Below, one piece after another: positions 1 to 64,000 of a DNA stretch of 64,000 nt (position 1 is the stretch's first letter; each line of letters opens with the position of its first letter). The translations under genes and the position numbers were made by a program. The notes under the pieces are model-generated. The model saw only the letters and a list, made by a program, of their open reading frames with translations. It was not told the origin of the DNA and made no database searches. Source of the stretch: an uncultured Gammaproteobacteria bacterium (GTDB lineage Bacteria > Pseudomonadota > Gammaproteobacteria > UBA9214); NCBI GenBank assembly GCA_942491995.1, contig CALOCX010000002.1, positions 35,758 to 99,757 on the forward strand. The letters are read 5' to 3'.

Positions 1-662
1 CCTTCACTCATGGGCAACAGCGCCAGCGGCCCGGATGCCGTGAAACGTTCGTAGGCAATGTTATTGTGCGGCAGCTGCGGCGTGATGTTGGTAACAATCG
101 CGGTTTGCTGATAGTCGCTGACGACGCTGCCAATGCCAAACTGCCTGCGCAGCGGTGAATCGGCACCATCGGCAGCCACGATGAGACGCCCACTCAGGGT
201 CGTCATGAGTCCCTCATGGGACATATCAACCTCAACGGCTGCAGCTGAGCGTTTTACTTCAGTGACCGTGGCCGGACAGAAAATGTCCAGTCCCTCGATC
301 CTTTTGATGGCATCGGCCAGCACCTGGTCAATGGCGCGCGCCGGAACCACATAGCCAATCGCCGGAAGACCTTCATCGGCGCGATCCATGTGCACCATGC
401 CGAAATGGCCGCGGTCCGAAACATGGATCTGATGGATAGGCGTCGCCGCACTCGCCAGCGAGTCCCACAACTGCAACCCGCCAAAGATGCGCCGCGTACC
501 GTAGGCCAGTGCGATGGCGCGATCGTCATAACCGGCCCCGGTGCGCGTCTCCGGTTCAATGGCCTCGATCAGCGCCAGGCGCAGTCCCTGTCCTGACAAG
601 GCACAGGCGAGACTGGCACCGACCATGCCACCGCCGATAATTATGACGTCATACTGTGTCAT
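1..662 (-). CDS. ubiH: FAD-dependent ubiquinone-biosynthesis monooxygenase, UbiH/UbiI family. Partial: the C-terminus runs off the window start.
   Basis: Minus-strand translation from the ATG at 662 reads MTQYDVIIIGGGMVGASLACAL..., the GxGxxG FAD-binding motif. Its start overlaps the pepP stop by 14 nt, matching the pepP-ubiH operon synteny. It is absent from the ORF track only because it is truncated at the window edge. Confidence 0.75.
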   Translation of the reverse strand, partial: MTQYDVIIIGGGMVGASLACALSGQGLRLALIEAIEPETRTGAGYDDRAIALAYGTRRIFGGLQLWDSLASAATPIHQIHVSDRGHFGMVHMDRADEGLPAIGYVVPARAIDQVLADAIKRIEGLDIFCPATVTEVKRSAAAVEVDMSHEGLMTTLSGRLIVAADGADSPLRRQFGIGSVVSDYQQTAIVTNITPQLPHNNIAYERFTASGPLALLPMSE

Positions 663-2022
663 GGGTCATCAACGCCTCTATGCCGGCAACGGTCCTGGGC
701 ACGGCGTCACTCAATACATCCGGCTCGCCGCGGGTGACCAGCACATCATCCTCGATGCGGATACCGATATTCCACCATTTCCTTGCAACCCCGCGACTGC
801 CGGCAGGAATGTACACGCCTGGCTCAACCGTCAGCACCATGCCCGGCTCCAGCTCACGCCACGCATTCCCGACTTTATAATCACCGACGTCATGCACGTC
901 CATACCCAGCCAGTGACCGGTGCGGTGCATGTAAAATCGCCGGTAGGCATCTTTCCGTATCAGCTCCGCCGGCTTGCCCTTCAGGATACCCAGCTTCACC
1001 AGCCCGCGGGTCAACACCCTGACCGCGGCCTGGTGCGGATCATTCCAGTGGTTGCCGGGAAGGACCTTTTTGATGGCAGCGGTCTGCGCGGCCAGCACCA
1101 CTTCGTACAACTGCTTCTGTGCCTGGCTGAAGCAGCCATTGACCGGGAAGGTACGGGTCACATCAGAGGCATAACAATCGTACTCGGCCCCTGCATCGAT
1201 CAACAGCAGATCACCGTCATTCAGCTGCGCGCTGTTCTCCGTGTAATGCAGGATACAGCCGTTGGCACCGCCACCGACAATGCTTGAATAGGCCGGCACC
1301 ATGCCGGCACGCCGGAATTCGTGCAGCAGCTCGGCCTCTATTTCATACTCCTGCATACCCGGCCGGCAGGCCTGCATGGCACGCGCGTGGGCACGACAGG
1401 CAACCTTGGCAGCCGAGCGCATCACCCGAATCTCCGAGCGACTCTTGTAGAGTCGCATATCATGTAGCAAGTGCTCCAGGGAAACGAACTTGTCAGGTGT
1501 GCGCATGCCGGTGCGTGCGCCCTCACGGAGACGATTAATCCAGTCCATCACGCGCTGGTCGAATTGCGGACGCGAGCCCATGGTGTAGTAAACACGATCA
1601 CAGCTTTCCATCAGCCCGGGAAGAATCTCATCGATATCACCGACAGGAAAGGCGTCGTCGGCATCGAAGGTATCGATTGCCCCCTGGGTACCGGCGCGCT
1701 TGCCTGTCCAGGTCTCCATCTCGGGATCACGTTCGCGGCAAAACAGCAAATACTCACCGTGCGGGCGCTTCGGTATCAGCACCGCGACGGCATCCGGTTC
1801 ACGAAAGCCGGTCAGGTAGTAAAAATCACTGTCCGCCCGGAACGGGAACTCCACGTCCCTGTTGCGCAGTTGCTCCGTGGCCGTTGGAATAATGGCGATC
1901 GAGTTCCTGCCCATCATGCGCATCAGCTGATTGCGGCGGCGGCTGAACTCTTTGCGTGTAATCATGGCGATTCCGGGTCTATTGCAAGCGTGCGCTGGGT
2001 GGCAGTGGCTGTAGCTCTTCAT
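649..2022 (-). CDS. pepP: Xaa-Pro aminopeptidase (aminopeptidase P)
   Basis: 457 aa with the HRTGHWLGMDVHDVGDY metal-binding signature of M24B peptidases, in ygfB-pepP-ubiH synteny. Confidence 0.9.
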   Translation of the reverse strand: MKSYSHCHPAHACNRPGIAMITRKEFSRRRNQLMRMMGRNSIAIIPTATEQLRNRDVEFPFRADSDFYYLTGFREPDAVAVLIPKRPHGEYLLFCRERDPEMETWTGKRAGTQGAIDTFDADDAFPVGDIDEILPGLMESCDRVYYTMGSRPQFDQRVMDWINRLREGARTGMRTPDKFVSLEHLLHDMRLYKSRSEIRVMRSAAKVACRAHARAMQACRPGMQEYEIEAELLHEFRRAGMVPAYSSIVGGGANGCILHYTENSAQLNDGDLLLIDAGAEYDCYASDVTRTFPVNGCFSQAQKQLYEVVLAAQTAAIKKVLPGNHWNDPHQAAVRVLTRGLVKLGILKGKPAELIRKDAYRRFYMHRTGHWLGMDVHDVGDYKVGNAWRELEPGMVLTVEPGVYIPAGSRGVARKWWNIGIRIEDDVLVTRGEPDVLSDAVPRTVAGIEALMTHDTV

Positions 2023-2545
2023 GTAACAGCAACACGCTCATGCGCACATATTCAACAATTTCCATGTAAGCTGCTTCATCCGCATCGTCAGTTGCCTCAT
2101 AGGCAAACCGTGCATGCGAGATCTCGTAAAAGTCCTTCATGACTTCATTGACATTATCCGGCATCTCGGTGTCCTCGCGAAACCCGCCCAGCGCAAGCCC
2201 GTACAAAAATCCGCCACACCACTGGCTCAATGCCTCGGTACGCAGGGACAGGGGGGCGTCATCACCTGGCAGCAACAGGTCGAAGCCGAAGGCGTCATCG
2301 TTGAACTGGCGCAGGATATCGGTGTGCAAGGTGTCCAGCTGCCTGCGAACCTCAGCCGCCGCCGCACTCAGGGTATTCTCGCCAAGCATGTGCGTCAGCC
2401 ACTGTTCCGGCGCCGACTTGCCACTCGCACAGATGATCCCGGCCAGCAGACCATGCGCCTCACTGGCACTCCCTTCCGCAGCCGCGGCAGACAGCGTTTG
2501 TTCGAGTTCAGCATGACTGAGGGGCGATGTATGCGGCAAAATAAA
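1979..2545 (-). CDS. ygfB: UPF0149/YgfB family protein
   Basis: The C-terminus and the HGLLAGIICAS motif match E. coli YgfB. The ORF-track start at 2623 is probably too far upstream; a TTG near 2545 gives the canonical ~185 aa length. Confidence 0.65.
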   Translation of the reverse strand, partial: FILPHTSPLSHAELEQTLSAAAAEGSASEAHGLLAGIICASGKSAPEQWLTHMLGENTLSAAAAEVRRQLDTLHTDILRQFNDDAFGFDLLLPGDDAPLSLRTEALSQWCGGFLYGLALGGFREDTEMPDNVNEVMKDFYEISHARFAYEATDDADEAAYMEIVEYVRMSVLLLHEELQPLPPSARLQ

Positions 2546-2694
2546 ACCTCGTTGAGACTGGTGGTAATCGCTGTATCGCTGCGCCCTGCAGCTGGGCTTA
2601 TGTAGATTACCACACACTGACATCGAACCCCGTTACGCCGCTTCATGTCACTCATGGCATTGACCGTGCAGGACAACCGCACTATATTGACTGC

Positions 2695-2928
2695 ATGACA
2701 AACGAAACGACACCTTCAACGATTGATCTGGAACTCACCCGTCTCGAAGAACAGGTGACCGGTCTGCTGGAAACTGTTGAACGCCTGAGCAAGGAAAACA
2801 GGTCGCTGCGTGCCCAGCAGGATACGATAGCCAATGAACGCGCCAACCTGCTGGAAAAACACGACCAGGTACGCAACCGCGTCGATGCGATCGTGACACG
2901 TCTTAAATCGATGGAGACCGGCGCATGA
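2695..2928 (+). CDS. small coiled-coil protein upstream of zapA (ZapB-like, TIGR02449-type)
   Basis: 77 aa, entirely heptad coiled coil (LELTRLEEQVTGLLETVERLSKENRSLRAQ). Its stop overlaps the zapA start (ATGA), as in Pseudomonas. Confidence 0.5.
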   Translation: MTNETTPSTIDLELTRLEEQVTGLLETVERLSKENRSLRAQQDTIANERANLLEKHDQVRNRVDAIVTRLKSMETGA

Positions 2929-3242
2929 GCAAGGAATCCAACGCCGTCAAGATCCAGATAATGGACAAGGAATACATGGTAACCTGCTCGGATGAAGAGC
3001 GCCCGGAACTGATTGCCTCTGCGGAACATCTCAGCGCCAAGATGTCGGAGATACGTAACAGTGGCAAGGTTGTCGGTGTCGACCGCATTGCCGTCATGGC
3101 AGGTTTAAACATGGCGCATGAGGCCATCAAGTCAGGCTGCGTAGACACTGAACACACGCGATCAACGGCAAGCCGGATCGAGAGCCTGAATTTAAAAATC
3201 GAAGAAACACTGGCGAAATACCGGGAAAGCGAACTTAACTGA
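2925..3242 (+). CDS. zapA: cell division protein ZapA
   Basis: 105 aa. VKIQIMDKEYMVTCSDEERPELIASAEHL...IAVMAGLNMAHE matches the ZapA pattern. Sits in the conserved zapA-ssrS-ygfA arrangement. Confidence 0.8.
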   Translation: MSKESNAVKIQIMDKEYMVTCSDEERPELIASAEHLSAKMSEIRNSGKVVGVDRIAVMAGLNMAHEAIKSGCVDTEHTRSTASRIESLNLKIEETLAKYRESELN

Positions 3243-3267
3243 CGCCACAGACGTCATCACTGATTAA

Positions 3268-3460
3268 ATTTGGGCATCCCCTGTTGTATTCGATAGCGGC
3301 TGAGATCTCCTTGAGCCTAATCACCAATACCGGGGACTAATCTGTTAGCAGTGTGCATGTCTGCCATGAGCGGAAAGCCTTAGTTAGCAGTGCCGTCCCC
3401 CTCTTGAACCTTCGGTTCAGGGGCAACAGTTGCAACGGTACGTACGGAGGATGCCCTCCT
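3268..3460 (+). ncRNA. ssrS: 6S RNA (SsrS)
   Basis: Lies between zapA and ygfA. The 3' region cttgaaccttcggttcaggggcaacag matches E. coli CUUGAACCAAGGGUUCAAGGGUUACAG. The closing stem is gggcatcc...ggatgccc, and the internal ctgagcc and aagccttag elements match 6S RNA. Confidence 0.75.
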
Positions 3461-3505
3461 TATTATTCCATCTGCAGAACTTCCAACCGTCAGCAGGGAC
3501 CGCTC

Positions 3506-4090
3506 ATGTCATCTCCTCGACTGCGCCAGAGCATCCGCCAGCAACGGCGGTCTCTCACCCGGGCCGAGGCAGATGACTGTGCCGAACAATTGGCGCACCG
3601 AACTGCAAGACATGCCCTGGTACTGCAAAGCCAGCGAATAGCTACCTACCTGGCAGCGGACGGTGAGATCGATCCCTACCCGCTGATGCAGTCACTCTGG
3701 GATTCGGGAAAGACCCTTTACCTCCCTGTGCTGGCACCGTTCTCGAACGGTAAACTGTGGTTTGCGGAATTCAACCCGAGGGATATCCTGGTGTTCAACC
3801 GCTTCGGTATACCGGAACCCGTGCGCCGCCGCCTGATCAAACCCAGCGCACTCGACCTGGTATTAACCCCGCTGGTTGCCTTCGACAGCAACGGCCACCG
3901 TATCGGTATGGGCGGTGGCTACTATGACCGCAGCTTTGCTTTCCTGCGCAGACGCCAGTACTGGCGCAAGCCACGCCTGCTCGGGCTTGCGTATGAGTTA
4001 CAGAAACAAACCTCCATTGAACCGAATGACTGGGACATCCCGCTGGATGCCGTTGCAACCGAGGCGCGCATATACCAGACACAGCGCTGA
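3506..4090 (+). CDS. ygfA: 5-formyltetrahydrofolate cyclo-ligase
   Basis: Downstream of ssrS as in E. coli and Pseudomonas. The conserved GMGGGYYDR motif is present. The true start is MSSPRLRQ at 3506, not the track start at 3353. Confidence 0.8.
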   Translation: MSSPRLRQSIRQQRRSLTRAEADDCAEQLAHRTARHALVLQSQRIATYLAADGEIDPYPLMQSLWDSGKTLYLPVLAPFSNGKLWFAEFNPRDILVFNRFGIPEPVRRRLIKPSALDLVLTPLVAFDSNGHRIGMGGGYYDRSFAFLRRRQYWRKPRLLGLAYELQKQTSIEPNDWDIPLDAVATEARIYQTQR

Positions 4091-4142
4091 CAAGGTGTTT
4101 GTGTCTGTATCTTTTTAACAACAACTGCAAGGTGTATTTCGA

Positions 4143-4601
4143 ATGAATTACTGGCTGATGAAATCAGAACCGGATGTTTTTGGTATTGAAGACCTGATAA
4201 AGCGTCCCGATAAAACCGAGCCGTGGGATGGCGTACGTAACTACCAGGCAAGAAACATGATGCGTGATGACATGAAAAAAGGCGACCTGGCTTTCTTGTA
4301 CCATTCGAATTGCAAGGAACCGGGCATTGCAGGAATCATGAAAATTGTGCGTGAAGGTTATCCGGATCACACGGCATTCGATGCAAAAGAAAAATACTTT
4401 GATCCAAAAAGTGATCCGGACAATCCACGCTGGTACATGGTTGATGTGCGTCATGTGCGCACACTGAAACGCATCATCACGCTGACTGAATTAAAAACAC
4501 ACGATGAATTATCCGAGCTGCCACTGGTAAGACGTGGTAACCGATTGTCCGTGATGCCGATCAGCAAGACACACTGGGATTTCATTCTCTCACTCGAATA
4601 A
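4143..4601 (+). CDS. EVE (PUA-like) domain protein
   Basis: 152 aa. MNYWLMKSEPDVFGIEDL...WDGVRNYQARNMMRDDMKKGDLAFLYHSN is typical of the EVE/DUF55 family. Confidence 0.8.
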   Translation: MNYWLMKSEPDVFGIEDLIKRPDKTEPWDGVRNYQARNMMRDDMKKGDLAFLYHSNCKEPGIAGIMKIVREGYPDHTAFDAKEKYFDPKSDPDNPRWYMVDVRHVRTLKRIITLTELKTHDELSELPLVRRGNRLSVMPISKTHWDFILSLE

Positions 4602-5120
4602 CCATGTGCCAGCAAACGTGTTCCGGCAGACATCACGATTGCAATCGACCCTCAAGACTGTCGACTTACTTCACACTCTTGCTACAGGCCACTCTTACAA
4701 ACAAAACATAAGTTCATGTTTGTACTAATAAATGATTTGCGACTGCAATAGCAGGGGTTTGCGCTTTGCTAACGCCATACACGTTCAACATGTCAACTAT
4801 GCCGAACCGCAAGAGCGGTCAGGTAATCTCACATTGTTTGCACTGACGTTGCGACGAAACATTTCATGACGTGCATCGATTTTGTTTTAACGTTACTCAC
4901 ATCGAATGCATTACACATTACCTTCATCATTTGAAACATCATCAGTCGCCTCTCACACAATTGCGTGCAAGTTGTGTCGCACGTTTTTATTTAATTAAAA
5001 GTACGTGTAGCCGCTAACACAGTCGTTCAACCACGTAAACAATTCCACTAAAAAATACTGGTAATTTGTTACTGGTTGTTTATACTCACGTTGGGCTAAC
5101 ACTATGTGGAGGTTGTAAGT

Positions 5121-5507
5121 ATGGCTGCAAAAAAGAAAGTGAAGAGAAAGGTTGCTACCAAGAAGAAGGTAGCTACAAGAAAAGTTGCTGCTAAGAAGAG
5201 AGTAGTAAAGCGTAAGGTAGCTGCCAAGAAGAAGGCAGTGAAACGCAAAGTAGCTACAAAGAAGGTTGCTGCCAAGAAGAAGGCAGTGAAACGCAAAGTA
5301 GCTACAAAGAAGAAAGCAGTAAAACGCAAGGTAGCCACTAAGAAGGTTGCTGCCAAGAAGAAGGCAGTGAAGCGTAAAGTAGCTACAAAGAAGAAAGCAG
5401 TAAAGCGTAAGGTAGCCACAAAGAAGGTTGCTGCCAAGAAGAAGGCAGTGAAGCGTAAAGTAGCTACAAAGAAGAAAGCAGTAAAGCGTAAAGTAGCGCG
5501 ACGGTAG
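5121..5507 (+). CDS. histone H1-like, lysine-rich nucleoid protein (AlgP/Hc1-like [12 protein letters not shown] repeats)
   Basis: GGAGG lies 9 nt upstream of the ATG at 5121. The protein is almost entirely K/A/V/R/T repeats, and the DNA is built of 81-bp tandem units. Confidence 0.7.
5180..5500 (+). repeat. about 4 tandem copies of an 81-bp (27-codon) unit inside the H1-like gene
   Basis: gttgctgccaagaagaaggcagtgaa[a/g]cg[c/t]aaagtagctacaaagaagaaagcagtaaa[a/g]cg[c/t]aaggtagcc recurs at 5224, 5305 and 5386 with only synonymous changes. Confidence 0.8.
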
Positions 5508-5562
5508 AAGAGCCGCCAGCTACTGAATTATCCGGGTTGCATTAGCCTACCCGTGATAAGAA

Positions 5563-5592
5563 AAGCCCGGGCTGATTTGCCCGGGCTTTTTT
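5563..5592. terminator. bidirectional rho-independent terminator between the H1-like gene and ilvA
   Basis: agcccgggc-tgatttg-cccgggct, flanked by an A-run and a T-run. Confidence 0.75.
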
Positions 5593-5621
5593 ATGGGTGA
5601 ATAACAATGATGCCTGTTGAG

Positions 5622-7142
5622 CTAACCGTTACCCAGAAACAGGTTATAGGCCAGACAATCGGTTTCTTCCCAGTAAAGGTACCCCAGTTTATCCAGCGAT
5701 TTCCTGAATTCGCCGTGACTGCTTGCCGGTACCTGTATGCCGACCAGTACACGCCCGTAGTCGGCACCGTGATTGCGATAGTGGAACAGGCTGATATTCC
5801 AGCGCTTGCCCATCGCAACCAGGAAGTTCAATAACGCACCCGGTCGCTCGGGAAACTGGAAGCGATACAACAGTTCATCCCTGAGACCCGGAACCCTGCC
5901 ACCGACCATGTGACGGATATGCAGCTTGGCCAGCTCGCTATCAGTGAGGTCTGCGACGGGATAACCCTCGTCACGCAGCATCTTTACCAGCTCATGCCGC
6001 TCGCTATCTCCATGCTGGAGCTGCACACCTGCAAACACATGCGCCCGTTGCGGGTCCGCATAGCGATAATTGAATTCGGTGATGCCGCGCTTTCCAATCG
6101 AGCGACAAAAGCGTCTGAAACTCCCCGGCTCTTCCGGAATTGTCACGGCCAGCAAGGCCTCACGGCGCTCACCAATCTGCGCCCGTTCTGCCACATGCCG
6201 CAGACGGTCAAAATTCATGTTGGCACCACTGTTGATTGCGACCAGGCTCGCGTCCTGAATACCGGTATCATCGACATAACGTTTCAGCCCGGCCATGGCC
6301 AGCGCACCGGCCGGCTCAAGAATGGCCCGACATTCATCGTAGATATCCTTTATCGCGGCACACATCCCGTCGGTATTCACCAGGATGACATCATCAACAT
6401 ACTCACGGGCGATCCGGTAGGGTTCCTTACCGGCCTGGCGCACGGCAACGCCATCTGCAAAAATACCGACCTGCTTCAGCTTCACACGACGACCACGCTT
6501 CAATGCCTCGTACATGCAGGGTGCTTCATCCGGCTCTACGCCGATCACCTTGACGTCAGGCCGCAATGATTTCACAGCTGCGGCGACACCTGCAATCAGA
6601 CCACCGCCACCCACTGGCACAAAAATGGCGTGCAGGTCGTCCTCGTGCTGATTCAGTATTTCGAGCCCAACCGTTCCCTGGCCGGCGATGACATCCGCAT
6701 CGTCATAGGGATGAATAAAGATCATGCCTCGCTTTTCGGCCTCGGCCGCCGCATAGGCATAGGCTTCATCATAGGTATCACCGGCCAGTTTTATACGCAC
6801 CCCATAATCCCTGACCGACTCAACCTTGATGGACGGTGTGGTCACCGGCATGACAATCAGAGCCTTTATGCCAAGCTTCTGTGCCGCCAGTGCCACGCCC
6901 TGCGCGTGGTTGCCGGCAGATGCCGCAATCACGCCACGCGCACGTTCATCCTGCGAGAGGCCCGATATCTTGTTGTAGGCACCCCGACATTTGAACGAAT
7001 GCACCGGCTGCAGGTCCTCGCGTTTCATCCATACCCGGTTTCCGAGACGCAACGACAGGCGCCTGGCCGCCTCCAGTGGCGTGTTCTGTGCCACGTCATA
7101 GACACGCGAGTCCAGTATCTTCTTCATATAGCGTTTCAACAT
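5622..7142 (-). CDS. ilvA: threonine dehydratase, biosynthetic
   Basis: 506 aa with the PLP-binding HSFKCRGAYNK motif, a catalytic domain and two ACT-like regulatory domains. Confidence 0.9.
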   Translation of the reverse strand: MLKRYMKKILDSRVYDVAQNTPLEAARRLSLRLGNRVWMKREDLQPVHSFKCRGAYNKISGLSQDERARGVIAASAGNHAQGVALAAQKLGIKALIVMPVTTPSIKVESVRDYGVRIKLAGDTYDEAYAYAAAEAEKRGMIFIHPYDDADVIAGQGTVGLEILNQHEDDLHAIFVPVGGGGLIAGVAAAVKSLRPDVKVIGVEPDEAPCMYEALKRGRRVKLKQVGIFADGVAVRQAGKEPYRIAREYVDDVILVNTDGMCAAIKDIYDECRAILEPAGALAMAGLKRYVDDTGIQDASLVAINSGANMNFDRLRHVAERAQIGERREALLAVTIPEEPGSFRRFCRSIGKRGITEFNYRYADPQRAHVFAGVQLQHGDSERHELVKMLRDEGYPVADLTDSELAKLHIRHMVGGRVPGLRDELLYRFQFPERPGALLNFLVAMGKRWNISLFHYRNHGADYGRVLVGIQVPASSHGEFRKSLDKLGYLYWEETDCLAYNLFLGNG

Positions 7143-7256
7143 GTCGGGTACAGTACCAGTTCATTAATTCCGTGACGAGAGGCAAGTAGCCGCTCTCTGG
7201 TCGTGGAGTGCGGCTAGCTGCTATCATCGGCACATATCATAATCAGGGAGCAGCGC

Positions 7257-7913
7257 ATGACACAGGATGAAATGAAGAAAATGGTCGCCGAAGCGGCACT
7301 GGAATATGTTGAAGCCGGCACGATTATCGGCATCGGCACCGGCTCGACGGCAAACCACTTTATAGACAGCCTGGCCACCATCAAGCACAAGATCGATGGC
7401 ACGGTAGCCAGTTCCAATGCCAGCGCGGAACGCCTTGCGTCCCACGGCATCCCGGTACTCGATCTGAATTCTGTCAGTGAATTATCCGTCTATATTGATG
7501 GCGCCGATGAAGCCAACAAGTACCTGCACCTTATCAAGGGTGGTGGTGGTGCACTGACGCGGGAAAAAATCGTCGCCGCCTGCAGCCGCAAGTTCGTGTG
7601 CATTGCCGATGACAGCAAGCTGGTCGATGTGCTGGGCAATTTCCCGCTGCCCATTGAAGTCATCCCGATGGCACGCAGCATGGTTGCCAGGGAACTGGTC
7701 AAGCTTGGCGGCCAACCTGTCTACCGTGAAGGATTTACCACGGATAATGGCAACGTTATTCTCGATGTGCATAACCTTGAAATCATGGAGCCTGTCAAAC
7801 TGGAGCAGGAACTCAATGACATTCCCGGTATCGTGACCGTCGGCCTGTTTGCAAAACGGCCCGCGGATGTTCTGCTACTGGGGGGCAAAGATGGCGTACG
7901 GACACTGACGTAG
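7257..7913 (+). CDS. rpiA: ribose-5-phosphate isomerase A
   Basis: 218 aa with the [13 protein letters not shown]...[11 protein letters not shown] motifs. Confidence 0.9.
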
Positions 7914-7958
7914 CCACATCTGTCCACGGACGCGCCGCCCCTATGGCGCTTCTGGTTC

Positions 7959-8039
7959 GTGTAGGAGCGCCGTCCCCGGCGCGATTCGGAAACACCCGTC
8001 AACATGCAATCAATCGCGCCGGGGACGGCGCTCCTACAC
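7959..8039. repeat. 28-bp perfect inverted repeat (gtgtaggagcgccgtccccggcgcgatt) with a 25-nt spacer, between convergent rpiA and the WD40 gene
   Basis: The arms at 7959-7986 and 8012-8039 are exact reverse complements. GC-rich. Much longer than a typical terminator stem. Confidence 0.8.
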
Positions 8040-8052
8040 CGGTAGATACACT

Positions 8053-9066
8053 TCATTGAATCACTTCGCCGTCACTATCAAGCAACCAGAAACGCACACT
8101 GGCATCGTCACTGGTTGTCGCCAGGTAGCGACCATCTTGAGAAACGGCGATATCGCCGCCACACAGCTCATGCCGCTGGAAGCGGCGTCGCACCTCGCCG
8201 CTCTCTGCGTTCAGAAAATACACGGAACTGTCTGTCTGGCGACTGATGGTTGCCAGCTCGTTTCCGTCATTGATGTATTCTATGGACTTGATGATGCCGC
8301 GATGCTCGGTGGCGATCGTCGTTAACCTACCGTCGTCAAGATCCCATTGATAGAGACGGAACCAGCTACCGCCGGACAACGTTTTCCCATCGGGGGAGAA
8401 TGCCAGCGTCCAGGCATCGGCGGGTGGTGTAGCAAGCTGCCGGGGCATCGCGTCTTCAGACCACAGCACCACGGTGCCGTCTGTACTGCTGGACGCATAG
8501 CGTGCGACACCGGGATCAATGGCAACGGCCTTGACCGCACCCTGGTGCAACTGCTGCTCCTTCAACAAGGTAAAGTCCGCCGCCTTCCACAGGCGCACCG
8601 TGCCGTCATCGTGACCGGTCAGCAGTCGATCGGTTTTAATATCCGCAACCATGTGCGTAACCGCGGACGGTGTCCTGACCTGCTCCAGTAATTGTCCGTC
8701 AATTGCACGCCTGGTTAACAAACCGTCATAACCGGCTGTGACGATCTCGCGATCCGATTTCAGGAAGGCAATACCGTTAACAGAGTCACTGTGTGCAAGC
8801 CAGTGACGAACCTCTCGACCCTGCGGCAGTTGCCACAAACGCACCGTGCCTTCCCAGCCTCCCGATGCCAGCAGGTCACCGGACTCACTGAACGCGACCA
8901 CGCTGCCACCACTATGGGCCTTTTCCTTCACCACGGCCGGTGATTCTTCAGGATGGAAACTGGCGCATGCCGAAAGCAGCAGCACCTGAAAAACCAGAGC
9001 AAGTAGAAGTGACACAGGCGCGCCTTCCTTGCAAGCATTGAAAACAGAATTGCTATAATCTTTCAT
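8053..9066 (-). CDS. WD40-repeat beta-propeller lipoprotein
   Basis: Signal peptide with lipobox LLLSAC, and repeated GTVRLW / DGTVRLW / DGTVVLW WD motifs. Confidence 0.7.
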   Translation of the reverse strand: MKDYSNSVFNACKEGAPVSLLLALVFQVLLLSACASFHPEESPAVVKEKAHSGGSVVAFSESGDLLASGGWEGTVRLWQLPQGREVRHWLAHSDSVNGIAFLKSDREIVTAGYDGLLTRRAIDGQLLEQVRTPSAVTHMVADIKTDRLLTGHDDGTVRLWKAADFTLLKEQQLHQGAVKAVAIDPGVARYASSSTDGTVVLWSEDAMPRQLATPPADAWTLAFSPDGKTLSGGSWFRLYQWDLDDGRLTTIATEHRGIIKSIEYINDGNELATISRQTDSSVYFLNAESGEVRRRFQRHELCGGDIAVSQDGRYLATTSDDASVRFWLLDSDGEVIQ

Positions 9067-9115
9067 CGGTCATGCAGCCAGGTGAAGGAACAAACAGAAC
9101 CGGCGGCGGCCCCAT

Positions 9116-9145
9116 ATGAAAACGGGGCCCTCGGGCCCCGTTGAT
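9116..9145 (-). terminator. rho-independent terminator after porin gene 1
   Basis: On the minus strand: acggggccc-ga-gggccccgt followed by TTTTCAT. Confidence 0.6.
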
Positions 9146-9165
9146 TAAAAATATAATAATGGTTG

Positions 9166-10236
9166 CTAGAAGGTGTGCTTCATACCAAATGACAGCTTTC
9201 TGTCTTTGGAATCGTCCTTGTTGTCGCCAATAGCCGAACAGACATCGTTATCCTGCTGATCGCAGCGGAGCTCACTGTAGCCACCGTAGAGCATGGTACG
9301 CCGGCTCATATGGTGAGTCCCAACCAGCTGCCAGGCATTGTAGTAGGATGCCGTACTGCCACCGCTACCTTCTTCACCGCGTCCAAAGCCAAGATAGGCC
9401 ATGGAGTTACCCAGCGAGGCGGTTGCACCCAGCATCCAGGTGTTGGCGCCATCACCTGAACCATCGGTCTGGTTGTCGCCACGTGCACTGATCAGGCCAT
9501 CATCCCCCTCGTACTGCGCGAAAAAGGAGAACATACCCAGGTCGTACTTGCCACCCACCTTCCAGGCAGAATCATCGCCGCCCGCATCACTGGTAATGTA
9601 GTCTGCGAAGACAAGAAAGGAACCACCCTGCCACTGGCCGCCAATACCCCAGGGGCTGTCGGCGTTTGGATTGTCCTGGTCTTCAGTCTGCACGGTGTAG
9701 TGTGCGCCGGCACCGAGACCATTCCAGGTGGGCGTGTCGTAACGCAGTGTGTTGGTTGCTCGCCCCTGACCGTCCTCGCCTGCACCACGGTGCAAATCAG
9801 ACTGCAGGCCACGATCACGTTGCTGCAGTGCCGTGCGATAGATGGGATCCAGCATGGCGCCGTGTGACTTGTAAACGGTCGAGATGGTACCCGCACGCAG
9901 TTGGCCAAACACCCCGCCCAGTCCCAGCCACTGGTCACGATCGGTGATTGCATTTTTTCCAGAATCAGTAGCACCATTACCATTACGCTCGGTGGTGTCG
10001 TACTGGAAGTCAAGCTTGAACATCGCCTTGAGACCATTACCCAGGTCTTCGCTACCCTTGAAACCAAAAGAACAGGTCGTGCAATTCATATTGATGAAAT
10101 CGCCACCGCCCCCATCCGCATCCTCGTAATCCAGACTGGTATCGATGTGTCCAAATACCACAACGTCTGCGGAGGCCGCACTCATGCCACCCGCGAGGAC
10201 CGCAGCCATCAGGATCGGTAATTGTCTTTTCATCAT
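9166..10236 (-). CDS. outer-membrane porin (Gram-negative porin superfamily), paralog 1
   Basis: Start MMKRQLPILMAAVLAGG (a signal peptide) with GGGGAG as SD. Gly/Asp-rich beta-barrel composition. The C-terminus SFGMKHTF ends in Phe. About 60% identical to the next gene. Confidence 0.7.
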   Translation of the reverse strand: MMKRQLPILMAAVLAGGMSAASADVVVFGHIDTSLDYEDADGGGGDFINMNCTTCSFGFKGSEDLGNGLKAMFKLDFQYDTTERNGNGATDSGKNAITDRDQWLGLGGVFGQLRAGTISTVYKSHGAMLDPIYRTALQQRDRGLQSDLHRGAGEDGQGRATNTLRYDTPTWNGLGAGAHYTVQTEDQDNPNADSPWGIGGQWQGGSFLVFADYITSDAGGDDSAWKVGGKYDLGMFSFFAQYEGDDGLISARGDNQTDGSGDGANTWMLGATASLGNSMAYLGFGRGEEGSGGSTASYYNAWQLVGTHHMSRRTMLYGGYSELRCDQQDNDVCSAIGDNKDDSKDRKLSFGMKHTF

Positions 10237-10361
10237 GCTGTGCTCCCCGGAAACTTCAGAATGCGGCTTACTTGACAAGCCTTGTAATATAAAGATAAAT
10301 CTACTCAATCGTCAACAAAAATGCAACATCAATTTCCATTATGTTGTTATTGAGCAACAGA

Positions 10362-10392
10362 AAAGAAAACGGGGCCAACTGGCCCCGTTTCC
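10362..10392 (-). terminator. rho-independent terminator after porin gene 2
   Basis: On the minus strand: acggggcca-gtt-ggccccgt followed by TTTTCTTTTC. This is the same hairpin family as at 9116 and 33121. Confidence 0.6.
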
Positions 10393-10414
10393 CGGTTCTG
10401 CTCGATACTGCCGA

Positions 10415-11509
10415 TTAGAACGTGTGCTTCATACCCAGCGAGAAATCACTGACCTTGTCGAAGTCATCATAGTCCCGCTGAGCGTAACCGGCATAGACCT
10501 TGGTACGCTTGCTGAGGCTATGTACACCGACGATTTCCCAGTTTTTGGACTTGGTACCCACTGACTCTGTGCCCAACGTACCGTCATCGTAAATAAGCGT
10601 ACCACCGTCGGCATCGTCAGCCTGGCCGTATGCCGCATAGATCAGGTTGTTGCCAAAACCGGCGGTACCACCGACGAACCAGGTATCGGCACCATCACCA
10701 TTGCCAACAACATCCTGGCCGATAACTACACCATCTTTGACGGCAAAGCCCGTGCGCCGACTGATTGCACCACCGTCACCCTCGTACTGTCCGAAGAGGG
10801 CGAACTTGTCGAAGCCCCAACGGCCACCGACCTTCCAGGCGTCGTCGTCGCCACCGGCATCGCTGGTGATGTAGTCAGCAAAGACCAGGAAACCACCGGC
10901 CTGCCAATGGCCACCGATACCCCAGGGGCTGTCGGCGTTCGGATCAGCCTGGTCTTCTTTCTGTACGGTGTAGTGACCGGCTACCTGGAAACCTGCAAAG
11001 GTCGGGCTGTCATAACGGATGGTGTTGGTGGCACGACCCTGAGCCGCGGTATCGCCGGCACCGGTGTGCAGGTTGGACTGCAGACCCCAGTCACGACCCT
11101 GGAGCGCGGTACGGTAGATCGGGTCCAGCATGGCACCGTGAGACTTGTAAACAGTCGAGATGGTACCAATGCGCAGCTTACCGAAGTTGCTGTCAAGACC
11201 TAACCACTGGTCACGATCGGTGATTGCATTATTTCCAATAGGATTAGATCCATTACGCTCGGTGGTGTCGTACTGGAAGTCAATCTTGAAGATCGCCTTC
11301 AGGCCGTTACCCAGGTCTTCACTGCCCTTGAAGCCAAACGAACAAGTGGTACAGGTCAGGTTGTTGAGGGTTTTGTTGCTCTGGTTTTTGTCCTTGCCGC
11401 TGTTAAAACTGGTATCGATGTGACCCATTGCAGTCACGTCAGCAAATGCACTGGACATACCACCCACGAGGGCGGCGCCAATCATTACCGGTAAGATTTT
11501 CTTAATCAT
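10415..11509 (-). CDS. outer-membrane porin, paralog 2
   Basis: Start MIKKILPVMIGAALVGG with AAGGGGA as SD. The C-terminus is DFSLGMKHTF. It is a tandem paralog of 9166..10236. Confidence 0.7.
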   Translation of the reverse strand: MIKKILPVMIGAALVGGMSSAFADVTAMGHIDTSFNSGKDKNQSNKTLNNLTCTTCSFGFKGSEDLGNGLKAIFKIDFQYDTTERNGSNPIGNNAITDRDQWLGLDSNFGKLRIGTISTVYKSHGAMLDPIYRTALQGRDWGLQSNLHTGAGDTAAQGRATNTIRYDSPTFAGFQVAGHYTVQKEDQADPNADSPWGIGGHWQAGGFLVFADYITSDAGGDDDAWKVGGRWGFDKFALFGQYEGDGGAISRRTGFAVKDGVVIGQDVVGNGDGADTWFVGGTAGFGNNLIYAAYGQADDADGGTLIYDDGTLGTESVGTKSKNWEIVGVHSLSKRTKVYAGYAQRDYDDFDKVSDFSLGMKHTF

Positions 11510-12041
11510 GATATTCCCCTTACAGAGTTGAAGTAGAGTTAACAAAGTCACTTGTCATTGCACGCGAGTACTTTACAACAACAAACAGCAAGAACGCAAC
11601 ACTTATTTTCAAAAAAACCACAGACTGCCTTATTGTGTTGTTTTGTTGTCACACCGTGAGGCATGACTCTCTCACCAGCCACTGTTTTCCATAGCTAAAA
11701 TTGTGGAAAGTCACTGTATTTACAGGGAGTTAGAATATTCCTACGGCACAGCAGCCACTCAGCGCCTGAATTGGGTACGCCAGCAGACACTCCGAGAACT
11801 GATGGATGTACATCAATTTCCACGTGTTGCTTACCTACCACAGACCATTATATAGGTACAAAACGACTCTTCCAGAAACGCCTTGGGACAGAAACGAATG
11901 GATGAAGCTAACCATTCCGGCAACCTTTGCGAATGATGCGACCTTCCTGAAAAGCAGCTGCGGCACAACGAAGAAACACCGTTACTGGAACCCGATTAAC
12001 GAGTAGTACACACGGCGCTGAAACATTACAAACCGGCAAAC

Positions 12042-13940
12042 TCAAGGTTCAGTTGAATATCCAAAGCTTTTAGCCCAGGGCTCAAGCAGTGGAACTATTC
12101 CTTTAATCTGATCCTGGTAATTCTTCCATCGTCCGATTGCTTGTGTATATAGACTCTGTGTCACCTGATTATAACTTGGAGTGGTTATCGTCTCCCTCGA
12201 CAATGCTGTCTGCTGAAAATCCAGTAAATGATCATGCCAGGCCAAACCCAGAAAGTTCAGTAGCGGTTCCGCGGCACCTTGCAAGTCATGGACAATATCT
12301 TCATACCTCAAAACTCCAGCATCAAGATCCAGGGCATTGTTGTAATGAACCCAAAGACTCATAACGGCATCATACAAGCTGGCAGATTGCTGCAGGGTCA
12401 GGAAATTCGCCATGGCATCGTTTAATTGAAAGTTCTGCATGAAACAACTCAGCACACAGTCGTACGGATGCCGTAATGCCAGAATGAATTTGGAAGCCGG
12501 GAAAACCCGGTGGATCAAACCAGCGTCAATGATATTCAGGGGCAGTTTGTCGATGACGAGCTTATGCGAACCATCAGGTTCAACATGAGAATTAAGCTCC
12601 TCGAAATATACTTCCCTTAACCCGGCTATCTGTTTGTCATCCAGGTCCGTCAGAAGATCAACTGTCGCGAGACCTCCCATGTGAGTCCGCATAGACTCCA
12701 CCATGTGTTTTTCTTCCACCACCAATACTTCGGGGTGTGACCGTAAAATTGTATCGAGGAGCGTGGTACCCGAGCGGGGGAACCCTACAAGAAATGCCAG
12801 TGAATATTGCCTGGTTGACGACTGTTTTGTGGACCATCTTATCTTCCCGGCATTCGCCCAGGATTCCGAGGTTTTTGATACTCGATCAAAGTAACGCTGC
12901 GCACTGAATTGCTGGCCAGCAGAAAATTGCCTGGCCATATTATTGGTTATCTCGAACTGAGAAAATGCGCTGGAAAACTCGCCAAGCCTGTCATATGTCT
13001 TTGAGAGAAGTTCCGAGTAACGCTGCCTTGTACGCGGCAAGAGTCTTTCGGGAGCTACCAGTTCAAGGAAATCACGAGCAGCTTCAAACTGCTTTTCCCT
13101 ACTGGCAAGCAGCGCCTTGAGAAACAGAAGTTCTGGATGGTTTTTTGGAAGTACCTGCTGTGCGCGATGCAAGGCCTTTTTCAGCTCGGTAACCCTGTTG
13201 TGCTTTTCGTAGAAATCACAAAGGCTGGTATGCGCGATTCCAAGATCAGGCTTGAGCTCGATCGCCTTCTCATAGCTCTCCACCGCCTCCTGCAACTTTC
13301 CAAGATCACAGAGTGCATTGCCGCGGTTGCTGTAAGCCTCGGCATAATCAGGCTTGAGCTCGATCGCCTTCTCATAGCTTTCCAGCGCACCCTCCAGTTG
13401 CCATAGCTCTCTAAGCACATTGCCACGGTTGCTGTAAGCCTCGGCATAATCAGGCTTGAGCTCGATCGCCTTCTCATGGCTCTCCACCGCCTCCTGCAGC
13501 CGCCCAAGGTCACAAAGTGCATTGCCACGGTTGCTGTAAGCCTCGGCATAACCAGGCTTGAACTGGATTGCCTTCTCACAGCTCTTCACCGCATCTTCCA
13601 GCCTCCCTAACTTGTGAAGTGCATTGCCACGGTTGCTGTAAGCATCCGCATAATCAGGTTTGAGCTGGATTGCCTTCTCATAGCTTTCCAGCGCCTGCTG
13701 CAGCTGCCCAAGGTCACAGAGTGCATTGCCACGGTTGCTGTAAGCATCCGCATAATCAGGCTTGAGCTCGATCGCCTTGTTGAATGCCTTGCACTGCCTC
13801 ATGAAACTTGCCTTGCTCCTGGCATGCCACTCCCAGGACATTGAGAATGAATACTGCTTGTGGATAGACCTGGAGTAATTCTCTACAAGCCTGCTCTGTC
13901 TTCGCCACCTGCCCGGAGTGATATAGATTGACCAGGGCAT
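12042..13940 (-). CDS. TPR-repeat protein with a C-terminal sulfotransferase domain (this is the downstream reading frame of a frameshifted gene)
   Basis: At least six 34-aa TPR units (AIELKPDYAEAYSNRGNAL...) are followed by GFPRSGTTLL, the PAPS 5'-PSB motif of sulfotransferases. Confidence 0.7.
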   Translation of the reverse strand: MPWSIYITPGRWRRQSRLVENYSRSIHKQYSFSMSWEWHARSKASFMRQCKAFNKAIELKPDYADAYSNRGNALCDLGQLQQALESYEKAIQLKPDYADAYSNRGNALHKLGRLEDAVKSCEKAIQFKPGYAEAYSNRGNALCDLGRLQEAVESHEKAIELKPDYAEAYSNRGNVLRELWQLEGALESYEKAIELKPDYAEAYSNRGNALCDLGKLQEAVESYEKAIELKPDLGIAHTSLCDFYEKHNRVTELKKALHRAQQVLPKNHPELLFLKALLASREKQFEAARDFLELVAPERLLPRTRQRYSELLSKTYDRLGEFSSAFSQFEITNNMARQFSAGQQFSAQRYFDRVSKTSESWANAGKIRWSTKQSSTRQYSLAFLVGFPRSGTTLLDTILRSHPEVLVVEEKHMVESMRTHMGGLATVDLLTDLDDKQIAGLREVYFEELNSHVEPDGSHKLVIDKLPLNIIDAGLIHRVFPASKFILALRHPYDCVLSCFMQNFQLNDAMANFLTLQQSASLYDAVMSLWVHYNNALDLDAGVLRYEDIVHDLQGAAEPLLNFLGLAWHDHLLDFQQTALSRETITTPSYNQVTQSLYTQAIGRWKNYQDQIKGIVPLLEPWAKSFGYSTEP

Positions 13941-14172
13941 TAATTTGGTCCCGCGAAGGATTTGCAGTCTGAACCTGCGTGGATTGATCGAGCGGTAAAT
14001 CTTTTCGCAGTTTTCTCAGGCCTTTTGTTGCAATCGGGTGATTGGGCTGGTGCTGCAATACCATGTTGTAGAGTTGCAATGCCAGCCTAGCATTACCACG
14101 CTTGATGGCCTTTTTTGCCCGTGATATGGCTTGTTCGATCGTTAATTCTCGAGGGTGAGTCATATGTTGCAC
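13756..14172 (-). CDS. N-terminal TPR segment of the same TPR-sulfotransferase, in the upstream reading frame
   Basis: 138 aa of TPR-like helices. It ends ...GKFHEAVQ exactly where the other frame continues AFNKAIELKPDYA. A single extra G near 13795 separates the two frames. Confidence 0.55.
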   Translation of the reverse strand: MQHMTHPRELTIEQAISRAKKAIKRGNARLALQLYNMVLQHQPNHPIATKGLRKLRKDLPLDQSTQVQTANPSRDQINALVNLYHSGQVAKTEQACRELLQVYPQAVFILNVLGVACQEQGKFHEAVQGIQQGDRAQA

Positions 14173-14323
14173 TCGCCATACTTGATATCTAGTTGATGAT
14201 TTTCAACACCCTTAAGATGAATCACGCTATGCACTCGTTCTACCGGTCGTCGCCATTGCACAACGACGTTCTAACTCGCTGCGCTCACACGTCGAACCCG
14301 AGGTTCTCATCCGAGTCCGCCTA

Positions 14324-14352
14324 AACAAAACCCGCCATGCGGCGGGTTTGGT
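14324..14352 (-). terminator. rho-independent terminator after the rplM-rpsI-tRNA-Gln unit
   Basis: On the minus strand: cccgcc-gcat-ggcggg followed by TTTTGTTT. Confidence 0.7.
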
Positions 14353-14355
14353 TTA

Positions 14356-14429
14356 TGGCTGGCGGACTAGGATTCGAACCTAGATTAGTGGAGTCAGAGT
14401 CCACTGTCCTGCCGTTAGACGATCCGCCA
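14356..14429 (-). tRNA. tRNA-Gln (anticodon CUG)
   Basis: Cloverleaf with a U1:A72 pair (the Gln identity element), T-loop GGTTCGAATCC, anticodon loop CU-CUG-AC, discriminator G and an encoded CCA. Begins 8 nt after the rpsI stop. Confidence 0.85.
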
Positions 14430-14437
14430 AAAGCGGC

Positions 14438-14827
14438 TTAACGTTTGGAGAACTGCGGAGCGCGACGCGCCTTGTGCAGACCGACCTTCTTGCGTTCCAC
14501 CTTACGGGCGTCACGTGTCACAAAGCCTGCTCGCCTCAGGACCGGGCGCAGTTCGTTATCGTATTCAATGAGTGCGCGGGTGATACCATGACGAATAGCA
14601 CCCGCCTGGCCACTCATGCCGCCACCCTTGACGGTAACCGTAATGTCAAAATCACCCAGCATATTGGATGTGTCCAGCGGCTGGCGCACAATCATGCGGG
14701 CGGTTTCACGACCGAAGTAGGTATCAAGAGGACGCTTGTTAACAATGATGTCGCCTTTACCCTTGCGCAGAAAAACCCGTGCAGTTGAAGTTTTACGGCG
14801 TCCGGTACTGTAGTAGGTGTCACTCAT
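14438..14827 (-). CDS. rpsI: 30S ribosomal protein S9
   Basis: 129 aa. The ...[18 protein letters not shown]-terminus is diagnostic. Confidence 0.95.
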
Positions 14828-14900
14828 GCTTTATTCCTGTTGCTGACTTGATTTCGCGTCAGTCAATTCGTTTAACTGGGTTCTGATAATCGGGTGCTGA

Positions 14901-15328
14901 TTAAAAATTCAGTGGCTTTGGCTGCTGGGCAGCATGCTGATGGTCTGGCCCGGCGTAAACCTTCAGCTTGCGAAACATCGCGCGACCCAGCGGGTTCTTC
15001 GGCAGCATACCCTTGACAGCCAGTTCGATAACCCTGCCCGGTGCCTTTTCCTGCATCTTTTCAAAGTTAGCGGACTTCAGGCTACCGATGTAGCCGGTAT
15101 GGTGATAGTACATCTTGTCCGTTGCCTTGCGGCCGGTAACATGCACCTTGTCGGCATTCACCACAACGATGTAATCACCGGTATCGACATGGGGTGTATA
15201 TATAGGCTTGTGTTTTCCGCGCAGGCGGCGTGCGATCTCAGTGGCCAGTCGGCCCAATGTTTTACCTGCAGCATCAACGACATACCAGTCGCGATTCACT
15301 TCGTGTGCTTTTGCGGAAAATGTTTTCA
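14901..15328 (-). CDS. rplM: 50S ribosomal protein L13
   Basis: [20 protein letters not shown] matches the L13 N-terminus. The track start at 15359 is a TTG upstream and is rejected. Confidence 0.9.
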
Positions 15329-15483
15329 TCGGTATTAGCTCGGGATCATGCGAAATCAAAGAGCGGGGATGTTACAAAAGTCGCCGGTAACTTACAAGGT
15401 TTCCATCTGAAACAGCATCTTTAAATTCAGCACATCGCTCCCGGCATCCATGCCTCCCGCGACATGCCTACATCCCTGTAGGC

Positions 15484-15520
15484 AAAAAAAAGCGCGGACC
15501 AATGTGGCCGCGCTTAATAA
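15484..15520 (-). terminator. rho-independent terminator downstream of the ferredoxin gene
   Basis: On the minus strand: agcgcggcca-cattg-gtccgcgct followed by TTTTTTTT. Confidence 0.6.
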
Positions 15521-15740
15521 ACCTCCTTGGGGGGAGGTGGAGGAGCGCTGACTGACCAAATAGGGGGGCAGGCCAATCAGCGTGTTAGTATCTTCTAATA
15601 TAATGTCCTTCTTGTCAAGCCCCAAAGAGGTAATGGATTTCAGATGGCCGTAAAATCTTCTAAGTGATTGATAATATTGGCCAATCGTTAAATATTTGGT
15701 TTTATTAATAATATCAATGGGTTATACGTACACCCCTGTG

Positions 15741-16049
15741 TCAGATTCTCAACCGTTCCACAACCCGCCCGTTCTTCAGATGCTCCTCGATGATCTCGTC
15801 GATATCCTCGCGGTCAACATAGCTGTACCAGACCGATTCCGGGTACACGACTATTACAGGTCCTTCCGCACAGCGATCGAGACATCCCGCGGTATTGATC
15901 CTGACGCCACCCTCGCCGCCAAGCCCCAGTTCCTTGCAGCGTTGCTTGGCATAGTCACGGAGGCCCTGCGCATCGAATCGTTGACAGCAGTCACTGCCAT
16001 CCGCACGCAGATTGGTGCAGAAAAAAACATGATAAGCATAATAAGACAT
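15741..16049 (-). CDS. thioredoxin-like [2Fe-2S] ferredoxin
   Basis: About 102 aa with a four-Cys pattern (C-x-x-x-x-C ... C-x3-C) and VVVYPESVWY, typical of NuoE/Fdx4-type 2Fe-2S ferredoxins. Confidence 0.7.
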   Translation of the reverse strand: MSYYAYHVFFCTNLRADGSDCCQRFDAQGLRDYAKQRCKELGLGGEGGVRINTAGCLDRCAEGPVIVVYPESVWYSYVDREDIDEIIEEHLKNGRVVERLRI

Positions 16050-16102
16050 ATTCAATTAATTCCATCGGGGACGTGTTTACAGGATCATGCTATCTTAATG
16101 CG

Positions 16103-16747
16103 ATGCAAGAACGTAAACAGACTTTTATTGACCGGCTGATTACGCATACCGACCAGGCGTTGCGAACCGTCTTTGGCGAGCCCGTTGGCTCGGGGCGGGA
16201 AAACCCGGCTGAACCAGTCATGGAGCATGAACTCTCGACGGTCGACAAGACCAGGAGCATCCGCCTGATGCGGGTAAACCATGCCGGTGAAGTATGCGCC
16301 CAGGCGCTCTACCAGGGTCAGGCACTGACCGCTCGTCAACATGAAACACGCCAGCAAATGAAACAGGCCGCAATTGAAGAGAATGACCACCTCGCCTGGT
16401 GCCGACAACGCATCAGGGAGCTGGGCGGTCATACCAGCCTGCTTAACCCGATCTGGTATACCGGTTCCCTCGCGATGGGTGCAGCCTCGGGTCTAATGGG
16501 AGACAAATGGAGCCTGGGGTTTCTTGCAGAGACCGAAAACCAGGTTGTCAAACATATTGAGGGTCACCTGCAGCAATTGCCCGCGGACGACGGCAAGTCT
16601 CACGCGATACTGGAACAAATGAAAACCGACGAGGCAAAGCATAAAGCCAGTGCACTGAATGCAGGCGGCACCGCCCTTCCCGACCCGGTTAAAAAAATGA
16701 TGACGCTCGTATCCAGGGTAATGACCTCGACAGCCTCGCGGATTTAA
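16103..16747 (+). CDS. coq7: demethoxyubiquinone hydroxylase Coq7 (di-iron)
   Basis: RVNHAGEVCAQALYQGQ and a second E-x-x-H helix. About 214 aa from MQERKQ. Confidence 0.8.
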   Translation: MQERKQTFIDRLITHTDQALRTVFGEPVGSGRENPAEPVMEHELSTVDKTRSIRLMRVNHAGEVCAQALYQGQALTARQHETRQQMKQAAIEENDHLAWCRQRIRELGGHTSLLNPIWYTGSLAMGAASGLMGDKWSLGFLAETENQVVKHIEGHLQQLPADDGKSHAILEQMKTDEAKHKASALNAGGTALPDPVKKMMTLVSRVMTSTASRI

Positions 16748-16750
16748 GCA

Positions 16751-17554
16751 CTAGCTCGAACTGCGCGACATGTTGCGCCCGTAAAACATCTCCAGCATCT
16801 CCTTCCTGACCTGTGTACGTATCTTGTGCTGCTCGGCATCGGACAATGCTTCCATGCCGACACCAAACAGATAATCACCCAGATCGATGTCCTTCAGCAT
16901 CATCTTGGTATGGAATATGTTTTCCTGGTACACATTGACGTCAATCATCTGGTATTGCTCGCGTGTGTCACGAGACAGAAAGTCCTGTATCGAGTCTATC
17001 TTGTGATCGATAAAATGTTTCCTGCCTCGCACATCGCGCGTAAAGCCGCGTACACGATAGTCAAGAATGACAATATCCGATTCAAAAGTGTGTATCAGAT
17101 AATTCAGTGCCTTCAGGGGCGATACCCGGCCACAGGTTGAGACATCAATATCGACACGGAAGGTGCTGATCCCGTGGTCAGGATGACTTTCAGGATAGGT
17201 ATGCACGGTGATATGGCTCTTGTCCAGATGCGACACCACGGCCTCCGGCAAGGGCCCCGGTGTTGCCGTGTTTGACAGCAGTTCCGAGGCCACCGGTTCC
17301 TCCGAAATCAACATGGTGACGCTGGCGCCCTGCGGATCATAGTCCTGGCGTGCCGTATTCAGAATGTTGGCACCGATAATATTGGCGACGTCATTGAGTA
17401 TATCGGTGAGACGGTCGGCATTATATACCTCGTCTATATACTCGATATATTCTCTGCGGTGAGTCGCCTTTTGCGCATAAGCGATATCGTAAATATTAAA
17501 ACTGAGCGTCTTGGTAAGGTTATTGAAGCCGTGTAATTTAAGTTTTCGCATCAT
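16751..17554 (-). CDS. speD: S-adenosylmethionine decarboxylase proenzyme
   Basis: [22 protein letters not shown]...HTYPESHP is nearly collinear with E. coli SpeD. Confidence 0.9.
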
Positions 17555-17590
17555 CGACCTTCCTGGCAGCAACCACCCGACGGTACCACA

Positions 17591-17986
17591 TCAAACAGTA
17601 ATGGGCGGATGGTAGATAAGCTGTACCACCGTACCTTCGGGGTCTGTGCAGTAGAAACTTCGCGCGCCATCGCGGTGGGTCAGTGGCACAGTCTTGATCA
17701 CAACGTCACTGGCCTTCAGGAACGCATACCAGTCATCGACCTGCGCTTCACTGGCGACAAAGAAGCCCAGATGATCCAGCCGCTGCGCTGATCCATCAGG
17801 ACCGGTATCCGCAACCCGATGCAGCGCCAGGTTGTCATTGCCCGAGGTTAAATAAACATTGTCCGCATCCGGACGCCACTCAACCTCCATGCCAAGCAAT
17901 TCAACGTAGAACCGCTCACAGGCCTCCAGGTCACTGACATTCAGGGCGACGTGCCGCATACCCAGCGTTTTTTGCGGCCGCTGCAT
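17591..17986 (-). CDS. VOC/glyoxalase-family protein
   Basis: 131 aa. GMRHVALNVSDLEACERFY is the glyoxalase-fold N-terminus. Confidence 0.7.
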   Translation of the reverse strand: MQRPQKTLGMRHVALNVSDLEACERFYVELLGMEVEWRPDADNVYLTSGNDNLALHRVADTGPDGSAQRLDHLGFFVASEAQVDDWYAFLKASDVVIKTVPLTHRDGARSFYCTDPEGTVVQLIYHPPITV

Positions 17987-18417
17987 TACCCGGCCCCGGC
18001 GACTGAGTCAACAATCTCGTAATCATGCGTAATTGTTGCCGTCTTGCCAAGCATGATCGATGCAGAACAGTATTTCTCTGCAGAAAGCTCCACGGCACGG
18101 GCAACCTGCCTGTCGGACAAGTCGTGACCGGTTACAACAAAATGCACGTGGATTTGAGTGAACACCTTCGGATCTGTATCAGCACGTGTCGCATCAATAT
18201 CAACCACACAGTCGACAATCTGCTGCCGTGCCTTCCTGAGTATCATCACCACATCAAATGCCGTACAACCCCCCATGCCGAGCAACAGCATCTCCATGGG
18301 GCGAATACCAAGATCACGCCCGCCACTCTCGGGAGGACCATCCATCACCACCGAGTGACCGCTGCCGGATTCCCCGACAAACGTCATTGCCTCAACCCAT
18401 TTAACACGCGCTTTCAT
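17986..18417 (-). CDS. OsmC/Ohr family peroxiredoxin-like protein
   Basis: OsmC fold with two conserved Cys (GGCTAF ... KYCSAS). Start is MKARVKW. Confidence 0.7.
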   Translation of the reverse strand: MKARVKWVEAMTFVGESGSGHSVVMDGPPESGGRDLGIRPMEMLLLGMGGCTAFDVVMILRKARQQIVDCVVDIDATRADTDPKVFTQIHVHFVVTGHDLSDRQVARAVELSAEKYCSASIMLGKTATITHDYEIVDSVAGAG

Positions 18418-18524
18418 TAGTACACCCAACCCTCGAAAAACGTGAATCCTATCACAGTTCAAAGCACCTGGTTGCGGTCTGCCAGCAGCCCTAAAGCTAT
18501 TGCCTGACTGCCCGATAAAGGGTC

Positions 18525-19190
18525 ATGCAAGCACTTCCACTGACATTCGAAGCAAATAACACGCCACTACCGGGTACCGTCAACCCCTGTATTACGCGAT
18601 TCCTTGAACACTGCCACCGCCGCAAATATCCGAACAAGAGCGTCATTATTTACGCAGGCGATCAGCCGGACGTTCTCTACTACATCATCAGTGGCTCGGT
18701 CAGTGTGCTGATCGAGGATGAGGACGGCCACGAGATCGTACTCGCCTACATCAATGCCGGCGGTTTTTTCGGTGAAATGGGACTGTTCGGGGAGAGTCCC
18801 AATCGCAGCGCATGGATACGTACCCGGATTGAATGCGAGGTCGCCGAAATCAGCTATTCGCGTTTCCGTTCACTCGCCAAGGAAGATCCGGATATCCTGC
18901 TGGAACTGACCGCCCAACTGGCCACACGTCTGCGCAAGACCAGTCGCAAGGTCAGTAACCTTGCCTTTCTCGACGTCACCGGGCGCATCGCGCACACCCT
19001 GCTGGAATTATGCAAGGAACCGGATGCGATGACCCACCCGGACGGCATGCAGATCAGGATTACCCGCCAGGAAATTGGGCGTATTGTGGGTTGCTCGCGC
19101 GAAATGGCGGGGCGGGTGCTGAAATCACTCGGTGAACAGGGACATATCTCGGTTAAGGGTAAAACGATTGTTGTATTCGGGACGCGTTAA
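18525..19190 (+). CDS. vfr: cAMP receptor protein CRP/Vfr
   Basis: Near-collinear with CRP/Vfr: the cNMP pocket FFGEMGLF...RSAWIRTR, then the [25 protein letters not shown] and the end [11 protein letters not shown]. Confidence 0.9.
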
Positions 19191-19211
19191 ACCTGCTGGC
19201 CCTGCAGCATC

Positions 19212-20009
19212 CTAGGCAAACAGTTCCGCAAGCCGCTCGCCCGGCTCAGACGCCTTCATAAACGCCTCTCCTACCAGGAACGCATTCACGCCACGCGCGC
19301 GCATCAGGGCCACGTCCTCGACCGTGTGTATACCACTCTCGGTTACCACGATACGGTCTTCAGGAATGTGCTCCAGTAAATCCAGCGTCACATCCAGGCT
19401 GGTTTCAAAAGAACGCAGATCACGGTTATTTATCCCCAGCAAGGGTGCAGGAATCGCCAGCGCACGTTCCAGTTCACCGCCATCATGCACCTCAACCAGG
19501 GCATCCATGCCTAGATGACGGGTCAACTGTAACAACTCCAGTAACATGGCATCATTCAATGCCGCGACGATCAGCAGAACAGCATCAGCACCGAGCACCC
19601 GCGCCTCATACACCTGGTATGGATCAACAATAAAATCCTTGCGCAACACCGGCAGACCACAGGCTGCGCGCGCCTGTTGCAGGTAAGCGTCCGCACCCTT
19701 GAAAAAATCAATATCCGTCAGGACAGACAGACAGGCCGCTCCGCCTTTCTCATAACTCGCGGCTATCTGGCCAGGATCAAAATCCTCACGCAGCAGGCCA
19801 CGGCTTGGCGATGCCTTCTTTATCTCGGCAATGACAGCGGCCTGTCCTGTCTGCAGCTTTTCTTGCAAGCAGTTAATAAAACCGCGTGGCGTCCCCGCCT
19901 CCGCCACACCCCGAGCCAGTTCCTCCATGCCCGTGTTGCGAATACGCTCGTCGATTTCCTCGACCTTGCGTGCAAGAATACGTTTCAGTATATCCGGTGT
20001 ATCACTCAT
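19212..20009 (-). CDS. trpC: indole-3-glycerol phosphate synthase
   Basis: 265 aa. [13 protein letters not shown] is the TrpC N-terminus. Lies in trpEGDC order. Confidence 0.9.
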
Positions 20010-20014
20010 AGCTG

Positions 20015-21031
20015 TCAGACCGTATTGGATGCCTTGATCAATGAAGCAAAGGTCTGTTTTGCCTTGCCGCTGGCGATCACCTCACTGGCCAGATCGACAC
20101 CCTGCTGCAGCGTTGCCATCAGGTCGGCAGCATAGATTGCCGCGCCGGCATTCAGGCAGACGATGTCACGAGCAGGACCGGGCCGGTTATCGAAAACAGC
20201 CTCGATCATTGCCAGGCTCTGTGCAGCATCTGCAACGGCAAGGCTATCAAGACCGGCACGCTGCATACCGAACTCCTCTGGTGTAATGGTATACGTTGAT
20301 ATCTCTCCGTTCCTGAGTTCCGCAACCCGTGTTGCTGCAGCAATACTGATTTCATCCAGACCGTCTTCGGCGTGCACAACAAGTACATGCTGACTGCCGA
20401 GCTGTTTGAGCACCTGCGCCAGCGGTTCAACCCAGTCCGAACTGAACACTCCGAGCACCTGGTTCGGTGCTCCGGCAGGGTTGGTCAATGGACCCAGCAG
20501 GTTGAACAAAGTCCGCACCCGCATTTCCTTGCGCGGACCAATAGCATGCTTCATGGCGCTGTGATGCTGCGGTGCAAACAGGAAGCCGACACCTACCTGG
20601 TCGATACAGGCCGCCACCTGTGCCGGATCAAGATCCAGTTTCACACCGGCCGCCTCCAGCACATCGGCACTGCCGGAACTGCTGGAAACCGAGCGATTGC
20701 CATGCTTTGCGACACGCCCGCCGGCGGCTGCAGTGACAATGGCACTCGCAGTGGAGATATTGAAAGTACTGGCACCGTCACCACCGGTGCCACAGGTATC
20801 CACCAGGTGTGGACCGGAGACGTCAACGGCAGTAGCCAGTTCACGCATGACCCTGGCCGCCGCCGCGATCTCGTCAACCGTTTCACCCTTCATGCGCAAA
20901 CCAACCAGGAAGCCTCCGATCTGTGCGGCTGTTGCCTGCCCGGTCATGATCGAGCGCATCACCATCTCCATCTCGTCGGCACTCAGATCGCGGCGATCGA
21001 TGACGGCCGCAATGGCTGTTGTAATATCCAT
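20015..21031 (-). CDS. trpD: anthranilate phosphoribosyltransferase
   Basis: 338 aa with the GTGGDG motif. Confidence 0.9.
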
Positions 21032-21084
21032 TGATCTGTTCCTGTATTGATTAAACGACTAATCAGTCAAAAGCATACTGATGT

Positions 21085-21666
21085 TCACGTCATACTCAGA
21101 AAATTGCGCAGCAGGTCATGCCCGCAACCGGTCAAGATCGACTCCGGATGAAACTGCACGCCCTCTACCGCCAGCGTCTTGTGTCGCACACCCATAATTT
21201 CGTCCAGTTCTCCGTTGTCAGTCGTCGTCCAGGCGGTCACCTCCAGGCATTCGGGCAGAGTGGCCTGTTCGATCACCAGGGAATGATAACGCGTCGCCTC
21301 AAAGGGATTTGGCAGGCCGTTGAACACCCCCCTGTCGTTATGGGAAATCATGGAGGTCTTGCCATGCATGATCGCACGCGCATGTCCGATGTGACCGCCA
21401 AAGGCCTGACCGATACTTTGATGACCCAGGCACACGCCCAGAATAGGCACACGACCGGCGAACTGTTTTATGGTATCGATGGAAACACCGGCTTCATTCG
21501 GCGTGCACGGACCGGGTGAAATAACGATCTTCGCCGGTTTCAGGTCTTCTATTTCCTGCAGGGTAATCTGATCGTTTCGGTAAACGCGCACATCCGCGCC
21601 AAGTTCACCCAGGTACTGAACAAGGTTGTAGGTAAAGGAGTCATAATTATCGATCATGAGGAGCAT
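21085..21666 (-). CDS. trpG: anthranilate synthase component II (glutamine amidotransferase)
   Basis: 193 aa. [18 protein letters not shown], and the catalytic Cys in GVCLGHQ. Confidence 0.9.
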
Positions 21667-21668
21667 AC

Positions 21669-23156
21669 TCAGTGCCTCCCTTCAAGTCCGCGACAGGCCA
21701 TGGCCACCGCACGGAATATCGCGCGCCCCTTGTTCATGGTTTCTTCCCATTCATTAGCAGGTACAGAGTCCGCGACAATTCCCGCTCCGGCCTGAATATG
21801 CAGGGTTCCATCCTTGATAACAGCAGTACGAATCGCGATCGCCGTGTCCATGTTTCCCGACCATGACAGATAACCCACTGCACCGGCATAGACACCCCGC
21901 TTGACCGGTTCCAGTTCATCGATTATTTCCATGGCACGAATTTTCGGCGCACCACTCACCGTGCCGGCCGGGAAGGTCGCTCGCAGTACATCTATCGCGC
22001 TCATGCCTGGCTGAATGCGGCCAATGACATTGGAAACGATGTGCATGACGTGCGAGTAACGTTCGATGACCATCTTCTCTGTCAACTCGACACTACCCAC
22101 CTTGCTGACCCGTCCGACATCGTTCCGTCCAAGATCGATCAGCATCAGGTGTTCGGCCAGTTCTTTCGGATCTGCCAGCAAATCAAGTTCCAGCATCTTG
22201 TCTTCCGCCTCATCCCTGCCACGCGGGCGGGTACCGGCAATCGGCCTTACTGTCACCACATCATCTTCAAGGTGCACCAGTATCTCGGGCGAGGACCCAA
22301 CGACCTGGAAGTCCCCGAGATTCAGGTAGTACATATAGGGTGACGGATTAAGGTTACGCAATGCGCGGTACAGGTCCAGCGGTGGCGCTGCATACGCTAC
22401 AGACATGCGCTGTGACAGCACCACCTGCATGGCATCGCCTTCCACGATGTAATCCTTGATTCTGCCGACTGCCGCCTCAAAGCCTTCACGCGTGAAACCG
22501 GAAATAAAATCGGTTTCCTCGATCGCCTGATTACCTCCAATATGCGTTTCATAGCCGGACGCTACCAGCCGTAACCGGGTTTCCAGTTCATCCAGTCGGG
22601 CATGACCCTGTGCCCAGGCATCACCCGCTTCGGGATCGACGTGCACAATCAATTGCAGGGTACCTGCGAGATTATCGAAGACCAGCAGTTCATCCGACAC
22701 CATCAGCAGGATATCCGGACAACCTATCAGGTCCGGCTTGTTGAATGTGCCCAGTCGAGGTTCGATATAGCGCACGGTGTCATAACCGAAATAGCCGACC
22801 AGGCCGCCGTTAAAGCGCGGCAAGTCCGGTAACTCCGGAGCCCGGTAGCGCGACTGAAAGGTCTCTATCCATGCCAGCGGGTCATCACAACAGCTCGTTT
22901 CAACCACGACGCCATCCTGCAGCAACGTGACATCGTGATCATTGATGCACAATACTGTCGAACACGGCAGTCCGATGATGGAATAACGCCCCCATTTTTC
23001 GCCGCCATGAACAGACTCAAACAGGTAGGAGTATGGCTTGTCAGCCAGCTTTATAAAGGTACTGACGGGGGTATCGAGGTCAGCAAGCACTTCACGGCTT
23101 ACAGGAATGCGATTGTACCCCTGGCTGGCCAGGGCTTTGAATTGTTCAGGTGTCAT
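21669..23156 (-). CDS. trpE: anthranilate synthase component I
   Basis: Chorismate-binding enzyme signature. The start is taken at MTPEQFKAL. Confidence 0.9.
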
Positions 23157-23279
23157 TACACTCACTTTTGAGAAAACCGGGTTGCACAAGGCGGCAAATC
23201 GAACAGCAGGCATTCTGCCGCCATCGACTGCTGACACGGTGCTGCGTCAGGTTTAACTCTCCAGTGAATTGCATGTTCT

Positions 23280-23954
23280 TCAGGCGGCCTGTTCCAGTAA
23301 TGGCATGATTTCTGTCAGGGTGTCGATCACAGCGTCAGGTGCCGCCTCACGTATATCAACACCGTGATTATAACCATAACTCATGCAAACAATCTGGAAC
23401 CCGGCAGCCCGCGCGGCGGCTACGTCACTGACAGAGTCCCCGATCATCATGGCATCGGCCGGCTGACAGCCAAGTAGTTTCGCAGCGTGCAATAACGGCG
23501 CCGGATCCGGTTTCTTTTTCGTCAAGGTATCACCGCTGATGACAATAGAGAAATCATCATAGATACCGAGATCCTTTAACAGCGGCTCGGTAAATCGTGC
23601 CGCCTTGTTGGTCACGCAGCCGAGGCTGTAATTCGCCGCCTTCAGCCTGTCAAGACCCTCACGGACACCGGGATAGAGGCAGGAGCGCCTGGACGTGTTC
23701 TCTGCGTACAGCTCGAGGAATATCGGGTAGGCACGTTCGAAATCCGCCTCATCCGGTTCACCTCGCAGCGCCCCGACCAATGCCCTTCTGACGAGCCGTT
23801 CGACACCATTGCCCACCCAGTCGCGTACCCGTACTTCACCATGAGGCTCACGTCCGAGCACCGTCATCATCTCATCCACGCAATAGGCGAGATCCGGGAC
23901 GCTGTCGACCAGCGTACCGTCGACATCAATCAGAATCATCTCGGGTTTGCGCAT
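23280..23954 (-). CDS. gph: phosphoglycolate phosphatase (HAD)
   Basis: ILIDVDGTLVDS is HAD motif I. Overlaps the rpe stop. rpe-gph-trp synteny. Confidence 0.8.
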   Translation of the reverse strand: MRKPEMILIDVDGTLVDSVPDLAYCVDEMMTVLGREPHGEVRVRDWVGNGVERLVRRALVGALRGEPDEADFERAYPIFLELYAENTSRRSCLYPGVREGLDRLKAANYSLGCVTNKAARFTEPLLKDLGIYDDFSIVISGDTLTKKKPDPAPLLHAAKLLGCQPADAMMIGDSVSDVAAARAAGFQIVCMSYGYNHGVDIREAAPDAVIDTLTEIMPLLEQAA

Positions 23955-23964
23955 CACGTCAGCC

Positions 23965-24639
23965 TCAGGCAACGGCCTTGGCAATCTCGGCGCGCATGGA
24001 ATCAATGGTCGCCTTGTAGTCATCTGCACCGAATATTGCAGAGCCGGCAACAAAGGTATCCGCACCGGCGGCGGCAATTTCGCCGATATTGTCCACCTTC
24101 ACACCACCATCGATCTCCAGCCGGATATCCAGACCACTGTCATCAATGATCTTGCGGGCCTCACGCAGTTTAACCAGCGCTTCGGGAATAAAACTTTGCC
24201 CGCCAAACCCGGGGTTGACCGACATCAGCAGAATCATGTCGACCTTGTCGATCACATGCTTCAGGTAATCCAGCGGAGTTGCAGGATTAAAAACCAGGCC
24301 GGATTTACACCCGCTTTCGCGTATCAGCATCAGCGAACGGTCAATGTGCTCACTCGCCTCCGGGTGAAAGGTAATGTAGGTGGCGCCTGCCTTGGCAAAA
24401 TCAGGGATAATCCGGTCCACCGGCTTCACCATCAGGTGCACGTCAATATCAGCAGTGACACCGTGGTTGCGCAGTGCCTCGCATACCAGCGGCCCAATCG
24501 TCAGATTAGGCACATAATGATTGTCCATGACATCAAAATGCACAATATCTGCACCGGCATCCAGAACGTGTGTAACCTCGTCTCCCAGGCGGGCAAAATC
24601 CGCTGACAGTATCGATGGTGCAATCTTGTAATCGGCCAT
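23965..24639 (-). CDS. rpe: ribulose-phosphate 3-epimerase
   Basis: 224 aa. [14 protein letters not shown]...[14 protein letters not shown] are the Rpe motifs. Confidence 0.9.
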
Positions 24640-25100
24640 GTTGTTGTCCTCACTCGGAATTTCAAAGGGGTATGCGTAAAAATTTGAAGGCGCACTTTAA
24701 CCCAACAGGGCGGAATTTTCAGCATATAGGGGCCAGAAAATGGCTAAATAAATGCCCGGCCACTCCTGGCATTCATCTCAGCCTGCCGCTGTGACACGCG
24801 CTGGCTGCATTCCTGCTTTCTTTTTAAATGCAAACAGTTATGGGGCATTCTAACAAGCAGCCTGAGAACAAAACGTCACACCCGTAGCATCGTATTTGAA
24901 AAAGGTGATAACCGACAGCAAGGGCCAGACTACCGGGCCAAGCTGTCCAGCAGTCAAACTCGAAAATTAGCCAATACTGAACTGCTTGCCAAGCATGGAT
25001 GCAAGTTTTATAAATGGCGCTATAGCAATCAATTATCACAACATCACTATCCGGCTTGCATCAAACGAGTTGGCAACCTGACCATAAGGGAGAAATTGAA

Positions 25101-25388
25101 ATGGCAAAAACATATCAACCCCGCCTCGGTGACTGGTACCGTTCGATCAATGGAGACAAATTTGAAATTGTTGCACTCGACGAAGATGTTGACACCATGG
25201 AGATCCAGCATTTTGATGGCGCCATCGAGGAAATCGATTTTGACAGCTGGAATGAAATGGAGGTCATCCCGATTGAGCCGCCGGAGGACTGGTCAGGGTC
25301 ACTGGATATTGAGCGGGAGGATTATGGTGTTGACCTTGAATTGACGTCCCCGAACGATCATATCAATCCACTGGACGAGGTTGACTAA
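25101..25388 (+). CDS. small acidic hypothetical protein (it has a paralog at 37398..37628)
   Basis: AAGGGAGA as SD before MAKTYQ. It shares the GxWY...I...DS-W motif with the 76-aa ORF at 37398. Confidence 0.5.
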   Translation: MAKTYQPRLGDWYRSINGDKFEIVALDEDVDTMEIQHFDGAIEEIDFDSWNEMEVIPIEPPEDWSGSLDIEREDYGVDLELTSPNDHINPLDEVD

Positions 25389-25505
25389 CCCCACCACCAC
25401 CTGGAAAGCATATAAAAACAGTCCCTGACCAGACAGGTTAAATAGCACTTAACCGCCTCTGCCTGCTGCCGATAGCCTTGTTAAGGCAACCGCAGGAGAG
25501 GCATC

Positions 25506-25700
25506 ATGGCAGCTATTTATGAAATCGAGAGCGGCACAATCGTGTCGGAAAACAGCGGCATTACCACCATCAAGAACCATGACCAGCTGCCGGAATATGG
25601 CGTTGCCCTGCAGCAGGTTGAGACCACAAGCACAGCTGCAAAGCCCGGTCCCTGTGACGAGTATATGAGCATCATCCGGGAATTGCTGAGAGATCTCTGA
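25506..25700 (+). CDS. small hypothetical protein (64 aa)
   Basis: AGGAGAGG as SD, 5 nt before the ATG. It is preferred over the overlapping minus-strand ORF at 25449..25706. Confidence 0.4.
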   Translation: MAAIYEIESGTIVSENSGITTIKNHDQLPEYGVALQQVETTSTAAKPGPCDEYMSIIRELLRDL

Positions 25701-25702
25701 GT

Positions 25703-26500
25703 TCACTCACCGACGCGCAACAACAAACCGCGCTGACGCGCACTGTTAAACGCAAGCAGGAATGCACCTGCTCCCAGCAGCAGGTAAATAATATTCAAGG
25801 CGGCGGCCTGCCACATCAGGTCGCCGCGAAAATCGTGTTCAAACATCAGCGCACGCATTCCCTCGAACACGTGACTGGACGGCAGGAACCAGGCGACTCG
25901 CTGAAGCCATTCCGGCAACACCGCTATCGGGTAGTAGATACCACTGATGGGCGCAATCGCAAAAATCGACACCCAGGCAAAACTTTCTGCACCCAGCCCG
26001 AAGCGCAGTACCAGCCCTGATACCAGCAGGCCGATCGCCCACCCCATCACCAGCAAACTCGCAAAAAATCCGAGCAGCGGCAAACCCAGCCCGAAAATTG
26101 AAAAGTCATACAGCGGAATTGCCAGCAAGGCTGCACCGCCGATACCTGTCAGCGTACGCAGCAGGCTAATGGTCAGTAATGCGCCAATCAGTTCGGACAC
26201 CCGCAAGGGACTGACGAAAAGGTGACCCAGGTTGCGAGAATACATCTCCTCGAAGAATGCCAGTGACACACCCAGGTGCGCACGAAACAGGACATCCCAG
26301 AGCAACACGGCCGCCATCAACACACCGGAAGCCTGGGCGACCCAGGTGCTGTTGGTCACGAAAAATTGACTGATGAACCCCCACAATATCAATTGCACGG
26401 CGGGCCAGTAAAACAGTTCCAGGATGCGCGGCCAGGAACCCCGCAGCAGATAGATATAGCGCAGCACCATGGCATAGATACGCTCCATTGACTTCATCAA
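25703..26500 (-). CDS. ABC-2 type transporter permease
   Basis: 265 aa with six predicted TM helices. Overlaps the ATPase gene stop. Confidence 0.8.
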   Translation of the reverse strand: MMKSMERIYAMVLRYIYLLRGSWPRILELFYWPAVQLILWGFISQFFVTNSTWVAQASGVLMAAVLLWDVLFRAHLGVSLAFFEEMYSRNLGHLFVSPLRVSELIGALLTISLLRTLTGIGGAALLAIPLYDFSIFGLGLPLLGFFASLLVMGWAIGLLVSGLVLRFGLGAESFAWVSIFAIAPISGIYYPIAVLPEWLQRVAWFLPSSHVFEGMRALMFEHDFRGDLMWQAAALNIIYLLLGAGAFLLAFNSARQRGLLLRVGE

Positions 26501-27255
26501 TCAGGCACCGCATTCCCGACCCGTCCGGTATCACGGGCAACATCAATGAACACGTCTTCCAGGGTGGCGCGTCCATAACGCCGCAACAGAAAATCCGGTG
26601 ACCCACGGTCAACCAGCCGTCCGCTGCGCATCATGATTACATCATCACAGAGACGCTCGACCTCCAGCATATTATGCGTTGCCATCAGCAGTGTCGCACC
26701 ACTGTCTTGCTGGTAGTCACGCAATAACTGGCGGATAGATGCAGCCGTATCGGGGTCGAGCGAGGCCGTCGGTTCGTCAAGCAAGAGTACTTCAGGCCTG
26801 TTCAGCAGTGACTTGGCCAGTGCCACGCGCGTCTTTTGTCCAGCCGAGAGTGAACCGCAGGCACGATCCATGAAAGCAACAATATCAAGCTGGGCGGCCA
26901 GATCCACAAGACGCTGTTTCAGCTGTTTTATTCCATACAAACGACCGTAGATCGAGAGGTTCTCCCTGACCGTCAGCCGCTGCGGCAGATCCACATAGGG
27001 TGAGGAGAAGTTGATGCGACCCAGCACCTGGTAGCGTTGCTTGCGCATATCCGTACCGAGAATAGAAAGCCTGCCCGCTGACGGCAGTAACAGCCCCAGC
27101 AGCATTGACAACACGGTTGTTTTACCAGCGCCGTTGCCACCCAGCAATGCACAGATAGTACCACCGTCAATACTGAAACTGACGGCATCAACGGCCAGCA
27201 CATCATCGTAGTACTTGCTAACCGCCTGCAATTCAATCACCGCCGAGCTTGTCAC
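26497..27255 (-). CDS. ABC transporter ATP-binding protein
   Basis: Walker A GGNGAGKTT, signature LSAGQKTRV, Walker B LLLDEP. The probable GTG start overlaps the Rieske stop (GTGA). Confidence 0.85.
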   Translation of the reverse strand: MTSSAVIELQAVSKYYDDVLAVDAVSFSIDGGTICALLGGNGAGKTTVLSMLLGLLLPSAGRLSILGTDMRKQRYQVLGRINFSSPYVDLPQRLTVRENLSIYGRLYGIKQLKQRLVDLAAQLDIVAFMDRACGSLSAGQKTRVALAKSLLNRPEVLLLDEPTASLDPDTAASIRQLLRDYQQDSGATLLMATHNMLEVERLCDDVIMMRSGRLVDRGSPDFLLRRYGRATLEDVFIDVARDTGRVGNAVPD

Positions 27256-27256
27256 G

Positions 27257-27622
27257 TCAGCAGCTGTCCTTGGGGAAATCACGAGGCAGCACCACGACCT
27301 CACCGGCATCGACAGCCACCGGTACTGACGTTAGCCGGTCCCCCGCACAGGGGCCTGCGACACAGTAACCATCAGTTATACGGAACAAAGCCGCATGCGT
27401 TGCACACTGGATGTAGTCCTTGTCGAGACTCAGGAACTGGTCTGGCATCCAGTCCAGGGGGGCACCCGTATGTGGGCAGCTGTTCAGGTAAGCGAAAACC
27501 TGCTGTCCGAGGCGCACAATAAATACGTCGCGCAACTGTCCATTCACACCCATCACCAGCCCGCGGCTATCGGGGTCATTTAACGCATCAAGCTGACAGA
27601 CAACCGTCCGGCCGGGCATATT
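27257..27622 (-). CDS. Rieske [2Fe-2S] domain protein
   Basis: CPHTGAPL ... CATHAALF are the Rieske CxH...CxxH ligands. Confidence 0.7.
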   Translation of the reverse strand, partial: NMPGRTVVCQLDALNDPDSRGLVMGVNGQLRDVFIVRLGQQVFAYLNSCPHTGAPLDWMPDQFLSLDKDYIQCATHAALFRITDGYCVAGPCAGDRLTSVPVAVDAGEVVVLPRDFPKDSC

Positions 27623-27771
27623 CATTGACCGGGTGGCCAGACATCGATTGCTGCTGGCAGGCGCTTGCAAGGATAATGAAGTCCAGACATACCGGCAGAC
27701 TACGGGCGTCTGCGGTTTTGTCAACCACTGGCAAAGACCGGGAGTTGGCTAAACAGTTTTACAGCGCGTGT

Positions 27772-30700
27772 TCAGTGCTCGCGGACAACACGAAATCCGA
27801 GGTTGTCGAGACGTGTATCCTGGTCATATTGGCTGCGCTTGGCATTGCGCAGTGAGTCTAGCGGACTGGTGTAGGCGCCGCCCCGTACGACCCGCATGGC
27901 GCATTCGGGAAACTGCCATGAGCTGCCATCTACCGGTGCACCATGGTAGCTGCCATGATAACAGTCAGACGTCCATTCCTGGACATTGCCGGTTACATCA
28001 TGCAGGCCGAAATCATTGGCTTCAAAGCTGCCCACAGGTGCCGTGCGCAGACTGTCCCACTCACTGCCACAGTCAAAGCAATTTGCATGAAGATTGTTAC
28101 TGTCATCATGCCACCAGAAACTGGCGACACTGCCGGCACGGGTGAAATACTCCCACTCGGCTTCTGATGGCAAACGGTATATCTGCCCTGTCTGCTCTGT
28201 AAGCCAGCGGGCATAGGCACGCGCATCATCCCAGGAAACATTGATCACCGGGCGCCCGCCACGGCCCCAGGACTCGTCATAAGGCAGCCGACGACCTGTC
28301 GCTCGCGCAAACCTGTCATATTCTTCGAATGTAACTTCATATTTACCGACAGAAAAGGCAGCCACATTCACCCGATGCCGCGGCCCCTCGTCAAAATTCA
28401 GAGAATTTCCAACACTACCCATTTCATAGCTGCCAGCCGGCAGCTCAACCATCACCGGACCCTGGCCACCAAGCTGGAGCTTTTCACGGTAGGAACGGCC
28501 GGCGACTACAGGCGCCAGGGACATCACGTCAACAGCCTCATCAGCCTGTGGTTGTAACTGTTCCTTATCAGGTACTGACGTCTGTACCGTGACATGTTCC
28601 ACAGCCGGCGGAGATTCCTGAACAGTTGCCGCAACTTGCTCGATTTCCATTTCCACAGACGCGGCGGCCGGTTGTACTTCAGTTGCAGGTGATTCACTGA
28701 TAACAATCGCTTCGGGTTCAGCCACCGGCTGCGTAACAACGGGTAATTGTCGCCCTGCGTCGTTGTCAAACAGCGGGACATCCACACCGAAAAACAGCCA
28801 GCCAGCCAGCGCACACGCAGTCACTGTACACAACCCGATTGCAGCACCAAGCCAGCGCCACTGCTTGTTTTCACGCCTGTCATCTACCGCGGAACGCTTC
28901 TGGCTGTCCTGCTCCCGGTCCACCGGGGTTACTGGCAATACTGCCTGCCGTGCTTTCGGTCCAGGCCCCGGGTGCCCGGATACTGCTTCAAGCTTGTCAA
29001 GGGACGGTACATGTAGCGGCTCGCTCGACACCTCCCCGGAATCCAGTTGCTGCCGGAGCGCGTCACGTTCCTGCTGCAGCTTGTCGCGAGCGGCTTCCGC
29101 CTCGGCTCTCAAGCGCAACGCAATCTCAACGTTCTTCTTGCTTTCATTCAGCTCATTGCGTAATTTTGCGGGGTCTTCGACCTGTTCGCCAACCCCCATA
29201 AGACCACGTGCGACCTCTACCTCACCACGCAAGGCATTCATCCTGTCGCGCAGTGACTGCTGCTCCTCAAGCGCTGCATCCCGTTCTTCTGTGTACTGCT
29301 TGAGCTGTGATTCGAGCTGTGAAATAGTTGCTACCGCCTGCCGGTTTTGTTCTTCCATCAAGTCGACATCGACCTTCCTGCGGTCTTTTTCCTGACGGGC
29401 GAGCACGGCAATTTCTTCGTGTGCCTTTTTCAGTTCCTGCTGAAGCCTGTCAATCTGGTCTTCAGTTTCTACATGCTCTGCAAGCAGTTCCCGGACGCGT
29501 TCCTGCTCCTCCTGTCTTGCTGCATTGCGGGCCTGCTCAATAGCACCATTATGATTGGACAGATTTGTTTCATGCTCTGTCGCGATTGAAGCAAGCTGCT
29601 CCTTCAACTCGCGCTGGCGTGCGGCCATCTCAGACCGCTCTTCCGCACGTGCCTGCCGTTCAGCATGCAGTTGTTCCCGCAAATTATCGACATCTTCACG
29701 CGCACCTTCGCGGTCCTTCTGATGGTCCGTCGTCTGTTGCTCGACTTTTTTTCGCAGCCTGTCTATTTGCCCCTGCAGCTCTTTTTCATTGTCGTTTTTG
29801 CGTGTCAGGTCCTCATGCGCTTTCTGCACAGACAACTTGTTCTCTTCCTCGAGCGCCTTCGCCCGTTCTTCCTGCTGTTCGAGCTGCAGACGCAGGTCGC
29901 TCAGCTGCTGTTGTAATATGTCACGTTCCTGCTGAAATGCTTCAGACTCACTCCCGTGCAGTGCCAGCTGTTCCTGCAGAGAACTCAGATGCGCATCCTT
30001 TTCCTCATTTGACTGTTCAACAGCACTTGTCTTTTCCCTGGCCTCCTGCAACTGCGACTGTAACTGCTGGAGTTGCTCATTCGAAGCAGATGCCAGTGAC
30101 TCCGCCTCCTGTTTCAGTGACTCTATCCCGCTTTGCAGTTGCTGTTTCTGCGCCTCACTATCAGCGTGTTGTTGCTGTAGCTGTTCACGCTCCGCCATCA
30201 CGGCCTGCAACTCATCATCCTGTCTGGACCGATCCTGCTTGAGTTCAAGCTGCTTGATCTCAAGTTGCTCAATCCTTTCATTTGATTTGTCGAGCTGTGC
30301 TTTAAGTTCTGCCTCAAGTGCAGACTTGTCTTCGCTGGATTGCAGCAACGCCAGTGACAACTCCTCGCGGAGCGTGGTCACAACCTGCTGCTCGCCATCC
30401 AGCACCTGCTGCAACGCAGCCCGCTCGGCCTCCCATTCCGACTGCTGCCGCTGGGCGGCCTCTTCCGAGGCCTGCCTGTCTGCCAGCAGGTTTTCCAGCT
30501 GCTCCCTTTGCTCTTCCTGTTGCACACCGGCATCACGCAATTCGGTGCGTAATATCTCGTTATCCCGCTGCAGCGCCTGCAGCTGGCCCGAGAGTGCAGA
30601 GTTGTCTGCCTCCAGTCCGGACACCTGCCCCGATTTCTCATTGAGTTGCGCCGAAACCTCGGCAAACTCATGCTTGAGATGGTCAAGTTCCTCTCTTAAA

Positions 30701-32100
30701 GTGTCGGATAAAGTCGTTTGCTGCTGCAAACGCTCGTCAAATTCCTTTTCTGCGAGCTGCTCCTGCAACCGTCCAAGTTGCTGTTCATAGTCACTGGCGC
30801 GCCCGGAGAATTCTTCCTGGAGTGCCTGATACCGTTCCTGCAGCAGTGCTTCAGCTGCAGCTGCCTGCTGGTTCACCATAACGTCTACCGCAGATTCTGA
30901 TCCAACGGGGGCATCCTGAGCGTCGCCCGCAGGGCTGCCGTCAGCATCTGATTGCCCGGCAAACCCGGAACTCCCACCGTCAAAATCGACAACCTCTGCA
31001 AGTACCTCGATGGAATCTGCCGCATCTTCCCCGTCCACAGGCTCGTTGGCACTGCCTGACAGGCCGGGGATGCCTCCCTCCAGCACATACACATCAAAGC
31101 CCTTGTGACTTAACAGGAAAGCGGCTGATTCGCTGCGCCGTCCGGTGTCACAACAAATGATGTATTTCGAGTTGAAAACCAGTTCTGACAGTTCATCCCG
31201 CAAGCGGAATAAAGGAATGTTGACACTGTCTTCGAAGGCACCGTTCTCATATTCATCCGCCGTCCTGACATCCACCCAGACGGCACCATCATCCACCATG
31301 GCTGCGGCCTGTTCGTAATCCACCCGCTTGACCAACTGATTTTTCAGTAACTCCACAAAGTCCTTCTTCGCCAGCCGCATCAATAAGCCGTCAGTCAACA
31401 TTGATACTGTGGCATTACGCCTGGTGTTGGACACCAGGGCATCCTCACCAAAGGAATCGCCTTCGCCCAGTTCAGCCAGCAATTGTGGCTCATCACCGGG
31501 GGATTCCTGCCTGGTTACCACACAACGGCCTTCATGAAGGGTGTAGAAATAATCGCCGTTATCCCCCTGGCGTATAACCGTGTCACCTGCCTTAACCGGT
31601 AGCGATTCCATCTTGATCAACAGGCTCTGGATCATCGAGGGCGGTATCTTTATAAACACTTCAGACTGAAGGACGCGCGTCATCCAGTCTTTATTCGTTT
31701 CTGCACCGATTTCTACCACTTCCGCCGTACTGGATTGATCCCATGTCAGAAAGACATCGAGCAGGCTGGAGTCGATCTTCGCGATCACGACCTTTTTAAC
31801 GGCTCTCGCTGACAGTGATCGGGGTTGCTGGTTGGCAATCGGATAGCGGCTTATATCCGTACCAGCCTCGACTTCACTGGTCACCTTCCTGAAACCGTCA
31901 ATCAGGTTAACCTTGCCTTCCAGCAGATAGATTGACTGGTTATCCCTGTCTCCCTTGCGGAACAGGTAGTGCCCTGCCAGCACTTCCTCGATGATGATTT
32001 TCTCCGACACTTCCCTGAAGCGTTCCGCAGATAGCGCATTCAGCGGCACCAACTCTTGCAGAAGCTTGCTATCCACCGTTAATTTCTTCGCTGCGCGCAT
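27772..32100 (-). CDS. giant multidomain membrane signalling protein: 2x cNMP-binding, rhodanese, ~600-aa coiled coil, one TM helix, and a C-terminal FGE-sulfatase (SUMF1-like) domain
   Basis: N-terminal CAP-type effector domains (GEGDSFGEDALV...RRNATV). Rhodanese loop YIICCDTGRRS. A Q/E/L/R-rich heptad region from about aa 440 to 1040. TM helix WRWLGAAIGLCTVTACALAGWLFFGV. C-terminal LPSEAEWEYFTRAG...RVVRGGAYTS is the FGE/SUMF1 hallmark. AGGTGA SD before the ATG at 32100. Confidence 0.85.
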   Translation of the reverse strand: MRAAKKLTVDSKLLQELVPLNALSAERFREVSEKIIIEEVLAGHYLFRKGDRDNQSIYLLEGKVNLIDGFRKVTSEVEAGTDISRYPIANQQPRSLSARAVKKVVIAKIDSSLLDVFLTWDQSSTAEVVEIGAETNKDWMTRVLQSEVFIKIPPSMIQSLLIKMESLPVKAGDTVIRQGDNGDYFYTLHEGRCVVTRQESPGDEPQLLAELGEGDSFGEDALVSNTRRNATVSMLTDGLLMRLAKKDFVELLKNQLVKRVDYEQAAAMVDDGAVWVDVRTADEYENGAFEDSVNIPLFRLRDELSELVFNSKYIICCDTGRRSESAAFLLSHKGFDVYVLEGGIPGLSGSANEPVDGEDAADSIEVLAEVVDFDGGSSGFAGQSDADGSPAGDAQDAPVGSESAVDVMVNQQAAAAEALLQERYQALQEEFSGRASDYEQQLGRLQEQLAEKEFDERLQQQTTLSDTLREELDHLKHEFAEVSAQLNEKSGQVSGLEADNSALSGQLQALQRDNEILRTELRDAGVQQEEQREQLENLLADRQASEEAAQRQQSEWEAERAALQQVLDGEQQVVTTLREELSLALLQSSEDKSALEAELKAQLDKSNERIEQLEIKQLELKQDRSRQDDELQAVMAEREQLQQQHADSEAQKQQLQSGIESLKQEAESLASASNEQLQQLQSQLQEAREKTSAVEQSNEEKDAHLSSLQEQLALHGSESEAFQQERDILQQQLSDLRLQLEQQEERAKALEEENKLSVQKAHEDLTRKNDNEKELQGQIDRLRKKVEQQTTDHQKDREGAREDVDNLREQLHAERQARAEERSEMAARQRELKEQLASIATEHETNLSNHNGAIEQARNAARQEEQERVRELLAEHVETEDQIDRLQQELKKAHEEIAVLARQEKDRRKVDVDLMEEQNRQAVATISQLESQLKQYTEERDAALEEQQSLRDRMNALRGEVEVARGLMGVGEQVEDPAKLRNELNESKKNVEIALRLRAEAEAARDKLQQERDALRQQLDSGEVSSEPLHVPSLDKLEAVSGHPGPGPKARQAVLPVTPVDREQDSQKRSAVDDRRENKQWRWLGAAIGLCTVTACALAGWLFFGVDVPLFDNDAGRQLPVVTQPVAEPEAIVISESPATEVQPAAASVEMEIEQVAATVQESPPAVEHVTVQTSVPDKEQLQPQADEAVDVMSLAPVVAGRSYREKLQLGGQGPVMVELPAGSYEMGSVGNSLNFDEGPRHRVNVAAFSVGKYEVTFEEYDRFARATGRRLPYDESWGRGGRPVINVSWDDARAYARWLTEQTGQIYRLPSEAEWEYFTRAGSVASFWWHDDSNNLHANCFDCGSEWDSLRTAPVGSFEANDFGLHDVTGNVQEWTSDCYHGSYHGAPVDGSSWQFPECAMRVVRGGAYTSPLDSLRNAKRSQYDQDTRLDNLGFRVVREH

Positions 32101-32745
32101 ATTCACCTGGTTCAGAATTCAGTGATCGTCGTTATTTACCCCGTTCACGGGGCCCCGCCACGGCACTACACCGCACCTTGTTTATCGGCAAAAACAGCTT
32201 GAAATTAAGGAGATGAACTGTGCGGCAAGAGACGCGTAACAGGATGCAGGACACGACAGGATCAACGCCTCGCAGCACATTGGCGGTGATCAGTCTGCAA
32301 CCGCTAGCAGGCTATCGGCCACCAAGGTGAATTGCTGCACAGCGTTATACATCGCGCAAAATTAACTATATTTATGTTTAATATCAGTTGGTTGGACTAT
32401 ATCTCGGATATCAATGTCTAGTAAAAAGCAGGACCCGGTTAACATGTGGCAACGCTGTAGAAGTATCTGGCCACCTGCCACCAGGACTGCCGGCAACATC
32501 ACTGGCGGTCATCGTGACACGCTATAACCATTCACCCTGCATACTCTGACAACAATGTGGTTGCCGGGTCGTCAACAGACACATGACAGAACACACCGAA
32601 TAAACATCCATGCCGCCGTCTGCCGTATGGCGCTGAAGTACTGCTATAGAAGGTGTTTTATTAAATTAAAACCCTTTAACATTTCTATTATTGTGCTATC
32701 TTACGCGTGCTATTAATTTCACCACCTGAAGAGGAGCGACAACGA

Positions 32746-33105
32746 ATGGCTGTAAAAAAGAAAGCGACCACCAAAAAGAAGACCGCCGCAAAGGCAGCAA
32801 TGAAACCTACCACCAAGTCTGAAACACTCAACTACATCGCCGAAGCAACCGAACTGACCAGAAAAGACGTGGGTGCCGTTTTTGATGCGCTCTCGGCCCT
32901 TATCAAGCGCGACCTCAAGGGCAGAGGGAGGCCTGGTGTTTATACGGTTCCCGGCCTGATGAAGATCAAGGTCGTTCGTAAACCGGCTACCAGGGCACGC
33001 AAGGGTACAAACCCGTTCACTGGTGAAGAAATGATGTTCAAGGCAAAGCCGGCGCGCAATGTCGTAAAGGTACTGCCATTGAAAGGCCTGAAGGAAATGG
33101 TCTGA
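32746..33105 (+). CDS. HU/IHF-family DNA-binding protein with a lysine-rich N-terminal tail
   Basis: MAVKKKATTKKKTAAKAAMKPTTK tail, then the HU fold (SETLNYIAEATELTRKDV...VPGLMKIKVVRKPATRARKGTNPFTGEEMMFKAKPA). Confidence 0.75.
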   Translation: MAVKKKATTKKKTAAKAAMKPTTKSETLNYIAEATELTRKDVGAVFDALSALIKRDLKGRGRPGVYTVPGLMKIKVVRKPATRARKGTNPFTGEEMMFKAKPARNVVKVLPLKGLKEMV

Positions 33106-33120
33106 TTCTGCATATAAATT

Positions 33121-33150
33121 AAACGGGGCTGTTCGCGGCCCCGTTTTTTC
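33121..33150 (+). terminator. rho-independent terminator after the HU-like gene
   Basis: acggggc-tgttcgc-ggccccgt followed by TTTTTTCTC. Confidence 0.75.
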
Positions 33151-33187
33151 TCATCCTGCAAGAGCAGAAAGTGCAACGCCGCGACGA

Positions 33188-33640
33188 CTAGCCACCACTC
33201 TCCTGCAGTCTGGTTCTGATGAACTGCTTGTGCGGCACATACAGGAGATCCGCCACCTTCCTGACAAGATGCTCTTCATGTTTGTCAACATGGCCATCAG
33301 CAAATGTCACTTCCCATAACAGCCTGATTAATTCTATTCTTTCCTCAAGACTGCATTCAGTGGTTATCAGGCGGGTCAACGGATACAGCGACGTCATGTT
33401 ATCCGCATGACTCTCGGCAGCTTCCGAAATTTCAAGGGCCCGCCTCGCTGACACAGCAAAATAGCGTTCAATGATGCGCAGTATGACCTGCTCCTCTTTG
33501 TCACTGGTGTCGTAATCGGCACGCGCGACCTCCATTAACAATGCGACCGTCGCCATCCGCAGTGCCTCATCACGGTCGAGCGACTCTTCCTGCGCTGTGC
33601 AGATAGCCTTCTTCAACAGTCCCTGGATGGTGCCAAACAT
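33188..33640 (-). CDS. TerB-family (tellurite-resistance/DjlA N-domain-like) protein
   Basis: 150 aa. The helical TerB fold pattern LLMEVARADYDTSDKEE...LIRLLWEVTFADGHVDKHEEHLVRKVADLL. Confidence 0.65.
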   Translation of the reverse strand: MFGTIQGLLKKAICTAQEESLDRDEALRMATVALLMEVARADYDTSDKEEQVILRIIERYFAVSARRALEISEAAESHADNMTSLYPLTRLITTECSLEERIELIRLLWEVTFADGHVDKHEEHLVRKVADLLYVPHKQFIRTRLQESGG

Positions 33641-33650
33641 GAGTTCCGGA

Positions 33651-33962
33651 CTAGTTTATGTGTCTGTCGCTTTGATAAAGACCCTGATCGAAGTCTGTAA
33701 AAAACTCGTCGAGCAAGGGATGGCTGACGGGTTCATTACTGCTATCCTGCGTCAGATTTCGTTCTGCTACATAGGTCTCGCTACCCGCATCATGCACCAG
33801 CACGTGATACCAGGGTTCATCCCTGGGTGGCCGACTTTTTGCAACCTGCTCATACCAGTCATCAGAACCCAGAAACTCCGGGTCCACATCCACAACCACA
33901 CCGCGGTAATCGAACAGGCGGTGCTGGATACATTGACCAATCGAGAATTTTGCCTGTTTCAT
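33651..33962 (-). CDS. hspQ: heat-shock protein HspQ (YccV-like hemimethylated-DNA-binding domain)
   Basis: MKQAKFSIGQCIQHRLFDYRGVVVDVDPEF... matches HspQ. Confidence 0.8.
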   Translation of the reverse strand: MKQAKFSIGQCIQHRLFDYRGVVVDVDPEFLGSDDWYEQVAKSRPPRDEPWYHVLVHDAGSETYVAERNLTQDSSNEPVSHPLLDEFFTDFDQGLYQSDRHIN

Positions 33963-34094
33963 ATTAAACCCCGCTCATATTGCGCAGAAAATTTTCATTA
34001 CCTGTAAGACCTGAAAAGTGTGGCAAAGTTCGCCCGTCATATTCAGTTGCGTATAATAAACAACACCCCCTGGAAGCAACTGCGAGCAGACTTC

Positions 34095-34577
34095 ATGAAT
34101 AAACCGCAAACCATTGGTGCAAACAAGGTTATCACCATGCAATATTCACTCACCAATAGCAGCGGTGTTGTGGTTCGTGAGGCGTGTGGCAAACCAGTGA
34201 CCTATCTGCATGGCGCCGGTGCATTGTTTCCAAAACTGGAGCGCGAACTGGAATCACACTGCGTCGGTGACATTGTCACCGCACGGTTATTACCTGAAGA
34301 TGCCTTCGGAAAGCGTGACGTTGAGCTATTGCACCAGATTCCGCTGGTGGAACTGCCACCGGGAGATAACGTTGAAGTTGGCGGCCGGCTCATCGGCAAG
34401 GATGAAGAAGGCAATGAGATCACTTTTGCAGTGACTGCAATAGAAGATGGCATTGCCAGGCTCGATGGCAATCATCCGCTGGCAGGACAATCGCTTGTCT
34501 TCGAGGTCGAGATCCAGGGTATCCGCGACGCCACGGCGAAAGAAATTCGTGCCGGCAGGGCCAGCGACCCGTCCTAG
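34095..34577 (+). CDS. FKBP-type peptidyl-prolyl cis-trans isomerase (SlyD/FkpB-like)
   Basis: KVITMQYSLTNSSGVVV...HPLAGQSLVFEVEI: an FKBP domain with an IF insert. Confidence 0.8.
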   Translation: MNKPQTIGANKVITMQYSLTNSSGVVVREACGKPVTYLHGAGALFPKLERELESHCVGDIVTARLLPEDAFGKRDVELLHQIPLVELPPGDNVEVGGRLIGKDEEGNEITFAVTAIEDGIARLDGNHPLAGQSLVFEVEIQGIRDATAKEIRAGRASDPS

Positions 34578-35245
34578 CGCTCCATCAGGAAGCGGGTGCC
34601 CTGATAGTTAAGCTGGATGCTGTCCTCATTAATCGCTTCGACCACCGCGCCGCTCTCCAGCATCCCGCCTTCACGAAACTTCTGCAGGTCAACCAGGATA
34701 AAACGTCGTGCCGGGTCATCGTCATACACATGAACATCGATGTGCGGCAGGACAAGGCTACTGCGAAACTCCAGCGGCAGATCATCCCAGTATGGCACGC
34801 CATGTGAGGACGCGGGTGCCGGCGCTGCACTGACGGGCGGTTGCCGTTCATAGGCTGGCGCTGCAGTCACTGCCGCTGCCGGCATTTGCTGTACGACAGG
34901 CGCTGGACTTCGCACGACAGGCGGCAAATAGACCGGCTCTCTTGGTCGCGTGATATTGCGTGACGGCTGCACGGCAGCACTATCCGCCCTGGGAACCACA
35001 CGTTCAGGCAGCTGTTTGGCAACACCGGGGAAAGAGGCTTGCGGCGGCACAGCCACATCATCATTGCGCCCCAGCAGTACCGCCAGCAATACGCCATTGA
35101 CAATCAGCAGAGCTATCACCCCCCACACCCAGCGATAGGAACGCTGCCGGCGTCGCTCACCCCAATGGGCCGTCTCCAGGTCAGGAACATCACCCAGTGT
35201 GCGTTCACGATCAGCTTTTTTCAGTGCTTCGAGAATATAGGACAT
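34574..35245 (-). CDS. gspB: type II secretion system protein GspB/ExeB
   Basis: The N-terminus MSYILEALKKADRER is diagnostic. One TM helix and a Pro/Ala-rich periplasmic region. Immediately downstream of gspA. Confidence 0.7.
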   Translation of the reverse strand: MSYILEALKKADRERTLGDVPDLETAHWGERRRQRSYRWVWGVIALLIVNGVLLAVLLGRNDDVAVPPQASFPGVAKQLPERVVPRADSAAVQPSRNITRPREPVYLPPVVRSPAPVVQQMPAAAVTAAPAYERQPPVSAAPAPASSHGVPYWDDLPLEFRSSLVLPHIDVHVYDDDPARRFILVDLQKFREGGMLESGAVVEAINEDSIQLNYQGTRFLMER

Positions 35246-35252
35246 GGCAAAT

Positions 35253-36941
35253 TCAGTATGACTGGACCGACAGCAGCGGCACCCCTTCGCGGCCAGACGC
35301 GGTATTTAAATGAATCATGGTGTGCTTGCCAACGACACCATCCGCCACCAGGCCATGATCGCGCTGGAACGTCAGGACTTCGCGTTGCAGCGCATAATCA
35401 AACATCAGCGGGTCCTGTGCCGGTATAACCACACCCAGCGCAATCTCAAGCTGGCTGCGCATCCATGAGACCACCGGATCGCGGTCGCCAACGCGGAGAT
35501 ACAGGCGACCACCCGGTGGTGTCTGCAATAACAGGGTAAAATCACCATACCAGCTGCGCTCGATCTGCTCGGTCGGAAGCCGGTACAATTCATCGCCGAT
35601 GAGCACTTCCGCCACCGAGTCATCAAGGTGCAGCAGTACCACCGGCACGCGTATGCCATTGTCAGCAACCAGTGTCAGTATCGCAGGTCGGTCGAACTGT
35701 CGCAGGGTATTCCAGTTACCCTCTTCATCCAGGCACAGCAGGCCATACTGTTTGGCAAAATCGCAATAATCCGGATTGGCACTTTCCGGCAGCACCACCG
35801 ACCAGAGCGCAAACAATTCCGTCCAGGCGGAACGCTCATAGGAACTGTCAGCGGCTGCCAGCAGGTCTGCCAGTGATGGCTGTTCCGCTTCCTCCTCAAC
35901 CGCGGCCGCAGCCTCTTCGACAGGTCGCTGCTGTTCCATCGCAGCAACCACTGCAGCGCTACTGTCCGTTGCAGATAAGCTGGCCGGCTTATCCGTTACC
36001 GCGGCTGCTGTTACTGTTTCACCGTCAGGACGCTTCCAGGGCTGGTACCACGCAGCCACGGCAATCACCAGCAGCAACGACAGCGCACCCAGCAACAAAG
36101 GCAGCCGGCTGCGATGAATAGTTTCATCGCTATCGACGGCCAGCACCTCGCTGGCAGCCTTTTTGACAACCTTTACATCCACCTGGGTCTTGCCCTCAAC
36201 ATAGGCACCCAGCATGGAACGATCACTGAGGACATTGATCAGCCGCGGTATACCACCGGACAGCTGCTGTATCTTGTCAACCGCACGTTTGTTAAAGACT
36301 GTCTGGCTGGAACCGCAGATCTGCAAGCGATGCTTGATATAGGCGCTGGTCTCGTCACGGCTGATCGGCTCAAGGTGATAGCGTGCCGTAACTCGCTGAG
36401 CGAGCTGTCGCATATCATCGCGCGCCAACAGGGTACGCAGCTCCGGCTGCCCGATTAAAATAATCTGCAACAGCTTCTGGGTGGCCGTCTCCAGGTTAGT
36501 CAGCAGGCGCACCTGTTCCAGCACGTCGGTGCTCAGGTTCTGTGCCTCATCAATAATCAGCACCGTGTGCCGGCCGCGCGCGTAGGCATCAAGCAAGTAG
36601 CGGTTGAGCACGTCGGTGAGCAATTTGACACTTACATTATCAGCATCGTAGCTCACGCCTAGTTCATCGCAGACCGTGGCAATCAGCTCGATGGACGTGA
36701 CCTTGGGATTCAGTACCACCGCAAGATCCACATTCTCCGGTATCTGTTCCAGCAAACAGCGACAGATGGTCGTCTTGCCGGTTCCCACCTCGCCGGTCAA
36801 CTGCACAAAACCACCGCCGTCACCCAGGCCGTAGAGTAAATGAGCCAGCGCCTCTCGATGACGCGCACTCATGTACAGGAAGCGCGGGTCAGGCGTTATG
36901 GAAAACGGCCGTTCGGTCAGATTGAAATGCTCAAGATACAT
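35253..36941 (-). CDS. gspA: type II secretion ATPase-like protein GspA/ExeA (AAA+ with a C-terminal peptidoglycan-binding domain)
   Basis: Walker A GEVGTGKTT, a TM segment, and a C-terminal PG_binding_1 motif (DYALQREVLTFQRDHGLVADGVVGKHT). Confidence 0.8.
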   Translation of the reverse strand: MYLEHFNLTERPFSITPDPRFLYMSARHREALAHLLYGLGDGGGFVQLTGEVGTGKTTICRCLLEQIPENVDLAVVLNPKVTSIELIATVCDELGVSYDADNVSVKLLTDVLNRYLLDAYARGRHTVLIIDEAQNLSTDVLEQVRLLTNLETATQKLLQIILIGQPELRTLLARDDMRQLAQRVTARYHLEPISRDETSAYIKHRLQICGSSQTVFNKRAVDKIQQLSGGIPRLINVLSDRSMLGAYVEGKTQVDVKVVKKAASEVLAVDSDETIHRSRLPLLLGALSLLLVIAVAAWYQPWKRPDGETVTAAAVTDKPASLSATDSSAAVVAAMEQQRPVEEAAAAVEEEAEQPSLADLLAAADSSYERSAWTELFALWSVVLPESANPDYCDFAKQYGLLCLDEEGNWNTLRQFDRPAILTLVADNGIRVPVVLLHLDDSVAEVLIGDELYRLPTEQIERSWYGDFTLLLQTPPGGRLYLRVGDRDPVVSWMRSQLEIALGVVIPAQDPLMFDYALQREVLTFQRDHGLVADGVVGKHTMIHLNTASGREGVPLLSVQSY

Positions 36942-37397
36942 ATCGTGTCAATGTGCAGCCCGTTACGGCTGTTCGCTTGCGGCCCGGGGCAGATCGGCCA
37001 TTCCCTCGCATACTCGCTGCCAGTGCCATTGGCCCCGAATGAGCGGAAAACCGTACCATACCCGTGAAAGCGAATAATATCCTTTCTTTACTGCCTGTTG
37101 CGACACGAATCGTGTTTTATTCAAGCACGACGGCGGTAACCGTCAGCAACCTGGCGACTGGGCTGGAACGTGAACAATGAAGGGTTTGAAAAATCGTGAC
37201 AGCCATAGACATGCACGCCTATCTGCATCAAGCAGGCAGGCCATTATTTTGACGATTGGAACGATGGGCCCATCGAGGCAAGCAGCGAGTGGCTGGCGAG
37301 GGTGGTGACAACAGAGGGACAGATGTAACTTTATCGCGCTGGAAAGCGCCCTGCCCCCGCATGACTGCGGGCACAGGGCATAGCCGTGACAGATTAT

Positions 37398-37628
37398 TCA
37401 GAAATCCCGGGCAACCTCATCATGCGGCTCTGCATTGACCGGGGAGTGCAGCACCAGGTCCATGCCATGCCAGCTATCAACGTCGATTGAGTCGCGCTTG
37501 CCGCTGATATCCTCCAGCACGATGCGGCGTCGTTTGCCGGCCAGATAGACAATTGCACGAACCTGTATCAATTGCCCGGAGAAATTACTGTACCAGTAGC
37601 CGGGAATCGGTTTTTGTTGCAGCAGCAT
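37398..37628 (-). CDS. small hypothetical protein, paralog of 25101..25388
   Basis: GGAGG as SD. PIPGYWYSNFSGQLIQV...IDVDSWHGMDLV is paralogous to GDWYRSINGDKFEIV...IDFDSWNEMEVI. Confidence 0.5.
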   Translation of the reverse strand: MLLQQKPIPGYWYSNFSGQLIQVRAIVYLAGKRRRIVLEDISGKRDSIDVDSWHGMDLVLHSPVNAEPHDEVARDF

Positions 37629-37750
37629 CCTGCCTCCATGCTCCAGGATTCAAGCCTCCTGGCAGACTGTTATTTTTATCAACGCCACTGAGCGGCGACT
37701 TAGGTATATTTATAGACAAACAACAGCCTTACTGCAATCGGTCGAAGGTA

Positions 37751-38476
37751 CTAGCCGCACTTGGATTCACCACAATTCAGGCAGGTCAGGCAACCATCCA
37801 TCTTTACCGCGGCCTTGGTATGACACTTGATGCACAGTTGCGCACCTTCCGGAAACTCGCCATCGTCCTGCTTGCCCGGTGTGCCCTTGCCTGTGCCCGC
37901 AGCGGCCTCAAACTGGACGCGTTTCTCGGCAATCAGTTTTTTCTGGTGCTCATCAAGGCCATCATCCTTCAGCAAACCAATCATGCGCATATGGCACTCG
38001 ATGGCATCACCGATCTCGGCAACCAGGGAGGGCATGTACTTGCCGCCTTTCTTGAAATAACCACCACGAGGATCGAACACCGAACGCAACTCTTCCACCA
38101 GAAAGGTCACATCCCCACCCTTTCTGAACACGGCTGAAATAATCCGCGTCAATGCCACGATCCACTGGAAGTGGTCCATGTTCTTGGAGTTGATGAATAT
38201 TTCAAACGGGCGACGCAATTCATTCTCAGTGCCATTATTCAGAATGATGTCGTTGATCGTCACATACAGGGCATGCTCGGACAGCGGCGTCTTGACCTTG
38301 TAGGTCGAGCCGATCAACATCTCCGGACGCATCAGCTTTTCATGCAGTTGCACCACGTTATCTTCAGCCTGCGGCTTTGCAACCGCCGCGGCCGACGTGG
38401 TGTCTGCAGCAGCATCCGCTTCGCCGTTGCCGCCAACCTTGTAAGCTACAATTTTCCTGTCAATTTGTATTGCCAT
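37751..38476 (-). CDS. nrdJb: class II ribonucleotide reductase, small split component NrdJb (TSCPD domain with a C-terminal Zn ribbon)
   Basis: Directly downstream of nrdJa. The C-terminus is CIKCHTKAAVKMDGCLTCLNCGESKCG. A split NrdJ also occurs in Pseudomonas. Confidence 0.75.
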   Translation of the reverse strand: MAIQIDRKIVAYKVGGNGEADAAADTTSAAAVAKPQAEDNVVQLHEKLMRPEMLIGSTYKVKTPLSEHALYVTINDIILNNGTENELRRPFEIFINSKNMDHFQWIVALTRIISAVFRKGGDVTFLVEELRSVFDPRGGYFKKGGKYMPSLVAEIGDAIECHMRMIGLLKDDGLDEHQKKLIAEKRVQFEAAAGTGKGTPGKQDDGEFPEGAQLCIKCHTKAAVKMDGCLTCLNCGESKCG

Positions 38477-38511
38477 GGGTTTCTCCTGCGTATTCGTGTC
38501 TCTGCGGTGAT

Positions 38512-40665
38512 TCAGAACTTGCCGTAATAGCCTTCTTTCAGGGCATCATAGAGATTCGCGGCGGTGTGCATCTCACCGTCGTATTCGACCTCTTCATTGC
38601 CCTTGAGACTGACCTTGGAACCGTCGTCGAGCGTAAATTCATAGACGGTATTTTCCAGGTCCTCGCCTTTCACCAGCACACCCTGGAAGGCTTCCGGGTT
38701 AAAACGGAAGGTGGTACAGCCCTTCAGGCCCTTTTCATAGGCATAGCGGTAGATATCCTTGAACTCCTCAAACGGGTACTCGGTAGGGACATTGGCGGTC
38801 TTGGAGATGGAGGAATCCACCCACTTCTGCGCTGCCGCCTGGATGTCGACATGCTGTTTTGGCGTCACATTATCCGCCGCGATGAAATAATCCGGTAACG
38901 AATGCCCCTCGCCCTCCATACTCGCCGTGGCCTCGGCATTGACCAGTTCCCGGTAGGCAAGCAATTCAAACGAAAACACGTCCACCTTTTCCTTGGTCTT
39001 GCGTCCCTCCCGTATGACGTTACGGAAGTAGTGGTGCGCAAAGCTTGGCTCGATACCGTTACTGGCATTGTTGGCAAGCGACAGGGAGATGGTACCGGTG
39101 GGCGCAATCGAGCTGTGATGCGTAAAACGGGCACCGGTTTCCGCCAGTTGCCGTGTCAACTCGGGAGCGACCTCGGCGACGCGCTGCATGTAGCGGCTGT
39201 ACTTGGCATGCAACACCTTGCCCTTGACGAAATCTCCGGGCAGGTAGCCGTCACGGCGCATCTCCGGACGTTTGCGCAGCATCTCCTCGGTCACCTCGAA
39301 GTCCTCGTCCATGATCGGAGCAGGTCCCTTCTCCTTTGCCAGGTCGAGGGCAACCTGCCAGCCGGTGATGGCCAGTTCACGACTGACGCGTTCAGTAAAT
39401 TCGAGGGACGCCGCCTCGCCATACTTCATGCGCAACATGGTGGCCGTGGAACCCAGTCCCAGGAACCCCATGCCGTGACGGCGCTTGTTCATGATCGCCT
39501 CGCGCTGACCGTCCAGCGGCAGGCCATTGATCTCGACGACGTTATCGAGCATGCGCGTAAAGATGGCAACGACCTTGCGGAATTCCTCCCAGTCGAACTC
39601 GGCCTGCTCGGTAAACGGGTTGCGCACGAACTTGGTCAGGTTGACCGAGCCCAGCAGACAGGAACCGTACGGCGGCAGCGGCTGCTCGCCACAGGGGTTG
39701 GTGGCGCGGATATTTTCACAGAACCAGTTGTTGTTCATCTCGTTGACCTTGTCGATGAGAATGAACCCCGGTTCAGCGAAATCATAAGTAGAACTCATGA
39801 TCATGTCCCAGAGGCGCTGCGCCGGCACTGTCTTGTAGATGCGGCACGCAACCAGACCGGCATTGTTGGCAATGTAATCACCCTTGTAGGGCCACTCACG
39901 CCATACGATCTGTTGCGGATCGTGCAGATCGATACTGTCATCAAGTTCCTTGCGGTTGATTGGAAAGGCCAGTGGCCACTCATCCCGGTTCCTGACCGCA
40001 TCCATGAACTCGGTCGTGATCAGCAGCGACAGGTTGAACTGGCGCAGGCGGCCGTCTTCACGCTTGGCACGAATAAAATCCAGGACATCCGGGTGGCCCA
40101 CATCGAAGGTCGCCATCTGTGCACCACGCCGGCCACCGGCCGAGGACACGGTAAAACACATCTTGTCGTAGATGTCCATGAACGACAGCGGACCCGAGGT
40201 ATAGGCACCGGCACCGGAGACATAGGCCCCCTTGGGACGCAGCGTGGAGAACTCGTAACCGATGCCGCAACCGGCCTTCAGTGTCAGACCGGCTTCGTGC
40301 ACCTTTTCGAGAATATTGTTCATGGAGTCCTGCACCGTGCCGGAGACTGTGCAGTTAATGGTCGAAGTTGCCGGCTTGTGTTGCTGCGCACCGGCATTGG
40401 AGGTGATACGCCCTGCCGGAATGGCACCATGACGCAACGCCCACAGGAATTCCTTGTGCCAGAGCTCGCGAAGCTCCGGCGTGGCTTCAACATCGGCGAG
40501 CGCCCGGGCAACACGCTGGTAGGTCGAGTCGATGGTGTCATCCACCGGCGTGCCGTCTTTGGCCTTCAGGCGGTACTTGGTCTCCCATATATCCTGCGAG
40601 GCAGGCTGCAATGGAATATCAGCGACGCTGGTCGGTACAGCTTCGAGATGCGCAGTCGTTGTCAT
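38512..40665 (-). CDS. nrdJa: adenosylcobalamin-dependent ribonucleoside-diphosphate reductase, NrdJa
   Basis: 717 aa. RNR barrel motifs (NPCGEQPL, the thiyl Cys loop). Lacks the C-terminal part, which nrdJb carries. Confidence 0.9.
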   Translation of the reverse strand: MTTTAHLEAVPTSVADIPLQPASQDIWETKYRLKAKDGTPVDDTIDSTYQRVARALADVEATPELRELWHKEFLWALRHGAIPAGRITSNAGAQQHKPATSTINCTVSGTVQDSMNNILEKVHEAGLTLKAGCGIGYEFSTLRPKGAYVSGAGAYTSGPLSFMDIYDKMCFTVSSAGGRRGAQMATFDVGHPDVLDFIRAKREDGRLRQFNLSLLITTEFMDAVRNRDEWPLAFPINRKELDDSIDLHDPQQIVWREWPYKGDYIANNAGLVACRIYKTVPAQRLWDMIMSSTYDFAEPGFILIDKVNEMNNNWFCENIRATNPCGEQPLPPYGSCLLGSVNLTKFVRNPFTEQAEFDWEEFRKVVAIFTRMLDNVVEINGLPLDGQREAIMNKRRHGMGFLGLGSTATMLRMKYGEAASLEFTERVSRELAITGWQVALDLAKEKGPAPIMDEDFEVTEEMLRKRPEMRRDGYLPGDFVKGKVLHAKYSRYMQRVAEVAPELTRQLAETGARFTHHSSIAPTGTISLSLANNASNGIEPSFAHHYFRNVIREGRKTKEKVDVFSFELLAYRELVNAEATASMEGEGHSLPDYFIAADNVTPKQHVDIQAAAQKWVDSSISKTANVPTEYPFEEFKDIYRYAYEKGLKGCTTFRFNPEAFQGVLVKGEDLENTVYEFTLDDGSKVSLKGNEEVEYDGEMHTAANLYDALKEGYYGKF

Positions 40666-40779
40666 GTGTGAATTATCCTCCCGATAATTTTTAGGTTCTT
40701 TATTAGAAGTACTGACATTGCCTGCTACCCAAGCCCCGCATATGTGGGCACCCCTGCAGACAATTGGTCAAATCTTTAA

Positions 40780-40795
40780 ACACTACATCTTGTGT
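40780..40795. promoter_or_regulatory. NrdR box (acactacatcttgtgt) upstream of nrdJa
   Basis: 14 of 16 match to the NrdR consensus acaCwAtATaTwGtgt. Lies 115 bp upstream of the nrdJa start. Confidence 0.55.
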
Positions 40796-40938
40796 TCAGC
40801 GGACAAAGAATAGGCAGCCGCAGACGGCCTGTCAATATTATTTTATATCGGCATTAATTACTTTATTTTTCAATTGCTTACACTCTTAGATCAGACAAGC
40901 CGAGCGGTGTCAAGAGGCAATTCAGGCATAGCAGCGAA

Positions 40939-40954
40939 ACACTATATATTGTGT
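40939..40954. promoter_or_regulatory. NrdR box (acactatatattgtgt), perfect consensus
   Basis: 16 of 16 palindromic match to the NrdR consensus, in the nrdJ upstream intergenic region. Confidence 0.6.
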
Positions 40955-41019
40955 TTCTAATATTTACTGCTAGCGCTTGATTTAGCACCGGATTGGCCTG
41001 TCAGCAGGCCTGCCCGGGG

Positions 41020-41724
41020 CTAGTGGGGGTGGGCATGATGCCCATGTCCGGCAGGATTCGCAAGCAACATCATGACCCCCATAAGGATCACCAGCAGGCC
41101 GGCGACCAGCCTGATTCGCGGGTCCTGTACCAGGCGCTTGAGGCTATTGAACGCAAGCCCCATGGTAATCATTACCGGCAAGGTACCCAGCCCGAAAGCC
41201 AGCATGATGCTGCCGCCAGCCGCCGCGGAACCACTTGTCAGTGCCAGCGCCAGTACCGCATAGACCATGCCGCAGGGCAACCAGCCCCAAACCAGCCCCA
41301 GCAGGTAAGCCTGGCCGGTACTGCGAACCGGGACGAAGCGCCGCCCCAGGGGTTCGATATATTTCCACAGCCGCGCCCCTGCCTGCTCCAGGTACAGCAA
41401 TGAGTGCCACCAGCCGGCCAGATAAATACCAAACAGGATCATGATGACACCCGCCACGATACGGCCCACCGGAAAACCCTCCAGCACCCCCGTCTCGCCC
41501 AACTGTTGTCCGAACAGACCCAGCAGCACGCCGGCAACCGTGTAGCTGCTGATGCGGCCGGTATTGTAGGCCAGCTGCGCGGCCACCAGGCGCCGGCGCG
41601 AGGTCTGTACATCCAGCGACAAGCCGGAACTCAGTGCGCCCACGATACCGCCGCACATACCGATACAATGGGTACCGCCAAGCAGGCCAACCAGGAATGC
41701 TGCAGTCAGGGATTCAATATTCAT
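41020..41724 (-). CDS. DsbD_2/UreH-like family membrane protein with an HCxxMCGG motif, associated with the cco cluster
   Basis: Polytopic membrane protein. GGTHCIGMCGGIVGAL lies in TM1. Just downstream of ccoH (fixH). Confidence 0.55.
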   Translation of the reverse strand: MNIESLTAAFLVGLLGGTHCIGMCGGIVGALSSGLSLDVQTSRRRLVAAQLAYNTGRISSYTVAGVLLGLFGQQLGETGVLEGFPVGRIVAGVIMILFGIYLAGWWHSLLYLEQAGARLWKYIEPLGRRFVPVRSTGQAYLLGLVWGWLPCGMVYAVLALALTSGSAAAGGSIMLAFGLGTLPVMITMGLAFNSLKRLVQDPRIRLVAGLLVILMGVMMLLANPAGHGHHAHPH

Positions 41725-41837
41725 AGGGGTCTCGTTTAACACCATCCAGCCAGCACGGCACAGGATCAATCACGGCAGACACACATCTTTGCCATCGCTG
41801 CGGCATGACTAACCATGTTTTGAATGAACGTCTGCGG

Positions 41838-42362
41838 TCACTTCAATGCCGGTAACCCGGCCTCTTCCATCGGCAATAGCAGCGTCGTTTCCGTTTGCGG
41901 GATCCGCATACTGCCCGAGAGTCGCCAGTCATCGGCCTCCAGTTGCAGGTACCAGTTGCCACGGGTCAGCTCATCGATGGCACCCGCATACACACCGTCA
42001 CCGCTATGTTGCAGGACAAGCACCTGGTCATACCCGGCCTGTGTGGGATGCAGCAGCGTAAAGGTCAGCGTCGCCGGTGATTCGATGAGAGCGCTCTCCA
42101 GTAACAACCGCACGCGATTATCCTGCAGATCAATGTCGATACTTGCCTTGAGCTGATAGCGCGCCGCTGCCGCGTCACGGGCCAAATCCATGTTGATGGC
42201 CTTGCCGCGCTTGTAGTAGTCATCGACCACCAGTCCATCAGCCGTACTCACCGCCTTGTAGATGGTGAACATGCTGGCGATGACAGCCGTCATGGGCAAG
42301 GAGATCATCAACCATACCCAGGGCTCGCGGTACCAGGGCCTTTTTGGATTCTGTGCAGTCAT
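41838..42362 (-). CDS. ccoH: cbb3 oxidase assembly protein CcoH/FixH
   Basis: 174 aa. N-terminal TM helix (PWVWLMISLPMTAVIASMFTIY) and the FixH fold. Located after ccoG. Confidence 0.75.
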   Translation of the reverse strand: MTAQNPKRPWYREPWVWLMISLPMTAVIASMFTIYKAVSTADGLVVDDYYKRGKAINMDLARDAAAARYQLKASIDIDLQDNRVRLLLESALIESPATLTFTLLHPTQAGYDQVLVLQHSGDGVYAGAIDELTRGNWYLQLEADDWRLSGSMRIPQTETTLLLPMEEAGLPALK

Positions 42363-42446
42363 AATTTAATAAACTTCCTTCATACATACAATTCGGTTTG
42401 AGCCAGCAGGTCGGCACTCAGAGTACAGATTCTTTTGACTTCGTGT

Positions 42447-42898
42447 TTCGCCCATTAGGGCGAGGTACTTTTCTTTGCTCCGCCAAAGAAAAGTACCCAA
42501 AAGAAAGGCGATCCCGGAGGCTTGCCCGCTACGCGGGTTTCCTGCGCTTCTCGAAAAGCCCGGCGCTCGCGCAACTCGCTACGCTCAAACAGGGCGCGAG
42601 CGTCATCCGGACTTTACTGCGATGCTCGGCTGCGCCAGACGGGTGGGGAAATTCAAAACCAACCCCCAGATACAGCCTCCTCATTCCCGTTTGCACTCAC
42701 CGAGTACCGCAGCCAGTCCGGGATCAAGGCGCGCACCCTGTTTGAGGCAGGTTTACCTGCCGAGTTGTGCGCGCCCCCGGAGTGGCGAGGAACGCAGGGG
42801 ATCGGCGCAGCCGATGAGTGCAGCCGGGCTGCCCTTCTCTTTGGGTACTTTCTCTTGGGCACTCAAGAGAAAGTACCTCGCCCGAACGGGCGAAATAA
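42447..42898. mobile_element. MITE-like non-coding element (~450 bp) with ~75-bp imperfect terminal inverted repeats, each containing nested hairpins
   Basis: The left end tttcgcccattagggcgaggtacttttctttgctccgccaaagaaaagtacccaaaagaaagg matches the reverse complement of the right end (tttcgcccgttcgggcgaggtactttctcttgagtgcccaagagaaagtacccaaagagaagg). No credible ORF inside. Inserted between ccoH and ccoG. Confidence 0.5.
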
Positions 42899-42909
42899 GC
42901 GGATAAAAT

Positions 42910-44325
42910 CTACTGTGGCCCCAGGAACCTGGCATTTTCCCTTGCAATCAGCGCAGCATCATCCGTAGCAACCAGTTCAAAGACAACATCACTGCTACGC
43001 ACCTCAAGGTCAGCCTCATCGGCACGCAGGCGCACCGGTAACTCCATGACCCCGCCGGATTCAACCTCGATGATATCCATATCCTTGTGTAGCGTGAGGC
43101 CCGGGATACCCGATACACTCAGATCATACTGATGTGCCCTGTCGTCCATGTTGAGGATCTTCAGAATGTAGACATTCTCGATCAACCCGTCGGTGGTTTC
43201 CCGATACAGCGTGTTACGGTCACGGATAACATCCAGCCCCAGCGAGATGCGCTGACTAAATGAATATGCAAAGGCCACCATGATAGCCAGCAGTATCACC
43301 GCGTAAATAATGATGCGCGGCCTGATGACGTGCGTCTTGCCGCCCTTCATGGCATGTTCCGTGGTGTACTTGATGAGCCCCCGCTCATAGCCCATCTTGT
43401 CCATCACATCATCACAGGCATCGATACAGGCCGAACAGGCAATACACTCGTATTGCAGGCCATCACGAATATCGATACCGGTCGGACAGACCTGTACACA
43501 CAAGGTGCAGTCAATACAGTCACCCAGTCCCTTGGTGGCGGGATCGTCGCTGCGCTTGCGCGAGCCGCGCGGTTCGCCACGCGTGGGTATATAGGAAACG
43601 ATCAGGGTGTCCTTGTCGAACATGGCGCTCTGGAAGCGCGCATAGGGACACATGTACTTGCACACCTGTTCGCGCATGAAGCCGGCGTTCCCGTAGGTCG
43701 CGAAGCCATAGAAAATAACCCAGAAGGTTTCCCAGGGGCCGAGGTTGAATGTCAGCAAGCGCTGACCCAGCTCGATGATAGGGGTGAAATAGCCGACGAA
43801 GGTAAATCCGGTCCAGGCCGCAAAGGCAATCCAGAGAAAATGCTTGGTGGCCTTGATGCGGAACTTGCGTGCACTCATGGGCAGGGCATCGAGCTTCTGC
43901 TGTTTCATGCGGTCACCCTCGACCTTGCGCTCGATCCACAGGAAGGCCTCGGTCCACACGGTCTGCGGGCAGGCATAGCCACACCAGATACGCCCGGCCA
44001 GCGCGGTGACGAAGAACAGCGTCAGGCCGGCGATAATCAGCAGCAGCGCCAGGTAGAAAAAGTCCTGCGGCCAGAGCGTGATGAAGAAGATATGAAACTT
44101 GCGCGCCGGCAGGTCCAGCAACAGCGCCTGGTGACCGTCCCAGCGCAGCCACGGCAGGATGTAGTAAACACCGAGCAGCCCGAGCACGCCAAGCACCCGC
44201 AGGCGTGCAAACAGCCCATGCACCTCACGCGGATAGATCTTCTCCGCCTTGGCGTAGAGGGATTGCTCGATCTGCTCGTCAGACCGGGGGGCCTTGGTGG
44301 GCCCGGTTGCGTCGGGGTTCGTCAT
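42910..44325 (-). CDS. ccoG: cbb3 oxidase accessory protein CcoG/FixG (4Fe-4S ferredoxin-type)
   Basis: 471 aa. CIDCTLCVQVCPTGIDIRDGLQYECIACSACIDAC ferredoxin motifs plus TM helices. Confidence 0.9.
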   Translation of the reverse strand: MTNPDATGPTKAPRSDEQIEQSLYAKAEKIYPREVHGLFARLRVLGVLGLLGVYYILPWLRWDGHQALLLDLPARKFHIFFITLWPQDFFYLALLLIIAGLTLFFVTALAGRIWCGYACPQTVWTEAFLWIERKVEGDRMKQQKLDALPMSARKFRIKATKHFLWIAFAAWTGFTFVGYFTPIIELGQRLLTFNLGPWETFWVIFYGFATYGNAGFMREQVCKYMCPYARFQSAMFDKDTLIVSYIPTRGEPRGSRKRSDDPATKGLGDCIDCTLCVQVCPTGIDIRDGLQYECIACSACIDACDDVMDKMGYERGLIKYTTEHAMKGGKTHVIRPRIIIYAVILLAIMVAFAYSFSQRISLGLDVIRDRNTLYRETTDGLIENVYILKILNMDDRAHQYDLSVSGIPGLTLHKDMDIIEVESGGVMELPVRLRADEADLEVRSSDVVFELVATDDAALIARENARFLGPQ

Positions 44326-44334
44326 ACTGGCCGC

Positions 44335-44607
44335 TTACTGGTCCCGGGAACCCGGGTTTTGTCGCATGCAGTTGGTGATCGCAAAATACAGGGTACCGAT
44401 TCCCGAGATGGCTGTTATCAGCCAGAACACCAGGAAGCCGATGGTATACATCCCCAGGCGGCTGATTTCAGTCTGCTCGCCGAAGGGGTACAGGTCGTCC
44501 GGGTCAAAGGCGGAAAAAAACAGCCCGGTGACGACAATCGCCACCAGGAAGGACGGCCACAGTACCGCTATGCACTTCTGCATCCCGGGTACCTGTTTCT
44601 CCGCCAT
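44335..44607 (-). CDS. small membrane protein between ccoP and ccoG (hypothetical)
   Basis: 90 aa with two TM helices. GGAG as SD. Confidence 0.45.
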   Translation of the reverse strand: MAEKQVPGMQKCIAVLWPSFLVAIVVTGLFFSAFDPDDLYPFGEQTEISRLGMYTIGFLVFWLITAISGIGTLYFAITNCMRQNPGSRDQ

Positions 44608-44633
44608 GGTGTTCTCCGCGACCTGAGCCCGCG

Positions 44634-45557
44634 TTACTCTTCTTCCAGTTGTTCCTGTCCGGTGGACAGGCTGTAAACATAGGCGGCAAGCAGGTGAACC
44701 TTGTCCTCCCCAAGGAAATCCCGGTGTGGCGGCATAACACCATTACGACCCATGGCCAGGGTCTCCATTACCGCTTTAGTGGAACCACCATAGAGCCAGA
44801 TATTGTCGGTCAGGTTGGGGGCACCCAATGCCTGGTTACCGGTACCATCAGCGCCATGGCAGGCCACGCACAACATCTGGTACTTCTCAGCAGCGCGTGC
44901 AACGGCCGCCTCATCGACATCACGGCCGCTGAGGCTGAACACATATTCCGCCATATCCGCGACACCGTCATCACCACCAAGGGCATCTTTCCAGGCTGGC
45001 ATGACGCCACTGCGACCGTTCAGGAGGGTCGTCTCGATAGCTTCCGGGGAACCACCATAGAGCCAGTCGTTGTCGCGCAGGTTCGGAAAGCCGCGTGCAC
45101 CGCGCGCGTCGGAGCCATGGCAGGTCGCACAGTAGTTCACGAACAGGCGCTCACCCATGCGACGCGCATCCGGATCGGCAGCGACCGCAGCGATGGGCAT
45201 GTCCTGGTATTTCTTGAACAGCGGGCCGTACTTCGCATCGGCGAAATCCATCTCGTGCTGGTACTGCCCCAGCGAGGTCCAGCCCAGCAGGCCCTTGAAG
45301 GTACCCAGCCCGGGATACAGCACCAGGTAACCAATACCGAAGAACAGCGTGAAGTAGAACATGTTCAGCCACCAGCGTGGCAACGGGTTGTTGAGCTCAA
45401 CCAGATCGCCGTCCCATACATGGTCCATCTCCTTACCCTCGTCTTCCGGCTTGATGGCGCCCGACAACCAGCGAATCAAGAGAAAGCAGGCCAGGATACT
45501 GGCGGCGGTTAAAACAGTGATGTACCAGTTCCAGAAGCTGCTGGTGAAATCAGCCAT
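44634..45557 (-). CDS. ccoP: cbb3-type cytochrome c oxidase subunit III (diheme cytochrome c)
   Basis: Two CxxCH motifs (CATCHG, CVACHG). Start MADFTSSFWNWYI overlaps the ccoQ stop. Confidence 0.9.
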   Translation of the reverse strand: MADFTSSFWNWYITVLTAASILACFLLIRWLSGAIKPEDEGKEMDHVWDGDLVELNNPLPRWWLNMFYFTLFFGIGYLVLYPGLGTFKGLLGWTSLGQYQHEMDFADAKYGPLFKKYQDMPIAAVAADPDARRMGERLFVNYCATCHGSDARGARGFPNLRDNDWLYGGSPEAIETTLLNGRSGVMPAWKDALGGDDGVADMAEYVFSLSGRDVDEAAVARAAEKYQMLCVACHGADGTGNQALGAPNLTDNIWLYGGSTKAVMETLAMGRNGVMPPHRDFLGEDKVHLLAAYVYSLSTGQEQLEEE

Positions 45558-45729
45558 GGGAATTCTCCTTGGACGTTTTTTCTGTCGGCTTGTCATCCTC
45601 GTGAAAAGGAATATTTGCCGCCTCATCAAAATCTTGCTTGCGTTTGCTGCTCCAGGCCCAGATAACGATACCGACGAACAACACCAGTACCACCACGGTC
45701 CAGATCGATTGAATCAGGGCATTATCCAT
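45550..45729 (-). CDS. ccoQ: cbb3-type oxidase subunit CcoQ (59 aa)
   Basis: MDNALIQSIWTVVVLVLFVGIVIWAWSSKRK... is a single-TM small subunit in the canonical N-O-Q-P position. It is not in the ORF track because it is under 60 aa. Confidence 0.6.
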   Translation of the reverse strand: MDNALIQSIWTVVVLVLFVGIVIWAWSSKRKQDFDEAANIPFHEDDKPTEKTSKENSHG

Positions 45730-45732
45730 GCC

Positions 45733-46347
45733 TCATCTCCGGGTCTTGATCGCCGTACCCATACCCTGCAAGTAAGCGATCACGGCATCCATCTCGGTCT
45801 TGCCTTCCAGCGCCTGTGGTGCATTGGCGATATCTTCATCGCTGTAGGGGGCGCCCAGCAGGCGCAGTACTTCCAGCTTGCGCTGAATATTGCTGGCATC
45901 GGCTGCATTTTCCGCCAGCCAGGGGTAACCTGGCATGATGGATTCGGGCACCACATCACGCGGGTTGATCAGGTGCACGCGGTGCCATTCATCGCTGTAG
46001 CGAGTGCCGACACGCGCCAGATCCGGTCCGGTGCGCTTCGAGCCCCACTGGAACGGCCGGTCGTAGACATATTCGCCGGCAACCGAGTAATGCCCGTAGC
46101 GCTCGGTCTCGGCACGGAACGGACGAATCATCTGCGAATGGCACAGGTAACAGCCCTCCCGAACATACACATCGCGCCCTGCCAGCCGCAGCGGGCTATA
46201 GGGTTCCAGGCCGGCCACCGCTTCCGTGGTCGATGTCTGGAAGAACAGCGGTACGATCTGCACCAGCCCGCCAATGGATATCGTGATGATGATCAGAATG
46301 ATCATCAGGCCGACATTCTTCTCGATCTTATCGTGTCCAGCTGCCAT
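45733..46347 (-). CDS. ccoO: cbb3-type cytochrome c oxidase subunit II (monoheme)
   Basis: 204 aa. CYLCHSQ heme motif. Confidence 0.9.
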
Positions 46348-46358
46348 ATCCTGTCTCC

Positions 46359-47780
<1,422 letters not shown>

Positions 47781-47897
47781 GCCGCACTCCCTTTTTTGTT
47801 ACATCTAACAGTGAGTTGTACTGATAAAACAGCGGGTTACACCGCTACACAATAATAATAAATTAAGAAAATTCTAACATTCTCTCATACTTCAACG

Positions 47898-48500
47898 CTA
47901 GCGCGTGAACTGGGGTTCCAGCCCCATACCCCAGAGAATCGCGGTTGTCGCCAGCAGCGCAACGAAGGCCACCAGACCGACTGCCAGCACGGCACTGGAG
48001 AACAGAAAACCACGGTCCTCGGAAATCCCCATCATGACGGGCACACCGGTATAGAGCAGGTAAACCGTGTAGGCCAGTGCCGGAATTCCAACCACCATGT
48101 TGATCCACAATACCGGGTAGAGCTCCATCAGGCCGATGAGAAACAACGGCGTGGCCGTGTAGGCCGCCAGTACCACGCACTGCGACAGCTGCACATCCGC
48201 GCCGTAGGTGTTACCCATCCAGTGAATCATCCAGCCGATAGAGAAAACGCCCACCAGCATGGCAAGGTAGTAAAGCACTGCAATCAGCCCTGCGCTGGCG
48301 AGGGTCAGCTTGATGGGATCACCGGCACCGATCTGCCAACCGAACTGGGTGGTACCGATAAATCCGGAAATGGCCGGGATGGCCGCAAGGATCATGACGT
48401 GTACTGCATAGCACTTGCCTATGGTGCATTCATCATCGCGAATGGCTTCCCATTCACGTTTTGGATTGGTAAACAAGCCCCAGACGTGTTGTAGCACCAT
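47898..48500 (-). CDS. Yip1-domain membrane protein
   Basis: 200 aa with five TM helices. A Yip1/DUF1282-like N-terminus (WGLFTNPKREWEAI). Confidence 0.65.
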   Translation of the reverse strand: MVLQHVWGLFTNPKREWEAIRDDECTIGKCYAVHVMILAAIPAISGFIGTTQFGWQIGAGDPIKLTLASAGLIAVLYYLAMLVGVFSIGWMIHWMGNTYGADVQLSQCVVLAAYTATPLFLIGLMELYPVLWINMVVGIPALAYTVYLLYTGVPVMMGISEDRGFLFSSAVLAVGLVAFVALLATTAILWGMGLEPQFTR

Positions 48501-48609
48501 TGCTGTTCTCTCCTCAATTTTTTGCTGATGGTCGGTGACCCGCCAGTCACATTCATAGAGACTGGCGGGTCAACACCCTAGCTCATGGCTGCGATCTAAA
48601 AATGTGCAA

Positions 48610-49281
48610 TCAGAACTTCTTGCCGACGGTGATCAAGTACACCCACGGGTCGATACTCACATTAAATTTTTCTTTATAGTTAAGGTCGGAAACCTTTAAT
48701 GTTGCGTCGGTATCGATATCCATATAGTAGATCTGTCCACCGATCATCCAGTCATTCCCCAGGTCGTAGTCGAGGCCTATCTCTCCGGCCAGCCCCCAGG
48801 AGTCGTCCAGATCGAGCTTGCCACCAAGGTCCTTCAGATCACCCTTGGTATTGGTATCGAAGAAATTCGTGTAGTTGACACCCACACCGACATAGGGGTG
48901 AAATTTGCTGCCGGTGTCAAAGTGCCACTGCACGGTGAGTGTCGGTGGGAGGTGCTTGGTATCGGCGCAGGTTCCGAAGTCTGAGATTATGCCACCCTTA
49001 CAGTCGATATCATGCTTGAACGGCCAGGCAGCCAGCAGTTCGATACCGATATTATTGGTCGCCATGTAGGTACCATTGAGGCCGAGGCTCCAGGCACTGT
49101 CTGCCTCGACCTTGCCACCATTAGTACCCGGGACTTTTCCGTCACCGGTCGGATAGACCCCAGCCGCACCGGCCCGAACAATCCAGTCACCCGCCTGATA
49201 GGCACTGGCCGTCGATACCGTCAACAGCGAACCACCGGCAAGTAATACAACACTGAGTGTCTTCACAAGTACTGATTTCAT
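48610..49281 (-). CDS. ompW: outer membrane protein OmpW
   Basis: 223 aa. Signal peptide and the OmpW 8-strand barrel. C-terminus ...VGKKF. Confidence 0.85.
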   Translation of the reverse strand: MKSVLVKTLSVVLLAGGSLLTVSTASAYQAGDWIVRAGAAGVYPTGDGKVPGTNGGKVEADSAWSLGLNGTYMATNNIGIELLAAWPFKHDIDCKGGIISDFGTCADTKHLPPTLTVQWHFDTGSKFHPYVGVGVNYTNFFDTNTKGDLKDLGGKLDLDDSWGLAGEIGLDYDLGNDWMIGGQIYYMDIDTDATLKVSDLNYKEKFNVSIDPWVYLITVGKKF

Positions 49282-49387
49282 TGAGATTTTCTCCCTATAT
49301 CATCGTTATGGATGGTGACAGCGCATGGCAGACGCCGCTGAATTTTTTTAACCCGAAGGATTATCTTTTCATGTTTCCCAAAAGATA

Positions 49388-49401
49388 TTGATCTATATCA
49401 A
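49388..49401. promoter_or_regulatory. FNR/Anr box TTGAT-ctat-ATCAA between the divergent ompW and ccoI
   Basis: Perfect match to the FNR consensus TTGAT-N4-ATCAA, in the 137-bp divergent intergenic region. Confidence 0.6.
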
Positions 49402-49418
49402 ATGATCTTGAAATACTA

Positions 49419-51995
49419 ATGCATTCGGGAATGACGCGAGAGACAATACGCTATGCTACGCACACCCCGGCAACGGCTATGCCTTGTTCACCACCCGGAA
49501 CACCCGCCTGTATCTTCAACGTGAATTCAATTGAACCATCAACCACCCGGACAGCCGCAACGGACGAGAAGGCAGACTGTTTTCACTGTGGCCTGCCCAT
49601 CCCGCGCGGACTGTCCCTGAGCGTGACCATCAATGGCCGTGACGAGCCGATGTGCTGTTACGGCTGCCAGGCCGTCGCGCAGGCCATCGTCGACTCCGGC
49701 AATGTCGATTTCTACCGGCATCGCACCGCGCCCTCACCGAAAGGCGAGGAGCTGCTGCCGGACTTCATTCGCCAGACCCGTGTCTATGACCACCCTGAAA
49801 TCCAGAAAACCTTTGTGCGCACGACCGCCGAGCACCAGCGGGAAGCCTCGCTGATACTGGAAGGCATCACCTGTGCCGCCTGTGTATGGCTGAATGAGCG
49901 ACACGTGGCACAACTGCCGGGTGTGCTGGATGTACAGGTCAACTACTCAACCCACCGCGCACGGGTACGCTGGGATAACACCCGGATACAACTCAGCGAC
50001 ATCTTGCAGGCGATTCACCATATCGGCTACAGCGCCCATCCCTACGACCCGCAGCAGCAGCAACTGGCCTTTGAACGTGATCGCCGCAACCAGTTACGGC
50101 GTCTTGGCATTGCCGGCGTGCTGGGCATGCAGGTGATGGTGTTATCCGTTGCCCTGTATGCCGGCGGCTGGTCCGGCATGGAAGCCGGCTTCAAAACCTT
50201 TTTCCGCTGGGTCGGCCTGCTGCTGACCACGCCGGTACTGCTGTATTCCGGCGCGCCGTTTTTTCGTGGTGCCTGGCGCGACCTGCGCAACCGCAGCGTT
50301 GGCATGGATGTACCGGTCGCGCTCGGCATTCTGGTCGCCTTCGCGGGCAGCGTGCATGCCAGCTGGACCGGTCACGGCGAGGTCTACTATGACTCGGTGG
50401 TGATGTTTATTTTCTTCCTGCTGGCAAGCCGCTATTTTGAACTCATGGCGCGCAAGCGCGGCGCGGAAACACTGGAACAACTCAGCCGTGCCCTGCCCGC
50501 CATGGCGACACGGATTGTCGTGACCGAAAACGGGGAACAGCAGGACGTCATCCCGCTCACCGAGCTGGAAGCCGGTGACAGCGTGCTGGTGAGGCCGGGT
50601 GAAACCGTCCCGGCCGACGGTACTGTCACGGCTGGCGAGTCCAGTGTCACCGAAGCCTTGCTGACGGGTGAAAGCACGCCGATCGGCAAGCATCAGGGGT
50701 CACGCCTCATCGGCGGCAGCATCAACATTGAAAGCCCGTTATACCTGCGTGTCGAGCAAGTCGGCCTGGATACGGTGCTGGCCGAGATCGTGCGGCTGCT
50801 GGAGCAGGCACAGAACGAGAAACCTGCCATCACCCGTCTCGCTGATCGTGTTGCCAGCTGGTTTGTCGCTGCGGTGCTGGTGATTGCCGCCGCCGTTGGC
50901 ATTTACTGGTGGCAACAGGCGCCCGACAGCTGGTTACCGATCCTGGTATCGGTACTGGTGGTGACCTGCCCGTGCGCGCTGTCACTGGCGACACCGACGG
51001 CGATCAGTGCCGCCACCGGGACCATGCTCAGTCACGGCCTGCTGACGATTCGCAGCCACAGCCTGGAAACGCTGGCTCGCAGCAGCCACGTCATCTTTGA
51101 CAAGACCGGCACCCTGACGTTTGGCACGCCGGTCATCAGCCGCATCCTGTGCCTGTCGCATCTGGATGAAAGGACCGTACTCGGGATCGCGGCGGCACTG
51201 GAACAGCAATCCGAACACCCCGCTGGCAAGGCCATCGCTGCAGCCGCTGCCGGTGGCAAACCACTTGCCGCCAGCGACTTCAAAAACTTTCCCGGTGCCG
51301 GCGTCAGTGCCTGCATAGGAGAACAGCAGTGGTTTATCGGTAATGCTGAATTCATTGCCGCACACACGGACGCCAGTAGCGACGGTCTCCCGGCCGATAT
51401 CGGCTATGGCACTCGCGTGCTGCTGGCCGACACACGCCAGCTACACGCGCTGTTCCTGCTCAGTGACGCCATCAGGGAGGAAGCGCCCGCGGTCGTCAAG
51501 GCACTGCAGCACGCCGGCAAGCAGGTGTTCCTGATGAGCGGCGACAACAGGGCGGCGGCACAACAACTCGCCACCGAGGCCGGTATCACGAACGTGCAGG
51601 GCGGCATGACGCCGGCAGACAAGCTGCACCAGGTACAGGCCTTGCAGCAGCAGGGCGCGGTGGTGGCCATGGTGGGTGACGGCATCAATGACGCACCGGT
51701 ACTGGCGGCCGCCGACGTGTCCATCGTCATGCGCGATGCCGCCCACATCAGCCAGGCCAGCGCGGACATGGTATTACTCTCCAACAAGCTCGATGCACTC
51801 ACCAGTGGCATCCTGCTGTCACGCAAGACCCTGCGCATAATCAAGCAGAACCTTTCCTGGGCCGTGGGTTACAATCTGGTTGCGCTGCCGGCAGCCGCAC
51901 TGGGCTATGTCGCACCCTGGATGGCGGCCATCGGCATGTCATCCAGCTCGTTGCTGGTGGTACTCAATGCCCTGCGACTGACCCGGAACAAATAA
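49419..51995 (+). CDS. ccoI: copper-translocating P-type ATPase CcoI/FixI
   Basis: CFHCGLPIP N-terminal motif, an HMA-like domain, CPC, DKTGTLT, GDGINDAP. The start is uncertain; the ATG at 49431 or 49479 is possible. Confidence 0.9.
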   Translation: MHSGMTRETIRYATHTPATAMPCSPPGTPACIFNVNSIEPSTTRTAATDEKADCFHCGLPIPRGLSLSVTINGRDEPMCCYGCQAVAQAIVDSGNVDFYRHRTAPSPKGEELLPDFIRQTRVYDHPEIQKTFVRTTAEHQREASLILEGITCAACVWLNERHVAQLPGVLDVQVNYSTHRARVRWDNTRIQLSDILQAIHHIGYSAHPYDPQQQQLAFERDRRNQLRRLGIAGVLGMQVMVLSVALYAGGWSGMEAGFKTFFRWVGLLLTTPVLLYSGAPFFRGAWRDLRNRSVGMDVPVALGILVAFAGSVHASWTGHGEVYYDSVVMFIFFLLASRYFELMARKRGAETLEQLSRALPAMATRIVVTENGEQQDVIPLTELEAGDSVLVRPGETVPADGTVTAGESSVTEALLTGESTPIGKHQGSRLIGGSINIESPLYLRVEQVGLDTVLAEIVRLLEQAQNEKPAITRLADRVASWFVAAVLVIAAAVGIYWWQQAPDSWLPILVSVLVVTCPCALSLATPTAISAATGTMLSHGLLTIRSHSLETLARSSHVIFDKTGTLTFGTPVISRILCLSHLDERTVLGIAAALEQQSEHPAGKAIAAAAAGGKPLAASDFKNFPGAGVSACIGEQQWFIGNAEFIAAHTDASSDGLPADIGYGTRVLLADTRQLHALFLLSDAIREEAPAVVKALQHAGKQVFLMSGDNRAAAQQLATEAGITNVQGGMTPADKLHQVQALQQQGAVVAMVGDGINDAPVLAAADVSIVMRDAAHISQASADMVLLSNKLDALTSGILLSRKTLRIIKQNLSWAVGYNLVALPAAALGYVAPWMAAIGMSSSSLLVVLNALRLTRNK

Positions 51996-52004
51996 ACCGA
52001 TCTT

Positions 52005-52217
52005 ATGGAAGTTCTCTATCTGCTGATTCCCGTATCGCTGGTCTTCGTCGGCTTGATTGCGTGGGTGTTTCTCTGGGCCGTGCGGTCCGGCCAGTTCGAT
52101 GACATGGAAGGTCCGGCACACCAGATTTTGATGGATGATGATGGCCCGGTTAGCGGGCAACAGAGCGAGGAAGACGCCGACGAGGACGCCGGGAAAGCGT
52201 CATCTAGACCTGAATGA
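52005..52217 (+). CDS. ccoS: cbb3 oxidase maturation protein CcoS/FixS
   Basis: MEVLYLLIPVSLVFVGLIAWVFLWAVRSGQFDDMEGPAHQILMDDD is the classic CcoS. Confidence 0.8.
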   Translation: MEVLYLLIPVSLVFVGLIAWVFLWAVRSGQFDDMEGPAHQILMDDDGPVSGQQSEEDADEDAGKASSRPE

Positions 52218-52404
52218 CCAGCTGGATCACCGACTTGGCGGCAAAACCGACCAGCCCCAGTCCCAGGGAGATGAAGATCATCGCGGTGCCATAACGGCCG
52301 GCACCGGATTCCTTGGCCAGCTTGTACATGATGAAGACCATGTACAGCATCAGGCCGCCCACGCCCAGCGTCAGGGACAGGCTCTCGAAGGTTTCAATAG
52401 TCAC
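52204..52404 (-). CDS. small two-TM membrane protein (DUF2788-like), GTG start
   Basis: 66 aa, hydrophobic, with a KLAKESGAGRYG loop. Confidence 0.4.
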   Translation of the reverse strand: MTIETFESLSLTLGVGGLMLYMVFIMYKLAKESGAGRYGTAMIFISLGLGLVGFAAKSVIQLVIQV

Positions 52405-52421
52405 TAGTGCAGATGTGTCCT

Positions 52422-52694
52422 TTATTCACTGGCCGCGAGGTGATAGATGCGCGAAAAGCCCTTGCCGGCGAGCAGCCGCGCGGCGCGGGCACTGCGGACT
52501 TCACTGGCCCCGTAGACGATCACCGGGCGTCGACTGTTGAGACGCTTGTGTTCATAGCACAGCGCATCAACCGGGATATTGAGCGCCCCGGGGAGGCGAT
52601 GCCGTCTGCAATCGGCCGACGGGCGCACATCGAGCAGTTGGCCACCGCAGGCCAGCAAGTCTTCGGCATGCTCGGGAGATAACGTTCCGCTCAT
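52422..52694 (-). CDS. single-domain rhodanese-like protein lacking the catalytic cysteine
   Basis: LLDVRPSADCRRHRLPGALNIP...PVIVYGASEVRSARAARLL. The active-site loop has Gly where Cys is expected. Confidence 0.6.
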   Translation of the reverse strand: MSGTLSPEHAEDLLACGGQLLDVRPSADCRRHRLPGALNIPVDALCYEHKRLNSRRPVIVYGASEVRSARAARLLAGKGFSRIYHLAASE

Positions 52695-52723
52695 GGCGCG
52701 ACACACCGTCTGGATGGCGAGGC

Positions 52724-52876
52724 TCACTGTTCGTCACCCGGCTCTACATCGTGCCCGGCACCAGCTTTGTTGTCTCTCGACATCACGCAGCCGTTGATGA
52801 TGCACTTCTTGATAAACATCACCATCGCGACCGCAAACACAACAAAAGCAGTGATCGTCAAACTATCGATGTACAT
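52724..52876 (-). CDS. 50-aa putative membrane peptide (MYIDSLTITAFVVFAVAMVMFIKKCIINGCVM...)
   Basis: GGAGGTG as SD, 6 nt before the ATG. One TM helix and a CxxxxC pair. Below the ORF-track length cutoff. Confidence 0.4.
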   Translation of the reverse strand: MYIDSLTITAFVVFAVAMVMFIKKCIINGCVMSRDNKAGAGHDVEPGDEQ

Positions 52877-53058
52877 GGCACACCTCCGGTTCATAATCAA
52901 ACTACAGTTTGCAATTATATTATCATATTCTAATATATTGTCAATCTATTAAAACAACTGCTTACAAGCCATCTATGGAAGAAACGGGTGCATATACCTG
53001 CCCGGAATAGCCCCCTGGAGATTGTTACTTGCCGGGCTTCAGCCCCGGCGGTTCACGG

Positions 53059-54807
53059 TCACGACCCGGCCCCGTCCGGCGGGGTGTTGGCAATCAGGTA
53101 CATGGGCCGGTCCGGCGGCATGCCTTCCGCGAAGAAAAAAGGCACCTCAGCGGGGTTATTGAACAAGCGCTCGAAGTATTTCGGTTCGATCAGGATGTAG
53201 GACAGCGTGTCCGTCTCCTGCATTATTCGCATCAGTTCGGCCTCGTTCACCTCCGGCACCCGTCGGTCCAGGTAGAAGCCGTATTCTTCGTCCCAGGAAC
53301 GATACATATAGACAGGCCGCTCCCCGACCAGGCTGGCGATGGCAGCGATATAGGGACGGGTATCCTCCCTGACACTGTTGATGGACTGCATCATGAACAG
53401 CATAAAGGCCAGCAAGATCCCCTGGAACACGATGTACAGGCGGATCAGCGGCGGCCGCTCGCGGAGGGTCCAGCCGTACCCCCACAGTCCGCCCAGCAGC
53501 AAGATGCCCCCAAGGATGTAATGCCGCCATTGTCCCAGGGTAGCCAGATAGGGTCTGGCCTCCTCCAGCCGTTCCGGACCCAGCGAGTCCTTCAGCCAGG
53601 TCCCGGGCCACTCTGAAGAGAGAATCTGCGGGATGAGTGCAAGCAGCAGTAGCAGGACCAGCGCCGTTCCGCTGGTCACCAGGAACACCCGGCGCAACGA
53701 TCGGGGGCGGATCGTCAGGCTAAGGTAGCCGGCCACGAGCCAGGCAGCGGCCGGATAGAGCGGCAGGATGTAATCGCTGCGCTTGATCCCGGAGAGCGAG
53801 AAGAACAGCAGTATCCAGAGAATATAGACCACCAGCAGACCCTCGACCCCGGCGCGTCTGGACCGGTCGCGCAGCACCTGGTAGATGATCACCGGTATGA
53901 ACAGTGCCCAGGGGAAGAAGCCCCACAGAAAGTGCATCGGATATTGCCAGCCGGGCTGCCGCTGGAAGGTCGTGAACTCAAGCGCGCTGAACAGATTGCC
54001 AAAGCGCGACAGGTTTTCCTCAAGGATGAACCAGCGGAAAAAGTGACCCTCGGTGATGACGGACGCGTAAACGAACCAGGGCAGTGCAAGCGCCAGAAAC
54101 AGCAGCATGCCCCTGCCGAGGAACACCCTGGACAGTTCCCGGAAGGCACCCTGCAGCAGCAGGAACAGAAACACCGGGACGCCGGTAACAATGAAGCCCA
54201 CCGGTCCCTTGGTCATCACCGCCAGGGCGGCCGCAATGAAAAACAGGTAATAGCCGTGATTCCGTCCCCCGACCTCCCGCTCGGGCGACACCCAGTAGCC
54301 GGCGAATGACACGATCGCGGCAAAGGCGAGCAGGCACAGCATCAGGTCCATGCGCGCCATTTGCGCCATCCCGATCACCTTGGGACTGGTGACCAGAATG
54401 GCGGCGGCCAGCAACAGCGGGGTCCGTTGACCACGCTCCTGTGGCAGCAGCCGGAACATCAGCATGAGCAATACCACGCTAACCAGTGAGGGCAATCGGG
54501 CGGCCAGTTCCCAATGCGCCCCGGTCACGGATCTGGCCAGTCCAATGGTCCAGAAATAGAGAGGCGGTTTGTCGTAGTCCTCCGCCCCGTTCATGTGGTT
54601 GACGCCCCAGTCACCAAGCAACAGGAACTGCCGGGCGATCTCCGCGGACTCCGCCTCCAGGGTGCCGTTCAGTGCCCGGACTGAAGCCTGCCAGACGACC
54701 ACCCCGAGCAACAGCAGGATGATCGCCAGGGGAATGATGGCCGGAAGTCCTGAACGGTCGTCAGACGAGGCGCTTGCATCGCCTGAAAAGTGCGGCTGGC
54801 TTGTCAT
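53059..54807 (-). CDS. family 39 glycosyltransferase (ArnT/PMT-like)
   Basis: 582 aa, polytopic. YDKPPLYFW is the GT39/ArnT signature loop. Confidence 0.8.
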   Translation of the reverse strand: MTSQPHFSGDASASSDDRSGLPAIIPLAIILLLLGVVVWQASVRALNGTLEAESAEIARQFLLLGDWGVNHMNGAEDYDKPPLYFWTIGLARSVTGAHWELAARLPSLVSVVLLMLMFRLLPQERGQRTPLLLAAAILVTSPKVIGMAQMARMDLMLCLLAFAAIVSFAGYWVSPEREVGGRNHGYYLFFIAAALAVMTKGPVGFIVTGVPVFLFLLLQGAFRELSRVFLGRGMLLFLALALPWFVYASVITEGHFFRWFILEENLSRFGNLFSALEFTTFQRQPGWQYPMHFLWGFFPWALFIPVIIYQVLRDRSRRAGVEGLLVVYILWILLFFSLSGIKRSDYILPLYPAAAWLVAGYLSLTIRPRSLRRVFLVTSGTALVLLLLLALIPQILSSEWPGTWLKDSLGPERLEEARPYLATLGQWRHYILGGILLLGGLWGYGWTLRERPPLIRLYIVFQGILLAFMLFMMQSINSVREDTRPYIAAIASLVGERPVYMYRSWDEEYGFYLDRRVPEVNEAELMRIMQETDTLSYILIEPKYFERLFNNPAEVPFFFAEGMPPDRPMYLIANTPPDGAGS

Positions 54808-54843
54808 GGAAGTGAGCTATTTGAAAGGTGTGCGCTTGCAGTG

Positions 54844-54880
54844 CCTGCTGCATGCTGCATGCTGCATGCTGCATGCTGCG
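54844..54880. repeat. heptanucleotide microsatellite (gctgcat) x ~5, upstream of the GT39 gene
   Basis: cctgctgcatgctgcatgctgcatgctgcatgctgcg, located 40-70 bp upstream of the GT39 ATG. Confidence 0.8.
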
Positions 54881-54966
54881 CAATTCTAGCAGCTGAACGG
54901 CTCCATACAAGCGCCCGCCCCTATTGCCAGCATGGCCTAAAATTGCCTTAAGGTGCAGCAGCTATT

Positions 54967-57900
54967 TCACGTCGTCAGGCGTCGATAGATATCCGACACC
55001 TTCAGCGGTAACTTGCGCACCTCGTCGATCACGGTGTAGTTCACGGCACCGTACATGTGCGGCAGATAGTCACGTGCCTCGGTGTCGATGGTGATACAAA
55101 AGGAATGGATGCCGCTACGCTTGGCCTCGATCAGTGCCTGGCGGGTATCCTCGATGCCATAGGCGCCACGGTAGGTGTCATAGTCATCGGGCTTGCCGTC
55201 GGAGAGCGTGATCAGCAGCTTGGTGCGTGCCTCCACCTCGTTCAGGAGGTGCGACAGGTGCCGGATGGTGACGCCCATGCGCGTATAGTCCTTCGGCCTG
55301 ATACCGCTGATGCGGCCGCGCACGGTGTCATCGTAGTGTTCATCAAAACGTTTCACCCGGTACACCTCGCAGCGCTTGCGTGTCATGCCGGAAAAACCGT
55401 AAATCGCATAGCGGTCCCCGAGCGTCTCCAGCGATTCGCATAACAGTACCAGCGACTCGCGCTCGGCATCGTTGATCCAGCCCTTGGTGGAACCGCTCAT
55501 ATCCACCATGAACATCACCGCGATATCGCGTTCCAGCTTGTGCATCTTGGTGAAGACACGCTCGGACATTTCCAGACCCATAGTTGTGTCAGCCCAGGAC
55601 TCGACCAGGGCATCGATGTCGACGTTGTCACCATAGGGTTGCTTCTTCAGCAACTTGTCCTCGCCGCGCAGTGCCTCGAAAGTGCGCCGCAGGTGCCCGG
55701 CGAGGCCACGGTACTTGTTGAGGGTGTCAGTGACGAAACTGTCGTCCAGCGGACTGACTTCCAGCTCGCGCAGCACCGTCCAGTTCTTGCGGTAATGCTG
55801 GCGCTCGTAGTCCCACTCGTTGTACAGGAACGCACCCTCCTCATGGTAGGTGCCCTTCCAGACGTCCTCGACACTGCGCTCACCGATGTCGTCTGCAACA
55901 TAGGCGCCGTCACCGGCCGCATACAAATATTCTTCCGGTATTTCACCGAGGTCCTGGATGATGGACGCCATGGTGCCCTTGACGTTATCCGGTGGCTTGA
56001 TCGGCTTGCCATCGAGCTGCATTTCATAGCTCTTGCCATTCTGATCTTCATTCGACTCGACCTCGCGCAATTCGAATGGCAAGCGGCGCCCGTCAGTCTC
56101 CTCGCTGTCGTCATGCTCATCCTCCCCTGCCTCATCCTGCGCATCTTCAATAGCCGTCAACTCCTGCTCGAGTCGCAACAGATGCAGGCGGAACAGCTGC
56201 TTGTCAGCCGCAATGCGCGCGGCACGCACCTTGTCGACCACCTCCGGACGCATCACACCCTGGTAGATCGTACCCGCAGGCACCGGGCCACCCGCAAGAC
56301 GCTGCAGCCACAGCAGCGTGTCCTCGACACACGCATCCGCATGTGAAAGCTGTTCCGCGGCAGCCAGCCAGTCGTCCTGCAGCGCCTGCTCAGTGTCGTT
56401 GCGAAAGCGCGCGAGTTGTCGGTAGACTCCCGGCAGCATGTCGCGAATACGCGCGTCCAGACGCAACGTCTCCAGCGCATGAAAACAGGCCAGCGCTGCC
56501 TCGGGGTCGGCATAGCGGCCGAACACCTGCGACGGCTCGATGCGCCAGCTACCGAACCAGGTCTGCGCCCACAGGTGCACCAGCATCACCTTGTAAAGCT
56601 GAAAATTTTCCTCGTGACCCGCATAGCGGTTGATGCTGGCGGGCAGGTAAATGGTTTCGGTATCCGTGTAACACTGCTCGGCGCACTCGATCTTCAGGCG
56701 GCGTCCGTTAAGACCCTGCACAAACATCTCCAGCACATTGACGACATCATCAAAGGCCACACCGCTGGTACGCGCCTTGTGGGCACGTGCAAAACTCTCC
56801 ACGTCCCTGAACGCGACCACCGCCGGGTGCAGACCGCGTGTGTCGTAGATATCCATGCAGGACAGTAGCCAGGCCTCGACACCGTCTGCATCCATCATCC
56901 GTAACGCCGGACACACATGCGAGGCAAAGTTCAGCGCCATGCCGGAACTGGTACGCGCCACGACACTGACCCAGTGCAGCACGAAATCCTGCTGTTCACG
57001 CGGGAATTCGGCGAGCGCGCGTGCCGGCTCCTCGGCGGCACCCAGCGAGATCATGTGAATATCGAGACGCTCCTCGAGTTGCGCGGCCGTCAACGGCAGA
57101 CCACCGGTTTGCAGAAACTCGGTCTCGTCATACCAGCGCGCCGCGACACCGGCCGGCAACACGCGTCCATCGCGGGTACTGACACCAAGCTGCAACGGCT
57201 CGATGGTGCCACCGGGCAGCACCTCGCGCAGCAATTGCCCAAGCCCCTCGGCCTTCCAGGTGGTGGCGCCACTGTCCGTCGACAGCCACACGCCGAGACA
57301 TTGTTTGGTGACCAGGCGTGGCAGGTATTTGACCAGCTTGGCCATGTCCACCTCGCGGTCCCACATCTGGCCCTTCGGGCCATATCCGACAGGCGGAATC
57401 GGTAAAATGATGACATCGAAGCGCCGCTGGCGACGCAGCAACTCCTCGACGAAGTCGATGACGTCATCGTGCACGTACTCGACCTGCGCCTCACCGGCAG
57501 TGGCACGACTCAAGGCAAGCATCTCCGCACTGGCATCGACGTGCACCACCGACGCACCCGCGCGTAACGCCTGTGCCGTGACATAGCCATTGCCGGCAAA
57601 CAGGTTCAGTACCTGGATATCATCGAGGTCGTAACAGCCCTCGATACGCTGACGCAACCATTCGGCACAGGAAATGTCGCGTCCGTGCAGACCGACGCGG
57701 CCGCGGTCATCGAGACGGCAGATGACCTGTTGATCGCCGAGACTGACGCTCCACTCGCGTAACAGGCCACTGCGGGTCGGCTCCCAGTGACGCTGCACAC
57801 CGACATCTGCAACATAGATCCAGTCGGCATCCCAGTGCGCACTGGCCGGCTCGCCACTTGCCAGACGATCCGGGCTTTCCACCAGGTATTCACCCCAGCG

Positions 57901-58008
57901 CTCCAGCTTGCGGCCGGCACCGAAATCGATCAGCTCATAATCGCCCAGCGGGGTCTGCACCCGTGCATCACGGGTATCGGATTCGGAAACAGTGGGAAGC
58001 TGAACCAT
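54967..58008 (-). CDS. fusion protein: N-terminal RlmI/YccW-like class I SAM methyltransferase domain, then a NorD/CbbO-like region, then a C-terminal von Willebrand A domain
   Basis: The N-terminus (VLNLFAGNGYVTAQALRAGASVVHVDASAEMLALS...RFDVIILPIPPVG) matches the Methyltrans_SAM/RlmI pattern. The C-terminus MFMVDMSGSTKGW...ITLSDGKPDD...CITID is a VWA domain with a MIDAS (DxSGS) motif. Confidence 0.75.
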   Translation of the reverse strand: MVQLPTVSESDTRDARVQTPLGDYELIDFGAGRKLERWGEYLVESPDRLASGEPASAHWDADWIYVADVGVQRHWEPTRSGLLREWSVSLGDQQVICRLDDRGRVGLHGRDISCAEWLRQRIEGCYDLDDIQVLNLFAGNGYVTAQALRAGASVVHVDASAEMLALSRATAGEAQVEYVHDDVIDFVEELLRRQRRFDVIILPIPPVGYGPKGQMWDREVDMAKLVKYLPRLVTKQCLGVWLSTDSGATTWKAEGLGQLLREVLPGGTIEPLQLGVSTRDGRVLPAGVAARWYDETEFLQTGGLPLTAAQLEERLDIHMISLGAAEEPARALAEFPREQQDFVLHWVSVVARTSSGMALNFASHVCPALRMMDADGVEAWLLSCMDIYDTRGLHPAVVAFRDVESFARAHKARTSGVAFDDVVNVLEMFVQGLNGRRLKIECAEQCYTDTETIYLPASINRYAGHEENFQLYKVMLVHLWAQTWFGSWRIEPSQVFGRYADPEAALACFHALETLRLDARIRDMLPGVYRQLARFRNDTEQALQDDWLAAAEQLSHADACVEDTLLWLQRLAGGPVPAGTIYQGVMRPEVVDKVRAARIAADKQLFRLHLLRLEQELTAIEDAQDEAGEDEHDDSEETDGRRLPFELREVESNEDQNGKSYEMQLDGKPIKPPDNVKGTMASIIQDLGEIPEEYLYAAGDGAYVADDIGERSVEDVWKGTYHEEGAFLYNEWDYERQHYRKNWTVLRELEVSPLDDSFVTDTLNKYRGLAGHLRRTFEALRGEDKLLKKQPYGDNVDIDALVESWADTTMGLEMSERVFTKMHKLERDIAVMFMVDMSGSTKGWINDAERESLVLLCESLETLGDRYAIYGFSGMTRKRCEVYRVKRFDEHYDDTVRGRISGIRPKDYTRMGVTIRHLSHLLNEVEARTKLLITLSDGKPDDYDTYRGAYGIEDTRQALIEAKRSGIHSFCITIDTEARDYLPHMYGAVNYTVIDEVRKLPLKVSDIYRRLTT

Positions 58009-58082
58009 GAAGCTGCTTAAATAGCGCAGGATAAGCGCGCAAGCGTGTGGTCAAGGGGCCAGATTACTTGATAGCGACCCGC

Positions 58083-58418
58083 TCAGCTACAACCCTTGGG
58101 TCGTGGCAAACCGGCGATCTTGTTGGCGCATTTAATCAGGCCAGTGGGAAACAGTGAGTAGATATACTTCTGATCACTGCGGTCCTTGCCATACTTCTGC
58201 TTCATCAACTTGGAGAAGGCACGTGGCTCGCATACAGTTCCGTTTTCCTGGAAATACTCACGCGCCAGGTTAATGATATCCCAGTGCTCCTGGGTGAGTT
58301 CGTCGATCTTCTCGTTTTTTGCAATCTGGTGCGCCAGCTCCTCGCTCCACTCATCCAGATTTTCCAGCCAGCCAGCCTCGCTCAACTGGATCGTCTTGCC
58401 ATCTACGACTGCTTCCAT
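58083..58418 (-). CDS. dsrC: DsrC/TusE-family sulfur-relay protein with both C-terminal cysteines
   Basis: The C-terminal arm CANKIAGLPRPKGCS has the Cys-x10-Cys pair of DsrC-type proteins. Confidence 0.75.
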   Translation of the reverse strand: MEAVVDGKTIQLSEAGWLENLDEWSEELAHQIAKNEKIDELTQEHWDIINLAREYFQENGTVCEPRAFSKLMKQKYGKDRSDQKYIYSLFPTGLIKCANKIAGLPRPKGCS

Positions 58419-58875
58419 TGTTATTGCCTCATGTCGTTAATCAGATTTGGTATGGCAGGGATATTACTACGGACAGGCCACACATGCGTCCCTAGTATAA
58501 ATGGGGTTAAAAAGGGGCAAAACATGTTTGCTCATTGCATCATTCGGCTGGCAACAAAGGAGCGTGCCGGCATGTTGTTTGTGTCTGCTTTCATTCAGGC
58601 TGTCTGCCCGAATCTCATGCAGCCGGAATATCGATCAAGACCCGGTACCTGACGATATAATAATCGGCCGCTGCAGTGAGCACGCACTCCGCGGCCTGCC
58701 AGAGCACCCGTTCACAAGCGCTGCAATGAACGGCATCATGCCGTCGACGCAGAGTATGATTCATCACCATTGATTTTATTCAAGTTTCTGTCGCTTTTGC
58801 CGTCAGCCTCCATGCCCTCGCATACCTGCCGACCACTGCCTGTGCGCGAAAAGATAGATTACCCGGGGATCTGGC

Positions 58876-61329
58876 TTGCAACTGCAATCAAAAATTCTGC
58901 TACTGCTGATACCACTGATTATCATACCCATCCTGGTATTGGGCTGGATGGCCTATAACCTGCTGATGGAGGATGCCCGCGACCGCACCCGCTACCAGGT
59001 GACGACCCTGCTGGAGCAGATTGAGTCACAAACGGAGACACAGTTACGCACCGCCCGCGCCAATGCCAGCCTGTTTGCAAGCACCACACTGATTGAACAA
59101 TACATCCGGGCACAATCGTCATCCAGAGATACCCACAAACTGGAACAACAGGTGATGAACCTGCTGTTCAATTACCAGCTGGCCTATCCCGAATATTACG
59201 AAATTCGCATCCTCAGCCGTGACGGCAAGGAGCAGATAAGGTCGGTACTGGGTAAAGGTGACAACCGGGCAACGGACGAATCATCAAGCGGCTATTTCAT
59301 AGAGGCGGGCAACAATCCTGACATCACCTATACCACTTTTTTTCGCAACCCGGACAACGGCCAGCCGGCACTGCTGACCAGCAAGCCATTATATCTGTTA
59401 AACAAAAGAGGCGCTCACACATACAAAGAACTCTATGGTTACTTGATGTTAACGATCGACCTCGGCTTTCTGGAGGCGCAGGCCGAAAACAAAAATGTAG
59501 CCGAGAATGGCGAGGTCTTTTTCACCGATGAGAGTGGCACCATCCTGTTTCATCCCTCGGCCGAACTGATTGGAAAACAGTTACCTGCCGACCTGTTCAG
59601 CAAGGCAAGACGGCATGCCAATGGCGCTAACAGCATAGAGGCACAGTACAGGGGCAAAGACGCCCACTTCCAGTCCATAAAACTGCATGACCGGGTGTAT
59701 GCCTTTGTTGCCCATCATGAGGATGAATTGCTGGTAAAAAGTATCAGCCTGGGACACACGGTTACCGTCATAACATTCCTTGCCATCCTGCTCGCCACAG
59801 CCTTCCTGTTCGGCATCCTCAGGAAGCTGCTGATCAAACCCATTCAAAAACTCAGCCAGGCCGCCAGGGAAATCGGACGTGGACATGTGCTGATACCGAT
59901 TGATATTGATTCCAGTGATGAAATCGGCGACCTGGCGACAACGTTCCGGGAAATGGGGGAGAACCTGCATCATCACCATGAACAGGTGCGTTACGTGGCC
60001 TATCATGACAGCCTGACAGGACTTCCCAACCGGTTGATGTTCATGGACTACCTGAACAGGGCAACAACAGAAGCGCGGCGTGACCTGCAGGGACTGGCCG
60101 TACTGTTCCTGGATATCGACAACTTCAAACGCATCAACGACACCCTTGGCCATCATTCCGGTGACAAGTTGCTGGAAGTATTTGCCGACAGGCTTTCGCG
60201 ACATCTGCGCGGCACAGATATCATCTCCCACACCAGCGAGGGAAACGCCTCCAGGGTGCTCGCGCGACTGGCAGGCGACGAGTTCATTATTTTACTGCCG
60301 CGAGCCAGGGGAGGTGTCGAGGCACAAAAGGTCGCCAGCCGTATACTCAAGTCGCTCGCGGAGCCCTTTATCATCCACTCGCAGGAACTGCATGTCAGCA
60401 CCAGTATCGGCATCGCCATCTACCCGGACGATGGCATCACGGCAGGTGAGCTTTTGAAGCACGCGGATATAGCGATGTATCACGCAAAAAAACTGGGGCG
60501 CAACAACTTTCAGTTCTATTCCAAAAAACTGAATGAAGAATCGGCTAAAAAGCTCAAGATAGAGAACAGGCTGCGTCATGCACTGGAAAACAATGCACTG
60601 GAATTATATTACCAGCCGCAGGTGAATCTCGTGACCGGGAAACTTTCGGGTGTCGAGGCATTGTTACGCTGGGAAGACGCTGAACTGGGCAAGGTATCGC
60701 CGGCAGTGTTTGTACCCATTGCCGAGGAATATGGCCTGATTGTGGATATCAGCGAGTGGGTCATTAACGAGGCCTGTCGCCAGACACAACGATGGATAAC
60801 GGCGTTTAATGTGCCCATCACCATGTCCATCAACATATCTGCCGTACATTTTAATGGCAACAATCTGGAATCCATGATTGCAAGTGCCCTGAAGATCAGC
60901 GGACTGAACCCCGGGTATCTGGAACTGGAACTGACAGAAACCAGCATCCTCCAGGACCTGAGCCAGGCAACCGAAACCCTCCACAATTTCAAGCGTATGG
61001 GGCTGCAGCTGGCACTGGACGATTTCGGCACCGGCTATTCATCGCTCAGTTACCTGATGAAACTTCCCTTTGACAAGCTGAAAATTGACCAGAGTTTTAT
61101 TTCTAACCTGAAGAAAGAAACCAAGGGCACGGCCATCGTTGCAGCCATCATCAGTATGTCCCATAGCCTCGGCATGAAGGTGATTGCCGAAGGTGTGGAA
61201 CTGGAAGAACACATGCAGATGCTGCTGCAGATGCGCTGTGACCAGGTCCAGGGGTTTTACATCTCGCACCCAATGCCCGCCGCAAAATTCGAGGATTTCA
61301 TCCGGCACAGAGCGAAACAAAGCGCGTAA
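58876..61329 (+). CDS. membrane sensor with GGDEF (variant AGDEF) and EAL domains
   Basis: Two TM helices flank a periplasmic sensor region. HAMP-like linker. GGDEF domain with RLAGDEFIILL. EAL domain motifs EALLRW, ELTET, DDFGTGYSSL, KIDQSF. Probable TTG start. Confidence 0.8.
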   Translation: MQLQSKILLLLIPLIIIPILVLGWMAYNLLMEDARDRTRYQVTTLLEQIESQTETQLRTARANASLFASTTLIEQYIRAQSSSRDTHKLEQQVMNLLFNYQLAYPEYYEIRILSRDGKEQIRSVLGKGDNRATDESSSGYFIEAGNNPDITYTTFFRNPDNGQPALLTSKPLYLLNKRGAHTYKELYGYLMLTIDLGFLEAQAENKNVAENGEVFFTDESGTILFHPSAELIGKQLPADLFSKARRHANGANSIEAQYRGKDAHFQSIKLHDRVYAFVAHHEDELLVKSISLGHTVTVITFLAILLATAFLFGILRKLLIKPIQKLSQAAREIGRGHVLIPIDIDSSDEIGDLATTFREMGENLHHHHEQVRYVAYHDSLTGLPNRLMFMDYLNRATTEARRDLQGLAVLFLDIDNFKRINDTLGHHSGDKLLEVFADRLSRHLRGTDIISHTSEGNASRVLARLAGDEFIILLPRARGGVEAQKVASRILKSLAEPFIIHSQELHVSTSIGIAIYPDDGITAGELLKHADIAMYHAKKLGRNNFQFYSKKLNEESAKKLKIENRLRHALENNALELYYQPQVNLVTGKLSGVEALLRWEDAELGKVSPAVFVPIAEEYGLIVDISEWVINEACRQTQRWITAFNVPITMSINISAVHFNGNNLESMIASALKISGLNPGYLELELTETSILQDLSQATETLHNFKRMGLQLALDDFGTGYSSLSYLMKLPFDKLKIDQSFISNLKKETKGTAIVAAIISMSHSLGMKVIAEGVELEEHMQMLLQMRCDQVQGFYISHPMPAAKFEDFIRHRAKQSA

Positions 61330-61636
61330 TCAGCACTCCAGCAACACGCAACACCCGCCTTCATGTTCCCGCTGACACGGGCGCGATAAACCCGAAGCCT
61401 GTCTCATCCCGCGGGGACATTATCTTTCCCCTGGCGCACACCGTAATATCTTTCCGGGCCGGGGATTTCCATCAGTCGAAAACTGCCGGGTAACTGCGAC
61501 ACATCCGCTGTATCATAACGGGGTTGGAAACCAGCATGAATAATTACCATTAATTACCAACCCTAAAGTCGATCCTCACGAGATATCGCTGCGCAAACAT
61601 GCATCCAGGCAGAAAACAGGTTGCGGACGGACACCC

Positions 61637-62311
61637 ATGAAAACTTTTCTTGGCCTGCTGATCGTAGCCCTGATCGCGGTCGGCTTGCTGTTTTTCAACA
61701 GCAACGAACAAGCCGGTAACGAGCAACGCAACAATCAGCCGGTGACCGGCCTGCCCTGGCAGATCGAGAGACTAGCGGACGGGGATACGCGGGTGTTCGG
61801 CATCACGCTCGGGCAGACCACGCTCGGCGAGGCCATCGGCTTGCTGGGCGACGACATGAAGCTCGCGCTCATCGCGGCACCGCAAGAGAGTGGCACGGTA
61901 GAGGCCTATTACAGCCACCATTCCGCCGGCCCGATCACGGGCAAGATGATCCTGGTACTGGATATCCCTGCCGCTGTGCGCTCACCCCTGCGGCAACGGG
62001 CGTTTCAGGAAGGCGGCACGCGCAGGTATCGCCTGCATCCCGATGACCTCGCGATCGCCTACCAGGCACCTGTCAGGGTTATCAACTTCATGCCAAGCTT
62101 CAACCTGGACGAGGAAATCGTGCAGGCCCGTTTCGGCACACCCGCCGAGGTCATTCAGGTCGGGGAACAGCAGCAACACTGGCTCTACCCGGACAAGGGG
62201 CTGGACCTCATCCTCAACGCGGACGGCAAGGAGGTGTTGCAATACCTGCGTCCCGATGAATTCAGTGCGCACCGCGGGCAGATACAGCAGACACCCTCAA
62301 GCAGTGAATAA
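61637..62311 (+). CDS. hypothetical exported protein
   Basis: 224 aa with an N-terminal signal/anchor (MKTFLGLLIVALIAVGLLFF). No recognisable motifs. Confidence 0.5.
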   Translation: MKTFLGLLIVALIAVGLLFFNSNEQAGNEQRNNQPVTGLPWQIERLADGDTRVFGITLGQTTLGEAIGLLGDDMKLALIAAPQESGTVEAYYSHHSAGPITGKMILVLDIPAAVRSPLRQRAFQEGGTRRYRLHPDDLAIAYQAPVRVINFMPSFNLDEEIVQARFGTPAEVIQVGEQQQHWLYPDKGLDLILNADGKEVLQYLRPDEFSAHRGQIQQTPSSSE

Positions 62312-62359
62312 GCCGGCAGTGTAAAACGAGCACCCTGCCGCGTTGATGCCGTACAGGCC

Positions 62360-63196
62360 TTATCCCCGCAGGGCCCTGGCGTGATAGGCCAGGTGCTCGC
62401 CAATGAAGGTGGCAATGAAATGGTAGCTGTGGTCATAACCTTCCTGCATGCGCAAGGTAAGTGAACCGCCCTGCTCTGCATAGGCCGCCTGCAGGTCCTG
62501 TGGATACAGATGCACGGCCAGGAACTCGTCAGCAGTGCCCTGGTCGATTAATGCCGGCATGGGGCTGTGCCCGGCCCTGACCAGTTCGGTGGCATCCCAG
62601 GCCTTCCACTGTTCCTCGTCTTCCCCCAGGTAAGCTTCAAAACACCCCTCACCCCAGGGCGATTTAACAGGGTGACAGATCGGTGAGAAAGCGGAAACGG
62701 AACGGTAGGCATCGGCCTCCTTCAATGCGCAGATCAAGGCACCGTGCCCACCCATGGAATGACCACTGATGGACTTGACGCCGGGCAGCACCGGCAAATG
62801 TGCCTCGATCAATGCCGGCAACTCCGCAGTGACGTAGTCATACATGCGGTAATGCGTTGACCAGGGTGCCTGCGTGGCATTGATATAAAAGCCGGCCCCC
62901 TTGCCCAGATCGTATTCATCCGGTTCGTCTGCCACGTCAGCACCACGGGGGCTGGTGTCCGGCATCACCAGGGCCAGCCCGAGTTCTGCGGCATAACGCT
63001 GTGCACCGGCCTTGGTGCGGAAATTGTCATCGGTGCAGGTCAGACCCGACAGCCAGTAGACAGCAGGGACTTTTTCCGTCTCGGCCTGTGGTGGCAGATA
63101 AGCGGAAAACGTCATACTGCACTGACAGCTGCTGGACGGATGCCGGTAGCGGTTCAGCCAGCCACCGAATTCCTTGATGCTTTCGATTTGCTTCAT
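62360..63196 (-). CDS. frmB: S-formylglutathione hydrolase (esterase D)
   Basis: 278 aa. The GHSMGGHGA nucleophile elbow, and an N-terminus matching FghA/FrmB. Confidence 0.9.
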   Translation of the reverse strand: MKQIESIKEFGGWLNRYRHPSSSCQCSMTFSAYLPPQAETEKVPAVYWLSGLTCTDDNFRTKAGAQRYAAELGLALVMPDTSPRGADVADEPDEYDLGKGAGFYINATQAPWSTHYRMYDYVTAELPALIEAHLPVLPGVKSISGHSMGGHGALICALKEADAYRSVSAFSPICHPVKSPWGEGCFEAYLGEDEEQWKAWDATELVRAGHSPMPALIDQGTADEFLAVHLYPQDLQAAYAEQGGSLTLRMQEGYDHSYHFIATFIGEHLAYHARALRG

Positions 63197-63207
63197 GACT
63201 AAAAGCC

Positions 63208-64000
<793 letters not shown>

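Follow-up and report, generated by a model that had tools for sequence, protein, structure and literature searches.

A methyltransferase-fold domain fused to a NorD/CbbO-type VWA protein in sulfur-oxidising Gammaproteobacteria

Pairs of MoxR-class AAA+ ATPases and VWA proteins are widespread, and the few clients known to us are cNOR, Rubisco, CO dehydrogenase, methanol dehydrogenase, chelatases and Frd. Little is understood about client selection by the VWA adaptors. In the window analysed here, a 64-kb stretch of gammaproteobacterial DNA, a sequence-only reading had noted a NorD/CbbO-like VWA protein that carries an N-terminal RlmI-type methyltransferase domain, sits apart from any MoxR-type AAA+ gene, and could be either an unusual activase-adaptor fusion or a new enzyme type. 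The locus therefore raises the question of whether this fusion is a genuine gene, and, if so, whether it serves an AAA+ machine, acts as a methyltransferase, or both.

A conserved single-frame fusion gene

The gene lies on the reverse strand at positions 54,967 to 58,008 and is a complete, single open reading frame with an ATG start and a stop codon at 54,967-54,969, encoding a 1013-aa protein composed of a methyltransferase-fold domain, a helical domain and a VWA domain. An identical protein is present on ENA contig_39259, and the same architecture recurs in over 120 protein clusters (70-99% identity). Full-length, single-frame copies were recovered 57 times from species-representative genomes (more than 55 species-level genomes), and their hosts are sulfur-oxidising Gammaproteobacteria, namely Thiogranum, Thiohalobacter and related MAGs. 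The sequence at the fusion junction, GVAARW(Y/F)DETEFLQTG..PLTA.QLEERLD, is conserved across copies, and all three parts of the reading frame are under purifying selection. The fusion is thus a real and conserved gene of these bacteria.

Assembly-type defects do occur in single MAG copies, as a frameshift in L024 and as split HSPs in L045 and L048. These defective copies speak for the view that a frameshift or misassembly joined two genes, an outcome that the sequence-only reading had named as a ground for abandoning the fusion. We reject such a merger because 57 independent full-length copies keep a single frame and the junction is conserved; with purifying selection running along the entire reading frame, its probability is negligible. 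The fusion likely arose once; in a neighbour-joining tree, drawn without support values, the fused sequences L058, P0519 and P0121 are interleaved with methyltransferase-less sequences.

No paper describing a methyltransferase-CbbO/NorD fusion was found in a literature search, and the labels in use ("NorD", "VWA domain-containing protein" and "methyltransferase domain-containing protein") each cover only part of the protein. An involvement in anti-phage defence, as a system of the MoxR-VWA or methyltransferase type, was considered and rejected, as PADLOC models gave no meaningful match to the fusion protein, the sole match being a generic local one between the SAM-motif region and mad2.

A NorD-type adaptor and its ATPase partner

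The C-terminal part of the protein (residues 725-1013; 54,970-55,836, reverse strand) is a NorD-type VWA domain by phmmer, profile and Foldseek searches, and ends in a tail equivalent to that with which NorD docks onto NorQ. In phmmer searches of the PDB, residues 724-1011 matched NorD (9qhd_G, E 5e-48; 9qh6_G, E 3e-42), with the 9qhd_G alignment reaching the last residue. A profile search gave a NorD-VWA match at E 1.6e-66, and Foldseek matched the domain to the NorD VWA domain and to the MIDAS domain of Rea1. The MIDAS DxSxS motif is present as D836-M-S838-G-S840 (55,489-55,503, reverse strand) and is completed by T909 (55,282-55,284) and D937 (55,198-55,200); these five residues are invariant wherever the motif region is intact and are lost only in the frameshifted L024 copy. 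The assignment as a NorD/CbbO-like VWA protein with a MIDAS site is therefore upheld.

Together with NorQ, NorD inserts the FeB cofactor into cNOR (structures 9qh6 and 9qhd; PMC13036017, PMC9976466), and for PdNorD a finger segment, residues 403-448, enters the NorQ pore (PMC13036017). Experiments have demonstrated that this finger and the NorD C-terminus both touch NorQ and are required for function (PMC13036017). When the phmmer alignment is mapped onto these published residues, residues 783-828 of the fusion (55,525-55,662, reverse strand) correspond to the PdNorD finger, with a helix predicted at residues 798-809 in the AF2 model. Many finger residues are invariant across the family, the remainder being conservatively substituted, and the C-terminal tail aligns with that of NorD to the last residues. 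By alignment, then, both NorQ-contact elements of NorD are conserved in the window protein, and they are equally conserved in lineages with and without an adjacent cbbQ gene. To our knowledge, binding of the ATPase ring is the only role of the finger and tail.

Ahead of the VWA domain lies an acidic, partly disordered linker of variable sequence that includes a small beta unit (residues 628-724; 55,837-56,127, reverse strand), in which AF2 confidence falls below a pLDDT of 50 at residues 628-642 and 701-722; NorD has an essential linker in the equivalent position (PMC13036017). The linker follows a helical middle domain (residues 305-627; 56,128-57,096, reverse strand), which AF2 models confidently as a helical bundle. 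Methyltransferase-less homologues of about 710 aa align with the fusion from residue ~305 through the C-terminus at 45-56% identity, and the middle domain matches their N-terminal domain. It is probably also the counterpart of the NorD/CbbO N-terminal domain; the profile search against NorD returned a faint ordered match of 2 bits, over NorD residues 88-119 only. PF06213, the family of the cobaltochelatase VWA subunit CobT, reaches only 18.5 bits in the middle domain where 26.1 is required, and no cob genes lie in the flanks of the fusion gene; the protein does not fall into this family. Overall, the fusion shares with NorD a homologous C-terminal region of ~290 residues, a complete MIDAS site, and a finger, tail and linker at equivalent positions. 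In contrast, its N-terminal and middle regions can barely be aligned with NorD, norCB is not nearby (no nor genes were found in the annotated flanks of fusion loci), and the added methyltransferase-fold domain makes the protein ~370 residues longer. The annotation "nitric oxide reductase activation protein" is probably a misnomer.

The absence of a MoxR-type AAA+ gene within several kb was borne out. When all window ORFs were scanned for Walker A motifs, the only carriers were an ABC ATPase and an AAA_22 protein of the GspA/ExeA type. A CbbQ query in tblastn (E<1) gave no match either, across the 64 kb or in a further 10 kb past the window end (74 kb in total). Of 53 related genomes whose upstream sequence reaches far enough, however, 26 have a cbbQ/norQ gene in the same orientation 3-478 nt upstream of the fusion gene, while an adjacent cbbQ is missing from about half of the fused genes. 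The upstream ATPase of these relatives has AAA_5 and CbbQ_C domains and the H2-insert motif GRFLIHGGET, and its matches to CbbQ (6l1q, E 1.6e-103) and NorQ (9qh4, E 3e-98) identify it by sequence as a bona fide CbbQ/NorQ. Within the window's own clade, L057 has cbbQ 8 kb upstream of the fusion gene, beside hdrA. We infer that the ancestral cbbQ-VWA pair was split apart in the window's lineage and that the gene for the partner lies at another place in this genome; the suggestion that the protein might work without an AAA+ partner is disfavoured by these relatives and by the conserved NorQ-contact elements.

A methyltransferase fold with a degenerate motif IV

The N-terminal domain (residues 10-300; 57,109-57,981, reverse strand) has a class I methyltransferase fold according to phmmer, Pfam, AF2 and Foldseek, and is modelled with pLDDT above 90 throughout; for the whole fusion, the AF2 model has a pTM of 0.45 and an uncertain interdomain arrangement. 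In phmmer searches of the PDB, residues 20-292 matched the SAM-dependent methyltransferase 2igt (E 5.9e-23), and RlmI/YccW (3c0k) was a weak match (E 0.003). Foldseek ranked 2igt highest, at a target-normalised TM-score of 0.81, with RlmI-family structures next, and Pfam Methyltransf_25 matched residues 133-202 at 29.5 bits (cut-off 27). PF10672 gave no match to the fused domain at E below 0.01, NCBIfam RlmI models scored the fusion at 18-19 bits against cut-offs of 575-712, and Pfam found no PUA domain in the protein. Standalone orthologues, 40-46% identical to the fused domain, do match PF10672, and they sit in the same syntenic slot, alongside degP, RNR and TSCPD. The earlier label "RlmI-type" is therefore right at the superfamily level, given that 2igt is closest, RlmI-family structures come next and the standalone orthologues match PF10672, but it does not extend to RlmI proper, which has an N-terminal PUA domain that 2igt and the fused domain both lack. 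The closest relatives of the fused domain are PUA-less 2igt-like enzymes. With these enzymes (PF10672, ~285 aa) it has the fold and motifs I-III in common, and from them it differs in lacking DPPxF/Y, in being joined to a 710-aa VWA protein and in escaping PF10672.

A check of the SAM-binding residues, as the sequence-only reading had proposed, indicates that motifs I-III are retained. Motif I (VLNLFAGNGYVT, residues 133-144; 57,577-57,612, reverse strand) has invariant G139 and G141, and is followed by motif II, VVHVDAS, in which the acidic residue is conserved and HV(D/E) is found in nearly all fused copies. Motif IV, in contrast, is degenerate (IILPIPPVGYGP, residues 200-211; 57,376-57,411, reverse strand): where standalone orthologues read (I/M)DPP(S/K)(F/Y)GRG, the window protein reads LPIPPVG. 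No departure from DPP[SKA][FY] is seen in 11 standalone homologues, nor in more distant family members. Among the fused copies, only lineage L059 still has DPP, as DPPGF; the other basal lineages read SPPRI, SPPYF, TPPFI or RPPAL, and the crown clade reads LPxPx[VLIT]G[HY]GP, with the former Asp position variable (I/V/A/C). Selection on the domain (dN/dS 0.08-0.27) is nevertheless as tight as on the helical middle domain. O- and C-methyltransferases have no DPPxF/Y motif, and loss of motif IV is no proof of inactivity; the strong conservation would also fit an altered catalytic specificity. With DPPxF/Y lost and the SAM-binding motifs kept, the active new enzyme type that had been envisaged is the less likely reading, and the fused domain is probably a non-catalytic pseudo-enzyme.

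Gene neighbourhoods, candidate clients and rival readings

As the sequence-only reading had stated, the fusion gene sits between a DsrC/TusE-like gene 74 nt upstream (58,083-58,418, reverse strand; PF04358, E 8e-37) and a PMT/ArnT-like GT39 glycosyltransferase gene 159 nt downstream (53,059-54,807, reverse strand; domain search). A DsrC-like gene lies directly upstream (39-551 nt) only in the window's cbbQ-less clade of 74-92% identity, in seven related loci (L006, L022, L024, L038, L040, L042 and L052), and in L057 it stands between cbbQ and the fusion gene. The GT39 gene is found downstream only in relatives of at least 84% identity (L006, L007, L024 and L038). Since these neighbours are kept in the closest relatives only, a functional operon with them was rejected. 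Counts in a promoter and terminator scan around the fusion gene equalled the shuffled expectation.

A more widespread neighbour is the hdr operon. In 23 of 48 fused loci, hdrB-hdrC-hdrA(QmoB-like)-hdrA(QmoA-like) is divergent from cbbQ, the two operons being divergent and not co-transcribed; this HdrAACB/QmoABHdrCB gene set is known from sulfur oxidisers (PMC6397845). The ~710-aa methyltransferase-less VWA proteins are found in Chromatiaceae, Thiotrichaceae and other Gammaproteobacteria (for example Thiocystis violascens WP_014778841.1, annotated "NorD"), and have the MIDAS site and finger of the fusion, to which they are 50-60% identical over residues 305-1013. The N-terminal domain is missing from them, and their flanks carry no separate methyltransferase gene for 10 kb; a split version suspected in L075, in which such a gene would stand between cbbQ and the VWA gene, was rejected, as the intervening 2 kb contain carbamoyltransferase fragments and a lipase-like ORF. 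Several of their loci, including L075 and L087, share the divergent hdrAACB and cbbQ-VWA arrangement, and the hdr-cbbQ-VWA association therefore predates the fusion. Other methyltransferase-less relatives occur in unrelated gene contexts. The fixI, RNR and TSCPD part of the neighbourhood is old synteny. The cbb3 oxidase genes (fixI/ccoNOQP) recur beside cbbQ-less loci, yet they are convergent, and the oxidase stays an unsupported candidate client; an ancient common gene block with fixI/S, hdr, cbbQ, the VWA gene, RNR and TSCPD, also present around the methyltransferase-less L088, accounts for their adjacency.

On balance, we favour, with moderate confidence, a reading in which the fusion is a VWA adaptor of a CbbQ/NorQ-class (MoxR) AAA+ machine whose partner is encoded elsewhere, with a methyltransferase-fold module that is probably non-catalytic and with Hdr as the best client candidate. 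Judged by homology to NorQD, the finger ahead of the VWA core would enter the pore of the CbbQ hexamer and the C-terminal tail would dock the ATPase ring, while the helical middle domain and acidic linker would pass on force and the intact MIDAS site would grip an acidic residue of the client protein. The methyltransferase-like domain would have been captured from a standalone 285-aa enzyme of the 2igt/RlmI superfamily, and would act as a ligand-binding or client-recognition module, most likely not as a methyltransferase. The family would then be a natural case of an adaptor gaining a conserved, enzyme-derived domain of the recognition type.

Three other accounts of the protein's function were weighed against this adaptor reading. 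One holds that the fusion is a bifunctional enzyme, in which the N-terminal domain is an active methyltransferase whose chemistry has changed (to O-, C- or S-methylation, for instance, or to a protein substrate) and which modifies the client held or remodelled by CbbQ-VWA. The retained motifs I-III, the tight selection on the domain, the Methyltransf_25 match above threshold and a very high-confidence fold that superposes on a SAM-dependent enzyme are all consistent with it, but motif IV decays stepwise after fusion, from DPPGF through SPPYF, TPPFI, SPPRI and RPPAL to LPxPP, and the former Asp position turns variable, a pattern typical of relaxed catalytic constraint; we consider such an enzyme possible but unlikely. 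Independence from AAA+ proteins in the window's lineage, with the fusion acting by itself or together with non-AAA+ partners (the DsrC-like and GT39 proteins, for instance), would account for the lack of an AAA+ partner gene over the nearest 55 kb on one side and 16 kb on the other, for the fused genes without adjacent cbbQ, and for the DsrC-like gene upstream in the window and seven loci of its clade. Against it stand the finger and tail, known for ATPase-ring binding alone yet equally conserved without adjacent cbbQ, the hdrA-cbbQ pair kept 8 kb upstream in the same-clade L057, and the confinement of both neighbours to close relatives, which together leave this account quite improbable.

A link to Rubisco was also considered, with the fusion as a CbbO paralogue that brings CbbQ to Rubisco in autotrophic sulfur oxidisers. 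In the CbbQO Rubisco activase, CbbO serves as the VWA adaptor (CbbQ structures 6l1q and 5c3c; PMC4660213), and relatives of the fusion resemble that system in their two-gene order, cbbQ then a large VWA gene, and in their chemolithoautotroph hosts. The relatives' ATPase scores best against the two Rubisco-activase structures, the hosts (Thiogranum, Thiohalobacter and Chromatiaceae relatives) are autotrophic, and the L001 cluster has genes for pyruvate kinase and a class II aldolase nearby. However, the NorQ score nearly equals the CbbQ score, no Rubisco signature was found in ~85 loci with flanks of up to 10 kb per side, where hdrAACB is the conserved neighbour instead, and the Thiocystis violascens homologue adjoins neither cbbQ nor Rubisco genes. 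Proteins of ~785 aa, presumed to be CbbO-type, are only ~40% identical to the fusion, over the C-terminal part, as against 45-56% for the ~710-aa family. A Rubisco client is accordingly improbable.

Returning to the adaptor reading, the best client candidate is the flavo-iron-sulfur complex (QmoAB-HdrCB-like) that hdrAACB encodes for cytoplasmic sulfur oxidation, on the ground that the hdr operon is conserved next to cbbQ in divergent orientation. Electrons from APS reductase are believed to pass to this complex. A search for literature on hdrAACB together with CbbQ found nothing relevant. The fuller proposal, that HdrAACB is a new CbbQ/NorQ client in sulfur oxidisers and that a dead methyltransferase was recruited in one gammaproteobacterial lineage as a SAM/SAH-sensing or client-recognition module, is speculative, and we give it a low probability; if true, it would couple the assembly or reactivation of an iron-sulfur flavoenzyme to a metabolite signal. 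The conserved genomic link between cbbQ-VWA and hdrAACB nonetheless suggests a new client that can be tested, and since Thiogranum longum is cultured and has the full cluster, the hypothesis is open to experiment.

Domain architecture and spread of the fused gene

The fusion gene (window 54967-58008, minus strand) is a single ORF encoding 1013 aa, and an identical protein is on record from an 85-kb ENA contig, contig_39259 of ERZ25039514. Its downstream neighbour, 159 nt away, is a PMT/ArnT-like GT39 gene (53059-54807, minus), and a DsrC/TusE-like gene (58083-58418, minus) lies 74 nt upstream. Pfam places Methyltransf_25 at residues 133-202, barely over threshold, with weak CobT and VWA_2 matches. 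PDB sequence searches match residues 20-292 to the SAM-dependent methyltransferase 2igt (E 5.9e-23), residues 724-1011 to NorD of the NorQD cryo-EM structures (9qhd_G, E 5e-48; 9qh6_G, E 3e-42) and, weakly, the RlmI structure 3c0k. The AlphaFold2 model (106-sequence alignment, mean pLDDT 84) comprises a methyltransferase fold (residues 10-300, pLDDT >90), a helical domain (305-627), an acidic linker (628-724) that is partly disordered and includes a small beta unit, and a VWA domain (725-1013). The top Foldseek structure is 2igt (target-normalised TM 0.81), with further matches to the NorD VWA domain, RlmI-family enzymes and the MIDAS domain of Rea1/midasin. The methyltransferase and VWA architecture described by the sequence-only reading is therefore correct. 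Its term "RlmI-type" holds at the superfamily level only, as Pfam finds no PUA domain and gives PF10672 no score, and the NCBIfam RlmI models fall far under their cut-offs. As it lacks motif IV and a PUA domain and falls short of the model thresholds, the fusion protein is not a bona fide RlmI.

Proteins of ~1010 aa form >120 clusters at 70-99% identity, and a genome scan taking one genome per species yielded 71 loci, hosted by Thiogranum, Thiohalobacter, 'Ectothiorhodospiraceae' and unclassified gammaproteobacterial MAGs. Full-length single-frame copies are present in 57 loci, at identities as low as 52%, the sequence at the junction is conserved, and dN/dS is low in the methyltransferase-like (0.08-0.27), middle (0.14-0.29) and VWA (0.02-0.10) domains. 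The fusion proposed from sequence alone is thus genuine, and it is old. Frameshifts or split HSPs affect homologues from some long-read-derived MAGs (L024, L045 and L048); at L024 (10001-13025, 92% identity) the frame is lost past ~813 residues. Indels introduced in assembly are a more probable cause than pseudogene formation. At L058/L084 (CP070733.1) the frame is open for ~1004 codons, and the deposited call P0493 (743 aa) begins ~250 codons into the ORF, leaving the methyltransferase-like domain unannotated; gene calls cut short in this way may make methyltransferase-less proteins look more numerous than they are. The record containing L016 (JABDRC010000237.1) is titled as a 'Halobacteria archaeon' MAG, yet carries a gammaproteobacterial fusion gene (78% identity), and the archaeal label is probably binning contamination.

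In a 50%-identity representative library, the best matches are one more fused cluster, followed by many ~710-aa proteins, found for example in Thiocystis and Thiohalocapsa, that align with the fusion protein from residue ~305 to its end at 45-56% identity. Because they align only from residue ~305 onward, the methyltransferase-fold domain is a later addition to an older ~710-aa family. In a neighbour-joining tree without support values, most fused proteins fall in one clade and a few are interleaved with unfused ones. The fusion protein is a genuine and conserved form, particular to its lineage, of an adaptor family that is already known. It shares the MIDAS, finger and tail of NorD/CbbO in sequence and model, and is predicted on that footing to work like NorD or CbbO, but in the window it has neither an adjacent Q gene nor a nor or Rubisco client. 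A methyltransferase-NorD/CbbO fusion is not described in the literature searched, and PADLOC models returned nothing relevant for the protein.

Likely origin of the methyltransferase-like domain, and its motifs

Related sulfur oxidisers, Sulfuriflexus among them, have PF10672 proteins of 285 aa that stand alone (40-46% identity). These proteins are the likely source of the fused domain, since their gene slot (methyltransferase, degP on the opposite strand, RNR, TSCPD) is the one occupied by the fused gene in Thiogranum. The (D/N/S)PP(F/Y/W) motif of class I amino-methyltransferases positions the target nitrogen. This motif IV is invariant as DPP[SKA][FY]G in the standalone proteins and more distant homologues, and in the fused proteins it decays stepwise, from DPPGF in the basal lineage at L059, through the SPPYF, TPPFI, SPPRI or RPPAL of further basal lineages, to LPxPx[VLIT]G[HY]GP in a large crown clade, where the window protein reads LPIPPVG. 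A check of the SAM-binding residues, which the sequence-only reading had proposed, finds that the fused proteins keep both LNLFxGxG (motif I) and the HVD/E of acidic motif II. The loss of motif IV argues against the ancestral activity, and the kept SAM-site motifs, taken with the purifying selection, speak for a binding role that has been kept. Given this combination, we lean modestly towards a non-catalytic ligand-binding or client-recognition module in preference to an enzyme of changed chemistry.

A predicted CbbQ partner and a candidate client

No MoxR-type AAA+ gene adjoins the fusion gene, as had been claimed: only two window proteins have Walker A motifs, one an ABC ATPase and the other an AAA_22 protein of the GspA type, and a CbbQ tblastn at E<1 finds none in the window or 10 kb past it. 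That the protein acts independently of an AAA+ partner is nevertheless unsupported. Of the 53 fused loci whose upstream sequence reaches far enough, 26 have a same-strand gene of 270 aa at a distance of 3-478 nt upstream, and its product carries AAA_5 and CbbQ_C domains and matches CbbQ (6l1q, E 1.6e-103) and NorQ (~1e-98). These relatives' CbbQ proteins present the H2-insert motif GRxL(L/I)xxxxT, which touches the NorD finger (PMC13036017), as GRFLIHGGET. Experiments have shown that the finger and the extreme C-terminus of NorD mediate function and the binding of NorQ (PMC13036017); the finger (PdNorD 403-448) corresponds to residues 783-828 of the fusion protein, and both it and the NorD-equivalent C-terminus are highly conserved family-wide. 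Within the window's own clade, L057 (79% identity) has cbbQ 8 kb upstream. Because relatives have an upstream cbbQ and the window protein conserves both contact elements, the sensible conclusion is that it is predicted still to need a CbbQ-type ring, the cbbQ-VWA pair having been split apart in the window lineage.

In 23 of 48 fused loci, four genes run divergently from cbbQ. They encode two HdrA-like proteins, one of 428 aa and one of ~740 aa that includes an MvhD/FlpD domain, as well as HdrC and HdrB. This set is known as HdrAACB or QmoABHdrCB in the sulfur-oxidiser literature, where it is tied to APS reductase (PMC6397845). The same order is found in the methyltransferase-less loci L075 and L087, so the arrangement predates the fusion; at L088 another CCG-domain gene takes the divergent place. 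MoxR-VWA pairs are usually encoded next to their clients, and on gene neighbourhood only the Hdr/Qmo complex is therefore the best available guess at a client. No Rubisco signature was found in any locus examined, and a cbbQ-hdrAACB link is not described in the literature searched. In loci lacking an adjacent cbbQ, including the window, fixS-fixI and ccoNOQP lie 1-8 kb away and convergent, a proximity that appears to reflect an old common neighbourhood (fixI/S, hdr, cbbQ, VWA gene, RNR, TSCPD), likewise visible at the unfused L088. One cbbQ-less locus, L046, is on a closed MAG chromosome (CP070821.1). Other unfused relatives have unrelated gene contexts. The value of the finding lies in a probable pseudo-enzyme module and a possible new client.

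Other genes near the VWA loci

A position directly upstream of the fusion gene (39-551 nt) is confined, for the DsrC/TusE-like gene, to the cbbQ-less clade of 74-92% identity to which the window belongs; at L057 such a gene (5185-5517) sits between cbbQ and the fusion gene. The DsrC/TusE-like protein of the window ends in ...LIKCANKIAGLPRPKGCS, where the last residue but one is a Cys and another Cys lies 13 residues upstream, a spacing that we take to differ from that of the canonical DsrC CysB. At L075, cbbQ and the VWA gene are 2 kb apart, and the space between them (8031-9667) is filled by N- and C-terminal pieces of a split carbamoyltransferase and a GDSL-lipase-like ORF, which resemble decayed pseudogenes left by an insertion between the two partners.

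The class II ribonucleotide reductase beside the cluster carries a LAGLIDADG-endonuclease intein at L087 (14452-17703, 1083 aa) and L088 (15955-19221, 1088 aa), and the window copy (38512-40665, 717 aa) is intein-free. A 1444-aa window protein (27772-32106, minus) has two cNMP-binding domains and a rhodanese domain, and ends in an FGE-sulfatase domain. At L085 a similar 1406-aa protein with cNMP and rhodanese domains is encoded 2.4 kb away from the VWA homologue, which has no methyltransferase domain, and close to the Thiocystis homologue (L082) an FGE-sulfatase gene precedes one for PfkB; either a repeated association or ancient synteny could account for this. Also at L082 (Thiocystis violascens CP003154.1), a gene for an 1891-aa protein (4266-9941) with no Pfam match on record lies 60 nt upstream of the VWA homologue on the same strand, preceded by a PspA/IM30 gene and with no cbbQ nearby; its product could be an alternative partner for this VWA family. 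The window genes at 8053-13940 (minus), encoding a 337-aa WD40 beta-propeller, two tandem Porin_4 proteins and a 632-aa TPR and sulfotransferase protein, are unrelated to the fusion. Downstream of three methyltransferase-less VWA homologues on unrelated contigs lies a gene for a ~180-aa retropepsin-like aspartic protease (Asp_protease_2 / gag-asp_proteas; L082 12405-12947, L085 13052-13609, L086 19595-20134).
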